Positions 1 through 59,637 of a stretch of DNA of 59,637 nucleotides are shown here, in pieces. Position numbers and translations under genes: made by a program. This DNA comes from a virus (Duplodnaviria; Caudoviricetes), in the IMG/VR virus record IMGVR_UViG_3300047562_002733, positions 1-59,637 of that record; one strand, written 5' to 3'. Under the pieces are notes generated by a model that did no database searches, was not told the origin of the DNA, and saw only the letters and a program-made list of their open reading frames with translations. Within the stretch, counting starts at the first letter, position 1, and each line of letters begins with the position of its first letter.

Positions 1-250
1 GCCCGCGATTGGTTCCAAAGTTACTAAGAACAGGAGTGGCCCCACCCAGATAGCCACGCCAGAACATCTCCAAGATGTCATCGCCAATTCCATTAATCCT
101 TAGATGCTTTTCTGCGGTTGTGGCGCAACGCTTCCACATGTCACGCGGCGTCTCGCCGGGTAGCAAATATCCTTTGCCCAGTACCTGCTGAGCCTCTTCT
201 GTCAACCACTCGGGATGGGTAGGCAGGTTGTTAGGATCAAAAGTAGTCAT
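1..250 (-). CDS. nrdA: Ribonucleotide reductase class Ia alpha subunit, N-terminal part (runs off window)
   Basis: Manual translation from ATG at 250: MTTFDPNNLPTHPEWLTEEAQQVLGKGYLLPGETPRDMWKRCA...GYLGGATPVLSNFGTNRG. The YLLPGETP and ATPVLSN.GT.RG motifs are NrdA-like. Start overlaps the nrdB stop (TGATG). Confidence 0.85.
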   Translation of the reverse strand, partial: MTTFDPNNLPTHPEWLTEEAQQVLGKGYLLPGETPRDMWKRCATTAEKHLRINGIGDDILEMFWRGYLGGATPVLSNFGTNRG

Positions 251-1257
251 CAAACGAGCTCCAGAGTCAGAGTGGACAGGTCAACGGCTTCATAGTTCTG
301 GGTGGGCTTCGCCACGTAGCTATCACCAGCCTTTGCGCGAGCAAAGAAGTCATGGCTGACTTGACCCTTTGCCATTGGTTCAAACCAGTCCGCCACGCGA
401 CGAGCCAAGATCACCTCTTGGTCGGTCATGACGATACGGGGCTCCAGCCCCAAGTTCTTCAGGCGATCATTGGCGCGATGCTTAATGTATGCCTTGACAT
501 CATCGAGTTCAATCGGCAAGGCGCCGGCCTGAGGACTGGTAAAAATGTTATCCAGAAACGAGAATTCATTGCCTATGACCGCTTGAAAGCCTTCATAGAT
601 CTCGTTGATTTCGGCTTCAGTAATACCTACCTCTGCCACTAAGTCACGGAATAATTGCGAGGCTCCATCGCTATGCGAGATTTCGTCGATTATACTCCAT
701 GATATAATTTGCTGAATACCCTTGAAGCGCCCGTCTTTGCAAAACGACAACAAGATAGCAAAAGAACTGAACAGGCTTACACCTTCGCCAGCGCCACCAA
801 AGAAGGCCAGTCCAACCTTCTCTGATTCGCATTCAGAAAAGAAGCGCTCGACCTTTTGTTTAGCAATCGGGTCAGAAATAAATTCTTCAAACTCGTTCAG
901 CCCAAGTGTATCGCTAAGGTAATTGTACGCATGAGCATGAATCTGTTCAAAGGCACTGAACACCCGTGCCATTGCGTGAATCTCAGGCTTTGGAAAAATC
1001 CGGCAAATCTCCGTTCCCCAGTGACATCCAATGCCTAGTTCAGCAGACGTGAATCCACGTAAGACGCCAGCAATTAAATCACGTTCTGCCTGAGTCGTAT
1101 TGTGCTGCCAGTCACGGAGATCAGATTCTAGGGCAACTTCCTCGGGCCTCCAGATCGAAGCAACAGCATTTCGAAAGTATTCAAAATACTCCGGGTAATC
1201 AAAGCCATAGTCGAACTTGTAGACCATAGCAGGATGAGTGAGCAAAGATCGAGGCAT
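250..1257 (-). CDS. nrdB: Ribonucleotide reductase class Ia beta subunit
   Basis: W.PEEV.L..D..DW, EQIHAHAY, EGVSLFSSFAILL and DEISH di-iron motifs; C-terminal DFF. Confidence 0.95.
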   Translation of the reverse strand: MPRSLLTHPAMVYKFDYGFDYPEYFEYFRNAVASIWRPEEVALESDLRDWQHNTTQAERDLIAGVLRGFTSAELGIGCHWGTEICRIFPKPEIHAMARVFSAFEQIHAHAYNYLSDTLGLNEFEEFISDPIAKQKVERFFSECESEKVGLAFFGGAGEGVSLFSSFAILLSFCKDGRFKGIQQIISWSIIDEISHSDGASQLFRDLVAEVGITEAEINEIYEGFQAVIGNEFSFLDNIFTSPQAGALPIELDDVKAYIKHRANDRLKNLGLEPRIVMTDQEVILARRVADWFEPMAKGQVSHDFFARAKAGDSYVAKPTQNYEAVDLSTLTLELV

Positions 1258-1315
1258 ATCGAAAAAAAATGGACCTCTGGCCCAAGTACAGCAAGGTTAG
1301 ACTGCCTAATGACAG

Positions 1316-1618
1316 TTAGTCCAAAAGTTCAGGATTTGCACCGAACTGAGTGTATTGGACCAGTCCTGGAATGGTTGCATTGCATACGGAAAGATCTGAT
1401 GCCATTGAACACTTAATGATCGTCGCTGTCATTGAGAATTTGCTTTGATCAACAGCATCCAGGACTCGATCCTTGACGTAGACCCACTCCTCGGTGTGCC
1501 ACTTGTTCAAATGAAACAAGAACACACAGGCTTCAGCAAAACGAAACTCTTCAATCATCTGCATGACCAGATTAATTGAATTGTTTACATGAGGACCAAA
1601 GCCTGATGCTGTTCCCAT
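1316..1618 (-). CDS. Hypothetical protein
   Basis: 100 aa ORF co-oriented and tightly packed with neighbours. Confidence 0.55.
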   Translation of the reverse strand: MGTASGFGPHVNNSINLVMQMIEEFRFAEACVFLFHLNKWHTEEWVYVKDRVLDAVDQSKFSMTATIIKCSMASDLSVCNATIPGLVQYTQFGANPELLD

Positions 1619-1759
1619 CTAATGCCCCTGGCCGCGCCGTAGTTTCCGCGTGCCTTTGCGCTTAGACCGCAGCCCATTGCCTTGCCGAGTCTTTTTGCCA
1701 GGGCGCTCGATTGTGATAGTAGCGCCACTCAGCGTCTTTTTCTTGTTGCCGGTTTTCAT
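1619..1759 (-). CDS. Small basic phage protein (KKTRQGNG...RGQG type)
   Basis: Below the ORF-track cutoff. MKTGNKKKTLSGATITIERPGKKTRQGNGLRSKRKGTRKLRRGQGH; ATGA overlap with the upstream gene, stop abuts the next ATG. Confidence 0.7.
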   Translation of the reverse strand: MKTGNKKKTLSGATITIERPGKKTRQGNGLRSKRKGTRKLRRGQGH

Positions 1760-1980
1760 GGATGAAATCCGATATGGGTCATTGCTTCGCTTGGCACTTT
1801 AGCGGAAGAGATCATGGCCTGTCGGAGAACCCATTGAGTTGCAGCCCTTTGCTTGAACCATCCTTCGAGGAGTGTCTTCGAGATTTCCTTCAACTGGTTC
1901 GCGTCGGACGATTCGTCAATCGCACGCATGAACCGCTCTTTCTCGAAAGATTGGCTCATCGTTAACTCAAATGGATTCAT
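1756..1980 (-). CDS. nblA: NblA-like phycobilisome degradation adaptor
   Basis: 74 aa helical protein, ELTMSQSFEKERFMRAID...LKEISKTLLEGWFKQRAATQW, matching the NblA pattern L(S/T)xxQxF...L..L. Confidence 0.65.
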   Translation of the reverse strand: MNPFELTMSQSFEKERFMRAIDESSDANQLKEISKTLLEGWFKQRAATQWVLRQAMISSAKVPSEAMTHIGFHP

Positions 1981-2027
1981 GTGCTCCGGACGCTGCCGCC
2001 TTAGTCTAGGTTAGTTTTCCTAGCATG

Positions 2028-2213
2028 CTAAACGCCTGGCTCATGAAGTCCAGCCGTCTTTTCCAAAGAAAAAACGTATTTTTCGATCGCTCCTAAGATT
2101 TGTTTCCACTCAGGATGCTTGGCAGCGTAAAACCGAATTGTGTCTAGTGCGTCTTCATAAGCGTCAGCCTCGGTCTTGAAGCAATAGCTCGCAGAGTTGG
2201 GCGTAACCACCAA
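2028..2213 (-). CDS. Hypothetical protein
   Basis: 61 aa ORF filling the gap between nblA and glutaredoxin; start uncertain. Confidence 0.4.
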   Translation of the reverse strand: MVVTPNSASYCFKTEADAYEDALDTIRFYAAKHPEWKQILGAIEKYVFSLEKTAGLHEPGV

Positions 2214-2394
2214 TCAACTCCTTTCCTAGGGGTGTTATCAAATAGATTGCCGGCAGCACTGGCCACTCGTCGCATTCCTCGTCCTTTGTTTTATATTCGG
2301 CACCACAATAATCAAGCAAGGCCTTTGCTTGCGAGCAATTATCACACCCGTCGCATACGTAAACGAGATACTCATTGTCCGCTTTACTGGTCAA
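2164..2394 (-). CDS. Glutaredoxin (RNR electron donor)
   Basis: CDNC redox motif, P.I and LIGGY..L; near nrdAB. Confidence 0.8.
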   Translation of the reverse strand: MTSKADNEYLVYVCDGCDNCSQAKALLDYCGAEYKTKDEECDEWPVLPAIYLITPLGKELIGGYAQLCELLLQDRG

Positions 2395-3958
2395 TTGTTA
2401 AAGTCTCTCCAAGGACTTGCTCCGCATGACACAGTATTCCTTCGTTTGCCTGTAGTTTTATAGTTGGACTGATAATCGCCCTGAGGGACCTTGTGTACTG
2501 CGGTTCGCAAATCACCAGGAACACCATCAACATATCAACAGTAACGGATTCGGCATAGTTCTCAAGCTCGACAATGCGATTCCACAACCAGAGATGTGAC
2601 GGACCCTGTAATTTATCCATCAAAGGCCTGAGCCTTGCCCTGTCATTAGGGAAATGCACGTAATAACGAAGAACACGTTTCTCTACTTGATTTCGCACCC
2701 AGGATGGAGAAGGCTTTTGCCAAACACCAGAATGCCTGATCTTTGGCAGGCTTTTGTTCCAGTTTACAGCAAGCTTGACCGCCGCTTTTTGATCTGCTGC
2801 CAAGATTTTTGCAGCCTTGTCGATATAAAACTGCCTCAGCGCTGGTGACCTAATCGACTCAACAAGATTCCTTACTGCCTGCTCAATAGCAGAAAACCCT
2901 TGTGTGTCAGAGCGGTCAATATTGGCAAGCCAGCAATCAAGTTGCCAGTCCAGCCATTGCGGAGCGCTTTCAATAAGGCTATGCAAATCCGTATCCTCGC
3001 GGATACAGTCGTCCGGATCCTTGCCGGATGGCAACTGAGCAACAGTCAGGGTCAGTTCACCCTGGCATGCCATTGGACCAGCGACCTTAACGAAATGCTC
3101 TATGGCTTTTAGGCCGCCACTATCTCCATCGTAACACAGAACAAAACGCTTACAGGTTCGACTTAGCCGCTTAATCGTTTGCGGCAATGGCGCAGCAGTA
3201 CCTTGAATAGCTACGACATTCTTTATTCCGTATTGGTGCATGCTAATGACATCAAAATGCCCTTCAACGAAGACCATGTATCCAGAAAGCCTGGCGGCTT
3301 CAACCGCTCGATGTTCATTGAATAAAATGGCACTCTTATCAAAGATCTCGCTTGACTTGGAATTCTTATATTTCTGACTGGATTGGCTATCGTATATTTG
3401 CCGACCGGTAAACCCAATTAAATTACCTCGATGGTCATGAATTGGGATAGTCACACGCCCAGCAAAGTAGCCGGACTGAGCCCATCCCAGTTCAAACTCC
3501 TTGGAGGTGGATGCTTTTATCCCTCTGAAACGCAGCCATTCTCTCGCCTGGAGACCACCTGTGGATTTGATTCCATCCCTAAAGGTAGAATGTTCTGCCT
3601 TGATCTGATCTAGCGCATTCTTTCGCTGTAATGCAAGCCTGTATGCTTCCTCGGGATCTAGATTATCATACTCAACCGAAATAGAATGTTTGTCTGCTAT
3701 TCGGTTAACTGCATCCGAGAAATCAATACTAAACTTCTGTCGTACATAAGAGATCGCGTCACTGCCGCCGCCACAAGCAAAGCAGAAGCACATTCCTTTA
3801 TCATCGTTGATTGTTAACGATGGGTTGGAATCTGCGTGCCAAGGACATAATGTAATAGCCTCTTTCCCGATCTTTTTGAAGGCAATTCCTTCTGCCTTCA
3901 GGATTTCGGTCAAGGGAATCTCCCTGATCCTTTTGATCGTAGACTCTTTGATCCCCAT
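2384..3958 (-). CDS. dnaG: DNA primase (DnaG type)
   Basis: CHC2 zinc finger (CPWH...CFAC), GFTGR, KYKNS, TOPRIM VEGHFDVI / YDGD / KDPDD. Confidence 0.95.
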   Translation of the reverse strand: MGIKESTIKRIREIPLTEILKAEGIAFKKIGKEAITLCPWHADSNPSLTINDDKGMCFCFACGGGSDAISYVRQKFSIDFSDAVNRIADKHSISVEYDNLDPEEAYRLALQRKNALDQIKAEHSTFRDGIKSTGGLQAREWLRFRGIKASTSKEFELGWAQSGYFAGRVTIPIHDHRGNLIGFTGRQIYDSQSSQKYKNSKSSEIFDKSAILFNEHRAVEAARLSGYMVFVEGHFDVISMHQYGIKNVVAIQGTAAPLPQTIKRLSRTCKRFVLCYDGDSGGLKAIEHFVKVAGPMACQGELTLTVAQLPSGKDPDDCIREDTDLHSLIESAPQWLDWQLDCWLANIDRSDTQGFSAIEQAVRNLVESIRSPALRQFYIDKAAKILAADQKAAVKLAVNWNKSLPKIRHSGVWQKPSPSWVRNQVEKRVLRYYVHFPNDRARLRPLMDKLQGPSHLWLWNRIVELENYAESVTVDMLMVFLVICEPQYTRSLRAIISPTIKLQANEGILCHAEQVLGETLTIDQ

Positions 3959-3980
3959 TGGGCGCTCCGTTTGGCCCAGT

Positions 3981-4622
3981 CTACTTCAATGGCAGGTAGT
4001 TGCCAAGCTCACTCCTGAGGGCCTTGGAGGGCTCGCCAGAGCGGGTCCGACAGAAGCGCAGCAGCTTATTCAGGAACGCCTCTGGCATTTTGTCTAGGGC
4101 CTCCTCGACATCACGGACGAACGGCTCAAGGCGGTCGATCTCGTCAGGCTCCAGGGCCTTGCTGGGGTTTGCCTGATCTTTGAGTTCAAGCGGCGGACCC
4201 GAGCACGCTGACTTTGTGTCCTGCCACTCCTTGAGGCTAATACCTAGATCAATACTAATCTCAAGATCAGTATAGCCTTTGTTTAGCATACGACGGCCTT
4301 TCACCCATAGCTCTCGCATTCGATGGGTCAAACGCATTGAATACGTTTTATCCCTGATGTAATGAAGGATACTGCCACGAATATATGGAACAGCCAGGGA
4401 GGAAAATCGCATCGGCATGCCAGTCTCCTCGTTCAATAGCTCTGGGTCATACTTTGCTGCTGCCTGGCATAAGCCCTCGAAAGCGGCAGACTCCAGGATT
4501 GCGTATTCAATATTTGTAGAGCGATGATATTTCCACGCAATATTTCTTGCTAAGTTCAGGTTGCAGCCAGCAAGGATCTGCTGCTCACCGCTCAGCCTAA
4601 GGTCTTTATTCTTTTTGGTCAT
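3981..4622 (-). CDS. RNA polymerase sigma factor, SigB/SigF-like (group 3)
   Basis: Region 2: NLNLARNIA...GLCQAAAKYDP...FSSLAVPYIRGSILHYIRDK. Confidence 0.85.
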   Translation of the reverse strand: MTKKNKDLRLSGEQQILAGCNLNLARNIAWKYHRSTNIEYAILESAAFEGLCQAAAKYDPELLNEETGMPMRFSSLAVPYIRGSILHYIRDKTYSMRLTHRMRELWVKGRRMLNKGYTDLEISIDLGISLKEWQDTKSACSGPPLELKDQANPSKALEPDEIDRLEPFVRDVEEALDKMPEAFLNKLLRFCRTRSGEPSKALRSELGNYLPLK

Positions 4623-6148
4623 TACCAGACATCAAAGCGAGACAATTCCGCTGGCAATGCAGCGGCACGTCCCCAGTGTACTTCAGTAATCTGCTGAGGG
4701 GTGCGTTGATTCATGTAATTAATGCACTGAGCTACGCTGTCACAAATGTCATCATTCTTGGCTGCAGGAAACAGGGTGAATTCATTAATAAAAGCATCAA
4801 GCCAATCGACGTTCGAAGGTAGGTAGACGTTACCGGCTTCCACTGTAGGAACAATGCCAGCCAGTCTTGCGGCCTTCGACTTGTCACCAGGCTTGTATCC
4901 AATCAGACCTGGAATGCGGCTCTGTAAAATCTGGAATACGGCGTGACCATTTGCGGCTAGCTCGATGATAACACCGCTTAGCTGATGTTTCTCCCTCATG
5001 CTTAACATCATGGAAATAGTCCCAGTTATGTCCGTTTTTGTTCGACTCATGTCAAGCACATAGAACTTGTTTTGCGACTGCCCAATGACGGTCCCAACAA
5101 CATAGTCAGAGTTTTTGCTATTGGTGAATGTGCAGTCCATGCTAAGCATGACCCTGTCCATAGGGGGCAGATTCTGTTTGGAGTCGTAGTATTTCCACCA
5201 GGAGGCATTGAACATATTGCCTTCCAGTGGAGCAGGGCGCTGCTGATAGAGTGCAGCCCATTCCCTTGGTCCCACAACTTGACGGATGCGATTAAGGTCA
5301 ATCTCGTCGTACCGTTGTGGGCACAATGCGATCCCAGGCTCCTCTCTCCAGTCAGGAATCACCTCGCAATGAGAAGGCAGGGGAGGCCTGGAGCCTGGAT
5401 CCTCGCTGAGGGCAGGCAAGTCAATGATTGTCCAGTTCTCTCGATACTTTTCAGGGACACTAGCCTCAAGTTCAAGCACCCGTCCAGTCAGGTCAGCCTC
5501 GCCCCATCTGGTGGCAACAATAACAATTGCGCTATCGCCAGGCTCAAGGCGAGTGTAAAGCGAGCCCTGATAAAAGGACCACAGCTTCTCCATCGTCCTG
5601 GGACTATCAGCCTCTTCCCTCCCTTTGATTGTGTCATCAGCAATGATCAAGTTCGCGGATCGGCCAGTCACAGAGCCTCCAATGCCAACCGCCCAGCAAC
5701 TGCCACCAGCCTCGGTTCCCCAACGATTGACGGCCTTTGCACCTTGATCTAACTTGCCACCGGCCTGCCCGTAATACTCTCTTGCTTCTTTCGAGAATGT
5801 TTCAGCAAGTTCAGCGCTGTATGAACAAATTGCTACATTCTTAGAAGGATGCGCCAACAGAAATGCTGCAGGAAGCAGCCTGGAAGACAACAAGCTCTTG
5901 CCAGTCCTGGGCGGAACAGAAACGATTAGCCGCTTACATTCTCCATCGATAACTTTCTGTAGTTGCTTGATTAGCGTCGCATGGAACCTATAGAACCTGT
6001 AATTAGGAAACACCTCTTTAATCATCTTGTGAAAGATGACGTTTTGCCCGCCTTGACTAGCCTTGGATTTTGCGTCCCTAAGCTCTTTGACAAGCCCGAC
6101 CTGGGCTGCCATGCTAGATAGATATTTACTACCAACAGATTTTGGCAT
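4622..6148 (-). CDS. terL: Terminase large subunit
   Basis: Walker A VPPRTGKS, TGRSANLIIADD, ALYQQRP, C-terminal nuclease with FP..KNDDICDS. Confidence 0.95.
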   Translation of the reverse strand: MPKSVGSKYLSSMAAQVGLVKELRDAKSKASQGGQNVIFHKMIKEVFPNYRFYRFHATLIKQLQKVIDGECKRLIVSVPPRTGKSLLSSRLLPAAFLLAHPSKNVAICSYSAELAETFSKEAREYYGQAGGKLDQGAKAVNRWGTEAGGSCWAVGIGGSVTGRSANLIIADDTIKGREEADSPRTMEKLWSFYQGSLYTRLEPGDSAIVIVATRWGEADLTGRVLELEASVPEKYRENWTIIDLPALSEDPGSRPPLPSHCEVIPDWREEPGIALCPQRYDEIDLNRIRQVVGPREWAALYQQRPAPLEGNMFNASWWKYYDSKQNLPPMDRVMLSMDCTFTNSKNSDYVVGTVIGQSQNKFYVLDMSRTKTDITGTISMMLSMREKHQLSGVIIELAANGHAVFQILQSRIPGLIGYKPGDKSKAARLAGIVPTVEAGNVYLPSNVDWLDAFINEFTLFPAAKNDDICDSVAQCINYMNQRTPQQITEVHWGRAAALPAELSRFDVW

Positions 6149-6768
6149 TACTCTTCGATCTCAAACTCGTAAGGGTTTTCTTCGCTAAGTTCTTCTACTC
6201 GAACTTTTTCGACTTCGCTATCAACCACCTCAAGTAACTCATTGATACCTAGGGCATTACCCCATTCTTCCCTTGATTGCTCATTGATACTCGCTGCAGC
6301 CTTTAGCAGACCGCTGATCTGGTTCATTGGGATCTCTTCGTCTTCTTCTTCAGCTTTTGCAATTCTTTTACCAAGGACACGTATCAAATCCTCCGACACT
6401 CTTGACATAATACGAGCACGACGTTCCGAAGATCGCCTGAATTCAGCGATTGCTTCTCGATGCGTGTTTCGTTGGAGTTTTTCTGCTTGTCTCCAGGCTA
6501 ATGCCATTTGATCTTTCTGCCAAGCAGCAATACGCTTATCCCAGTTATACTTTTCCGACCATTTTGATAATGAAGCTTGCGCATGACCTGTCATCACCGA
6601 AAGCTCGGTAAGTGACCGACCGCTGCTCATACGTAAGTAATTCTGAAAGGCGGCATACTGATCGGCGCTTTCGTGCCGACCAGCATCTCGCACCTTGTAC
6701 CCTCTCCTGAAGTTATAAATTGGCCCAGGATCTCCAGAAGGGTAAGGGGCTTCGCGCCATTCACTCAC
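6148..6768 (-). CDS. Probable terminase small subunit
   Basis: Directly upstream of and translationally coupled to terL; N-terminal HTH (ES..QYAAFQNY...RSL..L...WSEKYNW) followed by coiled coil. Confidence 0.6.
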   Translation of the reverse strand: MSEWREAPYPSGDPGPIYNFRRGYKVRDAGRHESADQYAAFQNYLRMSSGRSLTELSVMTGHAQASLSKWSEKYNWDKRIAAWQKDQMALAWRQAEKLQRNTHREAIAEFRRSSERRARIMSRVSEDLIRVLGKRIAKAEEEDEEIPMNQISGLLKAAASINEQSREEWGNALGINELLEVVDSEVEKVRVEELSEENPYEFEIEE

Positions 6769-6988
6769 TTTCGCTACGCCTATTCCAAAGCAACATATTG
6801 TTCCGGCTTAGGGCTAGTTTGATGTCTTTCTTGAACTGTTTAATGCCTCTTCTGGAGTCGGAAGGAGTGGCAGGGCCGACCACTATTGTGCCATTGGCAT
6901 GCTTGAAGATAGCATGCTTCTTGCATCTGACCAGTACGAATCCATATTCTTTGGCCAGTTCAACGTAATCTCTCTTGGGTCTACTCAT
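6761..6988 (-). CDS. HicA-like small protein
   Basis: LAKEYGFVLVR.KKHAIFKH..G.IVV.P.TPSD resembles the HicA dsRBD-like fold with a conserved His. Confidence 0.5.
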   Translation of the reverse strand: MSRPKRDYVELAKEYGFVLVRCKKHAIFKHANGTIVVGPATPSDSRRGIKQFKKDIKLALSRNNMLLWNRRSESE

Positions 6989-7568
6989 TCAGAGGGGTGC
7001 GCTCAGCCCATCCTAGCACAAGCTCTCGGACCGCGTCTTGGTACTCAAGTACAGATCCATTATTGGTGACAGAGACGCGGGTGACGCCAGGCAGGTCAAT
7101 ATACGAACGGCTATCGCCCTCAAAAGAGAAACCATCGCGATACACACGAATGAGCAACGTATTCTCGCGGCCAAAGAGGTCAATAACAGGCTCTGCTTCG
7201 GCAGCAAAACCGCTATCAGAAGAAACAAACAATTGATTGTTTGGATACATCTTGATTGTCTTCGCTAAACTGCGAGCCGCCAAACGACCGAAAATGTCTT
7301 GACCAAGCTTGGGCTTCAGCCAGTCTTCGCTGAAAGATATTTGAATATCCCTGTAGCTCATGTCACTAAAAAGTTCGGTTGGCTTTGACTTGGTCGCTTC
7401 CAACACATCAACCTCAACGTCCGACAGTTGAAATGCGGCCTTGATAGCATCTTTTATTGGGCGACTGAACTTGAACGCATGGGCACCAAGCGAGTGGACT
7501 AAATAGTCAGCGGCGGTGTCCTTACCGCAACGGGGGCAGCCATTCAGAAGTATTAGCTTGCGATTCAT
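6981..7568 (-). CDS. Deoxynucleoside monophosphate kinase
   Basis: N-terminal P-loop LNGCPRCGKDTAA, FSRPIK, SDSGF..E. Confidence 0.8.
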   Translation of the reverse strand: MNRKLILLNGCPRCGKDTAADYLVHSLGAHAFKFSRPIKDAIKAAFQLSDVEVDVLEATKSKPTELFSDMSYRDIQISFSEDWLKPKLGQDIFGRLAARSLAKTIKMYPNNQLFVSSDSGFAAEAEPVIDLFGRENTLLIRVYRDGFSFEGDSRSYIDLPGVTRVSVTNNGSVLEYQDAVRELVLGWAERTPLNE

Positions 7569-7981
7569 TTTACTCGCCCCGCTTCAGAGATCGGCAGCGG
7601 CACCAGGCCATCGGTGGGAATGTAGACAACGGTTTTTTCGCCATTGCCATTTGCTTGTTCCTGAAGGCCTTGGATATACAGCCAACGAAGATAGCTTTCG
7701 CTATTGCCAAGCTCTTTTTTTAATGCAGCGATTGCCTTGGCACTGCCTTCTGCCCTGGTGACCTCGGCATTGGCTTCAAGCTCTGCCGACTCTTGTTTTG
7801 CTTTAGCTTCCAGGACACGAACTTGACGAGTAGATTCCGCTTCCATCAAGGCGGCCTTGCCAGCCAGTGTGCGGTTGTAGACGCCTAGCTGAGGCATCCC
7901 CCAAAGGACCAGAGTCAAGGCACCAGCGCAGACAGCGCCAATTGCGATCAGTTGAACGAAGCCTTTGTCGTTAGTAGTCAT
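7565..7981 (-). CDS. Membrane-anchored SPFH/band-7-like phage protein
   Basis: N-terminal TM helix, AEA-rich coiled coil, YLRWLYIQGL...YIPT..P..EAGR. Confidence 0.6.
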   Translation of the reverse strand: MTTNDKGFVQLIAIGAVCAGALTLVLWGMPQLGVYNRTLAGKAALMEAESTRQVRVLEAKAKQESAELEANAEVTRAEGSAKAIAALKKELGNSESYLRWLYIQGLQEQANGNGEKTVVYIPTDGLVPLPISEAGRVK

Positions 7982-7994
7982 GATTTACACCAGA

Positions 7995-8642
7995 TTAAAC
8001 CCATTCAAGGGCGGAACAGATTGACGGCATTTGCTGCTTCATAATCCCTTTGATGTCTTGAGCAATCATTCGATGCTCTAACTGAGTTTCGATAGCGGCT
8101 CTTATTTCCACATAATGAATAAATGAGCGAATAGTGCCGGACATGTAAAGACGGGTTGGAGTGCCTAGCGGCAGAATACTGCGAGCGCATTCTTTTGCAA
8201 CCCCACAATACAGCATGTTACCGTAAATGCTCAGCAAGTCGCTATAAGCTTTTTCTATTTTTTTGTGAAAATTCAGAATAAGTTTTTGTTCGAGATCGTC
8301 ATGACTTGCTTGTTTGTTTTTTACGTCTTGCCTCCTAATTCGTGGCAGTAAAAGTTTGGGAAGGCTGCTTACGTCACTATAGCGTTGCGAAAATTCTTGA
8401 AAGCTAAAAGATCGATGCCTTAAGACTTGAGCAGCGATAGCACGAGTTGTATTGATCTCGACCTGCATCGAAGCCATCTCAAATGGGCTCCAATGTTTGT
8501 GCTTGATCAGATACCGGATTAGCCGTGAAGCCGTATCCGACAAAGCTTGATTTGATGGATTGCTAACCCTTGCCATGTAAACTATATTTTCTTCTGCTTT
8601 TGGGGTAATTGAAACAAGCGAAGCGGAATGGATTTCAAGCAT
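7995..8642 (-). CDS. thyX: Flavin-dependent thymidylate synthase
   Basis: HWSPFE, RHRSFSFQEFSQRY signature, AKECAR, TQLEHR. Confidence 0.97.
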   Translation of the reverse strand: MLEIHSASLVSITPKAEENIVYMARVSNPSNQALSDTASRLIRYLIKHKHWSPFEMASMQVEINTTRAIAAQVLRHRSFSFQEFSQRYSDVSSLPKLLLPRIRRQDVKNKQASHDDLEQKLILNFHKKIEKAYSDLLSIYGNMLYCGVAKECARSILPLGTPTRLYMSGTIRSFIHYVEIRAAIETQLEHRMIAQDIKGIMKQQMPSICSALEWV

Positions 8643-8848
8643 TAGCGTCGTGTGAAGTATTGGATGGAAATCACAATGATGCTCAGCACCGAATCATAAG
8701 TGAAAGGAATCCAGATCGGGGCCAAAATCCAGACCAATGGCCAGTTAATAACACCCAGGAACTTCAGTACAGAAAGGATCCCAGAGGCAAGAACAAACAA
8801 GCCAATTACTCTTGGCTTGACTTCTAGTTGGAACTTGATTGGCGTCAT
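8642..8848 (-). CDS. Small membrane protein
   Basis: Hydrophobic; LKFLGVINWPLVWILAPIWIP. Confidence 0.55.
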   Translation of the reverse strand: MTPIKFQLEVKPRVIGLFVLASGILSVLKFLGVINWPLVWILAPIWIPFTYDSVLSIIVISIQYFTRR

Positions 8849-8853
8849 TTTTA

Positions 8854-9756
8854 TTAAAGAGACATCTCGAACACGCTGAAGGCGTTGTCCACCTCTGCCT
8901 GCTCTGCCATCATCTTAGCACCTTCCACGGGAGACGCAAACCATGGCGGCAGTGTCAGCACTTCATGTTCGATCGCTGGCGGCTCCCAGGTTTTCGACTT
9001 CAGGCACTCGGCAAGAAGGTTCCTTGCCGTGGCAGTCTGTTGCAAGCCTTCATAAATCATTTCTTCGGACACCTCGAATATCTTGGTGGCATACGGCGCT
9101 GTCCGTTCGATACCGACAAAAACAAATGACGCCGGCATCTTGTAGGCAGCCTGAGTGCCCTCAACATACCATGCCGCCTGAAACAGGTAGTTCATTGAGC
9201 CAATTACTTTTTTGAGAAAGTCCTTGGAATCAACGCTGTCAGTTGTCTTCAAATCAAGAATGATTGCTCGATCATCTTCAAAAACAAGACGGTCAAGACG
9301 ACACTTACAGTCAAGACCATCAGCCTCCCAGTACAGGCTTAGCTCGTTGAACTTCCTGTAGTCTTTCTGGGCAGGATCAAACCATTCAAGCCTTTGCAGC
9401 GACTCAGCCATGCCATGAACAGCATCCCAGGAGGCATACTGATCGGTTTTGGACAGAATCGTTTTACCCTTCTGCTCTGCTCGCCATTCCTTGCCCTTGC
9501 TCGTCGTAAGAGAAATGTCGTCCGGCTTAAGTACAAAGCCGCGATCAAACTGCTCTTTCCCTTCCAGCACAAGGCAATGCAGCGCAGAGCCGATTTGCAT
9601 TGATATTGTAGGACTAAATTTGCGCTTGGTTGCCGCCTGGTAATGAGCAGGTGACTTCAGGATGTGCTTGACGTATGACTGCGCATAGCCAGGGTCTGCA
9701 CGGTAAGAGGCATCTGACTGCTCGTAGCTAATTGCAGTGGCGGGCACGACCATCAA
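8854..9756 (-). CDS. RecE/exonuclease VIII-like PD-(D/E)XK nuclease
   Basis: IGSALHCLVLE, CKCRLD, ILDLKTT, YLFQAAWY. Confidence 0.85.
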   Translation of the reverse strand: MMVVPATAISYEQSDASYRADPGYAQSYVKHILKSPAHYQAATKRKFSPTISMQIGSALHCLVLEGKEQFDRGFVLKPDDISLTTSKGKEWRAEQKGKTILSKTDQYASWDAVHGMAESLQRLEWFDPAQKDYRKFNELSLYWEADGLDCKCRLDRLVFEDDRAIILDLKTTDSVDSKDFLKKVIGSMNYLFQAAWYVEGTQAAYKMPASFVFVGIERTAPYATKIFEVSEEMIYEGLQQTATARNLLAECLKSKTWEPPAIEHEVLTLPPWFASPVEGAKMMAEQAEVDNAFSVFEMSL

Positions 9757-9775
9757 GACTTACGCTGCCGCCATT

Positions 9776-10192
9776 CTAGAGTAAGGCAATCTGAACGGTC
9801 CAAACAGAATCAGATTTCTTTGCCTTGTCCCACTCGACAAGCAATGTCGAGATCACGGAAACTCGATCGTCAGTCCAGAGCAACCCAGGAGAATGTTTTG
9901 ATGGTCCCGCCGCATCCATAAGGAATCCGGCAATGTTGTCAGCATCGCCCCTGCCTTCACCCCTGATGTTCAAGTACAAAGCAATAGGACCGTTTAAGGG
10001 CGGGTGATTCCACTGCTTTTGTAACTCATTCCTCATCTGACTCTGAGCACGTCGATAGCTTTCGGCCATGTAAGCGTGCCCAGACTTCGTCATCCTTGGC
10101 CTAGCCTTTGAGTGCAAAGGCATCTGAACAGATAGCACATAATCAGGAGAAACGATCGCCTTCACTATAGCGTCGGAAATACGACTGCTCAT
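9776..10192 (-). CDS. rusA: RusA-like Holliday junction resolvase
   Basis: SKARPR, DADNIAGFLMDA, WTDDR. Confidence 0.85.
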   Translation of the reverse strand: MSSRISDAIVKAIVSPDYVLSVQMPLHSKARPRMTKSGHAYMAESYRRAQSQMRNELQKQWNHPPLNGPIALYLNIRGEGRGDADNIAGFLMDAAGPSKHSPGLLWTDDRVSVISTLLVEWDKAKKSDSVWTVQIALL

Positions 10193-10300
10193 CCTGGGTG
10201 CTACTTACTTCTACAGTGTTCCTGGGATGGCCTGGTTCAATGTCTGAACCGTCCCACTGAGTGTCGGATTTGCGGTTATCGCTCCCTGTATCTTGAAGCT

Positions 10301-10552
10301 TCATTTTGTAAACGGGATGATATTACGATTGTCAACACAGGTTACCATTCTCTGCTCTCTTGATAAGAAAATGCAACATCTTGTCAAATCACCATATTTA
10401 ACGTAGCCCGCTGCCCATCCAAAGCCCATATATACCTTGACATGGCTACCAACGGGCCATAATTTCATCGGAATTACTGGGGCCGACAGTCTTGTGCTTT
10501 CTTTGTAAGCGGAAGCCTTGTACCTGACCTCACCACTTTTTAAGACTCTCAC
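10301..10552 (-). CDS. Hypothetical protein
   Basis: Overlap-coupled ORF in operon. Confidence 0.5.
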   Translation of the reverse strand: MRVLKSGEVRYKASAYKESTRLSAPVIPMKLWPVGSHVKVYMGFGWAAGYVKYGDLTRCCIFLSREQRMVTCVDNRNIIPFTK

Positions 10553-10755
10553 AACCTGTTGCCCCTGTAGGTCCTAAGAGCGGCACGATTCCAGGCGCAC
10601 ACAAAAGCATTCTTCAAGGCATTTACAGCAAATTGATCGTTTCGCTGTTCAGCGCATCGTATGGCGTCCTTGTATTGACCAAGAATGTATTCCGGCTTCC
10701 AGTTTACCTCTGTATCTTCAGGCCTTAGCATACCAGGGGGTGACTTGCTCGGCAA
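10549..10755 (-). CDS. Hypothetical protein
   Basis: Overlap-coupled ORF in operon. Confidence 0.5.
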   Translation of the reverse strand: MPSKSPPGMLRPEDTEVNWKPEYILGQYKDAIRCAEQRNDQFAVNALKNAFVCAWNRAALRTYRGNRL

Positions 10756-11131
10756 ATTCTCTCGGCATTCTAGCGTCCAAGACTGTCAGCCAGGAGATGA
10801 TTGTCGTCAGCTTTTCGGGATTCATAAAATAAGCTTCCCTGCTGCTGTCGTACATAATGATTCCACTGTCCTGTAGGCCCTCAATGGCTTGACCAACAAC
10901 ATGCTCAAGCCGAGTGCCTGATATTTCCTTCATCTCAAAAGAATCCCATCCCGCCTTTAAGTCATCCATCGGACACAGTGGAACCATTGCAGTGACAACT
11001 TCATGAAGACGCATCCTGCCTCGATGAAGTAAAATTGCAACAATGTATGGCCTGACGATTGCCAACGTTGTCAACGGAATATCTTCCCTGAATTCGCCAA
11101 CAGAGCCGGGGATTGATTGCTTGTCGTCCAT
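10718..11131 (-). CDS. Hypothetical protein (possible winged helix)
   Basis: ORF-track 10718..11212; ATG at 11131 (MDDKQ) is the more plausible start. Confidence 0.5.
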   Translation of the reverse strand: MDDKQSIPGSVGEFREDIPLTTLAIVRPYIVAILLHRGRMRLHEVVTAMVPLCPMDDLKAGWDSFEMKEISGTRLEHVVGQAIEGLQDSGIIMYDSSREAYFMNPEKLTTIISWLTVLDARMPREFAEQVTPWYAKA

Positions 11132-11253
11132 TGGGGATTTGCGCGGTCCTGAGACAGTATCAATGTAATGGGCGTCAACAAGGTAGTGATTCCGATCAAA
11201 GCCCCAAAACAATTATTGACAATTGTACTACATAACTCTAAATCTTCCATATC

Positions 11254-11283
11254 AAAAAGAAAGCCCCGTCGATTGGCGGGGCT
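11254..11283 (-). terminator. Rho-independent terminator after ssb
   Basis: AGCCCCG-loop-CGGGGCT stem with U-tract on the minus strand. Confidence 0.75.
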
Positions 11284-11298
11284 ATTCCTAGTTGTCTA

Positions 11299-11655
11299 TC
11301 AGAAAGGAATTTCAGCACCGGAACGCGGATTATCGCGTGCCGGCTCCTGGGACACCACCCGTGCATTCTTCACGGTCAAATAGACCTTGTCCTGGTAAGG
11401 GCGTTGTACCAGTTGCCCATGGACACCAACACGGTCGCCACGCTGCAAGCGATCAGCAAAGATCTCTGCTGCCTTGCCGTTTACCTCAACGGAGTAAAAC
11501 TGGCCAGGACGGTCTTCCCCTTGCTTGACGTAGAAATACTCATTGTCAACGACAGAGAAGGAGGCAATTTGATTGCCGTTCTCGAAAGTCTTCAGATTCA
11601 CGGCGGGGGTGCCTTCTTTGCACACCACTTTGCCAACGATAGAAATGGAAGCCAT
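11299..11655 (-). CDS. ssb: Single-stranded DNA-binding protein
   Basis: OB-fold pattern MASISIVGKV...FSV...GDRVGVHGQL; C-terminal EIPF; start set at ATG 11655. Confidence 0.9.
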   Translation of the reverse strand: MASISIVGKVVCKEGTPAVNLKTFENGNQIASFSVVDNEYFYVKQGEDRPGQFYSVEVNGKAAEIFADRLQRGDRVGVHGQLVQRPYQDKVYLTVKNARVVSQEPARDNPRSGAEIPF

Positions 11656-11686
11656 CGGATCCCCCAAGGGGGTTGTTTTGTTTACA

Positions 11687-12502
11687 CTACAGTGTACCGG
11701 ATTCAAAGAATTCGTGGTGCTGTTTAGCCAGTTCCAGGGCTGCTTTCTTTTCACGCTTAATGCGCTCGTATGGCAACCCCAGGTCTTTAGATATCTGACG
11801 ACAGGTCTCGTCGTAGACATAAAGACGCACAAGGACCTGCTGGCCAATGGCATTAATACCTGACCGCTGCATGGCCTCATACAGGTCGGTACCAATGGAT
11901 TCCAGGGTGTTTACATTGCCCTTATCGACCAGTGACTCAACCAATGAGGAGCCCTTATCATTAGACACATCAAGCGACAAGCAAGAATAAGCAACTGCTG
12001 CACGAGCCTTAACTTCTTCCGCCTGTTCTGTCGATAGCTTGCGATTGTCGTACTTGGCCTTCATGAAGCCATTACGGTTGTAAAACATGATTTGACGTGT
12101 TACGTTTTCGCTGACGTAAACAGGCGTCAAGGTCTTAAGGCTGTAGCGACCAACCTCGCTGCGAATCCAGTGATTGGCATACGTCGAGAAAGCATAACCA
12201 CGAGTGTGGTCATACTTTTCTGCGGCACGAATCAAGCCAACACAACCTGCCTGGAGATAGTCAACAGTCTCACTGGAGCCCCATTTATTATGAGACGTTT
12301 TCATGTATTGCTTAACAAACCGAACAACAAGCAAAAGATTGCTGGTGACGATTTTGTTGATCAGATGCCGACGTTTGGGACTGCGCTCTGGCAGTGATTG
12401 AATCTGCCTGCAAATCATGTTGATCCGCTCTGGCGGCAACAAAGGAAACCGCCCAGCGTTATCGAGCCAAGCGGTAATATCGGGCTTAATCTCAGAGCTC
12501 AT
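11687..12502 (-). CDS. RNA polymerase sigma factor, RpoD-like (group 2)
   Basis: GRFPLL, SNLLLVV, DYLQAGCVGLIRAAEKYDHTRGYAFSTYANHWIR, region 4 HTH. Confidence 0.9.
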   Translation of the reverse strand: MSSEIKPDITAWLDNAGRFPLLPPERINMICRQIQSLPERSPKRRHLINKIVTSNLLLVVRFVKQYMKTSHNKWGSSETVDYLQAGCVGLIRAAEKYDHTRGYAFSTYANHWIRSEVGRYSLKTLTPVYVSENVTRQIMFYNRNGFMKAKYDNRKLSTEQAEEVKARAAVAYSCLSLDVSNDKGSSLVESLVDKGNVNTLESIGTDLYEAMQRSGINAIGQQVLVRLYVYDETCRQISKDLGLPYERIKREKKAALELAKQHHEFFESGTL

Positions 12503-12622
12503 TGATGTCGAAGTCCACTATTACGCCGTTGAACGCATTGACAAGGGCTGCCGCAGCAGCATCGAGCAGCCCCACAGTCTCCGTCACTGCAGACAATGGT
12601 CCGAGCGACGGATAGTCGCCGT

Positions 12623-13279
12623 CTACCACTGCTCGGCGTTGTCCTTTGGGGCGTTAGCCTCATTGAAGCTGGACACCCAAGCATCATCCTTTTCTGTCAG
12701 GCGCTTGATGCCAGCGTCGTACTTGCCCTTGAGTGCAGCAAGGAGCGCCTCGACGGAATGCGTCGTCAGACCGCGAGCGATGGCTGCCTCCATGAATTGC
12801 TCTTTGGTTGCACTCGTCGATACAATAGCCCTTTGAGCCACAGGCACAGCCTCCGTGGCATCGTTGTAGCCGCTTTCAACAGCAATCTTCGCCCAGAGCT
12901 CATAGGCAAGACCAAAGGTCATTGCCGCCGCCATGCACATCCCACGACGCTGGGTGTCAGTCACGTCGCGAGAGCTGATCTTCTCGTAGGGGATTGATTT
13001 ATTGCGGTTGTCCATCACCGCCTGCGGGACAGGAGGCGTGGTGGTCCCGTCAATGTGGCGGAACTGGATCATCAGATAACCACCCTCGCCTGGAGCGCGA
13101 TGAACCAGCCCGCCGTCATTATTTGGAATCGACTCCACACACCAACCGGGAGCGTGCTGATGCAGCAATTGCATTGTTCTTGCCCAGTTCACGTACTCAG
13201 CGCGATAACTGCCTGAGCCAATGGATTCGATCAGATCCTTGGTAACAACACCAGCCAGATTCGGAAGCTCTTGAGGCAT
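12623..13279 (-). CDS. Sak3-like (DUF1071) single-strand annealing protein
   Basis: YVNWA, VMDNRNKSI, DVTDTQRR...AMTFGLAYELWA; clustered with ssb and the RecE-like nuclease. Confidence 0.75.
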   Translation of the reverse strand: MPQELPNLAGVVTKDLIESIGSGSYRAEYVNWARTMQLLHQHAPGWCVESIPNNDGGLVHRAPGEGGYLMIQFRHIDGTTTPPVPQAVMDNRNKSIPYEKISSRDVTDTQRRGMCMAAAMTFGLAYELWAKIAVESGYNDATEAVPVAQRAIVSTSATKEQFMEAAIARGLTTHSVEALLAALKGKYDAGIKRLTEKDDAWVSSFNEANAPKDNAEQW

Positions 13280-13325
13280 GACAAAGAAAGCGATTGATCA
13301 AGGATAAATGAATGGCCGGCGATCG

Positions 13326-13607
13326 TCAAGTGCTCGGTCGCCTTCTTGTCAGCGAATCAAGCTGATTGCGCCATCGCTGGACCTTCCGCTGGAGCCGGCG
13401 ACGCTTGCGCTCGGCCGCTTCGAGCTCATCGGCATGAACCTGCTTGTAGTGCTCGATCCATGCCTGGAGGTCCTTCGGCTTGTACCCAAGCAGCTTAGCG
13501 AGCTCCCTGCCCCAAGCGATGGTCTTGTAGCCCTCGACAATCGGCATGGCAAGGGTCTCCCCGACATCAGTGTAACCCCTTGGGGGCTCGCCTGGGTTTG
13601 GTGTCAT
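13326..13607 (-). CDS. Hypothetical protein
   Basis: 93 aa ORF with coiled-coil C-terminus, first gene of the leftward operon. Confidence 0.55.
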   Translation of the reverse strand: MTPNPGEPPRGYTDVGETLAMPIVEGYKTIAWGRELAKLLGYKPKDLQAWIEHYKQVHADELEAAERKRRRLQRKVQRWRNQLDSLTRRRPST

Positions 13608-13698
13608 CTTGCTCGACCGACGAAAACGGCCCTCGACCTGGCTGCCATCTTAGTCGTAGTTCTTGGTTTTTGAGTCTAGGTTTTAAATCTTAGTATGC

Positions 13699-13865
13699 GT
13701 TGCAAAATGCGACACCCCCTGTTGCAAAAAACGACACTCGTTGTTCAAAAAAACGACACCCTGGTGTTGCAAAAAACGACAGTGGAATCTGCGGAAAACC
13801 GCCAAAAGCGCGGATTTTGCGACACCAGAGTGCGCATTTTGCAACACGGTGTCGCATTTTGCGAC
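13699..13865. repeat. Iteron array, candidate replication origin
   Basis: Four direct 17-mers ~GTTGCAAAAWRCGACAC at 13699, 13721, 13743, 13766 plus inverted copies at ~13830 and 13849, upstream of the initiator gene. Confidence 0.75.
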
Positions 13866-13964
13866 AGTCCTAAGGCCCGGAAGCTCAACATCTCTTAATG
13901 TTTCCTGGCCCCGCTTTCCCGCTACCCTGCAGACGGCTCGACGCCTCTTCCCTTTCCCGACCGA

Positions 13965-14972
13965 ATGACCTTCGCCGTCTCCAAAAGCAAGGACTGGAAC
14001 CTTGGGCGATTTCTTAAGGTTCCCTTCCAATTGATCTGTTGCGACCAGCTCAGTTCCAATGCGAGGCTGCTCCTGATGCTTCTTTTCAATCAGGTCGGCT
14101 TCAGGCCAGTCAGCTTCGCGACGCTCGACCGCCTGCTTGGCGTCCATCGCTCCACCAGGATCCGTTGCCTGGCGGAGCTCAAGGAGCTTGGTTTTGTTTC
14201 TGGCGCCAACAATCACATCGTCCTTGAGGACCCGATCCCTGTCTTGGAACGCCTTGGGAAGGCTGCCTCCAAGGCAAAGGCCGAGGCGGACGAGATCATT
14301 GAGCACTTTCGTGCGCCGGAGGTTAAGCCGCAAAACGAGTCCCCTAAAGAGGACTCAAAGACTGACTACTTAAAGAAGGCCACAGACGCCTGGAACCTTT
14401 ATCGCCCGAAGGACTACCAAAAGGTTCGGCGTATGTCGGTCCCAGTTGTCAAGGCTGTTGATCTTCACATGCGTGAGCTAGGTGTCAGTGCTCACGACTA
14501 CGAAGAGTTCTTTTCTGTGCTGAAGGCTGGTGTTGAGAAGTCTGCCTTTTGGTCAAAGACCAACAGTAACAAAACACTGCAGGCGATTACTGGCGTCGGA
14601 CAACCAACAGACAAGAAGAAAAAGAATGTCTACGAACTGTTCAATGTTGGCCTGGAGGCACCTGCTGAGCCAACGAAAGAGGAAGAACGTTCTGATACCG
14701 TTGTCTATCCTGTTGAGTACCGTGAATTGATCAATGAATATACTGCTGCTCAGTTCACATACGAACAAGCCTACTACGCCAGGGACATCAAGGACTACCA
14801 TGAGGCGTATGTTATTCGCACAGAGCAGGCGCTCAAGGACGTAGGGCTTGACCCCGCCAAGTTCAAGAAGAAGTCTTGCCTGAGTAGCTGGCCAACAGAC
14901 ACGCCAGACCCAGAAGAGTACCGCGAGCCTGACTGGCTGTTCGAGGATGAGGTGAACAATGGATACCACTGA
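13965..14972 (+). CDS. Putative replication initiator (N-terminal winged HTH)
   Basis: LSSNARLLL...SFATLDRLLGVHRSTRIRCLAELKELGFV; lies between the iterons and DnaB. Confidence 0.65.
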   Translation: MTFAVSKSKDWNLGRFLKVPFQLICCDQLSSNARLLLMLLFNQVGFRPVSFATLDRLLGVHRSTRIRCLAELKELGFVSGANNHIVLEDPIPVLERLGKAASKAKAEADEIIEHFRAPEVKPQNESPKEDSKTDYLKKATDAWNLYRPKDYQKVRRMSVPVVKAVDLHMRELGVSAHDYEEFFSVLKAGVEKSAFWSKTNSNKTLQAITGVGQPTDKKKKNVYELFNVGLEAPAEPTKEEERSDTVVYPVEYRELINEYTAAQFTYEQAYYARDIKDYHEAYVIRTEQALKDVGLDPAKFKKKSCLSSWPTDTPDPEEYREPDWLFEDEVNNGYH

Positions 14973-16743
14973 TCTCCCGTACTACATCGCCAAGGCAGTT
15001 GATCTTGGGTTGCTTGAACTTGAAGACGGCAAGATTCAGTCCGTCAAGACAGACATCGCTTCAAAGGCACTTGATGTAGCGCGAGTTGTCGATAAGCTGC
15101 AGCCCACCAGCGTCCACGAAAGGGAGGACACAACCTCTCAGGAAGCAATCATCCTGAGCAAGGTTCTAACATCTCCAACCGGCTTGGCACGTCAGCATTG
15201 GGCTGAACTGCGTGGAGCATTTGGGGTTGGCCACGGGCAGGTCGTACCTCAGATCCTTTGGTCTGACACGCGCTTTCGGGCAATCGCAAGCGAAATTGAT
15301 CTTACGTTTATCGGGCAAGCGAATAATCAATTGATCTCCAGGGAGTCGTTAATCGCTGCATACAGCACAAGGAGCGATACCTCACGCCTGGTAAACGTCA
15401 TTGACTTCAATCAAGCGATATACGAGCTTTCAGATCCAGAGCTAATGGATCAATATGGCGACAGCTTCTCTGAATGGAATACGGCTCTTGATGTTCTGAA
15501 ACAGTTCAGGGTAAGGGCACTTTACCTGGAGACGTTACATGTCGCCAAACAAAATATCAAGGCAGACGCAAAGCTAGAAGAAGCATTGGAGTTTCTTCAG
15601 AAGCGAGCGATGGAAGGTGTCGCGATGATTCGCGGCTCCATTGGTTCACAAGGCCAAGCGAATGACGCAGTGGATTCGATCATCGGCGAACCAGAAGGAA
15701 TTAACCTGAACTGGATCGACCGGCTTTACGCTACTGATGATCTTGACCGTCCGGTATCAACTGGCTTTCCTGCTGTCGATCTTGATATTGGAGGTGGCGT
15801 TCCAAGGCCAAAAATTAACACACCAGTCGAAGGCAGGATGTTTACCTTTGCCGCGAGAACTGCAACAGGTAAAACTGCGTCGGCGGTTCATATTGCCACT
15901 TCCCTGGTTGCCGGCGGACTGACTGTTGGCTTCATTTCGGCAGAACTTGCCGCTAAAGCCATCGAAGCCAGGCTGTTCTCCTCGCTTAGCAGGAAACTAC
16001 TTGGGCAGACCGGCTACCACTGGACTGCCACAGATGATCGTCTTGGGTACATCACTGTTCTTGAGCTCTTAAATCCAACCAAAGAGCGCAGGGAAGGCAT
16101 CGCCAACGTGCTGGCCAACTTGGTTAATGCCTTACAGGGATGCGGTGGCCGCTTGCTTACTGAAGCGCCGTGGGGTGCTTGTGTCGATGCAGCAATTAAT
16201 TCGATGCGCTCCATGAAGGCAAAGCACCCAGAATTGAGGGCTGTAGTAGTTGACCACTTCCATGCTTTAACGAGGCACAAGAATGCTCCAATCAGTGACG
16301 CAGCGATGCTAGAGGATCGCGCTCAAAAGTTGATGGGGGCAGCAAAAGAACTTGGTATCGACTTGTTCGTTACAGCACAAATGAACCAAGTCGGTATTAA
16401 GGTTGAAACAGCGAACAAGGATCAACCGCCACCGCCACCTACTCAAGACCAAATTCGCGGAACCGATGCTCTATCGCACTTCTCTCATGCCGTATGGCTT
16501 GTTCGTAAGCACAAGGCATTGCAGGGAGAACCGAACAGTCAAGCCATTGAAGTTTGGCACTCTAAGTCACGGGAGGGACAAGTTTTCTGGGAGTCCACCG
16601 GCTTTGATGAACACCTAGTGATGGTACGAGGTGGAGTAGTGGATAAGTCGATTGTTCAACTCGATTATTCCACTTGTACACTCAAGAGTGATGACACCAT
16701 GAGTAATCCCGCAATTCTGTCCAGTCGCAAATACATTAAATGA
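14959..16743 (+). CDS. dnaB: Replicative DNA helicase, DnaB-like
   Basis: STGFPAVD, Walker A AARTATGKT, FISAE, Walker B VVVDH, TAQMN. Confidence 0.88.
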   Translation: MDTTDLPYYIAKAVDLGLLELEDGKIQSVKTDIASKALDVARVVDKLQPTSVHEREDTTSQEAIILSKVLTSPTGLARQHWAELRGAFGVGHGQVVPQILWSDTRFRAIASEIDLTFIGQANNQLISRESLIAAYSTRSDTSRLVNVIDFNQAIYELSDPELMDQYGDSFSEWNTALDVLKQFRVRALYLETLHVAKQNIKADAKLEEALEFLQKRAMEGVAMIRGSIGSQGQANDAVDSIIGEPEGINLNWIDRLYATDDLDRPVSTGFPAVDLDIGGGVPRPKINTPVEGRMFTFAARTATGKTASAVHIATSLVAGGLTVGFISAELAAKAIEARLFSSLSRKLLGQTGYHWTATDDRLGYITVLELLNPTKERREGIANVLANLVNALQGCGGRLLTEAPWGACVDAAINSMRSMKAKHPELRAVVVDHFHALTRHKNAPISDAAMLEDRAQKLMGAAKELGIDLFVTAQMNQVGIKVETANKDQPPPPPTQDQIRGTDALSHFSHAVWLVRKHKALQGEPNSQAIEVWHSKSREGQVFWESTGFDEHLVMVRGGVVDKSIVQLDYSTCTLKSDDTMSNPAILSSRKYIK

Positions 16744-17174
16744 AGAAAATCCTGTTCCGCTCGATTGCCTCTTTTACAGCGCGGCTGATAGCCTTTAACC
16801 TAGGGGTCGGCACCTTCATTACGTCAGCCATCGCTAAATCCTTCAACCTACTCAATAAGCTGATCAGCGGATCAGCTAAATTTTTCTTGCATGCTATCGA
16901 CAAAAAACAGTACGAGTACGACAGTGCTCTAGTAAATCAAAAGGATGAGCTCGGCGAACTTGACCTTATGATCGCTGCTCACAAGGTCAAAGAAGACGCC
17001 ATGAGGCGGCGGATGTGGACTATGACGCACACCATCGCCATCAACAAGATCGGCAGTGGACTGCACACCGATTACGACTGGGAGGTTCCCCGTGTCCATC
17101 AGTACCTCCGGGACATTGTCGAAAGCATTCCCGGCATGGTCTACTGCAACGGAGACGACTACACGGCCGACTAA
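16740..17174 (+). CDS. Hypothetical protein
   Basis: ATGA-coupled to the helicase. Confidence 0.65.
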   Translation: MKKILFRSIASFTARLIAFNLGVGTFITSAIAKSFNLLNKLISGSAKFFLHAIDKKQYEYDSALVNQKDELGELDLMIAAHKVKEDAMRRRMWTMTHTIAINKIGSGLHTDYDWEVPRVHQYLRDIVESIPGMVYCNGDDYTAD

Positions 17175-17226
17175 TGTGCTATGATAGGCCCGTCTAGGAA
17201 AGGGTCCGAAGCGGGGAGCTGATTCG

Positions 17227-17448
17227 TCAGCCCTCGCTTTTTCTTTTTTCTAGGGCGCTCACGACCCCGTCGTGCCTGATAAAAAGACCGACCGCTGGCC
17301 CGTCTTGAAACAGTGGCCTTACATAGTACATCAGTTCGCCTGTCTCTCTGTTGATGAACTGGCTCGAAGGCAGTGCTGCCCCAGTCGAGACGACTTTGGA
17401 GCCATCAAACATGTATCCAGGCAAGTAGTCTAGTAAGACTTGTTTCAT
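17227..17448 (-). CDS. Hypothetical protein
   Basis: ATGA-coupled to the endolysin. Confidence 0.55.
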   Translation of the reverse strand: MKQVLLDYLPGYMFDGSKVVSTGAALPSSQFINRETGELMYYVRPLFQDGPAVGLFIRHDGVVSALEKRKSEG

Positions 17449-18527
17449 CGTTCAATCACCCACAGCCATCCATCGGAGCTCGAATGGATCAGCCACCGCT
17501 TCATTAGGTTTTTTCTCGAATACCTAACGTTGCAACCGTCCTTAGGGCCGATTCTGGGATAACCACCGTTGATTAGGTCAAGCTCGCCAAATGGGTCGTG
17601 AACATGGAAGTTTGCACTGTCGTACCCGATCAGCGTCACCCAGTGCCCGCCGCCGGACGGCCTGGCAATATTGCCCTTATGCAGGATCCCAATAGGAACT
17701 GCAATCTTTTTGTCGAGCAGGTCGCATAGCATTTTCTCCGTACCATTCTGGCGAAACTGGGCCTTTAAGCCAAGGTGTGCCAAGGCCTTTTGGTGCGCAA
17801 TCTGAGCAGTTGTGTCCCCAAAGCGATTCACAATATCAAGATAGCTGTCGTCGTCACCAATAATGGTTGGGTCAATTTGTTCGACTCTCATTGCGATAGA
17901 ACTGGATTGACACATCCTTTCACCCTGCCACGTCTTGCTGTCTCGCTGATAAAAATAAGGAACATTTAACGGGAAAACAGTACCAGTTGCCGCCGACTGT
18001 TTTCGCCAAAGATTTGTGAATGTCTTCTTTTCCTCTAGTGATAACACACTGTTAATGTACTGAAGCGCTTCGATCTGATGAGGAGCACCAACGTAGTTTT
18101 CTGGCACATTGGTCAAATCTACATAATCGGTAGTCGTTGTCATGATCTTCAACAGCTTCTGAGCGTACCAGGGATCAGTAGCATATCCTTCCGAAACCAG
18201 CATATACGCCGCGTCTTCAATCGTCTTAGCGTTATTGACTCCACGGTATCCCTTGTAGTCCTTGTACCATCGATCAACTAAGTATTGAACACATTCTTTT
18301 GGTGATGCAAAATCAATGAAGGAATCTTTAATTGTGACTTCTTTGCCCCCGTAGTATTCTAATGTCGTCTTTACAGTGCCAGGTCCCTTCAGCCCGAAGA
18401 AGTTATTTTTACCGCTTACGTATTTCCCATGACCACTCTCTAGCTTGAATTGTGCAACAACAAGTTCAGGCCATCTTGCTCCTGCTTCTTGCGCGTACTG
18501 AAGTATCTGGCTGGCTGAGGTGGTCAC
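17445..18527 (-). CDS. Endolysin: GH73 glucosaminidase plus C39-like peptidase domain
   Basis: AQFKLESGHG...NNFFGLK...GYATDP.YA; then LNVPYFYQRD...CQSSSIAM...GHW..LIGYD...VHDP. Confidence 0.85.
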   Translation of the reverse strand: MTTSASQILQYAQEAGARWPELVVAQFKLESGHGKYVSGKNNFFGLKGPGTVKTTLEYYGGKEVTIKDSFIDFASPKECVQYLVDRWYKDYKGYRGVNNAKTIEDAAYMLVSEGYATDPWYAQKLLKIMTTTTDYVDLTNVPENYVGAPHQIEALQYINSVLSLEEKKTFTNLWRKQSAATGTVFPLNVPYFYQRDSKTWQGERMCQSSSIAMRVEQIDPTIIGDDDSYLDIVNRFGDTTAQIAHQKALAHLGLKAQFRQNGTEKMLCDLLDKKIAVPIGILHKGNIARPSGGGHWVTLIGYDSANFHVHDPFGELDLINGGYPRIGPKDGCNVRYSRKNLMKRWLIHSSSDGWLWVIER

Positions 18528-18878
18528 TTATTGCGAGTGGTAACTGCGCTCTATCTTTCCTTTTTCGTGGTTGATTTCAGTTGGCCGACTGATACTAATT
18601 GAGTCCTTACCAACCATCCATGCAATAACTATCGCTAGAATCGGTATTGCGAAATCACGGGCCAAGGAGACGATGCCATTTGCTGCACCTTTACTGGAGG
18701 AAATTGAGTTCTCCATTATCGTTTGGCGTGTTTCTATTACATCAATCCTGGCATGAATGTCCTTCAATGACATTTGAAAGCCGGAGACATTTGAAGACAA
18801 TGTCTCCATTAGTCCTTCTAATTTTCCCAGCTTTAGGTAAATCTCGTTTTGCGAGATCTGCGAATCGCTTTTCTCCAT
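18528..18878 (-). CDS. Coiled-coil protein with C-terminal TM helix (holin-like candidate)
   Basis: Adjacent to the endolysin; LGKLEG coiled coil then one TM helix. Confidence 0.5.
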   Translation of the reverse strand: MEKSDSQISQNEIYLKLGKLEGLMETLSSNVSGFQMSLKDIHARIDVIETRQTIMENSISSSKGAANGIVSLARDFAIPILAIVIAWMVGKDSISISRPTEINHEKGKIERSYHSQ

Positions 18879-18879
18879 C

Positions 18880-19146
18880 TTACTCTTGAAACGCCTTGAT
18901 AGCGCCAACAATGGGAGAATAAAGTTCGATTACTTTGTTGATCTGACGCTTGGTTGCCTTTTTACCAGTCACACCTTCAATGGCTCTGGTAATTAGCTCC
19001 TTAACCTCATAGCCCGTGGCATGACCAATCATTCCAGGGAGGTACTTGTCGATATCATTGAAGATAAAAGGAAGCAGGTCGTTGAATCGTTTCCGACCAC
19101 GAAAAAAGTCGATTACCAGAGAAGCAGTCTTCCAGAACTTCTTCAT
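18880..19146 (-). CDS. Hypothetical protein
   Basis: Coupled ORF in the lysis cluster. Confidence 0.6.
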   Translation of the reverse strand: MKKFWKTASLVIDFFRGRKRFNDLLPFIFNDIDKYLPGMIGHATGYEVKELITRAIEGVTGKKATKRQINKVIELYSPIVGAIKAFQE

Positions 19147-19409
19147 GATACCTCCCGGTCATTAGAACGGCTTCTACCAGAGGAGGATCCAGACTTACCA
19201 GACACTGGTGAATCAGCGAGCCAAGCTAGCAAGGTACCAGGGATTGCCGTAGCAGCGCCCCTGAGCTCCGCTCGTTGTGATTCACATTGTCCGGGTCGTC
19301 TTGCTTCGCAGTTCACAAGATCATACACAGCAACCGATCCCCATGCTGCATAGCAAACGAGGACTGATCGTATGATCAAGAAGGCGAATGGATTAGCCAA
19401 ATCCAGCAA
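19143..19409 (-). CDS. Small membrane protein (possible holin)
   Basis: Two hydrophobic segments; lysis cluster; preceded by GGAAGACTAG motif. Confidence 0.45.
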   Translation of the reverse strand: MLDLANPFAFLIIRSVLVCYAAWGSVAVYDLVNCEARRPGQCESQRAELRGAATAIPGTLLAWLADSPVSGKSGSSSGRSRSNDREVS

Positions 19410-19438
19410 GAAGATACTCTAGTCTTCCTGCTCGGTTA

Positions 19439-19741
19439 TCACTTAGAAGATTTTTTAGTGCCTTTCCCAGGTGCTAGTCGCGGGTTTTTACCGTGACCAT
19501 TACGAGCCCTGTTCTTGGAAGCATTTTCCAGTTTGAATCCACCGCCAGAGGCGTGGGAAACATCAGGCCCTCCCTTGCCCATGATCCCCCTGGCACGCCG
19601 TTCTCGCGCCAACTCTGCCCTGTATTCCTTGCGATCGGGCCGAGCATTGCGCTTTTTGTCGTAGGCGAGCTTCTTCTTGTACGCCTCTGGGTTGTTGGCG
19701 TAGAAGTCAGCAGTGGATCTCTTCTTCTTGCGCTCGGCCAT
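19439..19741 (-). CDS. Basic protein with degenerate HNH-like tail; paralog of 50034..50303
   Basis: NPEAYKKK...DVSH...LENASKNRARNG. Confidence 0.7.
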   Translation of the reverse strand: MAERKKKRSTADFYANNPEAYKKKLAYDKKRNARPDRKEYRAELARERRARGIMGKGGPDVSHASGGGFKLENASKNRARNGHGKNPRLAPGKGTKKSSK

Positions 19742-19748
19742 GGTGATC

Positions 19749-19862
19749 CTACTTACTCTTTAGACTTCCGTTACTCTTTTTTTTCGCTTTTTGCTTGCTT
19801 GGTTTTTGCTGTTTTGATTGCGGTTTTGCAAATGGAGCGGCAATCATACGAGACATCGGCAT
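19749..19862 (-). CDS. Small Lys-rich peptide
   Basis: Manual ORF MPMSRMIAAPFAKPQSKQQKPSKQKAKKKSNGSLKSK filling the gap between co-oriented genes. Confidence 0.35.
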   Translation of the reverse strand: MPMSRMIAAPFAKPQSKQQKPSKQKAKKKSNGSLKSK

Positions 19863-19864
19863 GG

Positions 19865-20053
19865 CTAAATCAGCGAATTGTCTTTATTCAATTGACCCGC
19901 CTCATACTGACTTGGCCCAAGGCTGCCATCGGAAACCGGATCAAAAATTTGGCGGTGCTTGATAACAGGATGGACAGCTTTGATGTCAGCATCCAGGTTT
20001 GTGCCGTCCTCCAAAATGCGTGGACCTATTGTGTAAACAGGTTCTTGCATCAT
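19865..20053 (-). CDS. Hypothetical protein
   Basis: Coupled to 20050..20388. Confidence 0.55.
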   Translation of the reverse strand: MMQEPVYTIGPRILEDGTNLDADIKAVHPVIKHRQIFDPVSDGSLGPSQYEAGQLNKDNSLI

Positions 20054-20388
20054 AATGCCTCACAGGCTTCGATCATTTCCGCTTTGAGACTCGTCTGCTG
20101 AAGCTCAACACCTCGATCCTTGGCGTACTTGATTAATTCGGCTTTGGTCATGAATTCAAATGCTGGTTTTTCTGTTGCGCCTTCCACCTGAATTTCAACG
20201 ATAACTTCTTCTGTTTGTGCAACCGGTTCCGGCTCGGGCTCTGGCTCTGGTTGAATCTTCCGCTCCGGTTTAGGCCTACCTTCGGGCCTCCATCCCATGG
20301 CTATCAGGTCCCTGACTTCGCCCGTGAAGTAGACGGCTCGACGCTTGCCGTCTTTCACAAAATACTTGGGATAACCAGCGAGGTGCAT
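20050..20388 (-). CDS. Protein with C-terminal HeH/Rho-N-like motif
   Basis: PE repeat linker; MTKAELIKYAKDRGVEL...KAEMIEA. Confidence 0.6.
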   Translation of the reverse strand: MHLAGYPKYFVKDGKRRAVYFTGEVRDLIAMGWRPEGRPKPERKIQPEPEPEPEPVAQTEEVIVEIQVEGATEKPAFEFMTKAELIKYAKDRGVELQQTSLKAEMIEACEAL

Positions 20389-20419
20389 GATGTTCTAGCG
20401 GTGTAATTAGTGTGCCAAC

Positions 20420-20453
20420 AAAACAAAACCCCGCCTTAAAGGCGGGGTATTTT
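20420..20453 (-). terminator. Rho-independent terminator
   Basis: ACCCCGCC-TTAAA-GGCGGGGT stem with flanking A/T tracts. Confidence 0.8.
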
Positions 20454-20472
20454 AGTAGCTACCGAATCAGAA

Positions 20473-20877
20473 TCAGTAGTTCACTTCGACGGCATCCAGG
20501 TAGACCGAGAAGCCGGAAATGGCACCAGCAGTACCGCCACCAGCCACGCCAGCGGTGTAGGCATACTTGATGTTCTGGCGACCCTCCCACAGAGCACCGC
20601 GAACATGATCAATGTAGACGCCATTGGCATCCACGTTGGCCAGGTCCGAGGAGGTGATTGTGTAGAACACCGCATCGGAATCATCGGCATCCTGGAATTC
20701 GATGGTAGCATCGGTACCACCACCAGCGGCCTGGACCACGGTGGCATCCAGAACGACGACACGGATGGTCTTGACGGTGCCCAGGTCAAGGCCCATGTCC
20801 TTGGCAGCGGTGGTCACCTTAGTATTTTCGTCAAGCAGAAAGGCTTCACGAATCGGATAAGTAGCGCGAGCGCCCAT
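20473..20877 (-). CDS. Probable abundant virion protein (capsid decoration/cement candidate)
   Basis: Codon bias like the MCP, own GGTATCCTAA motif and terminator, beta-rich Gly/Ala composition. Confidence 0.5.
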   Translation of the reverse strand: MGARATYPIREAFLLDENTKVTTAAKDMGLDLGTVKTIRVVVLDATVVQAAGGGTDATIEFQDADDSDAVFYTITSSDLANVDANGVYIDHVRGALWEGRQNIKYAYTAGVAGGGTAGAISGFSVYLDAVEVNY

Positions 20878-21131
20878 GACAATACTCCTGTTGAGAATGA
20901 CGTGCCTCGTAGAGAATCGGCCCCGTCATCATTAGGATACCAAGGAACACTAGGAAAAACAAAAATGTCTTGCTTTACGAAGACAATCGGCGGCCTCAAC
21001 CCATGGGGAATGCCAAGTGATGGCGTCAATGGTAAGTTTATTAATCTTCACAGAAAAACAAAGAAATAAGAAAAGCGGCAGTACAGTAAAGCACGCCGCC
21101 GAGAAAACAGGCAAATTGCTAAATCGCAGGA

Positions 21132-21524
21132 CTAAGCGAGTGTCGGCCCTACGGCATAGAATGCGATCGATTCGTCAAGAAGTAGGGTGTTCTGGAGGCC
21201 TGCCTGGGTCATGTAAAACACCGGGATCATCGTGCCAAATTGATAGTGTTCAAGGGTAGGTGCATAAGCGAAATATTCAAGAGCACCGCCGTCGTATCCA
21301 TAGGCAAGTGCTGCATCACGCGCACCCAACTGATTCAGGTACCAAGGCGTGCTAGTAATTTGATCGCTGTATTGCTCAAAAGAGCCATAGATTAAACCGA
21401 CATTCTCGGGCTCCTTCGGCTCAACGGGGTTGTTGATAATTGGATCACGGGTCAGCAGATCACGATCACGAATCCGGTCACGCCGGCCGCCACGTCCACG
21501 CCCACGTCCACGATTTTTAGACAT
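21132..21524 (-). CDS. Hypothetical protein with RG-rich N-terminus
   Basis: MSKNRGRGRGRGGRRDR; upstream GGCAAACTAT motif. Confidence 0.55.
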   Translation of the reverse strand: MSKNRGRGRGRGGRRDRIRDRDLLTRDPIINNPVEPKEPENVGLIYGSFEQYSDQITSTPWYLNQLGARDAALAYGYDGGALEYFAYAPTLEHYQFGTMIPVFYMTQAGLQNTLLLDESIAFYAVGPTLA

Positions 21525-21718
21525 GATGAGAAAGCAAAGATTCTGGCTCTGGCGCCAGTAGGACCAGTGTAACGCCTTTGGGCTCGGTTTTTATTGAAAA
21601 AACATTAAGATCCCAGCATCCCACGCCAAGTCTGTTAGCGTGTCCACAGAGCCAACAATAGTTTGCCAGCACTGGGTTTCCGTTCCCTTGCTTGAGCCGT
21701 CCACCTGCAGCAACAGCG

Positions 21719-21785
21719 TCAAGGGATGGCCGCTGCGAGGTCGTTCATCAGCGTGGTGACGCGGGCATCCAAGAGGGCGAGGTCA
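21719..21785 (-). pseudogene. Orphan 3' end of a gene of the 23356..24114 family
   Basis: Encodes DLALLDARVTTLMNDLAAAIP*, matching the C-terminus DLAALDGRVTDLMTAIGAAIP* of 23356..24114. Confidence 0.65.
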
Positions 21786-22529
21786 GATGTCAGGGAACGG
21801 TGCAGTAGGTGGGGTGAAGTTACTGGTGTAGCGGGCAACGCCTTGGGTGAGGCGAAATTCGTCAATATAGCATAGAACATCCTTGACGCCATCTGTGTAT
21901 GCACGCCCCAATAAAAGTGTCCTGCCGTTGTCGCCACCAGGGTCATAAACTGATTCAGCAGAAGTAAATTGACTCTTTATCTGTCCGTTTTCAAATGTGT
22001 ACCAGTTGCTTCCATTTCTGGTGATGCTCCAATGAAGCCAAGTGTCACGAACAATAGTAGTGAAGGGGACGTTTGCCGCTATGTTCCAGGCAGGAGAGTT
22101 TTGCCCGTTAATGTAGGAAACAACGCTTCCGGCACTGTCTCTGATGCTGAACGGTGAGAAGATAATGTTATTAGTTCCCCCTATGTATAAGGGGCTTGCT
22201 CCTTGCAGAAATGTAAAACCTGTCGGGAAATAAACCCAAAACTCAATAGTAAAATCACTGCTGCCTAGCCTCATTGCGTCGTCTACAGCCTGTAAGTAAT
22301 CCCCGTTTCCGTCAAAGTATAAAGCATTCCCAAATGTACTATTGCCATTTGGGTACGAAGGTGGAATGGTTGATGTAGTGTCGCCAAACTTGGTAATAGT
22401 CTTGGGCGATGGGCTGGAATCCAAAATGTTGCCGCTGCCGTCGGCGTTTCCGTGGAGCAGCAGAGAGACATTGTTTCTGTAGGGATCGGTTTCGTACTTC
22501 TGCGTCCCAGTAATAATCCAACTCATCAC
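21783..22529 (-). CDS. LamG/ConA-like domain virion accessory protein
   Basis: VSLLLHG, FDGNGDYL, DFTIEFWVY, YIDEFRLTQGVARYTSNFTPPTAPF. Confidence 0.8.
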   Translation of the reverse strand: MMSWIITGTQKYETDPYRNNVSLLLHGNADGSGNILDSSPSPKTITKFGDTTSTIPPSYPNGNSTFGNALYFDGNGDYLQAVDDAMRLGSSDFTIEFWVYFPTGFTFLQGASPLYIGGTNNIIFSPFSIRDSAGSVVSYINGQNSPAWNIAANVPFTTIVRDTWLHWSITRNGSNWYTFENGQIKSQFTSAESVYDPGGDNGRTLLLGRAYTDGVKDVLCYIDEFRLTQGVARYTSNFTPPTAPFPDI

Positions 22530-22634
22530 AACACCTCCTCAGTGCGCAGGGTCCAGGTCCAGGTCATGGGATTGCAGCCCCCAGGGCGGTCCAGGTGGCA
22601 GTGTCTTGTGGGGTGGTCGTGATGTAGGTCATGG

Positions 22635-23312
22635 TCATGGCAGGGCTATGCGGCGGAAGGCGCGGACTCTGTAAGAAACAGCTTTGCCTACAGCATCTCT
22701 AAACCCATCAAGAGGGCGATAGCGGGTAGCTCCTAATACGCTAGTTTCTGTTGAACACCAGTGAAAGGGATTACTTGCGGTTGAGAACCCTTGCGAAGAA
22801 GTGCTGAACGCCTCGACGCTTGTTACTGTGGGGTAAGTAGTCGTGAAGTTAGACTCTCTTTTGGGTACCGAATAAGCATTAACGCCTACACTTGTAATGT
22901 TTGCTACCGTGGATGGTTTTAGATTAAAATAAGCAATATCAAGCTCATAGAGGCTAGGTAGATACCAATCGGTAAAACCTCCAATACTTAGATTCACGCA
23001 AAACTCAGCAGCAGGGTGATCTGCAATACCTGCTGTCACCATTGCAGCGGTGTTGGCGGCACCATCAAACTCGCTGGATGCGCCTCCAGTGGTTGTGGCT
23101 GCGGTTTTCCACTGCAGGTCGGTGGTCAACGTGTACCCAGTCCCAGTAGCACCAGTCTCGCTAGGAGCGATAATCAGCGCATGGGTAGGGTTCCCATCAG
23201 CGGTGTGGCTGATGTAGCCAGCAAAATAACCACCGCCCCAGGGTTCACCGATGACAGCCGGATACTGCTGGATGCGGCTTAGCGTCAACTTGCCTGGCAC
23301 GTAGATCGTCAT
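22635..23312 (-). CDS. DUF1566/Lcl-like domain protein
   Basis: GGGYFAG, FDGAANT, GGFTDWYLPSLYEL, WCSTE, VRAFRR. Confidence 0.65.
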   Translation of the reverse strand: MTIYVPGKLTLSRIQQYPAVIGEPWGGGYFAGYISHTADGNPTHALIIAPSETGATGTGYTLTTDLQWKTAATTTGGASSEFDGAANTAAMVTAGIADHPAAEFCVNLSIGGFTDWYLPSLYELDIAYFNLKPSTVANITSVGVNAYSVPKRESNFTTTYPTVTSVEAFSTSSQGFSTASNPFHWCSTETSVLGATRYRPLDGFRDAVGKAVSYRVRAFRRIALP

Positions 23313-23355
23313 CGCATCACCTCCCTGGTCGTAGCGTTACAAGATTGTGCGTGGG

Positions 23356-24114
23356 TCATGGTATAGCGGCTCCGATAGCGGTCATCAGGTCGGTCACGCG
23401 ACCATCGAGGGCGGCCAGGTCTAGGGATTCGCCGATGGAGTAGAAGGCGATGACATTGGTCGAATAACCGCCTCCGCCAGAGTACGCAAATACGGAAACA
23501 CTTTGTCCTGCAGTTGGGGACTGGGAGGCAGTAGATACAGTCTGAGTGGCAGAGTCTCTTCTACGTGCATACGCAGAACTTGAAGATCTAGATGTGCCCC
23601 AGAATCCAAAACCTCCAGACCACGCAGTAACAGTAGATGACCGTATGCTTGTATTGAACCCGTTAAGGAAGTTTCTACCGGCTAGGTTGTTTCCTGTTCC
23701 TATTGCAAACCCAGTTCCTGATGTATTCCATACTGCATTGTGATTGTCGTCTTGGGGATCAGCATCGTTAGCCCTGTTGCTATCCAGATAGTTATCTGTC
23801 CCATTCCCCTGTAGCCCAGTCTTACGGTTGTAGTTCCAACCTCCTTCGGTGCCGTATTTGGTTGGTGCAGTCCCCACCAACGGCACCAACGCGCCCTGCA
23901 ACGTCCTCGCCCCAGCCAAGATGCAACTTGCCTTGATGGCGCTCCAGATCCCATCCTGCTTGCAGCCGATCACGAAGTTGTTGATGGCATACCGCACGCC
24001 GGTTTCCAGTGCCCCGATACCGGGAGATGCGATTTCATCCGCCGCTTCCACGGCCTCGATGTAGGCCGAGGCGTCAACGTCAAACTGAAACCCAGGCCGC
24101 CAGGTCAGGCTCAT
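23356..24114 (-). CDS. Tail-fibre-associated/virion accessory protein
   Basis: YIEAVEAAD...FVIGCKQDGIWSAIKASCILAGARTL...AFYSIGESLDLA. Confidence 0.6.
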   Translation of the reverse strand: MSLTWRPGFQFDVDASAYIEAVEAADEIASPGIGALETGVRYAINNFVIGCKQDGIWSAIKASCILAGARTLQGALVPLVGTAPTKYGTEGGWNYNRKTGLQGNGTDNYLDSNRANDADPQDDNHNAVWNTSGTGFAIGTGNNLAGRNFLNGFNTSIRSSTVTAWSGGFGFWGTSRSSSSAYARRRDSATQTVSTASQSPTAGQSVSVFAYSGGGGYSTNVIAFYSIGESLDLAALDGRVTDLMTAIGAAIP

Positions 24115-24758
24115 TGCGCACCCCCAGGTGTGGGACGGGCATAGAACAGGATCTCCCCAGGGCGCGAGGCATCCAAGAGGCCCAAGTTCACCAGCAGCTC
24201 CAGGCCGGCGATAGCGCGGGGATCATCTAGAGCCACCAAGGGGGATGCGAACAGCTCATCTAGGAGGGCTTGCACCTGGGTGGCCTGGGCGTTGTGGGCC
24301 TCTGCTGCGTCGATTTCAGCCTGGTTGGTGGTTGCGATTGCAGCCATGTAGCTATCGAACACCGCTTGATACATCGCCGTCTCTTCTGCTGTTGGTTCTT
24401 CAATCAACGCATAGGCGGCCACCATGTCGTCATACGCCTGCTGTTCGTCGGCGGTTGGAACACCAGGGATGGGATCTGGTACGGGTACGGTGTCCTGGGC
24501 GGCAGCCAGGATGTTGCCGTACTCCTGGGGTGTGAAGCGGGCGACAAAGGCAGCGCTGGTGATGACGCCATAGCTGTTGGCATCAGCAAAGCGGTGGCCG
24601 TCTTGGGTGAGCAGGAATGTGCAGTAGTCCTCGGGGGACATCTTGGCAGTATTGGAAGCAAACACCAGCCCGTCAATAACGCGAGGGGCGGTGATGGTGA
24701 TGGTCAGGGAATCAAGGGCCATGGGACTAGCAGCGGAGGTGTCAACAGAGGATGTCAT
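24111..24758 (-). CDS. Hypothetical protein (tail fibre assembly-like)
   Basis: Follows the tail fibre; FVARFT..E and GLELLV..GLL...R motif. Confidence 0.5.
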   Translation of the reverse strand: MTSSVDTSAASPMALDSLTITITAPRVIDGLVFASNTAKMSPEDYCTFLLTQDGHRFADANSYGVITSAAFVARFTPQEYGNILAAAQDTVPVPDPIPGVPTADEQQAYDDMVAAYALIEEPTAEETAMYQAVFDSYMAAIATTNQAEIDAAEAHNAQATQVQALLDELFASPLVALDDPRAIAGLELLVNLGLLDASRPGEILFYARPTPGGAQ

Positions 24759-26527
24759 CAGCCGATCCTCCAGTCAGTGCCATCGCTGTAGACCGGCACC
24801 ACATTGGCGCCACCACCTGCAACGACGGATGCAAAGGTCGTGGCATTGGCGTCATTGACAAAACCCCTGGTGCCGGCGCCTACGGTTGCAGCAGAAGGCA
24901 GGGCAGATACGGCAACGGGATCTTGCTTGATGTAGCCGGTGCCGGTGGAGCCGTTGGTGACTTTGACGACGCCAGCGGAATCGCGGGCTAGACCAACGTC
25001 AGCAGTGCCAATGGCACTCCAAGAGTCACCTGCTGTATCCCTCCACTCAAGACTTAAGTCTTGGTTAAGCAGCATCCTATGACCAGACCCAATGAGATTG
25101 AATATCTCTCGGTCGGTTCCGCCTGCAGAGTCATTAACAAAAAACCTAAACCTTCCGGGTATAGCACTTATTCTTGCAACGTCTTGGCTAAAGTAATTCC
25201 TAAAGTAAATATATGTGTTACTAACGCCGTTAAACCCCTCTTTTAGGATTAAACCGGTTGAGTTGACGCTATTGGGACCACTAATAGTGGCAAAACCGCT
25301 CGATGATGTTGAAAAATAACTCGTACCATCCAGCTTCACATCCAACAAATTCGTTGGATCTGCGCCAGTGCCGGCCTTTTGTGCATCAATAACAAGACCG
25401 CTGGAATCGCGGGTTATTGAGGTGCGCTCGTAGTTACTAGCGTCGGTGTAGGTGTTATAGAGGCGATAGGTCTGGGCGTTGGTGCCGTTGCGTTGGGCGA
25501 GGGTGTTGGCGGCGTCGCGGGCAATAAATGCGTCTGGGCTAGAGGCATTATTATTGCTTAGTCCCAACTCCGAAACAGTTGAAAACCTTGTAGTACCAGC
25601 TCTAAACGAAGTTGTTGCGCCTCTGGTAAATATAAAATCATTGGGACACGTAAGCGCTGCTTCTTTGTTCAACTTGAACTGACTCACCCCACCCACCTGC
25701 AAATCCAGCAGGTTGCTAGCACTGGCACTTGCCGTATCGGTTACATTCAGCTTTATCCCAGTGAACGTAACCGCAGCGTTGTTCCACGACTGGCTGAGGT
25801 TGATGACAGGTGCATCTGCCGAAACGGTCTTGCCGCCAACGGTCAGCGCACCAGTGGTGGCGTCATAGAGTAGGCCGCTATCACCGGACAGCGCACCAGC
25901 AGAGTTGAACTGGACCGTCTGGTTTGAGCCTGCAACCAGGGCGACGGTGCCAGTAGCGTCAGGGAAGCTGATGGTGCGGTTAGCGGTAGCTGTCACCATC
26001 TGGAGTGTGGTGGTATAGGTGCCACCGTCATCCAGGTTGATGTCACCGCCGACGCCCAGCTCCTTGGCAGTGTCGTCCCATGTCAGGTCGGCCGAGCCAG
26101 CAAAGCTGCCGCCATCGTTGAACTGCACCTGGGTGTCAGAGCCACCAGGGGTGCCGCCACCACCTGTCTGATCGACCCATTCGGTGTCGTAGTCGTCACC
26201 ACTGGCCTTCCCGAGCACCTGGCCGGTGGTGCCACCCGCAGGGACGCCAACGCCAGCAGCGCCGTCGGCGCCATTAGCGCCGTCAGCGCCAGCAGGCCCC
26301 GGATCGCCTTGGATGCCCTGAGGGCCAACAAGAGTTCCTAAATTATCCCAGGCAGCACCATCCCAAACATAAAACTCACCAGTATCTTCTGTCTGGTATA
26401 CATCACCAGTTGTTGCACCACCAGGCAGTGCCGCCTCATTGACGACGGTGCCCAGCACATTTAAGGCACTGATTGGAGCGGCAACAAAATCTAGATTCCC
26501 GGTAAACGGGTTGAATTGAAGCGGCAT
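24758..26527 (-). CDS. Tail fibre protein
   Basis: Short collagen GXY run, GGTTGQVL.K, repeated VQFN..G motifs, C-terminal VPVYSDGTDWRIG. Confidence 0.8.
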   Translation of the reverse strand: MPLQFNPFTGNLDFVAAPISALNVLGTVVNEAALPGGATTGDVYQTEDTGEFYVWDGAAWDNLGTLVGPQGIQGDPGPAGADGANGADGAAGVGVPAGGTTGQVLGKASGDDYDTEWVDQTGGGGTPGGSDTQVQFNDGGSFAGSADLTWDDTAKELGVGGDINLDDGGTYTTTLQMVTATANRTISFPDATGTVALVAGSNQTVQFNSAGALSGDSGLLYDATTGALTVGGKTVSADAPVINLSQSWNNAAVTFTGIKLNVTDTASASASNLLDLQVGGVSQFKLNKEAALTCPNDFIFTRGATTSFRAGTTRFSTVSELGLSNNNASSPDAFIARDAANTLAQRNGTNAQTYRLYNTYTDASNYERTSITRDSSGLVIDAQKAGTGADPTNLLDVKLDGTSYFSTSSSGFATISGPNSVNSTGLILKEGFNGVSNTYIYFRNYFSQDVARISAIPGRFRFFVNDSAGGTDREIFNLIGSGHRMLLNQDLSLEWRDTAGDSWSAIGTADVGLARDSAGVVKVTNGSTGTGYIKQDPVAVSALPSAATVGAGTRGFVNDANATTFASVVAGGGANVVPVYSDGTDWRIG

Positions 26528-26530
26528 GAC

Positions 26531-26875
26531 TTAGACCTCTACAATCTTAACAAGATTGCCGCCGCTATAAACAAGCTCAAGTTCGGCGACAACAGTGCCG
26601 CCGCTGTAGGTCTCGGTTCCACTGTCCCAGATCCCCCCAGTCTTGTAAGCGACACTAGTAACGTCAGATCCTGTATATCCAAGCTCCACATAATCATGGG
26701 CCGGAATAGACAGACCTGTTACGGTCGGAATTGGGTTTCCAACATCGTTAGAAATCTCAATTCCATCCGCATTTAACTCAAGAGATGCGCCTTCAATGTT
26801 TACGGGAATCGGATCGCCAACACCGGCCAGCTTATCTCTGATTTCCCTGACGAACTGACCGAGCGTGCCAATCAC
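26531..26875 (-). CDS. Virion structural protein (putative)
   Basis: IPAHDYVELGY...YKTGG; GGCATACTAA motif upstream. Confidence 0.55.
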   Translation of the reverse strand: MIGTLGQFVREIRDKLAGVGDPIPVNIEGASLELNADGIEISNDVGNPIPTVTGLSIPAHDYVELGYTGSDVTSVAYKTGGIWDSGTETYSGGTVVAELELVYSGGNLVKIVEV

Positions 26876-26909
26876 AGCTAACTCCTGGGGCTATCTTAGT
26901 ATGCCTTTT

Positions 26910-27782
26910 TTAGCCCTCAAGTGCAGCAACTCGCTGCTCAAGCAGTGTCAGACGGTCACTGGGCTCCCACCTAGAATTACTGGCATTCCAATGAAGGACA
27001 TCAAGATTAGCCTTTGCCCCGTTTGCCTCTACGTCATGCAAGTCCTGAAGTCTGGAGCCACTGTCCGCTCGAACCATCAGTATTCCATTGTTGGCGGACG
27101 AGACGACCGCCGCCACTGGTAGTTTTACATTTGGCGCACTTGGCTCTGTAACAGTAAATCCACCAGGATTTGCCGGGTCACACCATAAAATAACACCTTC
27201 ATCGTAGTCATTCGTGTTGACCCCGCGAACCTTCCCAAATGTCGTTACAAATCCATCTGCGCCCGGAGCGATAGATTGAGTCGTCACCCCCAAAAATAGA
27301 TATCCAGGAACCGTTCCATTGGCAATCATCTTATCGACGACAAGCCTGCCAGAATTACCGATAGTGCCAGCAAACTTGACGGCAGTTCCGATGTTCAGGG
27401 TTACACCGCTACCATTGCGGCAGTACAGCATTACCTCTTGGCCAATCTTGCTGATGACTCCTCCGCCGAGACCAAGGCCAACAGTGCTATTGTCTGCGTC
27501 CCATGCTAATTCCCCTTGCGCTACTTCAACAGCAGCCGCCAAGTTAAATTTGATTTTATCAAATTCGCCGGGAGTAAGTGTAAAAGAAGAAGCGCCCCAT
27601 CCGCTTGTGGTCTTTGGTCCGTAAACATCGCCACTGGCGTCGTCAAGATAAAGATCTCCAACTTTACCAAGCGATGCACCAGGAGCGCCGGTTCCGATCA
27701 ACCAAACGCTGCCAGGCTCCAGAACACGGACAACTTGAACACCGCCTTCTTCGATGACATTAATAACAGGTTGAACAGCCAT
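26910..27782 (-). CDS. Tail fibre/minor structural protein
   Basis: GTGAPGASLGKVGDLYLD..SGDVYGPK motif; C-terminal LHDV...W. Confidence 0.65.
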   Translation of the reverse strand: MAVQPVINVIEEGGVQVVRVLEPGSVWLIGTGAPGASLGKVGDLYLDDASGDVYGPKTTSGWGASSFTLTPGEFDKIKFNLAAAVEVAQGELAWDADNSTVGLGLGGGVISKIGQEVMLYCRNGSGVTLNIGTAVKFAGTIGNSGRLVVDKMIANGTVPGYLFLGVTTQSIAPGADGFVTTFGKVRGVNTNDYDEGVILWCDPANPGGFTVTEPSAPNVKLPVAAVVSSANNGILMVRADSGSRLQDLHDVEANGAKANLDVLHWNASNSRWEPSDRLTLLEQRVAALEG

Positions 27783-28117
27783 TAGACATTCTCCGGGTTT
27801 TCGGTGTAACCAGCATCAAGTGTCGCAGTGCCGCGAATCCAGTAGTCAGACTCCCCACTAGGGTAAACAACCAATAGATCCCAATATCCATTAACAGTTA
27901 CATCTTCGGTGTCAATCGAATCTGCAACTAAATCAAACTCACCACTAGCCTGATCGACCCAGTCAATAGAGAAATCAAGCAATTTTTTGGTTCGCCTGAT
28001 GGTACTCCATGTCTGCGCATACAACGTGTGCCCAGTGCAATCAAAAGGCAACTGGAAGCGCTGCCTAAAGGTTGCACGCCTAGGAATTGTTATGTTGTAT
28101 GTGCCAGGCGTAACCAT
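27782..28117 (-). CDS. Baseplate/fibre adaptor-like Ig-fold protein
   Basis: YNITI.R.ATF...YWDLLV..PSG...YWIRG. Confidence 0.55.
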   Translation of the reverse strand: MVTPGTYNITIPRRATFRQRFQLPFDCTGHTLYAQTWSTIRRTKKLLDFSIDWVDQASGEFDLVADSIDTEDVTVNGYWDLLVVYPSGESDYWIRGTATLDAGYTENPENV

Positions 28118-28170
28118 TGGTAAATACTGACTTCTTTAGTCTTCCGGCAAAAGAAAAGCCCCGCGCTGAA

Positions 28171-28716
28171 TCAGTGAGTGCCAGCAGGAGCATACTCCCA
28201 GCGCATGCCATTTTCTTTTTTCCAACACAGAGCAACCAGGGAGGCTTCGTAAGGGTTGGCGTAATAGCCAAGAAAATTGCTTGTCTTTTTGCCCTCTACC
28301 TTTTTGCCTACGTGCGAGATATAAGGACATCCGTTTTTATGGTTACTTTTGTCAATGCAAACATTTCGATAAGGTACAACACCCTTTACCGCAGAATTCA
28401 CTCGTTGTTCTCCACGAGTGGCCATCATCAAGTTTGCGCCATTATTGTTCGATTTATCTCGATCATAGTGGTCTATCTCAAGATCGACAGGATCGATACC
28501 CGTATACATCTTGTAGATGATCCGATGAGACTTATACAGAACTTTATTTAACCTAACTTCCCAGTAGCCAAAGACAGTTTTACGCCCTGCAGGACTACCT
28601 ATAATAGTATTTTTCGAGGATTTTCTCTTCCATCGGAGCCCATTAGGTATCAAAGGGTCTAAGTCAAAGTATTTATTAAGGATTTCCATTGAGGGAAGAG
28701 GTATGTGTGGCTTCAT
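28171..28716 (-). CDS. HNH homing endonuclease (HNH_3 type)
   Basis: GLRWK...AG...GYW...HRIIY...EIDHYDRDKSNN; AT-rich; sits after the MCP terminator. Confidence 0.85.
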   Translation of the reverse strand: MKPHIPLPSMEILNKYFDLDPLIPNGLRWKRKSSKNTIIGSPAGRKTVFGYWEVRLNKVLYKSHRIIYKMYTGIDPVDLEIDHYDRDKSNNNGANLMMATRGEQRVNSAVKGVVPYRNVCIDKSNHKNGCPYISHVGKKVEGKKTSNFLGYYANPYEASLVALCWKKENGMRWEYAPAGTH

Positions 28717-28747
28717 TGGACGGCTTCAGTTCAAACTACTCTAGCAC

Positions 28748-28770
28748 AAAAAACCCCGCACTAGGCGGGG
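28748..28770 (-). terminator. Terminator after the major capsid gene
   Basis: CCCCGC-ACTAG-GCGGGG stem with U-tract on the minus strand. Confidence 0.8.
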
Positions 28771-28794
28771 CAGTAATCCATTCGCTAGAGTGAA

Positions 28795-29706
28795 TCAGGC
28801 GATGGCAGCGGTGGCGTCGATGTTGGTCAGACGACTGGCGGCGCGACCATTGATCAGAGCGATTGACACCATCCATTCGACCCGAGTCACAAGCACAGGA
28901 GCGCTAGTAGCTTCACCCAGGTCCCGGACACTCGGGCCGCCGTTCTGGATACCAGTCAGGTGATCGTTGCCGAAGGACACAACATAGATCGACTGATCAC
29001 CAGGGGTGCCGTCCAGGATGGGCACGTTCTTGTGGTCGCGATCGATCTCCAGTACCGGCAGACCGCCGTACACCAGTTGCTGGCCGCCGAACTCGGAACG
29101 CTGGATGTCGATCTGGCCGGAGGCACGGGCCACGGCGCTCAGATGACGACGAGCGGACTTGGACATTACCAGATACTTCTGGCCGCCCTGGGCATCAACA
29201 GCGTCGATGGCTTCATCGAGTTTGTTCAGGTCCAGCGCAGCAGCACTGGAATCATTGGCAATGATCTGGGAGTGGCTGCCGGCCTCAGCGGCGGGCAGAC
29301 GGACGCTCAGGCCATCGAACTCAGCGGCAGTGCTGTTGCTGTCACCATTGATGAACAGACCCTCGAAGGCCAGGCGCATGGCGCGAACCTTGGCCTGCAC
29401 CTGATAGGCGCGGGCCTGGGGGCCTTCCAGTTCAACGATAGCACGATCGACCTTGATGTCGCCACCAAAGAGTTTCAGCGCTTCGCTGTACTGACGCACC
29501 TCGGCGTAGCTCTCGCTGTAGCCATCATTGAAGGCGCGGAAACCCACGTCCCCAAGATTCTCTTCACGCTTATAGAACAGACCAGAGCCCTGCACTTCAC
29601 GGAAGGGCAGCGTGCTCAGCAGGGGACCCGCAGAAAGCTCGGTGATGATAGCAATCTCTTGGGGATTGCGGCTATGCTTTTTAGCCTCAACAAGACTGAG
29701 ACCCAT
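28795..29706 (-). CDS. Major capsid protein
   Basis: 303 aa, strong codon bias, downstream of the scaffold; LPF..V.G..Y.RE, FINGD...EFDGL. Confidence 0.85.
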   Translation of the reverse strand: MGLSLVEAKKHSRNPQEIAIITELSAGPLLSTLPFREVQGSGLFYKREENLGDVGFRAFNDGYSESYAEVRQYSEALKLFGGDIKVDRAIVELEGPQARAYQVQAKVRAMRLAFEGLFINGDSNSTAAEFDGLSVRLPAAEAGSHSQIIANDSSAAALDLNKLDEAIDAVDAQGGQKYLVMSKSARRHLSAVARASGQIDIQRSEFGGQQLVYGGLPVLEIDRDHKNVPILDGTPGDQSIYVVSFGNDHLTGIQNGGPSVRDLGEATSAPVLVTRVEWMVSIALINGRAASRLTNIDATAAIA

Positions 29707-29866
29707 GGTAAACCTCTAAAGGGTAGACAAGAAAAGAACGGGTGATTTGCTTCTGATGGCATCTCGCCTAGACCAAAAGCTTGACACCCTTCTAATCCTT
29801 GTCGTCTCGACTTCGGATATCAGGGTATCTCCTCAGCCTAGTATGCCAATTTATTTAAAATGTTAC

Positions 29867-29893
29867 AAAAAAGCCCCTAAGTGGGGCTTGTTT
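29867..29893 (-). terminator. Terminator between scaffold and MCP
   Basis: AAGCCCC-TAAGT-GGGGCTT stem with U-tract. Confidence 0.7.
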
Positions 29894-29894
29894 A

Positions 29895-30644
29895 TTACAT
29901 GCTGCCAAATGCGCGTTCAAACATTGCATCAGAACTCAGAGAGCCAAAGTCTTCGGCCGTCATACCATTGGCGTCAGTTCCTCCAAAGCCAATGCCTGCT
30001 CCACTACCAAGTTGTCCCTTGAAGAACGTCCCGTAGATAGGATGGGACTTAAAGGAACTCAGGTATTCCTCAGGAGCAATTCGCTTGCCAGTATCGGCAT
30101 CCAGGATCGGATCGCCATTGCTGTCTACAACGGTGATGCCACCATTCGCCTCCAGGCGGAAACTGGAACCAAGACGATCTGCCAGTAAGTCAAAGAAGCT
30201 AATGCCACCTTCGGAGTCAGTGCGGCCACCAGCAGCAAAAAATACCTTCTCCAGGGCATAACGCTTGCGAAACTCTTTGAGCTCGCTCTGGTATTGCTCC
30301 GCCTTCTTGTTGGCTTCAGCAGCTTGAGCACCGTACTTCTCTTCCAGAAGGGAAGTCCGTTCCTCCGCCGCCAGGCGTTCACGTTCAGCAATCGCGGCCT
30401 CTTCTTGTAGGCGGCGATACTCCTCGGGATTGATTTGCGCAAACTTCTCCAGTTGCGCAGACTTTTCCTTGAGTTCTTTCTCGTAGGTTTTCCTCGATTC
30501 GCGCTCGGCCCGGAGGGCCTTCATTAGGTTGTCAACTTCAGACTTAGGAATCAGGTCGGTGTTAACGGCGCCGACACCAGACTCCTGGTTGGCATTGCTT
30601 TCATTGACTTCCGTCTCGGAGGTCATTGCTTGGTTTTCGGGCAT
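29895..30644 (-). CDS. Capsid scaffolding protein
   Basis: Long coiled coil, C-terminal GSGAG motif, immediately upstream of the MCP. Confidence 0.75.
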   Translation of the reverse strand: MPENQAMTSETEVNESNANQESGVGAVNTDLIPKSEVDNLMKALRAERESRKTYEKELKEKSAQLEKFAQINPEEYRRLQEEAAIAERERLAAEERTSLLEEKYGAQAAEANKKAEQYQSELKEFRKRYALEKVFFAAGGRTDSEGGISFFDLLADRLGSSFRLEANGGITVVDSNGDPILDADTGKRIAPEEYLSSFKSHPIYGTFFKGQLGSGAGIGFGGTDANGMTAEDFGSLSSDAMFERAFGSM

Positions 30645-30809
30645 TGCTAGCAGGGTATCTCACCCTATGGGGCGCAATAGGATACCTAAGAACTTTTCTT
30701 GATTTGAACTGTATTGATCGGAGGCTTTGAATTCATAATAGAAAACTGCCGCCTTAATAGTGCTGCTGTAATTTTTGATTTCTGCAACAAAACTTGATCT
30801 TGATTCATT

Positions 30810-31541
30810 TTAACCTATGTGGGGTAAGAGCCAGTTCTCTGCGCTACTGCTTATCACGTTAGGGGTTACACCATAAAGAGAAGCTATGTCACCCTTGAAA
30901 GCATTAAGGTCGGGTTCTACGGTTGCAAGGTCCATCGAGCCTGATGTGTCAACGAAGATGTTAACACTGTCAATGACCTGATTACCGGAATTTATACTGC
31001 TGGGCAACAAGGTCTTCCAGGCTGGACCACTGGTTTTCTGAAAGGGGTCGCCCGGTCTTCCAACTGACGCGATTTTTGCTGCAGGGTCGTTAGCGATAAC
31101 CGATGGGGAGTTGACACTACTGATTTGAGAGCTATTATATGTTGGTACTAATAGCATAAATTGAGAATATGGGTTTGCCGAACGATAGCGCTGCCAATCG
31201 GCTTGTTGGTCTCCGCTATAATTGTCATCTTCGTCTATTACGGAAACATCTAATCTAACCCTTCGTGCTCCTGGTTTTTCTTTCTTCTCTTCCCTCTGAA
31301 TCGGAGACCATGTTTGTGCAATTTCACCTCCGTTATAAGTGTCAATAACTAGCGTGTCTTGGACAAAAGGCTGAGAAGGAGAATAAAAGCCAGGTAGTCT
31401 TTCGTATGGCAAGCCAAGTTTTTTCTTTGCAAGCTGTTGTATTGCCCACGCTGCAACTCTTCTTGATGTCGCGGCACTCAAAGATCCTCTCAACAAGGCA
31501 GACAGTTCTTCGTTTACCGAGATGTTGATATCGAGGCTCAT
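30810..31541 (-). CDS. Tail-region protein with vWA-like MIDAS motif
   Basis: IFVDTSGSM (DxSxS) near the C-terminus. Confidence 0.5.
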   Translation of the reverse strand: MSLDINISVNEELSALLRGSLSAATSRRVAAWAIQQLAKKKLGLPYERLPGFYSPSQPFVQDTLVIDTYNGGEIAQTWSPIQREEKKEKPGARRVRLDVSVIDEDDNYSGDQQADWQRYRSANPYSQFMLLVPTYNSSQISSVNSPSVIANDPAAKIASVGRPGDPFQKTSGPAWKTLLPSSINSGNQVIDSVNIFVDTSGSMDLATVEPDLNAFKGDIASLYGVTPNVISSSAENWLLPHIG

Positions 31542-31542
31542 G

Positions 31543-31953
31543 TCAGTCGTCTATGTTTAGGTTGATTCGATACCTTTGAATCTGGTCGGCAAACATAACA
31601 ATTCCTGGGTCTTCTATGACCAAGGAATGTGGATACAATTCAGAATCAAGATAGATGACAATCCTGTTGAAGCTGTAGCTATCTGTTGCGGTAAACTCAG
31701 CATCTATATAAGGGATTTCATACCTGCCGTCAACCAAGTCATAACTGCCCGCAGGTACAACCTGGGAATACTCCGTATATCCGGCAGCATCAATTTCTAT
31801 TGTTTTCCAGTCCGCAATGCTAGTATTTTCATCGTAGTCAAGTGCGGCTTCTGTCGTGGCGTTGCAAAGCATGACCCTCAAGGTCTTGCCTTCATAAGCC
31901 AGAACAGCGATACGCTCTAGCTCTTTTGAACTAAGTGTTGACGTAATCGCCAT
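31543..31953 (-). CDS. Tail/baseplate structural protein
   Basis: Paralogous to the N-terminus of 31970..33157. Confidence 0.6.
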   Translation of the reverse strand: MAITSTLSSKELERIAVLAYEGKTLRVMLCNATTEAALDYDENTSIADWKTIEIDAAGYTEYSQVVPAGSYDLVDGRYEIPYIDAEFTATDSYSFNRIVIYLDSELYPHSLVIEDPGIVMFADQIQRYRINLNIDD

Positions 31954-31969
31954 ATCCGCCTATTAACTG

Positions 31970-33157
31970 CTATAGGATACCCGAATAAGAAGGTAATTCC
32001 GGCGGTTCAAAATTGTCTTCATACCTTGCTGTTCCGATCGTCATCCGAAAGTTGTCTATGTATCCGTTAAAATTGCGACTCACAGAATCCTCGGATGCCC
32101 CTAGGACGAGTTCTGCCACAGATGTTTGAATAGAAAAGAAATCGTCAAATGTTTCCTCACTAGCAATCACGCCGTCAACAAATAGGATAAACCTTGTTTC
32201 GGCTCGAACAAATGCCACATGGCACCACCTTTTCTCTGGTACCAACGCTCCAACGCTCGTTATCGGATAAACAAATTTAGGGCTTCCTGTGTCAGTAACC
32301 ATATTAGCATTAAGTACAAATCCGTTCGGATTTTCCGTTGTGGCAAAATCACTATCTTTTCCTACGTAAAAAATCCAGCTCCCTCCAGGGCCGTGGGCAA
32401 TGGTCGCCCTAGAGGAAGAGAAGGCACCAGCAAGAAAAATATGCGCTTCAATTGTGAAGTCAAGATTGTCAAGATTCAATGAAACCAGTTGCTGAATATA
32501 CAGTCCGCCCTTAACCCCGCCGGAATCAGTAAATGATTCAAGAGAATGCGCTCCAAATTTAGACCTTTTCCTAGAAATAAGTGAACCACTAAGCAATTGA
32601 AAACTACCCAGATCAAGCCTGTAAAAGCCAGAATCAGTTGCACCCGAAGCAAAAGAACTTCCCTCTCCGCCCTCCTCGAACGTAATATAAACCCGTGTTT
32701 GACCAAAAAACGGGTCTTCAGGTGCTTCTATCTGAAGAGGGAAGTCTACTTGACTTAGCTTAATGTCAACACGATATGAAACACTTTCTCCATCGCCAAG
32801 GGATTTTGCTGGTGAAATCGTTGACACCGAAACAGGGTACAAAGCTGATTGCTCAAAAATCACTAGACTGTCGTAGGTGTACGATCCACCAGTCGCGCTG
32901 AAATCAGCAGGAATCTCAGCGGCAAGACAGGTTCCATCGGTTAAGCTAGGAGATCCTACATCCTGTAGCAGGTAATTACTTCTTGAATAGCCATTGCCTG
33001 AAACCTCTATGGTCTCCCAGTCAGAAATACTGCTTTCGGCTGTGTAACTGGTATCACCATTTGTGTTGCACAAAATGGTGACATAGGTTTTGCCTGAATA
33101 AGCATCTTCAGCTATTCGCCTAAGACCTTCCCTTGCGGTAGAACCCAGTAAACCCAT
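31970..33157 (-). CDS. Tail protein with C-terminal LamG-like domain
   Basis: DFTIEAHI, WCHVAFVR, FNGYIDNFRMTIGTARY. Confidence 0.7.
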   Translation of the reverse strand: MGLLGSTAREGLRRIAEDAYSGKTYVTILCNTNGDTSYTAESSISDWETIEVSGNGYSRSNYLLQDVGSPSLTDGTCLAAEIPADFSATGGSYTYDSLVIFEQSALYPVSVSTISPAKSLGDGESVSYRVDIKLSQVDFPLQIEAPEDPFFGQTRVYITFEEGGEGSSFASGATDSGFYRLDLGSFQLLSGSLISRKRSKFGAHSLESFTDSGGVKGGLYIQQLVSLNLDNLDFTIEAHIFLAGAFSSSRATIAHGPGGSWIFYVGKDSDFATTENPNGFVLNANMVTDTGSPKFVYPITSVGALVPEKRWCHVAFVRAETRFILFVDGVIASEETFDDFFSIQTSVAELVLGASEDSVSRNFNGYIDNFRMTIGTARYEDNFEPPELPSYSGIL

Positions 33158-33166
33158 TACTGATTA

Positions 33167-33598
33167 CTATGCAACCACAAACTGGAAAATACCATTGGCA
33201 TTCCAGACAATTTTGAAATCAGTACCATCGCCTGCTTCTTCAATTTGCCCAAAATCAACCAAAGCCAAAGGTGGATCACCGGCAATTGTGTCATTATAGA
33301 GCAATGCGTAACTGGCGATAATGGAGCCTCCACTCGCGGTCCACGTCACGTCATCAGCATCAAAAGACGCGTCATTAGTAGTGACAGTACCAACAGTTAC
33401 GTTCGCCAAAGACTGGCCGCCAGTGGTATACCCATTGCCGTTTGCAACCTCGGTGTAGGTTACACCAGCCAAGGTCGTATTGGTTGCATCAAAGGTTACC
33501 GCAGTGCAAAGGATTACCTGATACGTGTCGGTATAGTTCAGCGACCCCTCAGCAAAAAGCTTAGAAGTATGATTATAGAGCGAAACAGTAACAGCCAC
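33167..33598 (-). CDS. Tail structural protein
   Basis: EVANGNGYTTGGQSL, FDADDVTWTASGGSI, LALVDFG. Confidence 0.65.
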   Translation of the reverse strand: MAVTVSLYNHTSKLFAEGSLNYTDTYQVILCTAVTFDATNTTLAGVTYTEVANGNGYTTGGQSLANVTVGTVTTNDASFDADDVTWTASGGSIIASYALLYNDTIAGDPPLALVDFGQIEEAGDGTDFKIVWNANGIFQFVVA

Positions 33599-33647
33599 GA
33601 TCCGGTGCCGACTTTAACTGAATTAGTTTACCATTTCATCAAGCGGA

Positions 33648-35480
33648 CTACGGACCTATGACCACGGAAGGAGAGGCGCTATCCAGTGAAATACTTAATG
33701 CTGGAGCAGCAACAGAGACTCCTGTCTTCACTGAAGGATCTTCAACGTTAACTGCCACAGCAGCAGCAGGAACAAGAATTCTTACATTGATTGCTGCCGT
33801 TGCCGAACCTGGGTACTGCCGCCCAGGACCCCAGATAATCCTGACAGCGCCACCGCCGCCATCAGAACCAACCCTGGCCGTGTCGTCCTCTGCACCACCA
33901 CCGCCGCCGCCATAGAGACCGCCAACACCAGCAGCGCGACCGCTGCCGCCGCCAGAGCCGCCGCCTCCTGGGTTATTTGGAGCACCACCAAGCCCGTTAG
34001 CTCCTTCCCCAAAGATCCCGACACCGCCGCCAGCGTTATTTGGAGCGCCGCCGGCTTGCTGGCCGCCGCCACCGCCGCCACCGCCGCCACGTCCATCACT
34101 GCCAATACCGGTATTGGTTTCCCCGCCGTCACCTCCATAACCGGAGTAACCGCCAGCACCGCCACCACCGCCGCCGCCTTGGTTTGAGGTGCCGCCTCCG
34201 CCGAATCCGCCTTCTCCAGCCCAGTCCGGAGAGGCATAATTTGCATCAGTTATAGCTGGATATCCAGGCTGAGCCGAGGACCCGGTTCTAGGGCCGCCTG
34301 CTCCCCCTACGGCCCAGCATAATTCGCTGGTTCCGCGAAGTAGGACTGAATCTCCACCTTTGGAGCCGGCGCTATCGACCGTTGCCCCGCCAGCGCCGCC
34401 AGCGCCAACATTAACGGTCAACAACTCTCCTGGGGTTACAAGAATATCATTGACATAAGCAATGGCACCGCCGCCGCCACCGCCGGCACTGATTGCGCTA
34501 CCTCCAGGGCAACCCGACGATCCGCCGCCACCACTGACACAAAGAACAGAAATGCTGAAGACGTTGTCTGGCACCTCAAAGCTATAGCTTCCTGCTGTGG
34601 TGTAAATCTGCTGACCATATTGAGCGATGTAGGGTGGATTAGCCACCAAAGAAGTGGTTGCAACAGGAGGTCTAACCGCTATCGGGGTCTCGACTTCTGG
34701 AATATAATTTACAACTCGTAACTCAGTAGTAGAAACAAACACAATAGTAGCTGGCTCGCCAACATTAGCAGGGGGTACCCCTGTCGTGTAAATACTGGAA
34801 ACAACAGGAACGTTAGCGATAACACCAGTCGAAACGATTGGCGCTGCACCAATTAGTTCAATGGTCTTAATATCAGGAACTCCTCTCGCATTGATTGACG
34901 GGCTCAGTCCAACTGTTTGAATTGTCGCGAGGGGGACTGTTTCTGTCGTGGTAATTTCTACATTAGTAATAATGGTGTCGAATTCAGATAAGACTGGAGT
35001 AACTGAGTAGCCAAATGATTGGATTTGTGGTTTTATGTATGTATTCCCCTCTACTTCTACTGTTTCATTCCAAACAGGAAGCACCTCAGAGACGACCATC
35101 TTTGGCCCTGGATTTGGACCAACGTTCGTCCAGAGGGTTCCATCGTAAACCCAAATATCATTATTGAACCTTTCGACGACCCCATCTCCACTAATAGCAG
35201 ACGGAAACAAAGCGTTCAGACGACCTTGAGGATTATCGCCGGTATCATTGATACACCCTATCATCTGATCCGGAGAATCATCATAGATAACCGGTTCTGG
35301 AGGCAAATTTACATAAGTGATACCTGGCGCTACCGGAGTAAAAATTGCAGCACTCTCGGACGCAGGTACTTCCGGCGTTATGCCGCCTGAATCAGGGACA
35401 GAAACATAGCAGGATTGAATTATGTCCGGTGGAACTGCCGAAAGCGAAATGGCTATTACACTGGCGAGAACTTCTATCAT
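33648..35480 (-). CDS. Glycine-rich tail fibre/minor tail protein
   Basis: YTTAGSYSFEVP..V..ISV.CVSGGGG, poly-Gly domain, GAVRIIWG. Confidence 0.7.
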   Translation of the reverse strand: MIEVLASVIAISLSAVPPDIIQSCYVSVPDSGGITPEVPASESAAIFTPVAPGITYVNLPPEPVIYDDSPDQMIGCINDTGDNPQGRLNALFPSAISGDGVVERFNNDIWVYDGTLWTNVGPNPGPKMVVSEVLPVWNETVEVEGNTYIKPQIQSFGYSVTPVLSEFDTIITNVEITTTETVPLATIQTVGLSPSINARGVPDIKTIELIGAAPIVSTGVIANVPVVSSIYTTGVPPANVGEPATIVFVSTTELRVVNYIPEVETPIAVRPPVATTSLVANPPYIAQYGQQIYTTAGSYSFEVPDNVFSISVLCVSGGGGSSGCPGGSAISAGGGGGGAIAYVNDILVTPGELLTVNVGAGGAGGATVDSAGSKGGDSVLLRGTSELCWAVGGAGGPRTGSSAQPGYPAITDANYASPDWAGEGGFGGGGTSNQGGGGGGGAGGYSGYGGDGGETNTGIGSDGRGGGGGGGGGQQAGGAPNNAGGGVGIFGEGANGLGGAPNNPGGGGSGGGSGRAAGVGGLYGGGGGGAEDDTARVGSDGGGGAVRIIWGPGRQYPGSATAAINVRILVPAAAVAVNVEDPSVKTGVSVAAPALSISLDSASPSVVIGP

Positions 35481-37522
35481 GACGACCTACCAATCACTCC
35501 CCAATATAACGCATCAATAGAAGCAACAACTCCAGTGTTGCTAAAAGTCCACGATAATCCATTGGTCCTGTACAAGGCGGATGTACCATTTGCCCTGATA
35601 ATAACAGAAGAAAATGGCTGGTTTGGTATGACCTCTGGGATAGTTTGGATATTCATGCCATTCCTGTTACCAAGCAGCATCTTGTTTTGAATTGTGCCAA
35701 ATTTCTTTGCCTTTTGAGCCGCGTCACTTTTTCTGCTTACATAAGTATTCCCTTGTTTTATGAATACATCATCAGGGGCGTAAGGCATCGAAAACTCGGT
35801 TATACGTTGTGCTTGAGCACTTCCAAGTGCCAACTCCAGGCCGGAACTGGATTCCACAGTAAATCCAAGATTATTAGCATTTGCCCTAGAGGCGCTATCA
35901 GGCCTGGTCTCAGCGAAAGCACTTCGACCGGAGATCATTCTGACTGAAACATTTTCAACCTCCATATCCTTTTCTTCCCATAACTCATAAACAGTAGGAC
36001 TGAAGCTTACAGACCTAGCCAAGGTGGGTATTTTGTACTCTTCTGTGATAATCTTGGACACAAATCTTCTGTCTGTTACAATTTCATTAAAGCTAGCAGA
36101 ACGTACAAAGTCCCTAAGAGCCTTTCGTCTCACGTTGACACCAAAGACCCCTGAATCTTCATAAGTAATAACAGTCTTTTCCGAGATTTCATTCTGGGTT
36201 AAGTCTCTGGGCTGACTCCAGACCGGGGTCTTGTATTTTATCTTATAGGTCTTCTTTTTGCCACGCCACTTGAACTTAAAACTGCTTTTGACTGTTTCAT
36301 ATCTGAAGTTATTGTACAAGAAGAACTGTGAATAAAGCAGGCCAGGCTCTGACTGCTGCACAGTCGCGCAAATAGGTTGGTACGTCTTGGTGATTTCCCT
36401 TTTTATTGTATCATAGTCTTCTGGTTTTTGGCCAACGTCTCTGTACTTGTACTCATAGTTCGTCACTGTAACTTTTCTCGACAGCACTGAGCCTATTCGT
36501 TGCATTTGTAGGCGCTTGTAGTACGGGTCTAACAGGAAGGCTGTTTTGCCTTTAATATAATCCGGAGCGGTTTCAGCTAGTATACTATGCTCCACTGTTC
36601 TTCTTTGTTTTACTCTGTCCCATTTGTCATACAGTGTAATCGTCTCCGTCTTTGGAACGTAAGAGAATACAGGAGGAGCATAATAGTACCTAGAGGTAAC
36701 ACCCTCATCTTCGTCAAAACCTGCATCACCCTGTCCCCATACGATTGTTTTTTCGGGGGAAAGAACTATATCGTAATCCCAGTTATAAGGATTGGCACCT
36801 CCCTGGTCCGCAGCAACCTCTTTTTTCCCTAGCACAAGGGTGTTGTAGCTAACGGTAACAGCTTCTCCAGGTAGTTCGCCGCTGTTGATACTGCCAACTT
36901 CTACTACATTTTGCTCACTGAAAATTGGTGTCGGCCCATCATAAGAATCTAGTGCCCTAATCCTGAATACTTCACCTTGATCAAGGTACCCAAAATACGA
37001 CTCCGACACCAGTAGGTCATTCAAGATATTAACGTAGCCGCTACCAAAATCAAAAGTCGATATGCTGAATTTATTTGTTAACGGGATTGGATCGTGCTGA
37101 AGTCCTAGTGCATCTAGACATTGTTTGGCTATAGATTTCGCATTGATCGGAACAGTAACTATATCCTGCTCTGCTTCAGTTCTGTCTGCATTTTCGGGAT
37201 CGTTAAATGCAGTCCAGTCAATTGCCTCTCGTAAACTCGACAAATAAGTAAGTTTACAGCCAAGGCTTACTGTGGTCTGCTTGGTAAAAGGATTGGCAAA
37301 AAAGCTTAAAACACGCAGTCGCCTTGGAATGTTTCTTGCTAGCCCATTTTTCACGTATCCAAACGTCACTTGTTGACCGACGCTCGGCGTGATAATTCCA
37401 TCTATGACGCAATCACCCGTTGTAGTGATCAGGCCAGCCCCTTGGATAAAACTATCACTAACAGAGCCAGAGATCACCCTCCCTAAACTGCATGATACGG
37501 TGGCCCTGAGATCGATAGCCAT
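35477..37522 (-). CDS. Tail tip/baseplate hub-like protein
   Basis: 681 aa, second gene after the tape measure; call from position. Confidence 0.55.
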   Translation of the reverse strand: MAIDLRATVSCSLGRVISGSVSDSFIQGAGLITTTGDCVIDGIITPSVGQQVTFGYVKNGLARNIPRRLRVLSFFANPFTKQTTVSLGCKLTYLSSLREAIDWTAFNDPENADRTEAEQDIVTVPINAKSIAKQCLDALGLQHDPIPLTNKFSISTFDFGSGYVNILNDLLVSESYFGYLDQGEVFRIRALDSYDGPTPIFSEQNVVEVGSINSGELPGEAVTVSYNTLVLGKKEVAADQGGANPYNWDYDIVLSPEKTIVWGQGDAGFDEDEGVTSRYYYAPPVFSYVPKTETITLYDKWDRVKQRRTVEHSILAETAPDYIKGKTAFLLDPYYKRLQMQRIGSVLSRKVTVTNYEYKYRDVGQKPEDYDTIKREITKTYQPICATVQQSEPGLLYSQFFLYNNFRYETVKSSFKFKWRGKKKTYKIKYKTPVWSQPRDLTQNEISEKTVITYEDSGVFGVNVRRKALRDFVRSASFNEIVTDRRFVSKIITEEYKIPTLARSVSFSPTVYELWEEKDMEVENVSVRMISGRSAFAETRPDSASRANANNLGFTVESSSGLELALGSAQAQRITEFSMPYAPDDVFIKQGNTYVSRKSDAAQKAKKFGTIQNKMLLGNRNGMNIQTIPEVIPNQPFSSVIIRANGTSALYRTNGLSWTFSNTGVVASIDALYWGVIGRSS

Positions 37523-38269
37523 TTAGATTATCTGCCCCAATTGCATGGTGACGATATATTCTGTGGTTTTTACTCCGCTGATCACTTTTCTCTCGGCTGT
37601 CGCTATTGGCACGGAAATCGGATATAGATCCCCCGTGGTAGGCGTTGTTACGATTGTAGCTTCATACCATGCCCTGATATTGTTCCAACCAGCTTCCGTT
37701 GTCGCTCCTTCGATGTCTTTAATTTTGTAGACTACTTTGGGTCCTTCAATGTAATGAACTCCGCCCGCAGTCAGGTTGACACTGGGACCTTCCCCATAAG
37801 TATCGACTGGTTTTTTAAGCGTCAGGACGACGCCATTGATTGTAATCGTTCCAAAATCAGGCAGGTCTTCCTGCTCTGTTGCTAGCGCCTGTTCTCGCAG
37901 GAGTACCGCTAAGGCCTCGTTGGCATCAATGACTGATGCTGTTACGGCCAGCCAGTAACCATTTTGGTCAGCAACTGGTGGCTCATCAAACCAGCAGGCT
38001 ATATTACTCCAGGTCTGTCCTCCGGCTCCAGTGCCAGAAAACAAGACAGTTGTTCCGATGGATTCAGACGTGAGCGAATCTTCGTCGTTAATCCTAAGTG
38101 CTCGCCAGGCGTCGTACACGCTGACCAGGCTCAGCCATTCTGATGGTGTAACCAAGCCGGAAACCACCCATCGACGGGCAACCAGTCCAGCCCTTCCATT
38201 GGTCGCGTCATAAACCAAGGGCTGAGCGATTAACCTAGAGAAAGAAACACCGCCAATGGATATTGCCAT
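37523..38269 (-). CDS. Distal tail-like protein
   Basis: Directly follows the tape measure; call from position. Confidence 0.5.
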   Translation of the reverse strand: MAISIGGVSFSRLIAQPLVYDATNGRAGLVARRWVVSGLVTPSEWLSLVSVYDAWRALRINDEDSLTSESIGTTVLFSGTGAGGQTWSNIACWFDEPPVADQNGYWLAVTASVIDANEALAVLLREQALATEQEDLPDFGTITINGVVLTLKKPVDTYGEGPSVNLTAGGVHYIEGPKVVYKIKDIEGATTEAGWNNIRAWYEATIVTTPTTGDLYPISVPIATAERKVISGVKTTEYIVTMQLGQII

Positions 38270-41200
38270 TACAGTCCGTGTCTCAGGGCATCAAGAACAA
38301 AGTCGTTGTCATTACTGCGAACTTTTACATGGACATTCCAATCTTTAGCTGCAAGTGTGTTAACGGCACTACTTAGCTTTCCGATCTGAAGGGCTTGTTG
38401 AGCTTGGACGGATGCAAGTTCATTGATTGCCCTGCCACTTCTGATGTTGGCAGAAAGGCTGGACTGCAAGGCCTTAGTCATTTGACTTGAGGCGCCAGAT
38501 GCCGCTGCCACTGAAGCGCCAGGAATATTCGCTTTGACGCCTGTTTTTGGAGCGTCTAGTGCGCTCATGATATGGGCTGGGATCACAGTACCAGCACTTG
38601 GAGCTCTCCATAAGGCGTTTTTAGGTTTGTTGATCGGCCTAAGAGTACCCCCAGCACTTAAGAAGCCCTCCTGACCGAGTTCATTAACTTGATATACTTT
38701 ACCCGCCTCGGTGGGACCACCAGTCCACAGTCCTGGGATTCCAGCAATATTTATGCGGACAGTCAGACCATCTAGTGCTCTGATCTTGTTGCCTATCTGA
38801 GTTGCGGCTTCTGCAGCGTTATACAATTGACCCGCGACAAATTCAGCAGCAGGAGCGCCTACAGACGACAACGCATCACTGGCTTCGCTTGTTCCTTCGC
38901 CAAAGCTTGCTGCGGTGTTTGCCACTCCTTCTGAGATACCAGCAATCTCCTTGTTGATTTCAGCCGCTTTCTCAAGGTCTCCGACTTCTTCGGCTTCCTT
39001 TCGTTTTGCCAACAGGTAATCGATTACTTCTTCTTCTGCCTCCAGCCTCTTCAGTCGGAGTTCGTCAGCTCTCTCTTGAAGCTTCTGTCTTTCTGCTTCA
39101 AACTGTAGATTTTTTTTGGCGCCTTCTAATTCGAGCTCGGCAGTTTGTGCTTTTTGTGCTCTAATTCCTTCTTCAATCTTTTTAATTTCGAGTTTATCTG
39201 CTTGTTCTTTTGCTCTGGCTTCTTCTTCAATTGCTGCAATCCTGCGTGCGGACTCTTCTTCATCTCTTCTGATTGCTTCTTGTTCTGCTGCTCTTCGCTG
39301 CTCGATCGCCTCCCTATCGGCCGCCGCTTGCTCTGCCGCTTTTCTAGCTTTTTCTTGCACTGATGCTATTGCCTTTTCTCTCGCAAGTCGCTCTAGCTGA
39401 GCTCTGGCATCGAGTTTTTCTTCTTCGGTCTTTCCAAAAGCTGCTTGAAATTTAAGCTCTTTTTCTTTGATCGCTTGCTGTTCTTTTTCGGCTTTTGTCA
39501 GTCCTTGAAGTGATCTGATTTGGGCGGCATAACCGGCCTGCAATCGATTGTTATTTGCATCAATTTTAGCTGCTTCTTGGTCCAAGAACCTTAGACGAGA
39601 TTCAGAGGCGGTTCTTGCAGCCTGCAGGGCCTGTTGGATCAATTGAATTTGCTGCTGTGTAGCAGCTCTTCTTGCCTCTGAAGCAGCCTGGATTTGCTGA
39701 ATTTCTGCTTGCGCACTTCTTTCTGCTGCTGCATCAGCAGTTTTGCGACCTTTGATCTCGTTATCTATCTTATTCTTTTGCTTGTTTTCAATTATATCAA
39801 GCCTTTTCAGTTGATTTTGTATGGAACGCTCTTCCAGTTGATCATTGGTTAAAGTGCCTAGCTCTTTTCGCTGGTTAACCTCTTCAATTTTTGTTAGAAC
39901 TTCGTCTATGCCAGGACTGTCTATAGGTATTGATACTGACTGAGCCCCTAGCGCCTTCAATTGCTGATCCAAAACTCCCACCGTTTCTCGTAATGCACCA
40001 GTGCTCAATCCTTGTTCAATTACTTTTACAGTTACAGTGGCAACATAGCCGTTGATATCATCCAGGTTCTGACGTGCTTGCACCAGATTTGCTATTACAC
40101 TGGGGAGCTCAGGGGCTCTAACATTAATCAGGGCTTCAGCGGTTTCAAGTGAGCTTACGATTCGTTTTGCATTTTCTACCGAATCAGCGAGAGCTCCTGT
40201 GTCAATACCGATTCGGATGGTCGTCGCGGTAAACAGCGCTTGCAGCCCCTCTGCGCTGTCCTTCAGACGCTGAAGGTTGACCTGTGCAATAGCGATCTCT
40301 GCATTAACTTCACGCCATTTTTCTGGCTTCAAGCCTGGATCAAGCTCTTCTTCCAGCAACTGCTTGAGTCTGGAGATTTCATCTGATACACTAGATATCG
40401 TTGTAGCGTACTCTTTTTCTTCTGATGTCAACAAACCAGTCGCCCTGGCTGCTTCATCTTTTGCTATTTTCTGAGCCTTCAAGTCGGCCTCTAATTGCTT
40501 AACAGCTTCATCAAGCTGCTGAAGTTGAGACTCATATTGCGCTGCCGCTGCTATTGCCGCCTGCAGTTGAGGGTCTTGCTGAGCCCCTTGAATATCAACA
40601 CCTTTACCTTGTAATTCTCTTTGGATTGCAGCAATTTGTTCCCTTACCGTCTTTTCTTCCTGTGCCGCCAAGACCAGTCTCTGCTGGGCGTCAGTGGCAT
40701 CAATGAGACCTTCTCTGACTCGATCCTGTAGAGTTTGTTGAAGTCCTATGTTGGCATTTAAGTTCTTTTGCAGATTGAATAATTGAACAAGCTCAGGCCT
40801 TACGTTGGCATACCCCTCAGGGAATTTACCGGCTGCTATGGTAGCTTCTTCTTGTTTCGCTTTTAATTGTGTCAAGGCAGCCTCGGTCTTAGCTACCTGA
40901 GTCGAAATCAAGCCGTAACTTGCGCCCAGTTTTGCACTGGAAGCATTCAGTTGATTTTGCTTTTGTAGTATCTGCTCCGTCAGTTTATTGATTTCCTCCT
41001 GTGGAGCTCCTGCATTAGTTTTCGCTTCTAACTCTTTTTTTAGCTTGGCGATCTCGTCCTTTGTCTTGGCTGCATCGTTTGCACCGGTAACCAGCGCAGC
41101 AGACAGCCTGCTAATTGCTACTGTTTCCCTAGCGGAGGCATTCTCAACAGCCTTGAACTCTAATGCAAGTTGCTTTAATTGCGCTTCTGTTGCATCACCT

Positions 41201-43836
41201 GTCGCGGCCAGAGTAATTAATGTTCCAGTGACGGCGCCAATAGCGGTGCCTACCGGGCCAAAAACCGAACCAGCAAGAGCGCCAAAGCCAGCTCCTGCAA
41301 GCACCTTAGCAAAACGATCAAACGCGTTAGCAGCATTGTCGGCACCACCAGCAGCGGCATCAGAGCTAGGCGCCAGCGAATCCAGCAAGCTCTTGACGGC
41401 ATCAACCGACTCTTTTACGACCAGCGAGAACTCAAGCCACGCAAGTCCAAGTCCACTGATAGGCTGCTCCAGATCCTGGGTTTTGCCGGTGAGGTCCGTA
41501 ATTGCAGAATCAATTGCCTTCAGGCTTGTTTCAGACTCTCGATAAATGGTGTTTGACTTTTGAGCCGCATTGTTATATGCCTGTTGAAAAACAGCCAGGA
41601 CTCCAAGAGCAATACCGATCGGGCCTAATGCGGCCAAAAGTCCCCTGGCGCCAGCAGCGACACCATTGAACAGGCTGCCCAGGGGAGACAAGGCAGCCTT
41701 ACTGGCCTGTAGCCCACGGTTCAGTAACGAAGTCTTTGCCGACAGACTTTCCTTGCTAGCACCCAGGCCATCTGCTCCCTTCTTTGCTTCCTTACTGGAG
41801 GCAACAACATCAACCATCGCGGCCTTTAGTTCATTCAAGTTAGTCTTCAGGGCAATTGCTTGGGCTCCACCTTTGTCGAGTCCTGCGAGCTCTCTTCGCG
41901 TTGCGCCGATTGCGTTACGCAGTAGTGCCATCGATGTAGCGGGATCCTTTTTGGCTAATTCTCTGAGGCCAGCGAGTGTCTCTTTAGAGACGATCCTGGG
42001 GAAGCCGGCGATATTAGCAATACTCCTCAGCAGATTGCTAGATGCTATCTTTGCCGCCTCAGCAGACCTTACATACTTGGAAGTTCCGGACTGATAATCA
42101 TTGATAACTTTTGCTGCTTGCTGCACATTTTGCCCGAGGGCGCCGATGGCAGTGTTTGTTCCCTTTGCTGCATCTCCGACATTTTTCGTGGCGGCGGCGC
42201 CGGCCTTTGCGGCATCACTGAGGGTGCTAGTCCCCTCTCCCGCCGATTTCGCGGCACTAGCATATTGACCAATGCCAGAGGCGGCGCCACCAAGGGCTGA
42301 CTGAATGTCCGAGATATACTTAGTGACCGCGCCACCAAGGCCGCCAATCACTTTGACGCCAGACTGCAATGGCTTTAAGAATTTACCCAGAATCGCTAAA
42401 CCAACAGCCTCCAGAACTCCCGGAACCGAAGTCAGTTTTTCGATTAAAGGCGCAATCGCATTAATCAGCAAAACTACGGCCTCTACCAGGCTCAGGAACG
42501 CCTGTACTGCCCTGCCTCCGGCTGCACCGAAATTAGCAAGGATCTGGCCAATCGATTCAATATTGCTGACTTGACTCAGTCTTGAGAAAAAGTCAGTTAC
42601 AATTGCCTGTAATTTGATGAATACGTTAATAACTGGCTCAAACGCAGTTGCCAGATTTCTCAGGTTAAGCTCATTAAGGTTCCCAAATTGAGTTCTGACC
42701 TGATCAATCGTAACATTGCCTTCGGCCAGGCTGTTGGCTGCATCAATCGCAGAATCACCAAGCTTGCCGAACAGTAATGCGCTTTTACTTAGTTTTGGGA
42801 TATTTTCAAGCAGCACCTTACCTGTTATTCCCCCTGCTTTGACAAGTCGCTCAAGCTCCGCTACGCTGACGCCAATCGCATTAGCCAAATCGGATTTAAA
42901 GGCTGGATCCGCTTCAGATATCTGTTGGGTCAATTCTTCCGCCTGCAGCTTACCTTTTGCAAAGGCCTGAATGACGCCGTTTGTGACCCGCCGAGCTCGA
43001 TCACCGGAAATACCAAACGCAGCAAATCGACTCGAAAGTGCCTCCACAACGCTGGAAACGTCTTGGATACTCCCGCCAGTATTCAGGATAACAGGAGATA
43101 ACTGCTTGAAAGAATCCTGGACTGTATTGATATTTGTTCCAAGGCCCAGGGCGATTCGTTGAGACTCTTGCAGTGCTAAATTAGCGCCGGCACTACCCGT
43201 GCCAATAGCCTCAAATGCCAACCCAAAGGACTGTAGGTCTGCTGCACTTTTTATTACGGTATTGATTCCGCTAACAAACTGTCCGATTGCAATCGAGGCT
43301 GCCTGCAATCCCTGGGTGATACCTGCCAGTCCATCAAGGAAATCAACCAGACCCTGGGCTCTAAAGGATACCTTAACCTTGTCCCAGAAGCCCGAGGCGT
43401 TGGCTTCAGCTAGTTGGCGGCCTACTTCAGAGACCTTCCGGCTTGCAATCTCCCATTCTTTATTGATGACTCGGACGCTCGCCCCAGAGGCGACGACAAT
43501 CTCTCGATACTGAGCAATTGAGTCTCTAAGCTGCTTTTGTCTGTTGTATTGCTGCCTCAGGCTGGTCAGGCTACCGGCCTGGAGCTCCTCGGACTTCCTT
43601 TGTAGACTGATAATTTTATCAGCAGCCGTCAGCCTTTGTTTTTCAACAGCAACTAATTCTTTTACGCCCTTACTATTAACTCTGACTGAGACATCGATAA
43701 ACTTTTCTACGGTGCCACCAAGCAGTTTGTTAAGAGCTCTATCGGCACCTGCTACATCATTTAAGGCGTCTTGAAGAGCCTTGTTTACCTCGCTGGCATC
43801 AGCCTCAACTTTAAATCGAAGACTGTCAGCGGCCAC
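38269..43836 (-). CDS. Tail tape measure protein
   Basis: 1855 aa Ala-rich helical protein; QAFAKGKLQAEELTQQISE tape-measure motif; C-terminal GG...G..YQVNELGQEGF. Confidence 0.93.
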   Translation of the reverse strand: MAADSLRFKVEADASEVNKALQDALNDVAGADRALNKLLGGTVEKFIDVSVRVNSKGVKELVAVEKQRLTAADKIISLQRKSEELQAGSLTSLRQQYNRQKQLRDSIAQYREIVVASGASVRVINKEWEIASRKVSEVGRQLAEANASGFWDKVKVSFRAQGLVDFLDGLAGITQGLQAASIAIGQFVSGINTVIKSAADLQSFGLAFEAIGTGSAGANLALQESQRIALGLGTNINTVQDSFKQLSPVILNTGGSIQDVSSVVEALSSRFAAFGISGDRARRVTNGVIQAFAKGKLQAEELTQQISEADPAFKSDLANAIGVSVAELERLVKAGGITGKVLLENIPKLSKSALLFGKLGDSAIDAANSLAEGNVTIDQVRTQFGNLNELNLRNLATAFEPVINVFIKLQAIVTDFFSRLSQVSNIESIGQILANFGAAGGRAVQAFLSLVEAVVLLINAIAPLIEKLTSVPGVLEAVGLAILGKFLKPLQSGVKVIGGLGGAVTKYISDIQSALGGAASGIGQYASAAKSAGEGTSTLSDAAKAGAAATKNVGDAAKGTNTAIGALGQNVQQAAKVINDYQSGTSKYVRSAEAAKIASSNLLRSIANIAGFPRIVSKETLAGLRELAKKDPATSMALLRNAIGATRRELAGLDKGGAQAIALKTNLNELKAAMVDVVASSKEAKKGADGLGASKESLSAKTSLLNRGLQASKAALSPLGSLFNGVAAGARGLLAALGPIGIALGVLAVFQQAYNNAAQKSNTIYRESETSLKAIDSAITDLTGKTQDLEQPISGLGLAWLEFSLVVKESVDAVKSLLDSLAPSSDAAAGGADNAANAFDRFAKVLAGAGFGALAGSVFGPVGTAIGAVTGTLITLAATGDATEAQLKQLALEFKAVENASARETVAISRLSAALVTGANDAAKTKDEIAKLKKELEAKTNAGAPQEEINKLTEQILQKQNQLNASSAKLGASYGLISTQVAKTEAALTQLKAKQEEATIAAGKFPEGYANVRPELVQLFNLQKNLNANIGLQQTLQDRVREGLIDATDAQQRLVLAAQEEKTVREQIAAIQRELQGKGVDIQGAQQDPQLQAAIAAAAQYESQLQQLDEAVKQLEADLKAQKIAKDEAARATGLLTSEEKEYATTISSVSDEISRLKQLLEEELDPGLKPEKWREVNAEIAIAQVNLQRLKDSAEGLQALFTATTIRIGIDTGALADSVENAKRIVSSLETAEALINVRAPELPSVIANLVQARQNLDDINGYVATVTVKVIEQGLSTGALRETVGVLDQQLKALGAQSVSIPIDSPGIDEVLTKIEEVNQRKELGTLTNDQLEERSIQNQLKRLDIIENKQKNKIDNEIKGRKTADAAAERSAQAEIQQIQAASEARRAATQQQIQLIQQALQAARTASESRLRFLDQEAAKIDANNNRLQAGYAAQIRSLQGLTKAEKEQQAIKEKELKFQAAFGKTEEEKLDARAQLERLAREKAIASVQEKARKAAEQAAADREAIEQRRAAEQEAIRRDEEESARRIAAIEEEARAKEQADKLEIKKIEEGIRAQKAQTAELELEGAKKNLQFEAERQKLQERADELRLKRLEAEEEVIDYLLAKRKEAEEVGDLEKAAEINKEIAGISEGVANTAASFGEGTSEASDALSSVGAPAAEFVAGQLYNAAEAATQIGNKIRALDGLTVRINIAGIPGLWTGGPTEAGKVYQVNELGQEGFLSAGGTLRPINKPKNALWRAPSAGTVIPAHIMSALDAPKTGVKANIPGASVAAASGASSQMTKALQSSLSANIRSGRAINELASVQAQQALQIGKLSSAVNTLAAKDWNVHVKVRSNDNDFVLDALRHGL

Positions 43837-43885
43837 TGGCTATTACTACGGCTTTCGTCCTCTAGTTTTCCGTAATTATTCCAAC

Positions 43886-43907
43886 AAAAAGAGGCCCATT
43901 GGGCCTC
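43886..43907 (-). terminator. Terminator after the major tail gene
   Basis: GAGGCCC-ATT-GGGCCTC stem with U-tract. Confidence 0.75.
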
Positions 43908-43930
43908 AGATGATGCGTTGTAACCGATGA

Positions 43931-44518
43931 TCAGGCGTTGAAGTCAGGATCAATCAGGTAAGGGCCATACCCCTGGATGGTGGCCTCCCAGGAAGCAATC
44001 GAGCCAGCCTCGATCGATTCAGTGTAGCCATTGATGGTGCCGTAGCCGTACACCGCTTCGTCGGTACCGGTCGGACCCACACGTAGCACCTTCACACGCA
44101 GCGCGTCGGCAATCGTGTTCCGCTCAGTCAGACGCAGCACATGATAGCCGGCATCCTTGAAGTCAGCAACGCCAGCAATCGACAGGCTCCAGGTCTTGGA
44201 GGTCGGCAGGCTTACGTTAAAGCCCTCGGTTTCATCATCATAGGTGATGATGTCTTCCGTGTTGGTATCAGTCTCCAGGGAAGCATTCGTCAGGCCGTAC
44301 AGACGGAACGGATCGTCCGTGCCGTCCATCGCCAGCGGCGTTGCGCCAACGCTGAAGATGCCAGAGGCATACGAAATCACCGCGCTGGCTGCAACGGGGG
44401 TTGCGGTATCAATGAAAGAAGCGGCATTCGTCACGCCAGTGAATGCCAGATCAACGTCAGCGGCAGCCAGCGGAACGATGAACAGATTATAGCCGAAGCT
44501 AGTAGAAAAATTTGCCAT
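43931..44518 (-). CDS. Major tail tube protein
   Basis: DIITYDD...TSKTWSLSIAG...GYTESIEAGSIASWEATIQGYG; own terminator; upstream of the tape measure. Confidence 0.8.
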   Translation of the reverse strand: MANFSTSFGYNLFIVPLAAADVDLAFTGVTNAASFIDTATPVAASAVISYASGIFSVGATPLAMDGTDDPFRLYGLTNASLETDTNTEDIITYDDETEGFNVSLPTSKTWSLSIAGVADFKDAGYHVLRLTERNTIADALRVKVLRVGPTGTDEAVYGYGTINGYTESIEAGSIASWEATIQGYGPYLIDPDFNA

Positions 44519-44636
44519 GGCTTGGGTTCAGGTAGGAATGCCAGAGATTGGCACAAAGGAACGAAGCAGGTGCCTACCTGCCTGCCCTAGGGTTCCAACT
44601 TGTTTATCAGTATTCCGAATATTTGGTTTTTATCAG

Positions 44637-45071
44637 TTATGCGAGTACAACTGAATCAGACGGGATCAGCACCAACAATTGCATCATTGCGTTGATGTCA
44701 CTAGGGCCTGGCATTGTTTCAATTGTTACTGCCTTCGAAAATAGCTGCATGATTCGACGTGCCGCATTGTTCAATGTCGCACCATTTGCCCCATCCCACG
44801 CCAACAGGAACACCTTCCATTTTGTCATGATATCAATGTCGTCCGTGATGTATTCACGCCTGGATAGGTCACTTATGTCATGGATGACAACCTCCATGCC
44901 GTTGATCGACTTGATTGCAGGAAGCTTTTCCCCTGGTGTTACAATCGAAATTGCGTCAAGCTCTGTGTTGTTAGCGCGAAAGGTCCTGGTGCCAACATAC
45001 GACATGAATGTCGCGTCATTGGTCAGTGTGTCGTAAATAACCCGAGGGGTTTCAGCATGTTGCTGCGTCAT
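44637..45071 (-). CDS. Tail terminator-like protein
   Basis: IYDTL..D..F...VG pattern; directly before the tail tube; ATG at 45071. Confidence 0.55.
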   Translation of the reverse strand: MTQQHAETPRVIYDTLTNDATFMSYVGTRTFRANNTELDAISIVTPGEKLPAIKSINGMEVVIHDISDLSRREYITDDIDIMTKWKVFLLAWDGANGATLNNAARRIMQLFSKAVTIETMPGPSDINAMMQLLVLIPSDSVVLA

Positions 45072-45204
45072 TTTATAACACGAAACCTGCACTAATCCTT
45101 AGTTTTCCGGCTACTATCAAGGCAAACTAGCCCAGTGTCTGTTGACATCATGCTACTGTTTTCCTGGAGGCAATTCATGCCCACTCAGGAACGACAGGTC
45201 TGAG

Positions 45205-45624
45205 ATGCCCCAAAACCTTGGTGTTGCCCTTAGTGGGCCGGTTGAGTCGTATCATCAGTACCTGGCGAACATGGAATGCCTAACAAGCAGTGAAGCAAAA
45301 CGTCGCTGGAGGAAATCAATCAAAGATGCCTGGAATAACTGTTGCTGCTTCTGCGGTCAGCCGCCAATCTCTGATCAATCACTGACGATTGATCACATGC
45401 GCCCGCGCAGTAAGGGCGGTGAAGACATCTCCAGGAACTGCCTGCCGGCATGCTGGAAACACAACCAAGCAAAGGGATCTGATGACTGGCGACCCTGGTT
45501 CAGGTCTCAGTTGTTCTATGATCAGGTGCGTGAGGCTCGGATCATGTTCTGGCTCGAAAACTCACGTTTACCCAACGAACAAGAGCTAGAAGACACGTTA
45601 AAACGTCTACCCATAGATCCTTAG
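45205..45624 (+). CDS. HNH endonuclease (McrA-like)
   Basis: CCFCG...LTIDHMRPRSKGG...NCLPACWKHN..KG; opposite strand to the tail operon. Confidence 0.85.
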   Translation: MPQNLGVALSGPVESYHQYLANMECLTSSEAKRRWRKSIKDAWNNCCCFCGQPPISDQSLTIDHMRPRSKGGEDISRNCLPACWKHNQAKGSDDWRPWFRSQLFYDQVREARIMFWLENSRLPNEQELEDTLKRLPIDP

Positions 45625-46122
45625 CTCTACCTCTTCATCGGCCTCAAACTTGCCCTTGATCTCCGGCATTTCGACGTGTAATACATTGCCACATGGTGAT
45701 CGCATCTCACGTCGTTTTCTGCTTGCTGTATTGGCCGCAATCAGCATCCCGCTGACGTGTTGGCCCTCGATGCTCGGTGCCAAAATAATTGCGTCCTCGC
45801 ACTGTAAACACAGCACCTCAGGTGGGTTTGCTTGGTCTGCTTTTGCCTTTAGTTCTTTGAAGGTAAACAATGCCCAACCAGGGAACATGTCCATCTCGAT
45901 TAGTTTCATTGCCGCAGCGCCATACCTCGCTTCCGGCAGTGGCAGTTCATCGCGATCTTGATACATATAGAAGTCTGAAGGGCTGAACGGCTTTCGCCTT
46001 TTCTTGCGGTCGCGGTTGATCTCCGCATTCTGGTACGCCAGATATGCGATCGGCCGTTCAGTGACGTGCGCTTCCTCTTGTTGTAGCTTGTTGAGCCGTC
46101 TTACCGCCTGCAGTACATACAT
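45607..46122 (-). CDS. Tail assembly chaperone, frameshift extension (gpT-like)
   Basis: Frame stays open upstream to the slippery site at 46230-46236. Confidence 0.65.
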   Translation of the reverse strand: MYVLQAVRRLNKLQQEEAHVTERPIAYLAYQNAEINRDRKKRRKPFSPSDFYMYQDRDELPLPEARYGAAAMKLIEMDMFPGWALFTFKELKAKADQANPPEVLCLQCEDAIILAPSIEGQHVSGMLIAANTASRKRREMRSPCGNVLHVEMPEIKGKFEADEEVELRIYG

Positions 46123-46181
46123 GTACGGCAGTTGCCAGTAATTCCGGAAGCTGAACTCAGGATCTCCCGGAAACCCCCTTT

Positions 46182-46793
46182 TTAGCCGCCAGTAGTAGTC
46201 TTCGAACGGGATCCGGTTGTCTTGCTTGGCTTTTTTTCAACTTCCTCAATGCTGGGTGCTGCCTCCTCTTCGGGGGGTTTTTCCTGGAACGCATCCACCA
46301 GGCGCGATTCTTCTTCTCGATACAACGCAGCCAGGCCTTCGATGATGTCAGGATGAAGGCTTGAAATCTGGTCGATTTCAAAATTGGGGTCAATTCGATA
46401 CTTCAGCATGCACGCCGCAAAGACCAGTTCCTCGCGTGCCTTGCTGTTTGCCAGACCCTTGACAACACTTGTCAGGTCGGTCGCAAATTCTGCTTCGATT
46501 TCTGCTGCTAACGCATTGTCCTCTTCGTTTTCTTGGCTTACGCCCGAAATGATCGCTAACACCATCCGATACGCACGGTCCATCCCCAGGGAATACCTCC
46601 GTGCCACCTGACGGCTTACCGTAACGATCTCCGTCGTTCCATTGTCAAACTGCTGGACCTGTTGCACAAACGACTTCTCGCCAGTCGTTAAGTACCCGCG
46701 TCGTTCGATCTCGATGATGCCAGAGTCTTCATTGCCGATCTTCTCCATGATCGGTTGACGACGCGGCTCTACAACAAAAGGAAGCTTGACCAT
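46182..46793 (-). CDS. Tail assembly chaperone (gpG-like)
   Basis: Acidic ORF with an A AAA AAG slippery heptamer near its 3' end. Confidence 0.65.
   Translation of the reverse strand: MVKLPFVVEPRRQPIMEKIGNEDSGIIEIERRGYLTTGEKSFVQQVQQFDNGTTEIVTVSRQVARRYSLGMDRAYRMVLAIISGVSQENEEDNALAAEIEAEFATDLTSVVKGLANSKAREELVFAACMLKYRIDPNFEIDQISSLHPDIIEGLAALYREEESRLVDAFQEKPPEEEAAPSIEEVEKKPSKTTGSRSKTTTGG
46230..46236 (-). other. Programmed -1 ribosomal frameshift site A AAA AAG
   Basis: Zero frame GAA AAA AAG; the -1 frame opens right after a TGA and reads KKAKQDNRIPFEDYYWRLK... into 45607..46122. Confidence 0.75.
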
Positions 46794-46832
46794 TACCGCT
46801 TATGTTGATCCTGTGCCTACTATCTTACCGAT

Positions 46833-47333
46833 TTAACGGAATGCTGTAAGGATTTCCTCTTGGTAGTATTTTTTTAGGTCGAACTTAGGTACCGGCCCGC
46901 CGCCAATCATCACAGCTTCAATCCACTTCCGTGGCGGTAGATACACCTTGGCTTCAGTATTGCCGTACACATTAATGTATCCGCCGTAATGAATCAAGGC
47001 CGCATACGGTGCTGAATACGATATTGTAATGCCATTGCTGTCGATATTAACGGTGCCTGATTCCAATAACTCGCCACTGTCATATAGGTCATTGTCGTTA
47101 CCTCCGATTGACCACACACCACTGCGTAACGCATCATCCAAGGCACGTTTTAAATCAATTGCCGCCTTCTGGCTTGCTTGGTTGATTGCCTGCTGAAACT
47201 TTTCCAGGATCTTGGCTGTTGGTACCTCTGACTTGAACTTAATCAGCCCCTCCTTGTTGATCTTCGCGGTGAACCGCGTTTTCTTGGGCACATTGCCAAC
47301 AATATCCTGTAAAGTAATGATTGGTTTCGCCAC
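46833..47333 (-). CDS. Neck/tail completion protein (HK97 gp10-like)
   Basis: DSGELLES...YSAPYAALIHYG...LPPRKWI. Confidence 0.7.
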   Translation of the reverse strand: MAKPIITLQDIVGNVPKKTRFTAKINKEGLIKFKSEVPTAKILEKFQQAINQASQKAAIDLKRALDDALRSGVWSIGGNDNDLYDSGELLESGTVNIDSNGITISYSAPYAALIHYGGYINVYGNTEAKVYLPPRKWIEAVMIGGGPVPKFDLKKYYQEEILTAFR

Positions 47334-47334
47334 C

Positions 47335-47838
47335 TTAATTTGTTACCTCGCTGCTGCGGACGACAATCGGAAGTCCCTTGATGTTTCTACTGATGACCTC
47401 ATCGATCTGCGTGCCGCCGTACTTGCCGCTGATCACCTCAATGTTCGATGTCTTGATTTCTTCGCTGCCCTGCAGGTGTTGGACACTGATCGCATTCGTC
47501 AGCCATGCTGGTTTGTTTGATGTGCTTAATTCTGTCCATGACCCACTGATCTGATCGCCCAGTGAGTAGCCGCTTGTTACCTCAATGAATCGTAAGGCAT
47601 AGCCTCGATACAGGAATGATTGGCCACCAGCACCTGGCAGACTGTCGCCCGGTGTTCTTCGTACAGGGTAATACTCCGCTCCTGTTTCAGTGCCGGTACT
47701 ATCCTGACGTTTTAAATAGCATTGGATAACGTAGTACGCACTCGCGCTCGTGCTGATTCTGCCATCAATGACCGATGGCGCTCCGCTTGCGGTAATCAGT
47801 AGGTAGCCATTGGCATACGGCAGTAACGGTGAAGTCAT
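47335..47838 (-). CDS. Head closure-like protein (putative)
   Basis: Position in the neck cluster. Confidence 0.45.
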   Translation of the reverse strand: MTSPLLPYANGYLLITASGAPSVIDGRISTSASAYYVIQCYLKRQDSTGTETGAEYYPVRRTPGDSLPGAGGQSFLYRGYALRFIEVTSGYSLGDQISGSWTELSTSNKPAWLTNAISVQHLQGSEEIKTSNIEVISGKYGGTQIDEVISRNIKGLPIVVRSSEVTN

Positions 47839-47998
47839 GCGTCTTGGTTACGACAATGCCGACACTTGTTGATGCCGGTTTCTTTGATGTATGGTAAATA
47901 TACCTTGTTTACAGGGGCTTCGCTTCCGCAACTTTTGCACACCATCATCACAACCTCGCTGCTTAGGATCTCTTGGAATGGGCTGTCGCTTTCGTTGC

Positions 47999-48388
47999 TC
48001 ATGATCGTACCAGCGGTGTTCCGTTGTTGCTTGCCTCAAACAGGATGCTAGACGCAAAGTATTGGTAAAGCAAGCCCCTGATGCGCATTAGCTCACGTTC
48101 AGGGCCGTAGCCGCCGCCAGGCATCAATGGCTCCCACTCCAGGACATCTACTTTCTTCAGGATCTTGCCCTCGCTGTTGGTATTTAACTCCTTGTAGGTG
48201 GTCTGGATTGCGTCGTACTCGTCCAGTAAGTCCTTGACCGGACTGATGATTGATGGGATCGCCGTACCGATATAATTCATGTCGCGTTGGATTTGTTGGA
48301 TCTGGTAGATCCCAACGCTGATGCCTGCCGCCACTAAAACACGGACATCATCGCCTAATGACCACCCTAGGTCCGTGTTTAATGACAT
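47999..48388 (-). CDS. Head-tail adaptor-like protein (putative)
   Basis: LKKVDVLEW motif, C-terminal LVRS; ATG at 48388. Confidence 0.5.
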   Translation of the reverse strand: MSLNTDLGWSLGDDVRVLVAAGISVGIYQIQQIQRDMNYIGTAIPSIISPVKDLLDEYDAIQTTYKELNTNSEGKILKKVDVLEWEPLMPGGGYGPERELMRIRGLLYQYFASSILFEASNNGTPLVRS

Positions 48389-48876
48389 CTTTTTGTATAA
48401 TACTCCTATGATATGTTTCCGATCATTATTGCTGCCATGCAAAACCTGAGGTTGCTTAAGGATTCGTTGGTTCTTGCTTGTGTCATTAATGCCCAAGATC
48501 GATACGCCGCAATTCAGTTCTTTCGTTACTTAACCACACTCCAGGTGTCGTATGTGGGGGTGCCTAATTACCCGAAGGCGGTTGCTCTTAAGGCCGTTTC
48601 GTTTCTAAGGGACTCAACAGAAGGTCGGTTGTGGGTTCAGTCGATCTTCGATTCCTGAATTTTTGTAGGAAATTTTGAGGGGGTTGCTATAGCACTGGCA
48701 ATGCAGTTTCGGGGTGGGGGTACCTAGGCGATTCGCGCCAGGTTCCGACCTTGATTTGCTGTATTATTTTATACAATAAACAATACACATGGCACATGCG
48801 AACGGTCCCCAGGGCCAATTGATCGCAGGTTCCCTGCCGTGCTACACTAAACCAGAACCTTAAGAAGGCCAGACTC

Positions 48877-49194
48877 ATGCCCCTCCAGCTCCCCGTTAAC
48901 AGCACGCTGTCTCGACTGGCAGCCTTCCGCACTAGCACCCAGCGACGCATGATGCAGGCAGGCCTGCCCGCTCTGTTTGTAGCCACCGAGCTCCCCGACG
49001 TGGCACGTTGTATCGGGGCTGCCGAGTACACCCTTAAGTCGTCCTGGTGGGAGTGCCTTACCGATGATGTGGCACTCTGCATCAGGGCTGCCAGGTATGG
49101 GCACAAGCCGTCCTGGTGGGAGTGTCTTACCAGTGGTTCAACCAGTGCCCTACTCGCGGAAGCCGAGCACCGAGCCAAGGCTCTGTGGGACTAG
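48877..49194 (+). CDS. Cassette 1 hypothetical protein with internal 23-aa duplication
   Basis: Fills the space between repeats 1 and 2; TGCTACACT -10 upstream; SWWECLT twice. Confidence 0.65.
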   Translation: MPLQLPVNSTLSRLAAFRTSTQRRMMQAGLPALFVATELPDVARCIGAAEYTLKSSWWECLTDDVALCIRAARYGHKPSWWECLTSGSTSALLAEAEHRAKALWD

Positions 49195-49252
49195 ATCCCC
49201 TGATTGAACGGAACCTGCGAACGGTCCCCAGGGCCAATTGATCGCAGGTTCC

Positions 49253-49405
49253 TTAGCAGATCACCCAGGCCAGCAGCAGGATCGCGGCGATGGCCAGGGC
49301 GTTGCGTTGCCGGCGGAGTTCCTGCACCGACTCTTGCTGGTCGTCGATCAGGGCCAATGCCTCAGTGATGATCTCGGCCTTGCTGTTGCGCTCAGTGATG
49401 TTCAT
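49253..49405 (-). CDS. Cassette 2 small membrane-anchored protein
   Basis: MNITERNSKAEII...LAIAAILLLAWVIC; stop abuts repeat 2; minus-strand TGCTACACT at 49428-49436. Confidence 0.65.
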   Translation of the reverse strand: MNITERNSKAEIITEALALIDDQQESVQELRRQRNALAIAAILLLAWVIC

Positions 49406-49533
49406 GGGATGATCCCTCTCTTGTGGTAGTGTAGCACGAACGGATGGAACTTGCGAACGGTCCCTAGGGCCAATTGATCGCAAGTGCCTGGCTGACGTGT
49501 TACACTCATTCCGCAACCGACAGGATTCGATCC

Positions 49534-49707
49534 ATGCCTTATCAGTCCTCCCGTCCCTTCCACGTCCTGGCCGCCGTGATCGGCCTGGGATCCATTGGCC
49601 TGGCTCTGGCGATGGACTTCGGAGGGGTCCCCGCTGCTCGCTTGGCTGCTCGCTGTGATGCCATCAAGTGCGAGGTGGTGCGAGTCGCAAGCATACCCCT
49701 TCGCTGA
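49534..49707 (+). CDS. Cassette 3 small hydrophobic protein
   Basis: MPYQSSRPFHVLAAVIGLGSIGLALAM...; TGTTACACT upstream. Confidence 0.55.
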   Translation: MPYQSSRPFHVLAAVIGLGSIGLALAMDFGGVPAARLAARCDAIKCEVVRVASIPLR

Positions 49708-49779
49708 TTGGATGGAACTTGCGAACGGTCCCTAGGGCCAATTGATCGCAGGTTCCGCAGATCCGTTGCTGTCACTGCC

Positions 49780-49989
49780 ATGTTCCGCACCATCCTCGCC
49801 CTTCCACGCGCCGCCTGGGAGACGCCCCTGTTCTACGGCTACCTGCTGGCCAAGGGTTACAACCTGAGCCGTAGAGACGTGTTGCTCTCCCTGGCTAGGG
49901 TCCGCCCCTGGGAGAACACCGATAAGCGTGTGGCTCCCTGGCGTCTCGTTCGAGACGTTGCGGTCCTGGGGCCGATCGGTTACAATTAA
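49780..49989 (+). CDS. Cassette 4 hypothetical protein
   Basis: MFRTILALP...GPIGYN; stop 2 nt before repeat 5. Confidence 0.55.
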   Translation: MFRTILALPRAAWETPLFYGYLLAKGYNLSRRDVLLSLARVRPWENTDKRVAPWRLVRDVAVLGPIGYN

Positions 49990-50033
49990 GGGGAACCTGC
50001 GAACGGTACCTAGGGCCAATTGATCGCAAGTGC

Positions 50034-50303
50034 CTACTTCAGCGTGCGACGGCCACCTTCGCCGTTTCTGGCCCTGTTCTTGCTGCGGTTTTCCAAGACA
50101 AGGCGCCCATCCTTGGTGTGGCTCATGTCTCTGTTACCCATCCTGCCTTCAAGGCCCATTGCTCGCTTCTTGCGACGACGTTCATTATATCTCTCGCGTT
50201 CTCGATCTGTCTTGCGCCGGTCTGCTTCATATTGCTTTTTCTTTTCATACGCTTCCGGATTCTTCTTGTAGTAGTCCATCGTATTGCGCTTCTTCTGGGC
50301 CAT
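50034..50303 (-). CDS. Cassette 5 basic protein, paralog of 19439..19741
   Basis: NPEAYEKKK...DMSH...LENRSKNRARNG; stop overlaps the end of repeat 5. Confidence 0.7.
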   Translation of the reverse strand: MAQKKRNTMDYYKKNPEAYEKKKQYEADRRKTDRERERYNERRRKKRAMGLEGRMGNRDMSHTKDGRLVLENRSKNRARNGEGGRRTLK

Positions 50304-50412
50304 GAATCCAGTGCTGATTCTTTATTCTTCCGCAGCGTGATCGCGAGCGGTCCCCATGGCCATTGCTCACGATCTCGGCTCTGCCGCTGCCATCTCCCAC
50401 CGCGACTCCATT

Positions 50413-50607
50413 ATGGTCACCCTGGCATTCTTCGATCCCCGCTACTCGATCCCCTTAGCGCAGACTACCTACTGTGAACCTGAATGGCGTTACGCAGCAG
50501 CAGCAGCGCTCCGACGTGGCAGCGCCTACGAGGCCTGGCGCGATGGTAGACTGATCGCCAGGGGCGGTCCCCGCTCCATACTGCCGCCGTGCTATTATAA
50601 ATCGTGA
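50413..50607 (+). CDS. Cassette 6 hypothetical protein
   Basis: MVTLAFFDPRY...; TGA stop inside the arm of repeat 7. Confidence 0.55.
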   Translation: MVTLAFFDPRYSIPLAQTTYCEPEWRYAAAAALRRGSAYEAWRDGRLIARGGPRSILPPCYYKS

Positions 50608-50664
50608 TCGCGAGCGGTCCCCATGGCCATTGTTCACGATCAAACCACAACCGGAGCCATTCCA

Positions 50665-50973
50665 GTGATTCTGCACTTCGCTGCATCAAACGACACAGAC
50701 GGCAACCCTCGTCGGGTGTTTGTCTACGTGACAGAAGACGGTCAACCAATCGCTGCCTGGCCAGAAGGATACTCCGGCCATGATGCAGTTCCAGGCCCCC
50801 TGAGGGGGCTTGCGTGGCAGGCTATGCAGCGGTCGATCATGATCACCGTTGACGAATACCTGCAGGCCCTGGCGCTGCCGCGTCCGATGTACTACAATCC
50901 AGAGCACTTCCAATCGGCGGCCTGCCTGCAGCGCCACATTAAGATGGGAGTTGTGGCCCTGGCGCCCGCGTGA
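50665..50973 (+). CDS. Cassette 7 hypothetical protein
   Basis: GGAGCCATTCCA-GTG leader; NDTDGNPRRVFV...EGYSG; stop inside repeat 8. Confidence 0.65.
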   Translation: MILHFAASNDTDGNPRRVFVYVTEDGQPIAAWPEGYSGHDAVPGPLRGLAWQAMQRSIMITVDEYLQALALPRPMYYNPEHFQSAACLQRHIKMGVVALAPA

Positions 50974-51060
50974 TCGCGAGCGGTCCCTAGGGCCATTGTT
51001 CACGATCATGCTACACTGTTCTCCGGGGGCTGGGCCCCGTCCATTTCATAGGGTCATCCC

Positions 51061-51261
51061 ATGACAACCGCTCACCAGTTCGCTGCAGTAGGCTCCGAGA
51101 CTTGGCACCTGAACTGCGCCAAGGTCTGGCAGGAAAACATGGAGGTCTGGAGGGTTCTCCGGGACGCTCGGCAGTACCGCTCAGGCATGAACCTCTGCTA
51201 TGAAGCCTTCTCCGAGCATATTCACGCCGTCATGCGAGCCGACAGCCGGCCTGAGCTTTGA
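51061..51261 (+). CDS. Cassette 8 hypothetical protein
   Basis: TGCTACACT upstream; stop inside repeat 9. Confidence 0.6.
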   Translation: MTTAHQFAAVGSETWHLNCAKVWQENMEVWRVLRDARQYRSGMNLCYEAFSEHIHAVMRADSRPEL

Positions 51262-51324
51262 TCGTGAGCGGTCCCTGGGGCCATTGTTCACGATCAATCC
51301 ATCGTCATCATCGGAGCCAATCCA

Positions 51325-51645
51325 ATGGAGAGCACCATCCAAGAACTGGCCTATCAGGCTGCCCCGTTTCAGATCGCCGACCCTGAGGCTTGGCTGTGGG
51401 TTGATGGCAACTGTATCTGGCTGATGTTCCAGACTGACTGGCGTTCGCTGTGGAACCAGATCAAGTGCAGTAGTGGAGTGCTGGATTGTCTTGATGTGGC
51501 GGCCGGCCAAGACCCTGACGAGGGCATCAACTGGAAGGACTCCTCAGTGTTCACTGAGTGGCTCAGACTGCCCGAGGAGCTCGAAAAGGACATCAAGGCT
51601 GGCGGCCACTACATGTGGCGCTACCTGCTACACTGCAGCGTATGA
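51325..51645 (+). CDS. Cassette 9 acidic, Trp-rich hypothetical protein
   Basis: GGAGCCAATCCA-ATG leader; stop inside repeat 10. Confidence 0.65.
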   Translation: MESTIQELAYQAAPFQIADPEAWLWVDGNCIWLMFQTDWRSLWNQIKCSSGVLDCLDVAAGQDPDEGINWKDSSVFTEWLRLPEELEKDIKAGGHYMWRYLLHCSV

Positions 51646-51704
51646 TCGTGAGCGGTCCCTGGGGCCATTGTTCACGATCAAACCATCCCACTGGAGCCAA
51701 TCCA

Positions 51705-51935
51705 ATGCAAGTCACCGCCAAGTCCCGCAAGGATGACATCTGGGCCGCCTATGAAGCCCGCCTGCAGCAGCCGACCACCTGGGGCGATGTCTGGGGGCTG
51801 GCCGTCAGCACCGCCCGCACCATCGCCAAAGAAGTGCCCTTGGCCATGCGCGACGCTTACAACGCTGGAAGTGCAGTCAGGAACTGGGTTCTCAGCGTGG
51901 TTGACGAGCTCAACCGCCCGCTGCTAAAATCCTGA
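51705..51935 (+). CDS. Cassette 10 hypothetical protein
   Basis: GGAGCCAATCCA-ATG leader; MQVTAKSRKDDIW...; stop inside repeat 11. Confidence 0.65.
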   Translation: MQVTAKSRKDDIWAAYEARLQQPTTWGDVWGLAVSTARTIAKEVPLAMRDAYNAGSAVRNWVLSVVDELNRPLLKS

Positions 51936-51967
51936 TCGTGAGCGGTCCCAGGGGCCATTGTTCACGG

Positions 51968-52201
51968 TCACGCCGCGTTGATCGCCGCCTGGAGCTCCTC
52001 CAGGGCATTCAGAAGCTCTTGCGCCTGCTCGTGCATACCCTCCAGCCACCATGGGTCCGGGCTCCAGGCAGGGCGGTCTGTGCCGTTCTTCCAGGCGAGG
52101 TTAGAAGCGATCATCACCTCCAGGGTAGCGGAAGCCAGAGCGTCCTCTGCGGCGTCCCGCTGCTGCAGGCATTCAACCAAAAACTCTTTAGTGGCAGACA
52201 T
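51968..52201 (-). CDS. Cassette 11 hypothetical protein (inverted)
   Basis: GGAGTAAATCC-ATG leader on the minus strand; stop in the right arm (ggTCAcg) of repeat 11. Confidence 0.65.
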   Translation of the reverse strand: MSATKEFLVECLQQRDAAEDALASATLEVMIASNLAWKNGTDRPAWSPDPWWLEGMHEQAQELLNALEELQAAINAA

Positions 52202-52312
52202 GGATTTACTCCTTTGGTCTGAACTGACTGTAGGACTGGAAGCCCCCAGGCCGCCCGATCGTAGCACAACGGATGATCGTGAGCGGTCCTAGGGGCCATT
52301 GTTCACGATCGC

Positions 52313-52341
52313 TTGACAGGCACGACCGCAGCCAGTACCAT
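52313..52341 (+). promoter_or_regulatory. Sigma70-type promoter
   Basis: TTGACA-17 nt-TACCAT directly after repeat 12. Confidence 0.7.
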
Positions 52342-52362
52342 TCGCTTAGTGGAGGCATTCCA

Positions 52363-52587
52363 ATGATCACCGACCACGGCACTCAGCAGGTTGCACAGTG
52401 GAGACTCGACGAACTCCATAGTCTCAAAGAAAAGCTCCGCAACGCGCTGGCCGATGCCCTTGAACTTGAGCGCACCGCCGACCCAGGAGTCCGATACGCA
52501 ATGATCGCCGGTCGCCTGACGGCTGCCGTTGACAATGCCCGGATTACCCTTGACTGCTATCTGCCGGATGATCGTGAGCGGTCCTAG
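52363..52587 (+). CDS. Cassette 12 hypothetical protein
   Basis: GGAGG RBS; reads into repeat 13 and stops in its core. Confidence 0.6.
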   Translation: MITDHGTQQVAQWRLDELHSLKEKLRNALADALELERTADPGVRYAMIAGRLTAAVDNARITLDCYLPDDRERS

Positions 52588-52632
52588 TGGCCAATTGTTC
52601 ACGATCAAACCACACCCCATCGGAGCCAATCC

Positions 52633-52986
52633 ATGTCCGTCTATCTCAACACCTATGAAGTCTGGCAGGTCTACGGCGGCCCGGAAGAGGGTGGCTGGTG
52701 GTTTGAAGCCGGCACGCCAATGCAGTCGATCCTGGTGAGCCACGACGACCTGGAAGATTGGCTGGAAAACACTCCGGAGGAAGAGCAGGCGGCAATGCGC
52801 GAGCATGCCACACTGGGTTACACTCAGGGCAAAGCCCCAACCCCCAAAAAGACCGGCTATGGCGGTTACACGTTTGCCCCAGGGAGCGATGAGCCCCTCA
52901 CTTACCAGCAGGACAACGACTATCGGTCCTGGTTTGAGGACTCCTACGCTGAGCCCTTCCCTGTGGAGCGTCCATGCTATTGTTGA
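52633..52986 (+). CDS. Cassette 13 hypothetical protein (YGGPEEGGWW motif)
   Basis: GGAGCCAATCC-ATG leader; YGGPEEGGWWF...FP.ERP.Y. Confidence 0.7.
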   Translation: MSVYLNTYEVWQVYGGPEEGGWWFEAGTPMQSILVSHDDLEDWLENTPEEEQAAMREHATLGYTQGKAPTPKKTGYGGYTFAPGSDEPLTYQQDNDYRSWFEDSYAEPFPVERPCYC

Positions 52987-53066
52987 CGCGTGAGCGTGAG
53001 CGGTCCTAGAGGCCATTGTTCACGATCTCGGCTCTGCCCCCTGTCGAATCCCGCCCTGCTAGTGCT

Positions 53067-53243
53067 ATGACCATCACCGTCTACTACGTTCCCTCCACTA
53101 GTGCTACCGGCGTCACCGTGAAGGTCGATCCCTCACTGCCCGAGGAGGAGGCCCGCACCCTGGCTATCCGTAGAGTCCGCAACCGACTGAAGGGTCAGCA
53201 GCGTGCTCGATTCCACGCTCTTGCCACCTACGTGCATCCCTGA
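53067..53243 (+). CDS. Cassette 14 hypothetical protein
   Basis: MTITVYYVP...; fills the inter-repeat space. Confidence 0.55.
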   Translation: MTITVYYVPSTSATGVTVKVDPSLPEEEARTLAIRRVRNRLKGQQRARFHALATYVHP

Positions 53244-53323
53244 TAGCATGATGATCGTGAGCGGTCCTGGAGGCCAGTTGTTCACGATCTCGCGCTAGCA
53301 TCCACATCATTGCCGATCCGACC

Positions 53324-53617
53324 ATGCTGCAGTTCGACCGCTACTACGGGCTTTATGCTCAGGTTCCTTTTTCTTGGGTCCCGTGGTTCCTGAACAACAC
53401 CGCCAAGACTGGGCTGTATGGCTGGCTTAGATTGGGCAGCTACTGCCTGTGCTTGAACATGGGATTGGAGCCTGACGAGAGAAGATTGGCCAGCTTTGGC
53501 CTGTTGATGCTGACGCGGCCAGAGACGCAAGAAGAACAGCAGGACAGAGAAGAAGCGGAAGCCGAAGAGGCTTTCATGGAGCGAGAGCTCAACCGCTACA
53601 CTGAATGGTATTATTAA
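53324..53617 (+). CDS. Cassette 15 hypothetical protein
   Basis: 97 aa; fills the inter-repeat space. Confidence 0.6.
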   Translation: MLQFDRYYGLYAQVPFSWVPWFLNNTAKTGLYGWLRLGSYCLCLNMGLEPDERRLASFGLLMLTRPETQEEQQDREEAEAEEAFMERELNRYTEWYY

Positions 53618-53659
53618 CTTTCGTGAGCGTGAGCGGTCCTGCGGGCCAATTGTTCACGG

Positions 53660-53845
53660 TCACGAAACTTCACATTGCATCCAGGCATCCTCCAGATCCA
53701 TGACCCCGCAAAGCACGTCCTGTAGCGGGCCGCTCATGAGCTCATCAAAGGTTTCGTCGTCGATGGTTTTGCGGGCTTCTTCCATGTGCTTGTGCAGTGC
53801 TTCGCAGAACTCATGGAGGTTGGCGATCTTGTCAAAGGCGGTCAT
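53660..53845 (-). CDS. Cassette 16 acidic hypothetical protein (inverted)
   Basis: Minus-strand TAGAAT and GGAGCCATTCCA-ATG leader; stop in the right arm of repeat 16. Confidence 0.65.
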   Translation of the reverse strand: MTAFDKIANLHEFCEALHKHMEEARKTIDDETFDELMSGPLQDVLCGVMDLEDAWMQCEVS

Positions 53846-54036
53846 TGGAATGGCTCCGTTGATGGTTTGATTCTACACCGTGAGCGTGAGCGGCCCTGCG
53901 GGCCATTTGCTCACGATCTCGCGCTCGTCGCGCCGCCCAACCCTGCCCCGTTACACTTCGTTACAGTAAACTTTTACAACAGGCCCTGCTTTGAGGCCGG
54001 CGGGTGGTATGATTGTATCGCCAACAGGAGGCATCC

Positions 54037-55830
54037 ATGCACTTCACTCTTCCCGAAAACCTGAAGTCTCAGATTCTTGCCTATGATCCGGCGATGAAGG
54101 CGCTGGCAGCAGCTCAAGTTAGCCAAGCAAAAAAAGAAGGCAAACCCAATAAGTTTAAAAGGTTTGGGGTGCCCGACAATCTTTTTCCTGCCTTTATTGC
54201 TACGCCGGAAGAACAAAAGGCTACCGCTGTTGCTATTAACAACTGCCAGGAATCGAACGGCTGGTCAAAGGTTCATCCCGAGAAAAAGGCGATCCTGGCT
54301 TACTACAACAACGTTTGGACGGCAGTGTGGGAAGATGACGAACACGGCATCGGCGTTACCTATTTGTCAAAAGGAACTGGCGGCAAGTTCGTTAATGACA
54401 TTCTTCGGCAATACTTTTCCAATGACGACAGCATATGGCAAGTTACCACCGAGCATGAAGTTACCTATAGCAGCAACCCAAGAATGAAATGGAACAAGGC
54501 TTGCTGCACGCTAACCAAAGAGCAACGCATTGAAGCCGCTTTGGGTGACAGCTATCGTAACATGTCCTATGCTTACCGGCACGAATGTAAGACTCATCTG
54601 CCCTCAGTGCAATCACTGCTTAGTGTCAATACCCACAGGATCTATCGCCAGAGAATGACCGCCAATGGTGCCAGCAGAGCTTCAGGAATCAATTTCAGTG
54701 GTAAAGGACGCATAAATGGTCTTGGCCTTGGTGGCAACAAGCTCCTTGAGGTTGCGCCTTTTTCTGTATTGATGTTCCTGGCAAACAGCGTCAATACCGA
54801 GTGCTACTACCCCCTCCATAGCATGGAGCCAATTGCCGCCACCCTTCAGAAGGGCTGCGAGGGTGGTTTCTATAAAGGGCGGCTAACGCTTAAAGGCTTC
54901 AATTGGTTCTGTTCTTCGATAGTTCCAGAGTTTTCAAAGTATGAAGACGTAACATACACTGATCGTATCATCAAAAAGACTGACACACCTACTATCAGGC
55001 GATACCAGCAGGAAGCGGTTGATCAAATTAACGCTTGTTTGTTCGACTCCAACAATGAGGTTCTTGCTGAGCCGATCCAAAGGGCCGTTAGCACGGGCGT
55101 TTACATTCTGATGATCGCCCAATTCTTCGATACTTTCTATCCTAACGCTTCAGTCGATCATATTCACCAAGTCGCTGGCAGGGTCATCAATAACAAAAAA
55201 CGAAAGTTTATCATGCGCGATGTTCACGCCATTAACAAGAACGTCTTTCCTGAGGCAATGAATTGGCTGACTAGCAATGCGCCAATACAAACAGTGCTAG
55301 GAATGCTGATTCCCGAAGAGTACAATGGAGAATCGATTAACATAAACATTGACTCTATCCGCATCATTGAGCGACTGCTAAACACTGAAGAATACCAAGA
55401 AGAACTGAAGCCCCCCAGGCGTTGGCGTGATCTTCATGACTACGTTATGTCGAAAGAGTGGAAGATCAAAACGCCAAATGAATTGCTGCCACAGGACCTG
55501 TTTCCTGAACCAGTAAAAGATGGACAGTGGACATTCTTTCAACCTCGCGATGTTCACCAACTAGCGGACTGGGGCCGCGCTGTTCGCAACTGCGTCGGAG
55601 GCACGCACTACGCCCAAGGCATCAAAAAGAAAAACCACTTTATCGTGCTAGCAATGGTGAACAGGGTGCCTATGGTTACTATTCAGTTGTCAGTTCAGAA
55701 TGGCGTGATGAATGTCGATCAAATCTCAAAGGTATCCAACGAGCTCCTTAACCCTGTTGAGAGGCTGTCTTATCAATCAGCCTTCAGCAATGCCCTGAAG
55801 ATACGCGAGAATCAACTAAAAGCAGCATAG
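54037..55830 (+). CDS. Cassette 17 PcfJ-like domain protein
   Basis: C-terminal LHDYV...QPRDVHQLADWGRAVRNCVGG..Y...TIQL; GGAGG RBS; TGGTATGAT -10. Confidence 0.7.
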   Translation: MHFTLPENLKSQILAYDPAMKALAAAQVSQAKKEGKPNKFKRFGVPDNLFPAFIATPEEQKATAVAINNCQESNGWSKVHPEKKAILAYYNNVWTAVWEDDEHGIGVTYLSKGTGGKFVNDILRQYFSNDDSIWQVTTEHEVTYSSNPRMKWNKACCTLTKEQRIEAALGDSYRNMSYAYRHECKTHLPSVQSLLSVNTHRIYRQRMTANGASRASGINFSGKGRINGLGLGGNKLLEVAPFSVLMFLANSVNTECYYPLHSMEPIAATLQKGCEGGFYKGRLTLKGFNWFCSSIVPEFSKYEDVTYTDRIIKKTDTPTIRRYQQEAVDQINACLFDSNNEVLAEPIQRAVSTGVYILMIAQFFDTFYPNASVDHIHQVAGRVINNKKRKFIMRDVHAINKNVFPEAMNWLTSNAPIQTVLGMLIPEEYNGESININIDSIRIIERLLNTEEYQEELKPPRRWRDLHDYVMSKEWKIKTPNELLPQDLFPEPVKDGQWTFFQPRDVHQLADWGRAVRNCVGGTHYAQGIKKKNHFIVLAMVNRVPMVTIQLSVQNGVMNVDQISKVSNELLNPVERLSYQSAFSNALKIRENQLKAA

Positions 55831-55835
55831 CCAAC

Positions 55836-55862
55836 CGGGGGCAATCGCCCCCCTTTTTTTTA
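55836..55862 (+). terminator. Rho-independent terminator
   Basis: GGGGGC-AATC-GCCCCC followed by a T-tract. Confidence 0.85.
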
Positions 55863-55973
55863 TAGAAACAGATGGTGAGCGTGAACAACAGCAGCGCGAC
55901 CGTTGTTCACGATCTCGCTCCGCGCCCGCAAACGGCCCCTGCCCGCTATACTATCTTCAGTGTATTCAAGTCA

Positions 55974-56240
55974 ATGCCTAATCTTCAACAGCGTGTAATG
56001 GGACCAATCAACGAAGCAGAGGCTCTTGATATCGTTGAGTTTATGGGCAAGAACATCAGTAAAAACGCTCTTATCATCAGGCAATCGCTGCCGGAGTGGA
56101 CGCAACATAATTGCCATCTAATGGCGCGAGCCTTGAAGAAGCATCGTTACTACAGCCATAATAACATATATGGAAGCACTATTCGCTCTCTCGCTAACAC
56201 AATTGCTATTGCAGAGCATCGCCTAGCAAGTCGATCTTGA
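55974..56240 (+). CDS. Cassette 18 hypothetical protein
   Basis: TATACT upstream; stop inside repeat 19. Confidence 0.55.
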   Translation: MPNLQQRVMGPINEAEALDIVEFMGKNISKNALIIRQSLPEWTQHNCHLMARALKKHRYYSHNNIYGSTIRSLANTIAIAEHRLASRS

Positions 56241-56381
56241 TCGTGAACAACAAAAGGCAGGTTGTTCACGGTCACGCGACGCGGCGATCCTACCACTCCC
56301 GGCCCTCTTTTGTTGCAATACTTAATATTTGCGAGGTGTGGGTGGCCTGCTATACTGCGAGGGCACCAGAGGGCTTGACCC

Positions 56382-56987
56382 ATGCAAATCACTCACGGCA
56401 GCATCTTGGCCATCTTTTTTATGGCCAGCGAAGCAGAAAAAGAGGAAGGAAGGGATTGGTATCCCCGTGCCAATCGCATCTCAATCAGCATCGCTAACAG
56501 CTACGTTCTGCCGCATCTTTCCCATACCGCTGCAGGCGTGCTGGCAGCCCTTAGCCCTAACAATAAGTGGGACAGAAACGTCCGTGATGCTGAAGCCTTG
56601 ATTAAGGCTTTTTATGCTGGCGCTGATCCTGACACCATTAAAGTTTCAACCTTCGGGAAGAACAAAAAGAAGGCGGTTCAAATACTGAAAGGCGATCACC
56701 CGCTTAATGTGCTTGGCGGGCTTAAGGTTCGCGCCTTTTATCGGTGCATTATTGGTGCCGACGCCGTTTGTATTGACGGCCATGCCTACAGCATTTGGAC
56801 CGGCCAGCGTGTCCCTACCACCAAAACGCCTAGTATCAGCGAAAAATTGTACAACAAAATCGCTGGAGACTACCGCCTAGCAGCAACGCAAATTAGCGAG
56901 ATTACCGGCGAGCAATACACTGCCGCCGAGGTTCAGGCGATCACCTGGGTTGTTTGGCGTAACATGCACGCAAAGGTGGCAGGCTGA
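56382..56987 (+). CDS. Conserved phage protein, possible HhH DNA-glycosylase-like fold
   Basis: G.DWY, GVLAALSPNNKWDRN, GLKVRAFY, VCIDGHA, QAITWVVWR; TGCTATACT upstream. Confidence 0.55.
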   Translation: MQITHGSILAIFFMASEAEKEEGRDWYPRANRISISIANSYVLPHLSHTAAGVLAALSPNNKWDRNVRDAEALIKAFYAGADPDTIKVSTFGKNKKKAVQILKGDHPLNVLGGLKVRAFYRCIIGADAVCIDGHAYSIWTGQRVPTTKTPSISEKLYNKIAGDYRLAATQISEITGEQYTAAEVQAITWVVWRNMHAKVAG

Positions 56988-57289
56988 TGTGGTGGGCGTA
57001 TGATCCTGAAGGCGAACTAAAGGCACTGCCCCCTGGTCCGCTATTGCTGCCAGCATTGATGATAAGCGCGGTTGCGTTTATCTTTTCATCTGTATTTACA
57101 GATGAGCAATCGCTGGAATCTTTTGCTGCTGTTGCTACTTCACCTAGGTACAAAAGGGATCTTGATAGATACCTAGCTTTGGCCAGTAAATCTGCAGATG
57201 CAGAACAGACCTTGAGTGATTCTGAGTTCTACGAACTAAGAGCACTTACCGAACGGGTTTACAACGACAAAAACCGCTTCATCCCCTAG
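56987..57289 (+). CDS. Hypothetical membrane protein
   Basis: Coupled ORF with one TM segment. Confidence 0.55.
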   Translation: MWWAYDPEGELKALPPGPLLLPALMISAVAFIFSSVFTDEQSLESFAAVATSPRYKRDLDRYLALASKSADAEQTLSDSEFYELRALTERVYNDKNRFIP

Positions 57290-57355
57290 ACAGGCGGGCG
57301 CCCATCGGCTACACTCAGATCACCGGGGCACACCCCGACCCACAGGAGCAAATCC

Positions 57356-57721
57356 ATGTTTGAGAATCACAAGGCTTACAAGGCTGACACCGGCATCGGC
57401 AAGCGGCTCGCCCGTGTGCAAGAACTGATGACCACCATCGAAACCCTGGAGCGGGAGCTTGACGAGCAAAAGGCCTATTTGCTCGGCCATGCTATCCGTA
57501 GCGAACTGCATTCTATGCAGTTTGAGCATATGAAGGCAACAGTTTGCGAGACAACCCGCTGGATTTACAGCGATTCTGTCAAGCAATCAGAGAAGCGCCT
57601 AAAGGCAAAGAAGGCCCGCGAGCAGGAAGATGGCACTGCAATCGGCACAAAGAGTCAACATATTCGCGTAACCTTCAGCGCAAAGGGCATCCTGGCCGAA
57701 CAAGCAAAAGCGGAGGCGTGA
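57356..57721 (+). CDS. Hypothetical coiled-coil protein
   Basis: GGAGCAAATCC-ATG leader; W.YSD.VK..E. Confidence 0.65.
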   Translation: MFENHKAYKADTGIGKRLARVQELMTTIETLERELDEQKAYLLGHAIRSELHSMQFEHMKATVCETTRWIYSDSVKQSEKRLKAKKAREQEDGTAIGTKSQHIRVTFSAKGILAEQAKAEA

Positions 57722-57873
57722 TGACATTCTCTGTCTTCAAATTAGACGAAGAGGGCTATGAGTTGACCCTCGCGAGCAGGCTGCAAACGCAAGAACAGGC
57801 CGAAATTATGGTAGACGACCTGTCAGAGAAGTGGCCTCACGCCTATATCGACTACAAGGAAGACAACCGGTAG
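57721..57873 (+). CDS. Small acidic hypothetical protein
   Basis: MTFSVFKLDEEGYELTL...KWPHAYIDY; TGATG-coupled. Confidence 0.6.
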   Translation: MTFSVFKLDEEGYELTLASRLQTQEQAEIMVDDLSEKWPHAYIDYKEDNR

Positions 57874-57879
57874 CAAATT

Positions 57880-57902
57880 GGGGCCATTCAGGCCCCTTTT
57901 TT
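57880..57902 (+). terminator. Rho-independent terminator
   Basis: GGGGCC-ATTCA-GGCCCC followed by a T-tract. Confidence 0.8.
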
Positions 57903-58595
57903 ATGCTTACATCGAAAAAAATCGTGACCGTGAGCAGGGCGGAGCCGCTGTTCACGATCGCGCCCACGCCGGGGCACCCGATCCGGGTTCGCGATCACGG
58001 GGGAGCGGGGGAAACGGGGTATATAATAGTATTCCGAAAGCGGCTTAGGGATACGAGGTTAGGAGGTTGTGAGTATTTTTGCTTAAGATAATCGTGAGTT
58101 ATAAGTTTCGAGCCAACAGAGGAGGGGAGAAATTTGTGCGGCAGTGTGTTATAAGCCTGGCGGCGCCATTTCCGGTCCGCGATATACGTTATATATAGGT
58201 ACTTTAGTCGAAGGCTGCCAGGACGAACACTTATACCTTATCGCCTAGTCGGTCCGCGATCTGGCATGACGTGTGTATATAGACTGCCATGTCAGATCGA
58301 CGACGGGCTTCAGTAAGCTACCCCTAGCCCGAGAATGCTATACCTTATATATAGGTACAAAAAACCGCCGACAGGGCAATGATGACCTTCGGCGGCATCT
58401 TCTGCCCCTAGAATGGGCTGATGGCTAAGAAGTATGCCGCCAGGATAGACCCCATTAACAGGAAGCAGATAGCCGGCCAGGGGTCGTAGGGGTCGTATAT
58501 TTCTATCGTAATGTTAAGAATTGCTAACAAAACAAGGGCTGAAGTTAGTGCGCTTACGAAATTCATCTTTTTTGGTATACTTTTTTTAGATGCAC

Positions 58596-58838
58596 TTAGT
58601 CCTGCTCTGGTATCTCATACGGAGGGTGACTCATCTGCTCATCGTAGTCATCTTCCTCCTCTAAAATCTCGATAATTTCGGTCAGGAAGTAGGTAATATT
58701 ACTCAATTTGTGCATTAAATAAAGACATTGGAATACTAATACCCATACCCCCAACTCCCCCAAAGAAACACCAAAACCGAGAACGCTAAAACTGGTTGAC
58801 ACCACAGCAAACCCCAGAAACAACAAGGACCCCAACAT
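58596..58838 (-). CDS. Hypothetical membrane protein
   Basis: Two hydrophobic segments, acidic tail. Confidence 0.45.
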   Translation of the reverse strand: MLGSLLFLGFAVVSTSFSVLGFGVSLGELGVWVLVFQCLYLMHKLSNITYFLTEIIEILEEEDDYDEQMSHPPYEIPEQD

Positions 58839-58878
58839 ATAACGCTATCGTTATACCGACATACCAGGAGCCTCCATC

Positions 58879-59037
58879 ATGACCGACATCAGGATTGCGA
58901 TCGACGTATTCATCACGATGATGTTCGTAGAAGTGATCATAAAGCCGACAGCAATCATCCTAGGGAAATGGTTATTGCGCAAGGCAGACAAGAGGGTGAA
59001 ATGGATCCCGGACTGGCTGTATTCAAGCACTAATTAA
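58879..59037 (+). CDS. Small membrane protein
   Basis: Manual ORF MTDIRIAIDVFITMMFVEVIIKPTAIILGKWLLRKADKRVKWIPDWLYSSTN with GGAG RBS. Confidence 0.5.
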   Translation: MTDIRIAIDVFITMMFVEVIIKPTAIILGKWLLRKADKRVKWIPDWLYSSTN

Positions 59038-59200
59038 ACTCAAAGGAGGCCCAGGTTCCGCACCAATCGGAGCAGGAAACGACCGGCCAACCATCGTGTC
59101 GGTCCTTGGGTTCAGCGTGACATTCAAGAGAATCACTGCGTGCAACGACGTAGTAACAGTTAGCGCAGTTCTGCTCTTTTTTCGGGAGATAGTTTACCAT
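59030..59200 (-). CDS. Small Cys-rich protein
   Basis: CANCYY...CH..P...WP.V...DWCG. Confidence 0.55.
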   Translation of the reverse strand: MVNYLPKKEQNCANCYYVVARSDSLECHAEPKDRHDGWPVVSCSDWCGTWASFEFN

Positions 59201-59201
59201 T

Positions 59202-59531
59202 TCACGAACGCTTGTTAACAACATCAATCATACGCTGCCTGGCGGCGGCACGGACTTCTTTTTCTTGAATCGTCATCAAGGATTCCAGCCTTGATGCCGC
59301 GACCTCAGGGTCACCTTTACGAATGCAATCAGCAGGCGACCGAAGGTCGCGGAGCTTCCAGACCAGGAGATAACCAGGCGCTCCACCACCGGCCCCCAGG
59401 TCAGTGAAACGGAGCAAATCACCATTACGAGCGACGGCCTTCAGGGCAACCCGGCGATCAGTGGTGTACAGCTCAACGGTCTGGTCGTGGTAGTCCCACA
59501 CCAGGGTCGATTCACGAAATTCAGCCATCAA
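59202..59531 (-). CDS. Hypothetical protein
   Basis: 109 aa ORF; RESTL.WD...V.LYT. Confidence 0.55.
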   Translation of the reverse strand: MMAEFRESTLVWDYHDQTVELYTTDRRVALKAVARNGDLLRFTDLGAGGGAPGYLLVWKLRDLRSPADCIRKGDPEVAASRLESLMTIQEKEVRAAARQRMIDVVNKRS

Positions 59532-59637
59532 TCAACAACCCAACCACCACCATCATAACGCCATACCCCCACAACATGGCATTTTTCCCAATAAATCACC
59601 ACCAGCAACACCATCCCAACCCCCCTCAGGTACATCG

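Follow-up and report, generated by a model that had tools for sequence, protein, structure and literature searches.

The stretch of DNA analysed here (the window; 59,637 bases) belongs to an uncultured siphovirus related to Synechococcus phage S-CBS2 and contains a series of small genes bounded by hairpin repeats. The question raised by this locus is whether the array is an undescribed, integron-like cassette system, as the original prediction proposed, or an arrangement of another kind. The window carries 20 co-oriented repeats of 36–43 nt. Covariance model R1, built from 56 copies including these 20, scored all of them on the + strand with E ≤ 2e-7, and its remaining matches in the 59,637 bases were only weak reverse-strand shadows at the same 20 sites. 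In pattern scans, the right-arm word GTTCACGRTC occurred 14 times (13 on +, one on −) and the core GGTCCNNNNGGCC 15 times (always on +), every one within the array. The core-plus-bulge pattern had 15 matches vs 3.3 ± 1.7 expected, and none of 100 shuffles reached 15. Model and scans thus confirmed the predicted positions, the shared orientation and the absence of the repeat elsewhere in the window. Rfam gave no family match for the hairpin.

The repeats fall into three contiguous families. Family A (five copies, 48791–50034) comprises 48791–48833 (degenerate left arm; R1 model E 3.4e-12), 49210–49252 (predicted RNA fold −26.3 kcal/mol on + and −23.1 on −), 49446–49488 (extended −10 boxes on both strands, directed away from the repeat), and 49714–49756 and 49992–50034, both found by the covariance model. 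Family B (12 copies, 50339–53921) comprises 50339–50374 (covariance model), 50606–50641 (extended −10 box 11 nt upstream of the inner arm), 50972–51007 (box 8 nt downstream), 51260–51295 (fold −23.4 on + vs −17.3 on −), 51644–51679 (box 13 nt upstream), 51934–51969 (box 7 nt upstream), 52275–52310 (followed by TTGACA-17-TACCAT), 52570–52606 (its loop TAG being the stop codon of gene c12), 52989–53030 (doubled left hexamer; box 6 nt upstream), 53253–53289 (box 7 nt upstream), 53622–53664 (box 8 nt upstream; fold −27.9 on + vs −17.2 on −) and 53879–53921 (covariance model). Family C (three copies, 55874–57962) comprises 55874–55917 and 57923–57962, each directly past a canonical terminator, and 56236–56276 (covariance model).

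Predicted folds bear out the inner stem and one-sided bulge described previously: an outer stem is followed by an inner stem of 4–5 bp, a loop of 3–4 nt and a 3–4-nt bulge on the 3′ side, with 16–18 bp of helix in total. The inner stem is kept while the loop bases vary among repeats. The + strand RNA folds more stably in 30 of 38 segments, with a mean gain of 3.2 kcal/mol. Pairs 14–34 and 15–33 are G.U, A-U or G-C in 56/56 and 54/56 copies, respectively, and would read A.C on the opposite strand; contig L268 has A.C at position 2 of the + strand, so the wobbles do not uniformly favour +. Some stem columns are often unpaired (6–42 in 22 and 12–36 in 20 of the 56 copies), and the five compensatory pairs all trace back to the one divergence between families A and B. 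These pairing counts are equally compatible with a hairpin and with a symmetric protein site on duplex DNA. Hexamers GTGAnC lie in inverted pairs whose n position varies freely and independently on both arms. The spacing between arms differs by 5 bp within family C and by 1–2 bp within family B. Left and right arms change family together, and no A/B hybrid repeat was seen, though families A and B have the core in common. Comparison between genomes indicates that the hairpin is under selection, because its stems are identical in the window and in L231 or G001 while the adjoining genes differ by 10–30%.

As predicted, a single gene occupies each of 18 of the 19 intervals between repeats, and a block of four occupies the last. 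On the + strand are c1 (48877–49194; 105 aa, an ORFan with an internal 69-nt tandem duplication), c3 (49534–49707; 57 aa), c4 (49780–49989; 69 aa), c6 (50413–50607; 64 aa, the start codon being our choice), c7 (50665–50973; 102 aa, GTG start preceded by GGAG), c8 (51061–51261; 66 aa), c9 (51325–51645; 106 aa), c10 (51705–51935; 76 aa), c12 (52363–52587; 74 aa), c13 (52633–52986; 117 aa, with homologues in L220 and L268), c14 (53067–53243; 58 aa), c15 (53324–53617; 97 aa), c17 (54037–55830; 597 aa, with a PcfJ-like C-terminus) and c18 (55974–56240; 88 aa). The four-gene block (56382–57873, +) consists of a DUF7178 gene (56382–56987) and genes at 56987–57289, 57356–57721 and 57721–57873. Four single genes are reversed: c2 (49253–49405; 50 aa, its N-terminus like that of the c10 family, which is on + in L290), c5 (50034–50303; 89 aa, phrog_6437, function unknown), c11 (51968–52201; 77 aa) and c16 (53660–53845; 61 aa). 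The hairpins flanking these four are still in + orientation, which is unexpected if the hairpin acts only as an RNA element of individual genes. Judged by nucleotide comparison, the cassette ORFs are real genes, because the differences fall at third codon positions (3/2/30 by codon position for c9 against its L231 copy, 6/7/31 for c12 and 7/12/49 for c13).

Stop codons from both strands touch or overlap the hairpin arms. On the + strand, 18 of 68 repeats have an extended −10 box (TGnTAnnnT) 1–20 nt before the inner left arm, vs about 1.8 expected, roughly a tenfold excess; the mirror-image location on the − strand is occupied at just one of the 68. Promoter boxes occur next to the repeats on both flanks and point both ways, the nearest −10 box being 1 to about 90 nt away, and many cassettes have their own promoters. 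Many genes start 25–35 nt past a hairpin, with a shared leader between co-directional genes. A classical terminator was considered for the hairpin and rejected: none of the repeats qualified in terminator scoring, a T tail is missing from all of them, and the true terminators are distinct elements. Scoring of both strands gave 19 terminator-like sites, of which only two are canonical on +, each just before a C repeat; their stems, at 55837–55852 and 57880–57896, have six G-C pairs and are followed by T runs.

With the covariance model, the hairpin was recovered from at least 10 contigs of related viruses; 80 unrelated phage loci and S-CBS2 itself gave no match. Every copy in every array has the same orientation, on the strand opposite the tail gene, and the repeats are uniform inside one genome and different from genome to genome. 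Relatives with collinear structural genes (70–77% nucleotide identity) have almost no inter-repeat genes in common; G001, collinear with the window at 68–77%, has only two array genes in common with it, the PcfJ-like one and a member of the c10 family. Gene order also differs among nine arrays and array fragments. The order is c12, c13, a new gene, c16, c15 in L220, where c15 and c16 are swapped, and c7, c14, c9, c8, c10 in L231, where c14 comes after c7 and c8 after c9 (74–90% identity to the window cassettes across the two contigs). The c18 homologue in L245 precedes a c15 homologue. Family F1, to which c10 belongs, is the most widespread (seven of the nine), and the pairs F3/F1, F14/F1, F6/F12 and F6/F11 occur in reversed order across arrays. 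All eight long BLAST segments in L220 and L231 start and stop within 8 nt of a repeat edge, and the L220 junction is independently overlapped by contig L239. The prediction was to be refuted by relatives with the same genes in the same order, or by breakpoints away from the repeats; the relatives differ or are reordered, and the breaks lie at hairpin edges. These alignments show that cassettes have been exchanged and permuted at the repeats.

The manner of exchange can be read in part from the repeats. Their variants cluster as blocks of neighbours, and homology frequently extends past the repeat through the leader up to the ATG (families D1 and D2); together with within-genome uniformity, these appear to be signs of homology-driven turnover. 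In the readable informative chimeric repeats (two in L220, and a 'goes back' joint in X11, an RNA library of short contigs), the crossover falls where the left arm meets the core, which could be a preferred site and is also the longest identical tract; most Logan contig joints have only 26–39 nt on one side, and mapping ambiguity within repeats is possible.

On balance, and with slightly better than even confidence, we regard the repeats as regulatory stem-loop modules that also supply the phage's own recombination with portable homology. The stem-loop, abutting the preceding gene's stop and at or beside the following gene's promoter, would act as punctuation on the + strand transcript; it probably protects the upstream message from 3′ exonucleases and forms a cap at the 5′ end of the downstream one, thereby insulating neighbouring units. 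The near-identical, co-oriented tract of 36–70 nt (hairpin, often with shared leader) would provide homology for a Sak-type single-strand annealing protein (12623–13279, −; Pfam SSAP_Sak, 6.1e-06; phrog_659), the proposed recombination engine, together with a PD-(D/E)XK exonuclease (DUF3799; 8854–9756, −), a RusA-type Holliday junction resolvase (9776–10192, −) and SSB (11299–11895, −), all putatively linked to the array. Cassettes would be deleted, duplicated, replaced or moved, with genes intact and probably via small circles, by crossovers between hairpins of a single genome or of co-infecting relatives. Through the short inverted arms, a cassette could be inverted without displacing the hairpin cores. 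Exchange would be homologous rather than site-specific.

An artefact of chance or assembly has a negligible probability. Contigs frequently terminate within arrays (model matches at locus starts), so assemblers struggle with them; this explanation is refuted by the 20 strong matches (E ≤ 2e-7) confined to the array, by the recurrence of the element in 10 or more further records that come from different samples, and by rearranged contigs that differ by 10–26% from the window, and are therefore other strains and not misjoins of it. An integron-like site-specific system, in which single-stranded DNA of the + strand folds up, its bulge identifies the reactive strand as in attC, and a recombinase cuts cassettes out and reinserts them at a fixed point near the left arm/core boundary, would account for the imperfect palindrome with its one-sided bulge and variable loop, the G.T positions favouring one strand, co-orientation in every array, permuted order and the position of the chimeric crossovers. 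We nevertheless consider it improbable. Tyrosine, serine and Y1-HUH recombinases (PF00589, PF00239 and PF01797) had no match in the five array-bearing records, the window included, as predicted for the window; because all five are incomplete (85, 59, 17, 32 and 21%), a recombinase may lie in their unseen portions. The attC boxes of integrons read RYYYAAC/GTTRRRY, and, as noted previously, the arms of the window's hairpins do not match them. Repeats that are uniform within a genome and different between genomes do not travel with their cassettes, and the likeness of adjacent repeats, homology continuing into leaders, the cassettes' own promoters and the reversed genes in four of 19 intervals also argue against this mechanism.

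It is less improbable, though still unlikely, that the repeats are duplex-DNA operators, a phage or host regulator binding the nested palindrome by early promoters to switch the array, with shuffling as a by-product. The promoter boxes on both sides, the free n position of the hexamers, the joint switching of arm families and a distinct variant in each genome, as site–protein co-evolution would give, all suit this reading; the spacing shifts, the one-sided 3–4-nt insert, the kept inner stem, the systematically better + strand fold and the variable distance to the −10 box do not. No regulator was identified, the only helix-turn-helix match being a weak one in a 335-aa ORF beside a DnaB-like helicase gene. 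T7-style processing by RNase III (or RNase E), with long early transcripts cut at hairpins into stable single-gene messages, is a specific version of the RNA role proposed above. Hairpins between co-directional genes ahead of many starts, a 3′-side bulge separating two stems, and the absent T tail are compatible with it, but the helix is short, Rfam has no matching family, and many cassettes have their own promoters, so that processing is unneeded to separate them. Sequence as well as shape is conserved across phages, which exceeds what RNase III is known to require. We give this possibility little credence.

The regulatory stem-loop modules with portable homology that we favour would make the array a hyperplastic early-gene (ORFan) region of an S-CBS2-like cyanosiphovirus, probably with early or host-takeover expression, and to this reading as a whole we attach a little more belief than doubt. 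A precedent exists: work on T4-like phages describes the order stop codon, stem-loop, promoter and ORFan, with recombination between motifs, and its authors had already drawn the comparison with integrons (PMC2839356; PMC4122927). The PeSLs of these phages were shown to mediate indels and mini-circles via homologous recombination (PMC2839356). Of the original prediction, the shuffling of cassettes at the repeats stands, and its undescribed or integron-like character is not supported, given this precedent and the lack of a matching recombinase in the five partial genomes. The PeSL cassettes have the same layout as the window array, which is best read as the cyanosiphovirus counterpart, or variant, of an arrangement already published for T4-like phages (PMC2839356).

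The original prediction placed 20 co-oriented imperfect palindromes of 36–43 nt in an array at 48791–57962. All of these repeats (R1–R20) were confirmed in position by a check of the sequence and by a covariance model of the hairpin (model R1, built from 56 copies, 20 of them from the window, and distinct from the repeat R1), which recovered each on the plus strand at E ≤ 2e-7. The repeat is also confined to the array, with 20 of 20 copies within 9.2 kb and none elsewhere in the window; the other matches of the model in the window are weak reverse-strand shadows of the same 20 sites. Five copies, with 13-nt arms of one kind, belong to family A, twelve copies, with arms of type TGATCGTGAGC / GTTCACGATCA, to family B, and three copies with B-type arms, longer and with a free loop, to family C. 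The arms read G-Y-G-A-R-C and G-N-T-C-R-C, and families A and B have in common the core GGTCC-N3-4-GGCC followed by (A)ATT. Each of the three families is contiguous in the window, and repeat variants are grouped among neighbours (R6–R8; R9–R13 plus R15; R14, R16 and R17). No Rfam family matched any repeat, the three matches at E 0.2–0.7 being all far under the gathering scores. Model R1 found nothing in 1.0 Mb from 80 unrelated phage loci or in the genome of the Synechococcus siphophage S-CBS2, which contains no comparable array. Only a single match, attributable to chance, turned up among 185,579 species genomes scanned, so the repeat is not a host repeat.

The predicted RNA fold consists of an outer stem, an inner stem of 4–5 bp, a loop of 3–4 nt and a bulge on the 3' side. 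Fold energies were −20 to −28 kcal/mol in ten folds (z of −2.8 to −5.8 on the plus strand), and 0 to 3 of 200 shuffles folded as well as the repeats. The plus strand gave the better fold in 30 of 38 segments, and by 3–11 kcal/mol in the four pairs folded both ways. Among the 56 copies, the first pair extending the outer stem is G.U in 52, A-U in four and G-C in none, and the second is G.U in 47, A-U in three, G-C in four and unpaired in two; read on the opposite strand, these pairs are mostly A.C. They were used in place of the G.T wobble at position 2, which fails as proof of plus-strand folding in the related arrays L245 and L268. Hairpin stems are identical between the window and its relatives L231 or G001, with changes in loop bases only, while the adjoining coding DNA differs by 10–30%; selection on the hairpin is strong, judging from this conservation.

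Single genes between successive repeats were also correctly predicted: 16 intervals contain one small ORF, one contains a gene for a 597-aa PcfJ-like protein (c17) and one an 88-aa gene, and the last interval of the array contains four genes. Four of the single genes (c2, c5, c11 and c16) lie on the minus strand, which the original prediction did not mention, and the hairpins adjoining them are still plus-oriented. Differences between window cassettes and their homologues in the relatives L220 and L231 fall mainly at third codon positions (first/second/third: 3/2/30 in c9, 6/7/31 in c12, 7/12/49 in c13 and 6/4/17 in c10). No PHROG match was obtained for 14 of the 16 small cassette proteins, and no Pfam match above cut-off for the ten cassette proteins searched. 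The third-position bias together with the lack of PHROG and Pfam matches indicates that the cassette ORFs are real ORFans, and the setting of the array is a hyperplastic ORFan region in which the repeats are intergenic. The reversed gene c2 is similar to the N-terminal part of the c10 family (48% over 31 aa), and the c10 family is plus-oriented in the related array L290; going by this short match, co-oriented hairpins seem to enclose members of one family in either orientation. The c10 family had no Pfam match above cut-off and a poor Atlas model, and a possible trans-acting role for it gained no support.

Other features of the cassettes were also recorded. A tandem duplication of 69 nt (23 codons, 77% identity) lies within c1 (48997–49131). 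In run X11 (Logan contigs), a variant at 48797 shows, as a loose end, a normal family A arm preceded by its usual flank where R1 of the window has a degenerate left arm, and the X11 strain probably carries at least one additional cassette to the left of c1. Within the array, a DUF7178 protein is encoded on the plus strand at 56382–56987 (Pfam, 1.6e-48); this gene of unknown function is widespread among phages, with 114 relatives (39–46% identity) among IMG/VR contigs. Three unrelated phages with DUF7178 (L142, L170 and L194) have their own repeated promoter/leader or palindromic word before several small genes, and model R1 did not match these repeats. Repeated regulatory modules seem to be common in early regions, to judge from these genomes.

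The window is a linear record with an estimated completeness of 85% (IMG/VR record), and its large terminase has 58% identity to those of S-CBS2 and the S-CRES phages. In addition to the small and large terminase, it encodes an endolysin-like protein, tail proteins, a DnaG-type primase and a DnaB-like helicase for replication, and the small subunit of ribonucleotide reductase and ThyX for nucleotide metabolism. The structural genes occupy the minus strand as far as 48496, and the array begins in the divergent gap beyond them and runs rightwards. Two phage sigma factors are encoded on the minus strand at 3981–4622 and 11687–12502 (phrog_36098 at 8e-68; Pfam Sigma70 regions 2 and 4), and the S-CBS2 annotation likewise has two. 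The structural gene block includes an HNH endonuclease (HNH_3, 4.9e-11) at 28171–28716 (minus strand), and a minus-strand ORF of 1855 aa (38269–43836) is situated at the expected place of the tape measure gene and is about twice as long as the tape measure of S-CBS2.

Relatives of this virus show the opposite of a fixed gene content and order, and of breakpoints outside the repeats, either of which would have spoken against the original prediction. The structural genes of one 42-kb relative, G001 (also L209), are collinear with those of the window at 68–77% nucleotide identity, and its repeats (eight B and one C) are near letter-for-letter copies of those of the window; of its cassettes, only the c10 family (39% amino acid identity) and the PcfJ-like gene (36%) have window counterparts. 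Between the conserved left-flank gene and the first B repeat (L209 13900–14760), G001 carries two extra genes and about 0.8 kb of AT-rich sequence, in the place of the family A cassettes of the window, and a short degenerate hairpin is found near L209:15986–16022. Three other contigs (L220, L231 and L239) have 74–90% identity to single window cassettes, and 70% in the PcfJ region of L239. The order in L220 is c12, c13, a new cassette, c16, c15 and then the region upstream of the PcfJ gene, and that in L231 is c7, c14, c9, c8, c10. All long BLAST segments between these three contigs and the window span from one repeat edge to the next, and the last junction in L220 is also covered by L239. Since the three differ from the window by 10–26%, they represent other strains and do not reflect misassembly of the window. 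They come from one metagenome and were the real ones among 30 stretches found in the metagenome scan, the other 27 being single chance matches in GC-rich DNA.

Using an alignment (A1) of the major tail-type protein, 80 related loci were gathered. Arrays of variant hairpins were recognized among them by pattern in L245, L268, L290, L312 and L315, and out of sample by model R1 in L250, L251, L262, L265 and L276, and weakly in L323; as in the window, all array matches are on the strand opposite to the tail gene. Mapping of shared protein families along the arrays and array fragments revealed permuted orders: F3-F1 in L245 is F1-F3 in L268 and L290 (F1 being the c10 family), F1-F14 in L245 is F14-F1 in L312, and F6 precedes F12 in the window whereas F12 precedes F6 in L245. 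Indel and replacement breakpoints coincide with repeats in G001, L220, L231, L239 and the order maps. Thus, the cassette behaviour originally proposed is real and well supported, in that cassettes are exchanged and permuted among relatives at the repeats. Whatever cassettes are present, the repeats are uniform inside one genome and different between genomes, homologous cassettes bear the local repeat type of their genome, and homology often extends past the hairpin through the leader. Other searches yielded no relatives: a megablast search of 50,697 phage records with the array gave no match, the family A pattern none in IMG/VR, and the gene left of the array, used as a query, found none. The first collection pattern was rejected as too loose, with at least 119 single chance matches.

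Stop codons on both strands abut or overlap the hairpin arms. The left arm often starts with TGA, for two of the four genes that are reversed the right arm ends with the mirror TCA, and the TAG of the loop serves as a stop in one case. No repeat has a T tail, and the only two canonical terminators on the plus strand (55837 and 57880) are each just before a C repeat, as in G001. The lack of a T tail and the separate canonical terminators are evidence against classical termination by the repeat; ordinary terminators are used where needed, so the repeat is something else. An extended −10 motif, TGnTAnnnT, precedes the inner left arm by 1–20 nt on the plus strand in 18 of 68 repeats, from all arrays, as compared with about 1.8 expected from its density, and occupies the mirror position only once. 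Other repeats have good promoters 8–93 nt downstream, such as TTGACA-17-TACCAT after R12, and a promoter scan gave 12 promoter-like sites, against 7.0 ± 2.5 in shuffles. The promoter varies in position relative to the repeat and is not a constant component of it. In several cassettes, a shared leader of 25–35 nt (families D1 and D2) alone separates the hairpin from the start codon.

A message from the upstream TGnTAnnnT promoter would start at the foot of the hairpin. The hairpin is probably a boundary element acting mainly in the plus-strand transcript, where it would protect the 3' end of the upstream message and provide a 5' cap structure for the downstream one. In such a role it would be similar to the inverted repeats without a T tail in plastid mRNAs and to the stem-loop of the PeSL cassettes discussed below. 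A promoter within the repeat, with fixed −35 and −10 boxes or for the phage sigma factors, was rejected, the box spacing being 14–18 nt with no consistent −10; an N4-type hairpin promoter is noted as an idea only. The repeat was also rejected as a restriction-site decoy, as GATC, GGCC and GGWCC are not avoided in the remainder of the genome. The stretch after R20 (57960–58500) is non-coding. It contains a near-consensus −10 box around 58020, and an AT-rich palindromic word of 20 nt occurs in it twice (58183 and 58339). A variant from run X3 is without the 77 nt that separate two direct repeats of 11 nt (58172>58250; shorter side, 197 nt). A regulatory or origin-like role is possible for this stretch.

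Blocks of repeat variants, genome-specific repeats and homology through leaders are what repeated rounds of homologous exchange and gene conversion leave behind. The best reading, to which we give somewhat better than even chances, is that cassettes move by recombination between regulatory hairpin modules. The window encodes a recombination set consisting of a PD-(D/E)XK exonuclease (8854–9756), RusA (9776–10192), an SSB (11299–11895) and a Sak-type annealing protein (12623–13279), for which, by analogy with Red-type systems, 36–70 nt of identity should suffice; the same argument appears in section 21 of PMC2839356. Crossover between direct-repeat hairpins would produce deletions, duplications and circles, and re-entry of a circle at any other hairpin would explain the cassette permutations. 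Each right arm, together with the left arm of the following hairpin, makes up a pair of inverted repeats of 10–13 nt, which could flip a cassette with the cores untouched and would so explain the reversed genes between co-oriented hairpins. One joint in run X11, which goes back 261 (53255>52995), links the end of c14 to the hairpin before c14, with 13 nt shared and 69 nt on the shorter side; this single weak observation, from one contig at depth 6, fits a c14 circle or a tandem duplication. Five Logan joints at repeats (48833>49201, 49485>49708, 49488>49998, 51015>51933 and 51687>51260) were not counted, having 26–39 nt on one side and possibly reflecting mapping ambiguity. Coverage in runs X9 and X11 is patchy and uninformative on habitat or expression.

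Quite unlikely, in our estimate, is a dedicated system in which the hairpin is the recognition site for cassette exchange: the plus strand would fold, the bulge would set polarity, a phage protein (perhaps an unrecognised recombinase encoded in the 15% of the genome that the record does not cover, or else RusA/Sak on the extruded structure) would cut or pair at the boundary between left arm and core, and circles would re-enter any hairpin. If true, this would be an integron-like gene-capture system native to lytic cyanophages. Crossovers in the readable chimeric hairpins (two in L220) and in the X11 joint are all at that boundary, which is also the longest identical tract, so that the crossover site does not separate the models. 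Five array-bearing records, all incomplete, gave no serine recombinase family match.

A duplex operator is the most credible of the remaining explanations, and we regard it as unlikely. It is kept in play by two stem positions that are often unpaired, by five compensatory pairs that all come from the single split between families A and B, and by an A.C on the plus strand at one position of the L268 hairpin. In cluster A mycobacteriophages, the immunity repressor of these temperate phages binds stoperators, asymmetric duplex sites of 13 bp. As there, one short site recurs by the dozen in the narrow gaps between genes, in a single orientation relative to transcription, whereas the site here is a palindrome of 36–43 nt and we saw no repressor and no integrase. 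We consider it improbable that the hairpins are RNase III processing sites. In the early region of T7 such sites are loosely conserved in sequence, gene order is fixed and one promoter cluster drives all the genes. The internal-loop hairpins between successive early genes, without a T tail, are compatible in shape, but the array combines conserved sequence with many promoters and shuffling genes. An integron-like system appears equally improbable, even though co-oriented imperfect palindromes each bound one small gene, cassette content varies, and the fold predicted in silico prefers one strand with unpaired bases on one side, as in attC sites. The attC boxes have the consensus RYYYAAC (R'') and GTTRRRY (R'), which the repeats do not match, only the AAC...GTT of family C overlapping them. 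The five incomplete array-bearing records gave no PF00589 (tyrosine recombinase/IntI) match, although controls matched in 14 of 14 genomes, and no attI or Pc is evident. Furthermore, the repeats do not travel with the cassettes, sites being uniform per genome, and the cassettes have their own promoters and are in some cases reversed.

The array is a natural experiment on the entry and movement of ORFans in phage genomes. Model R1 provides a searchable marker for fast-evolving early, host-takeover or anti-defence genes in an abundant aquatic phage group, and the array offers a ready-made landing pad for cyanophage engineering. Literature searches outside the 2012 S-CBS2 genome paper and supplementary files brought up no account of these repeats from S-CBS2-like phages.

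The array differs from REP/BIME elements with RAYT in that no Y1 HUH (PF01797) match was obtained in the five array-bearing records, all incomplete, and no dispersed copies turned up in the scan of species genomes. Stern and Gruissem reportedly concluded in 1987 that inverted repeats in the 3' UTRs of plastid mRNAs are 3' processing and stability signals, not terminators. These are likewise stem-loops lacking a T tail right after stop codons, in the cyanobacterial lineage, but are neither a repeated family nor linked to gene shuffling. In the linkers of Botstein and Campbell and the morons of Hendrix, as outlined in section 21 of PMC2839356, conserved flanks direct module exchange to harmless sites and small genes are self-expressed; here, by contrast, the linker is one defined hairpin family in 20 copies.

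The closest known match is the promoter-early stem-loop (PeSL) cassette of T4-like phages. As described in PMC2839356 and PMC4122927, a PeSL comprises a stop codon, a stem-loop with G-T pairs, a variably offset sigma70-type promoter, a Shine-Dalgarno sequence and a start codon. PeSLs are dense among ORFans, indels between relatives break there, and mini-circles occur with no integrase; the authors proposed homologous recombination by the phage's own machinery and explicitly likened PeSLs to integrons (PMC2839356). The array shares with them the layout, the hyperplastic ORFan region and the breakpoints at motifs, and no integrase was found here. It differs in belonging to a siphovirus of cyanobacteria, not to T4-like myoviruses, and in that the conserved unit is the hairpin, not the promoter. 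This hairpin is longer (36–43 nt), falls into three families, has an inner stem and a one-sided bulge but no T tail, with separate canonical terminators, and is co-oriented throughout, even beside reversed genes; cassette order is permuted, beyond indels. Terminator activity and mini-circles were demonstrated for PeSLs, according to Arbiol et al. 2010 (PMC2839356) and Comeau et al. 2014 (PMC4122927), whereas the array is known from sequence. Section 21 of PMC2839356 states that there was no evidence for such plasticity outside T4-like phages. The array follows the PeSL logic in a virus family that is not related to the T4-like phages and infects cyanobacteria, and does so more cleanly: every module boundary is marked by one hairpin family, and natural relatives show single-gene replacement, permutation and probably inversion.
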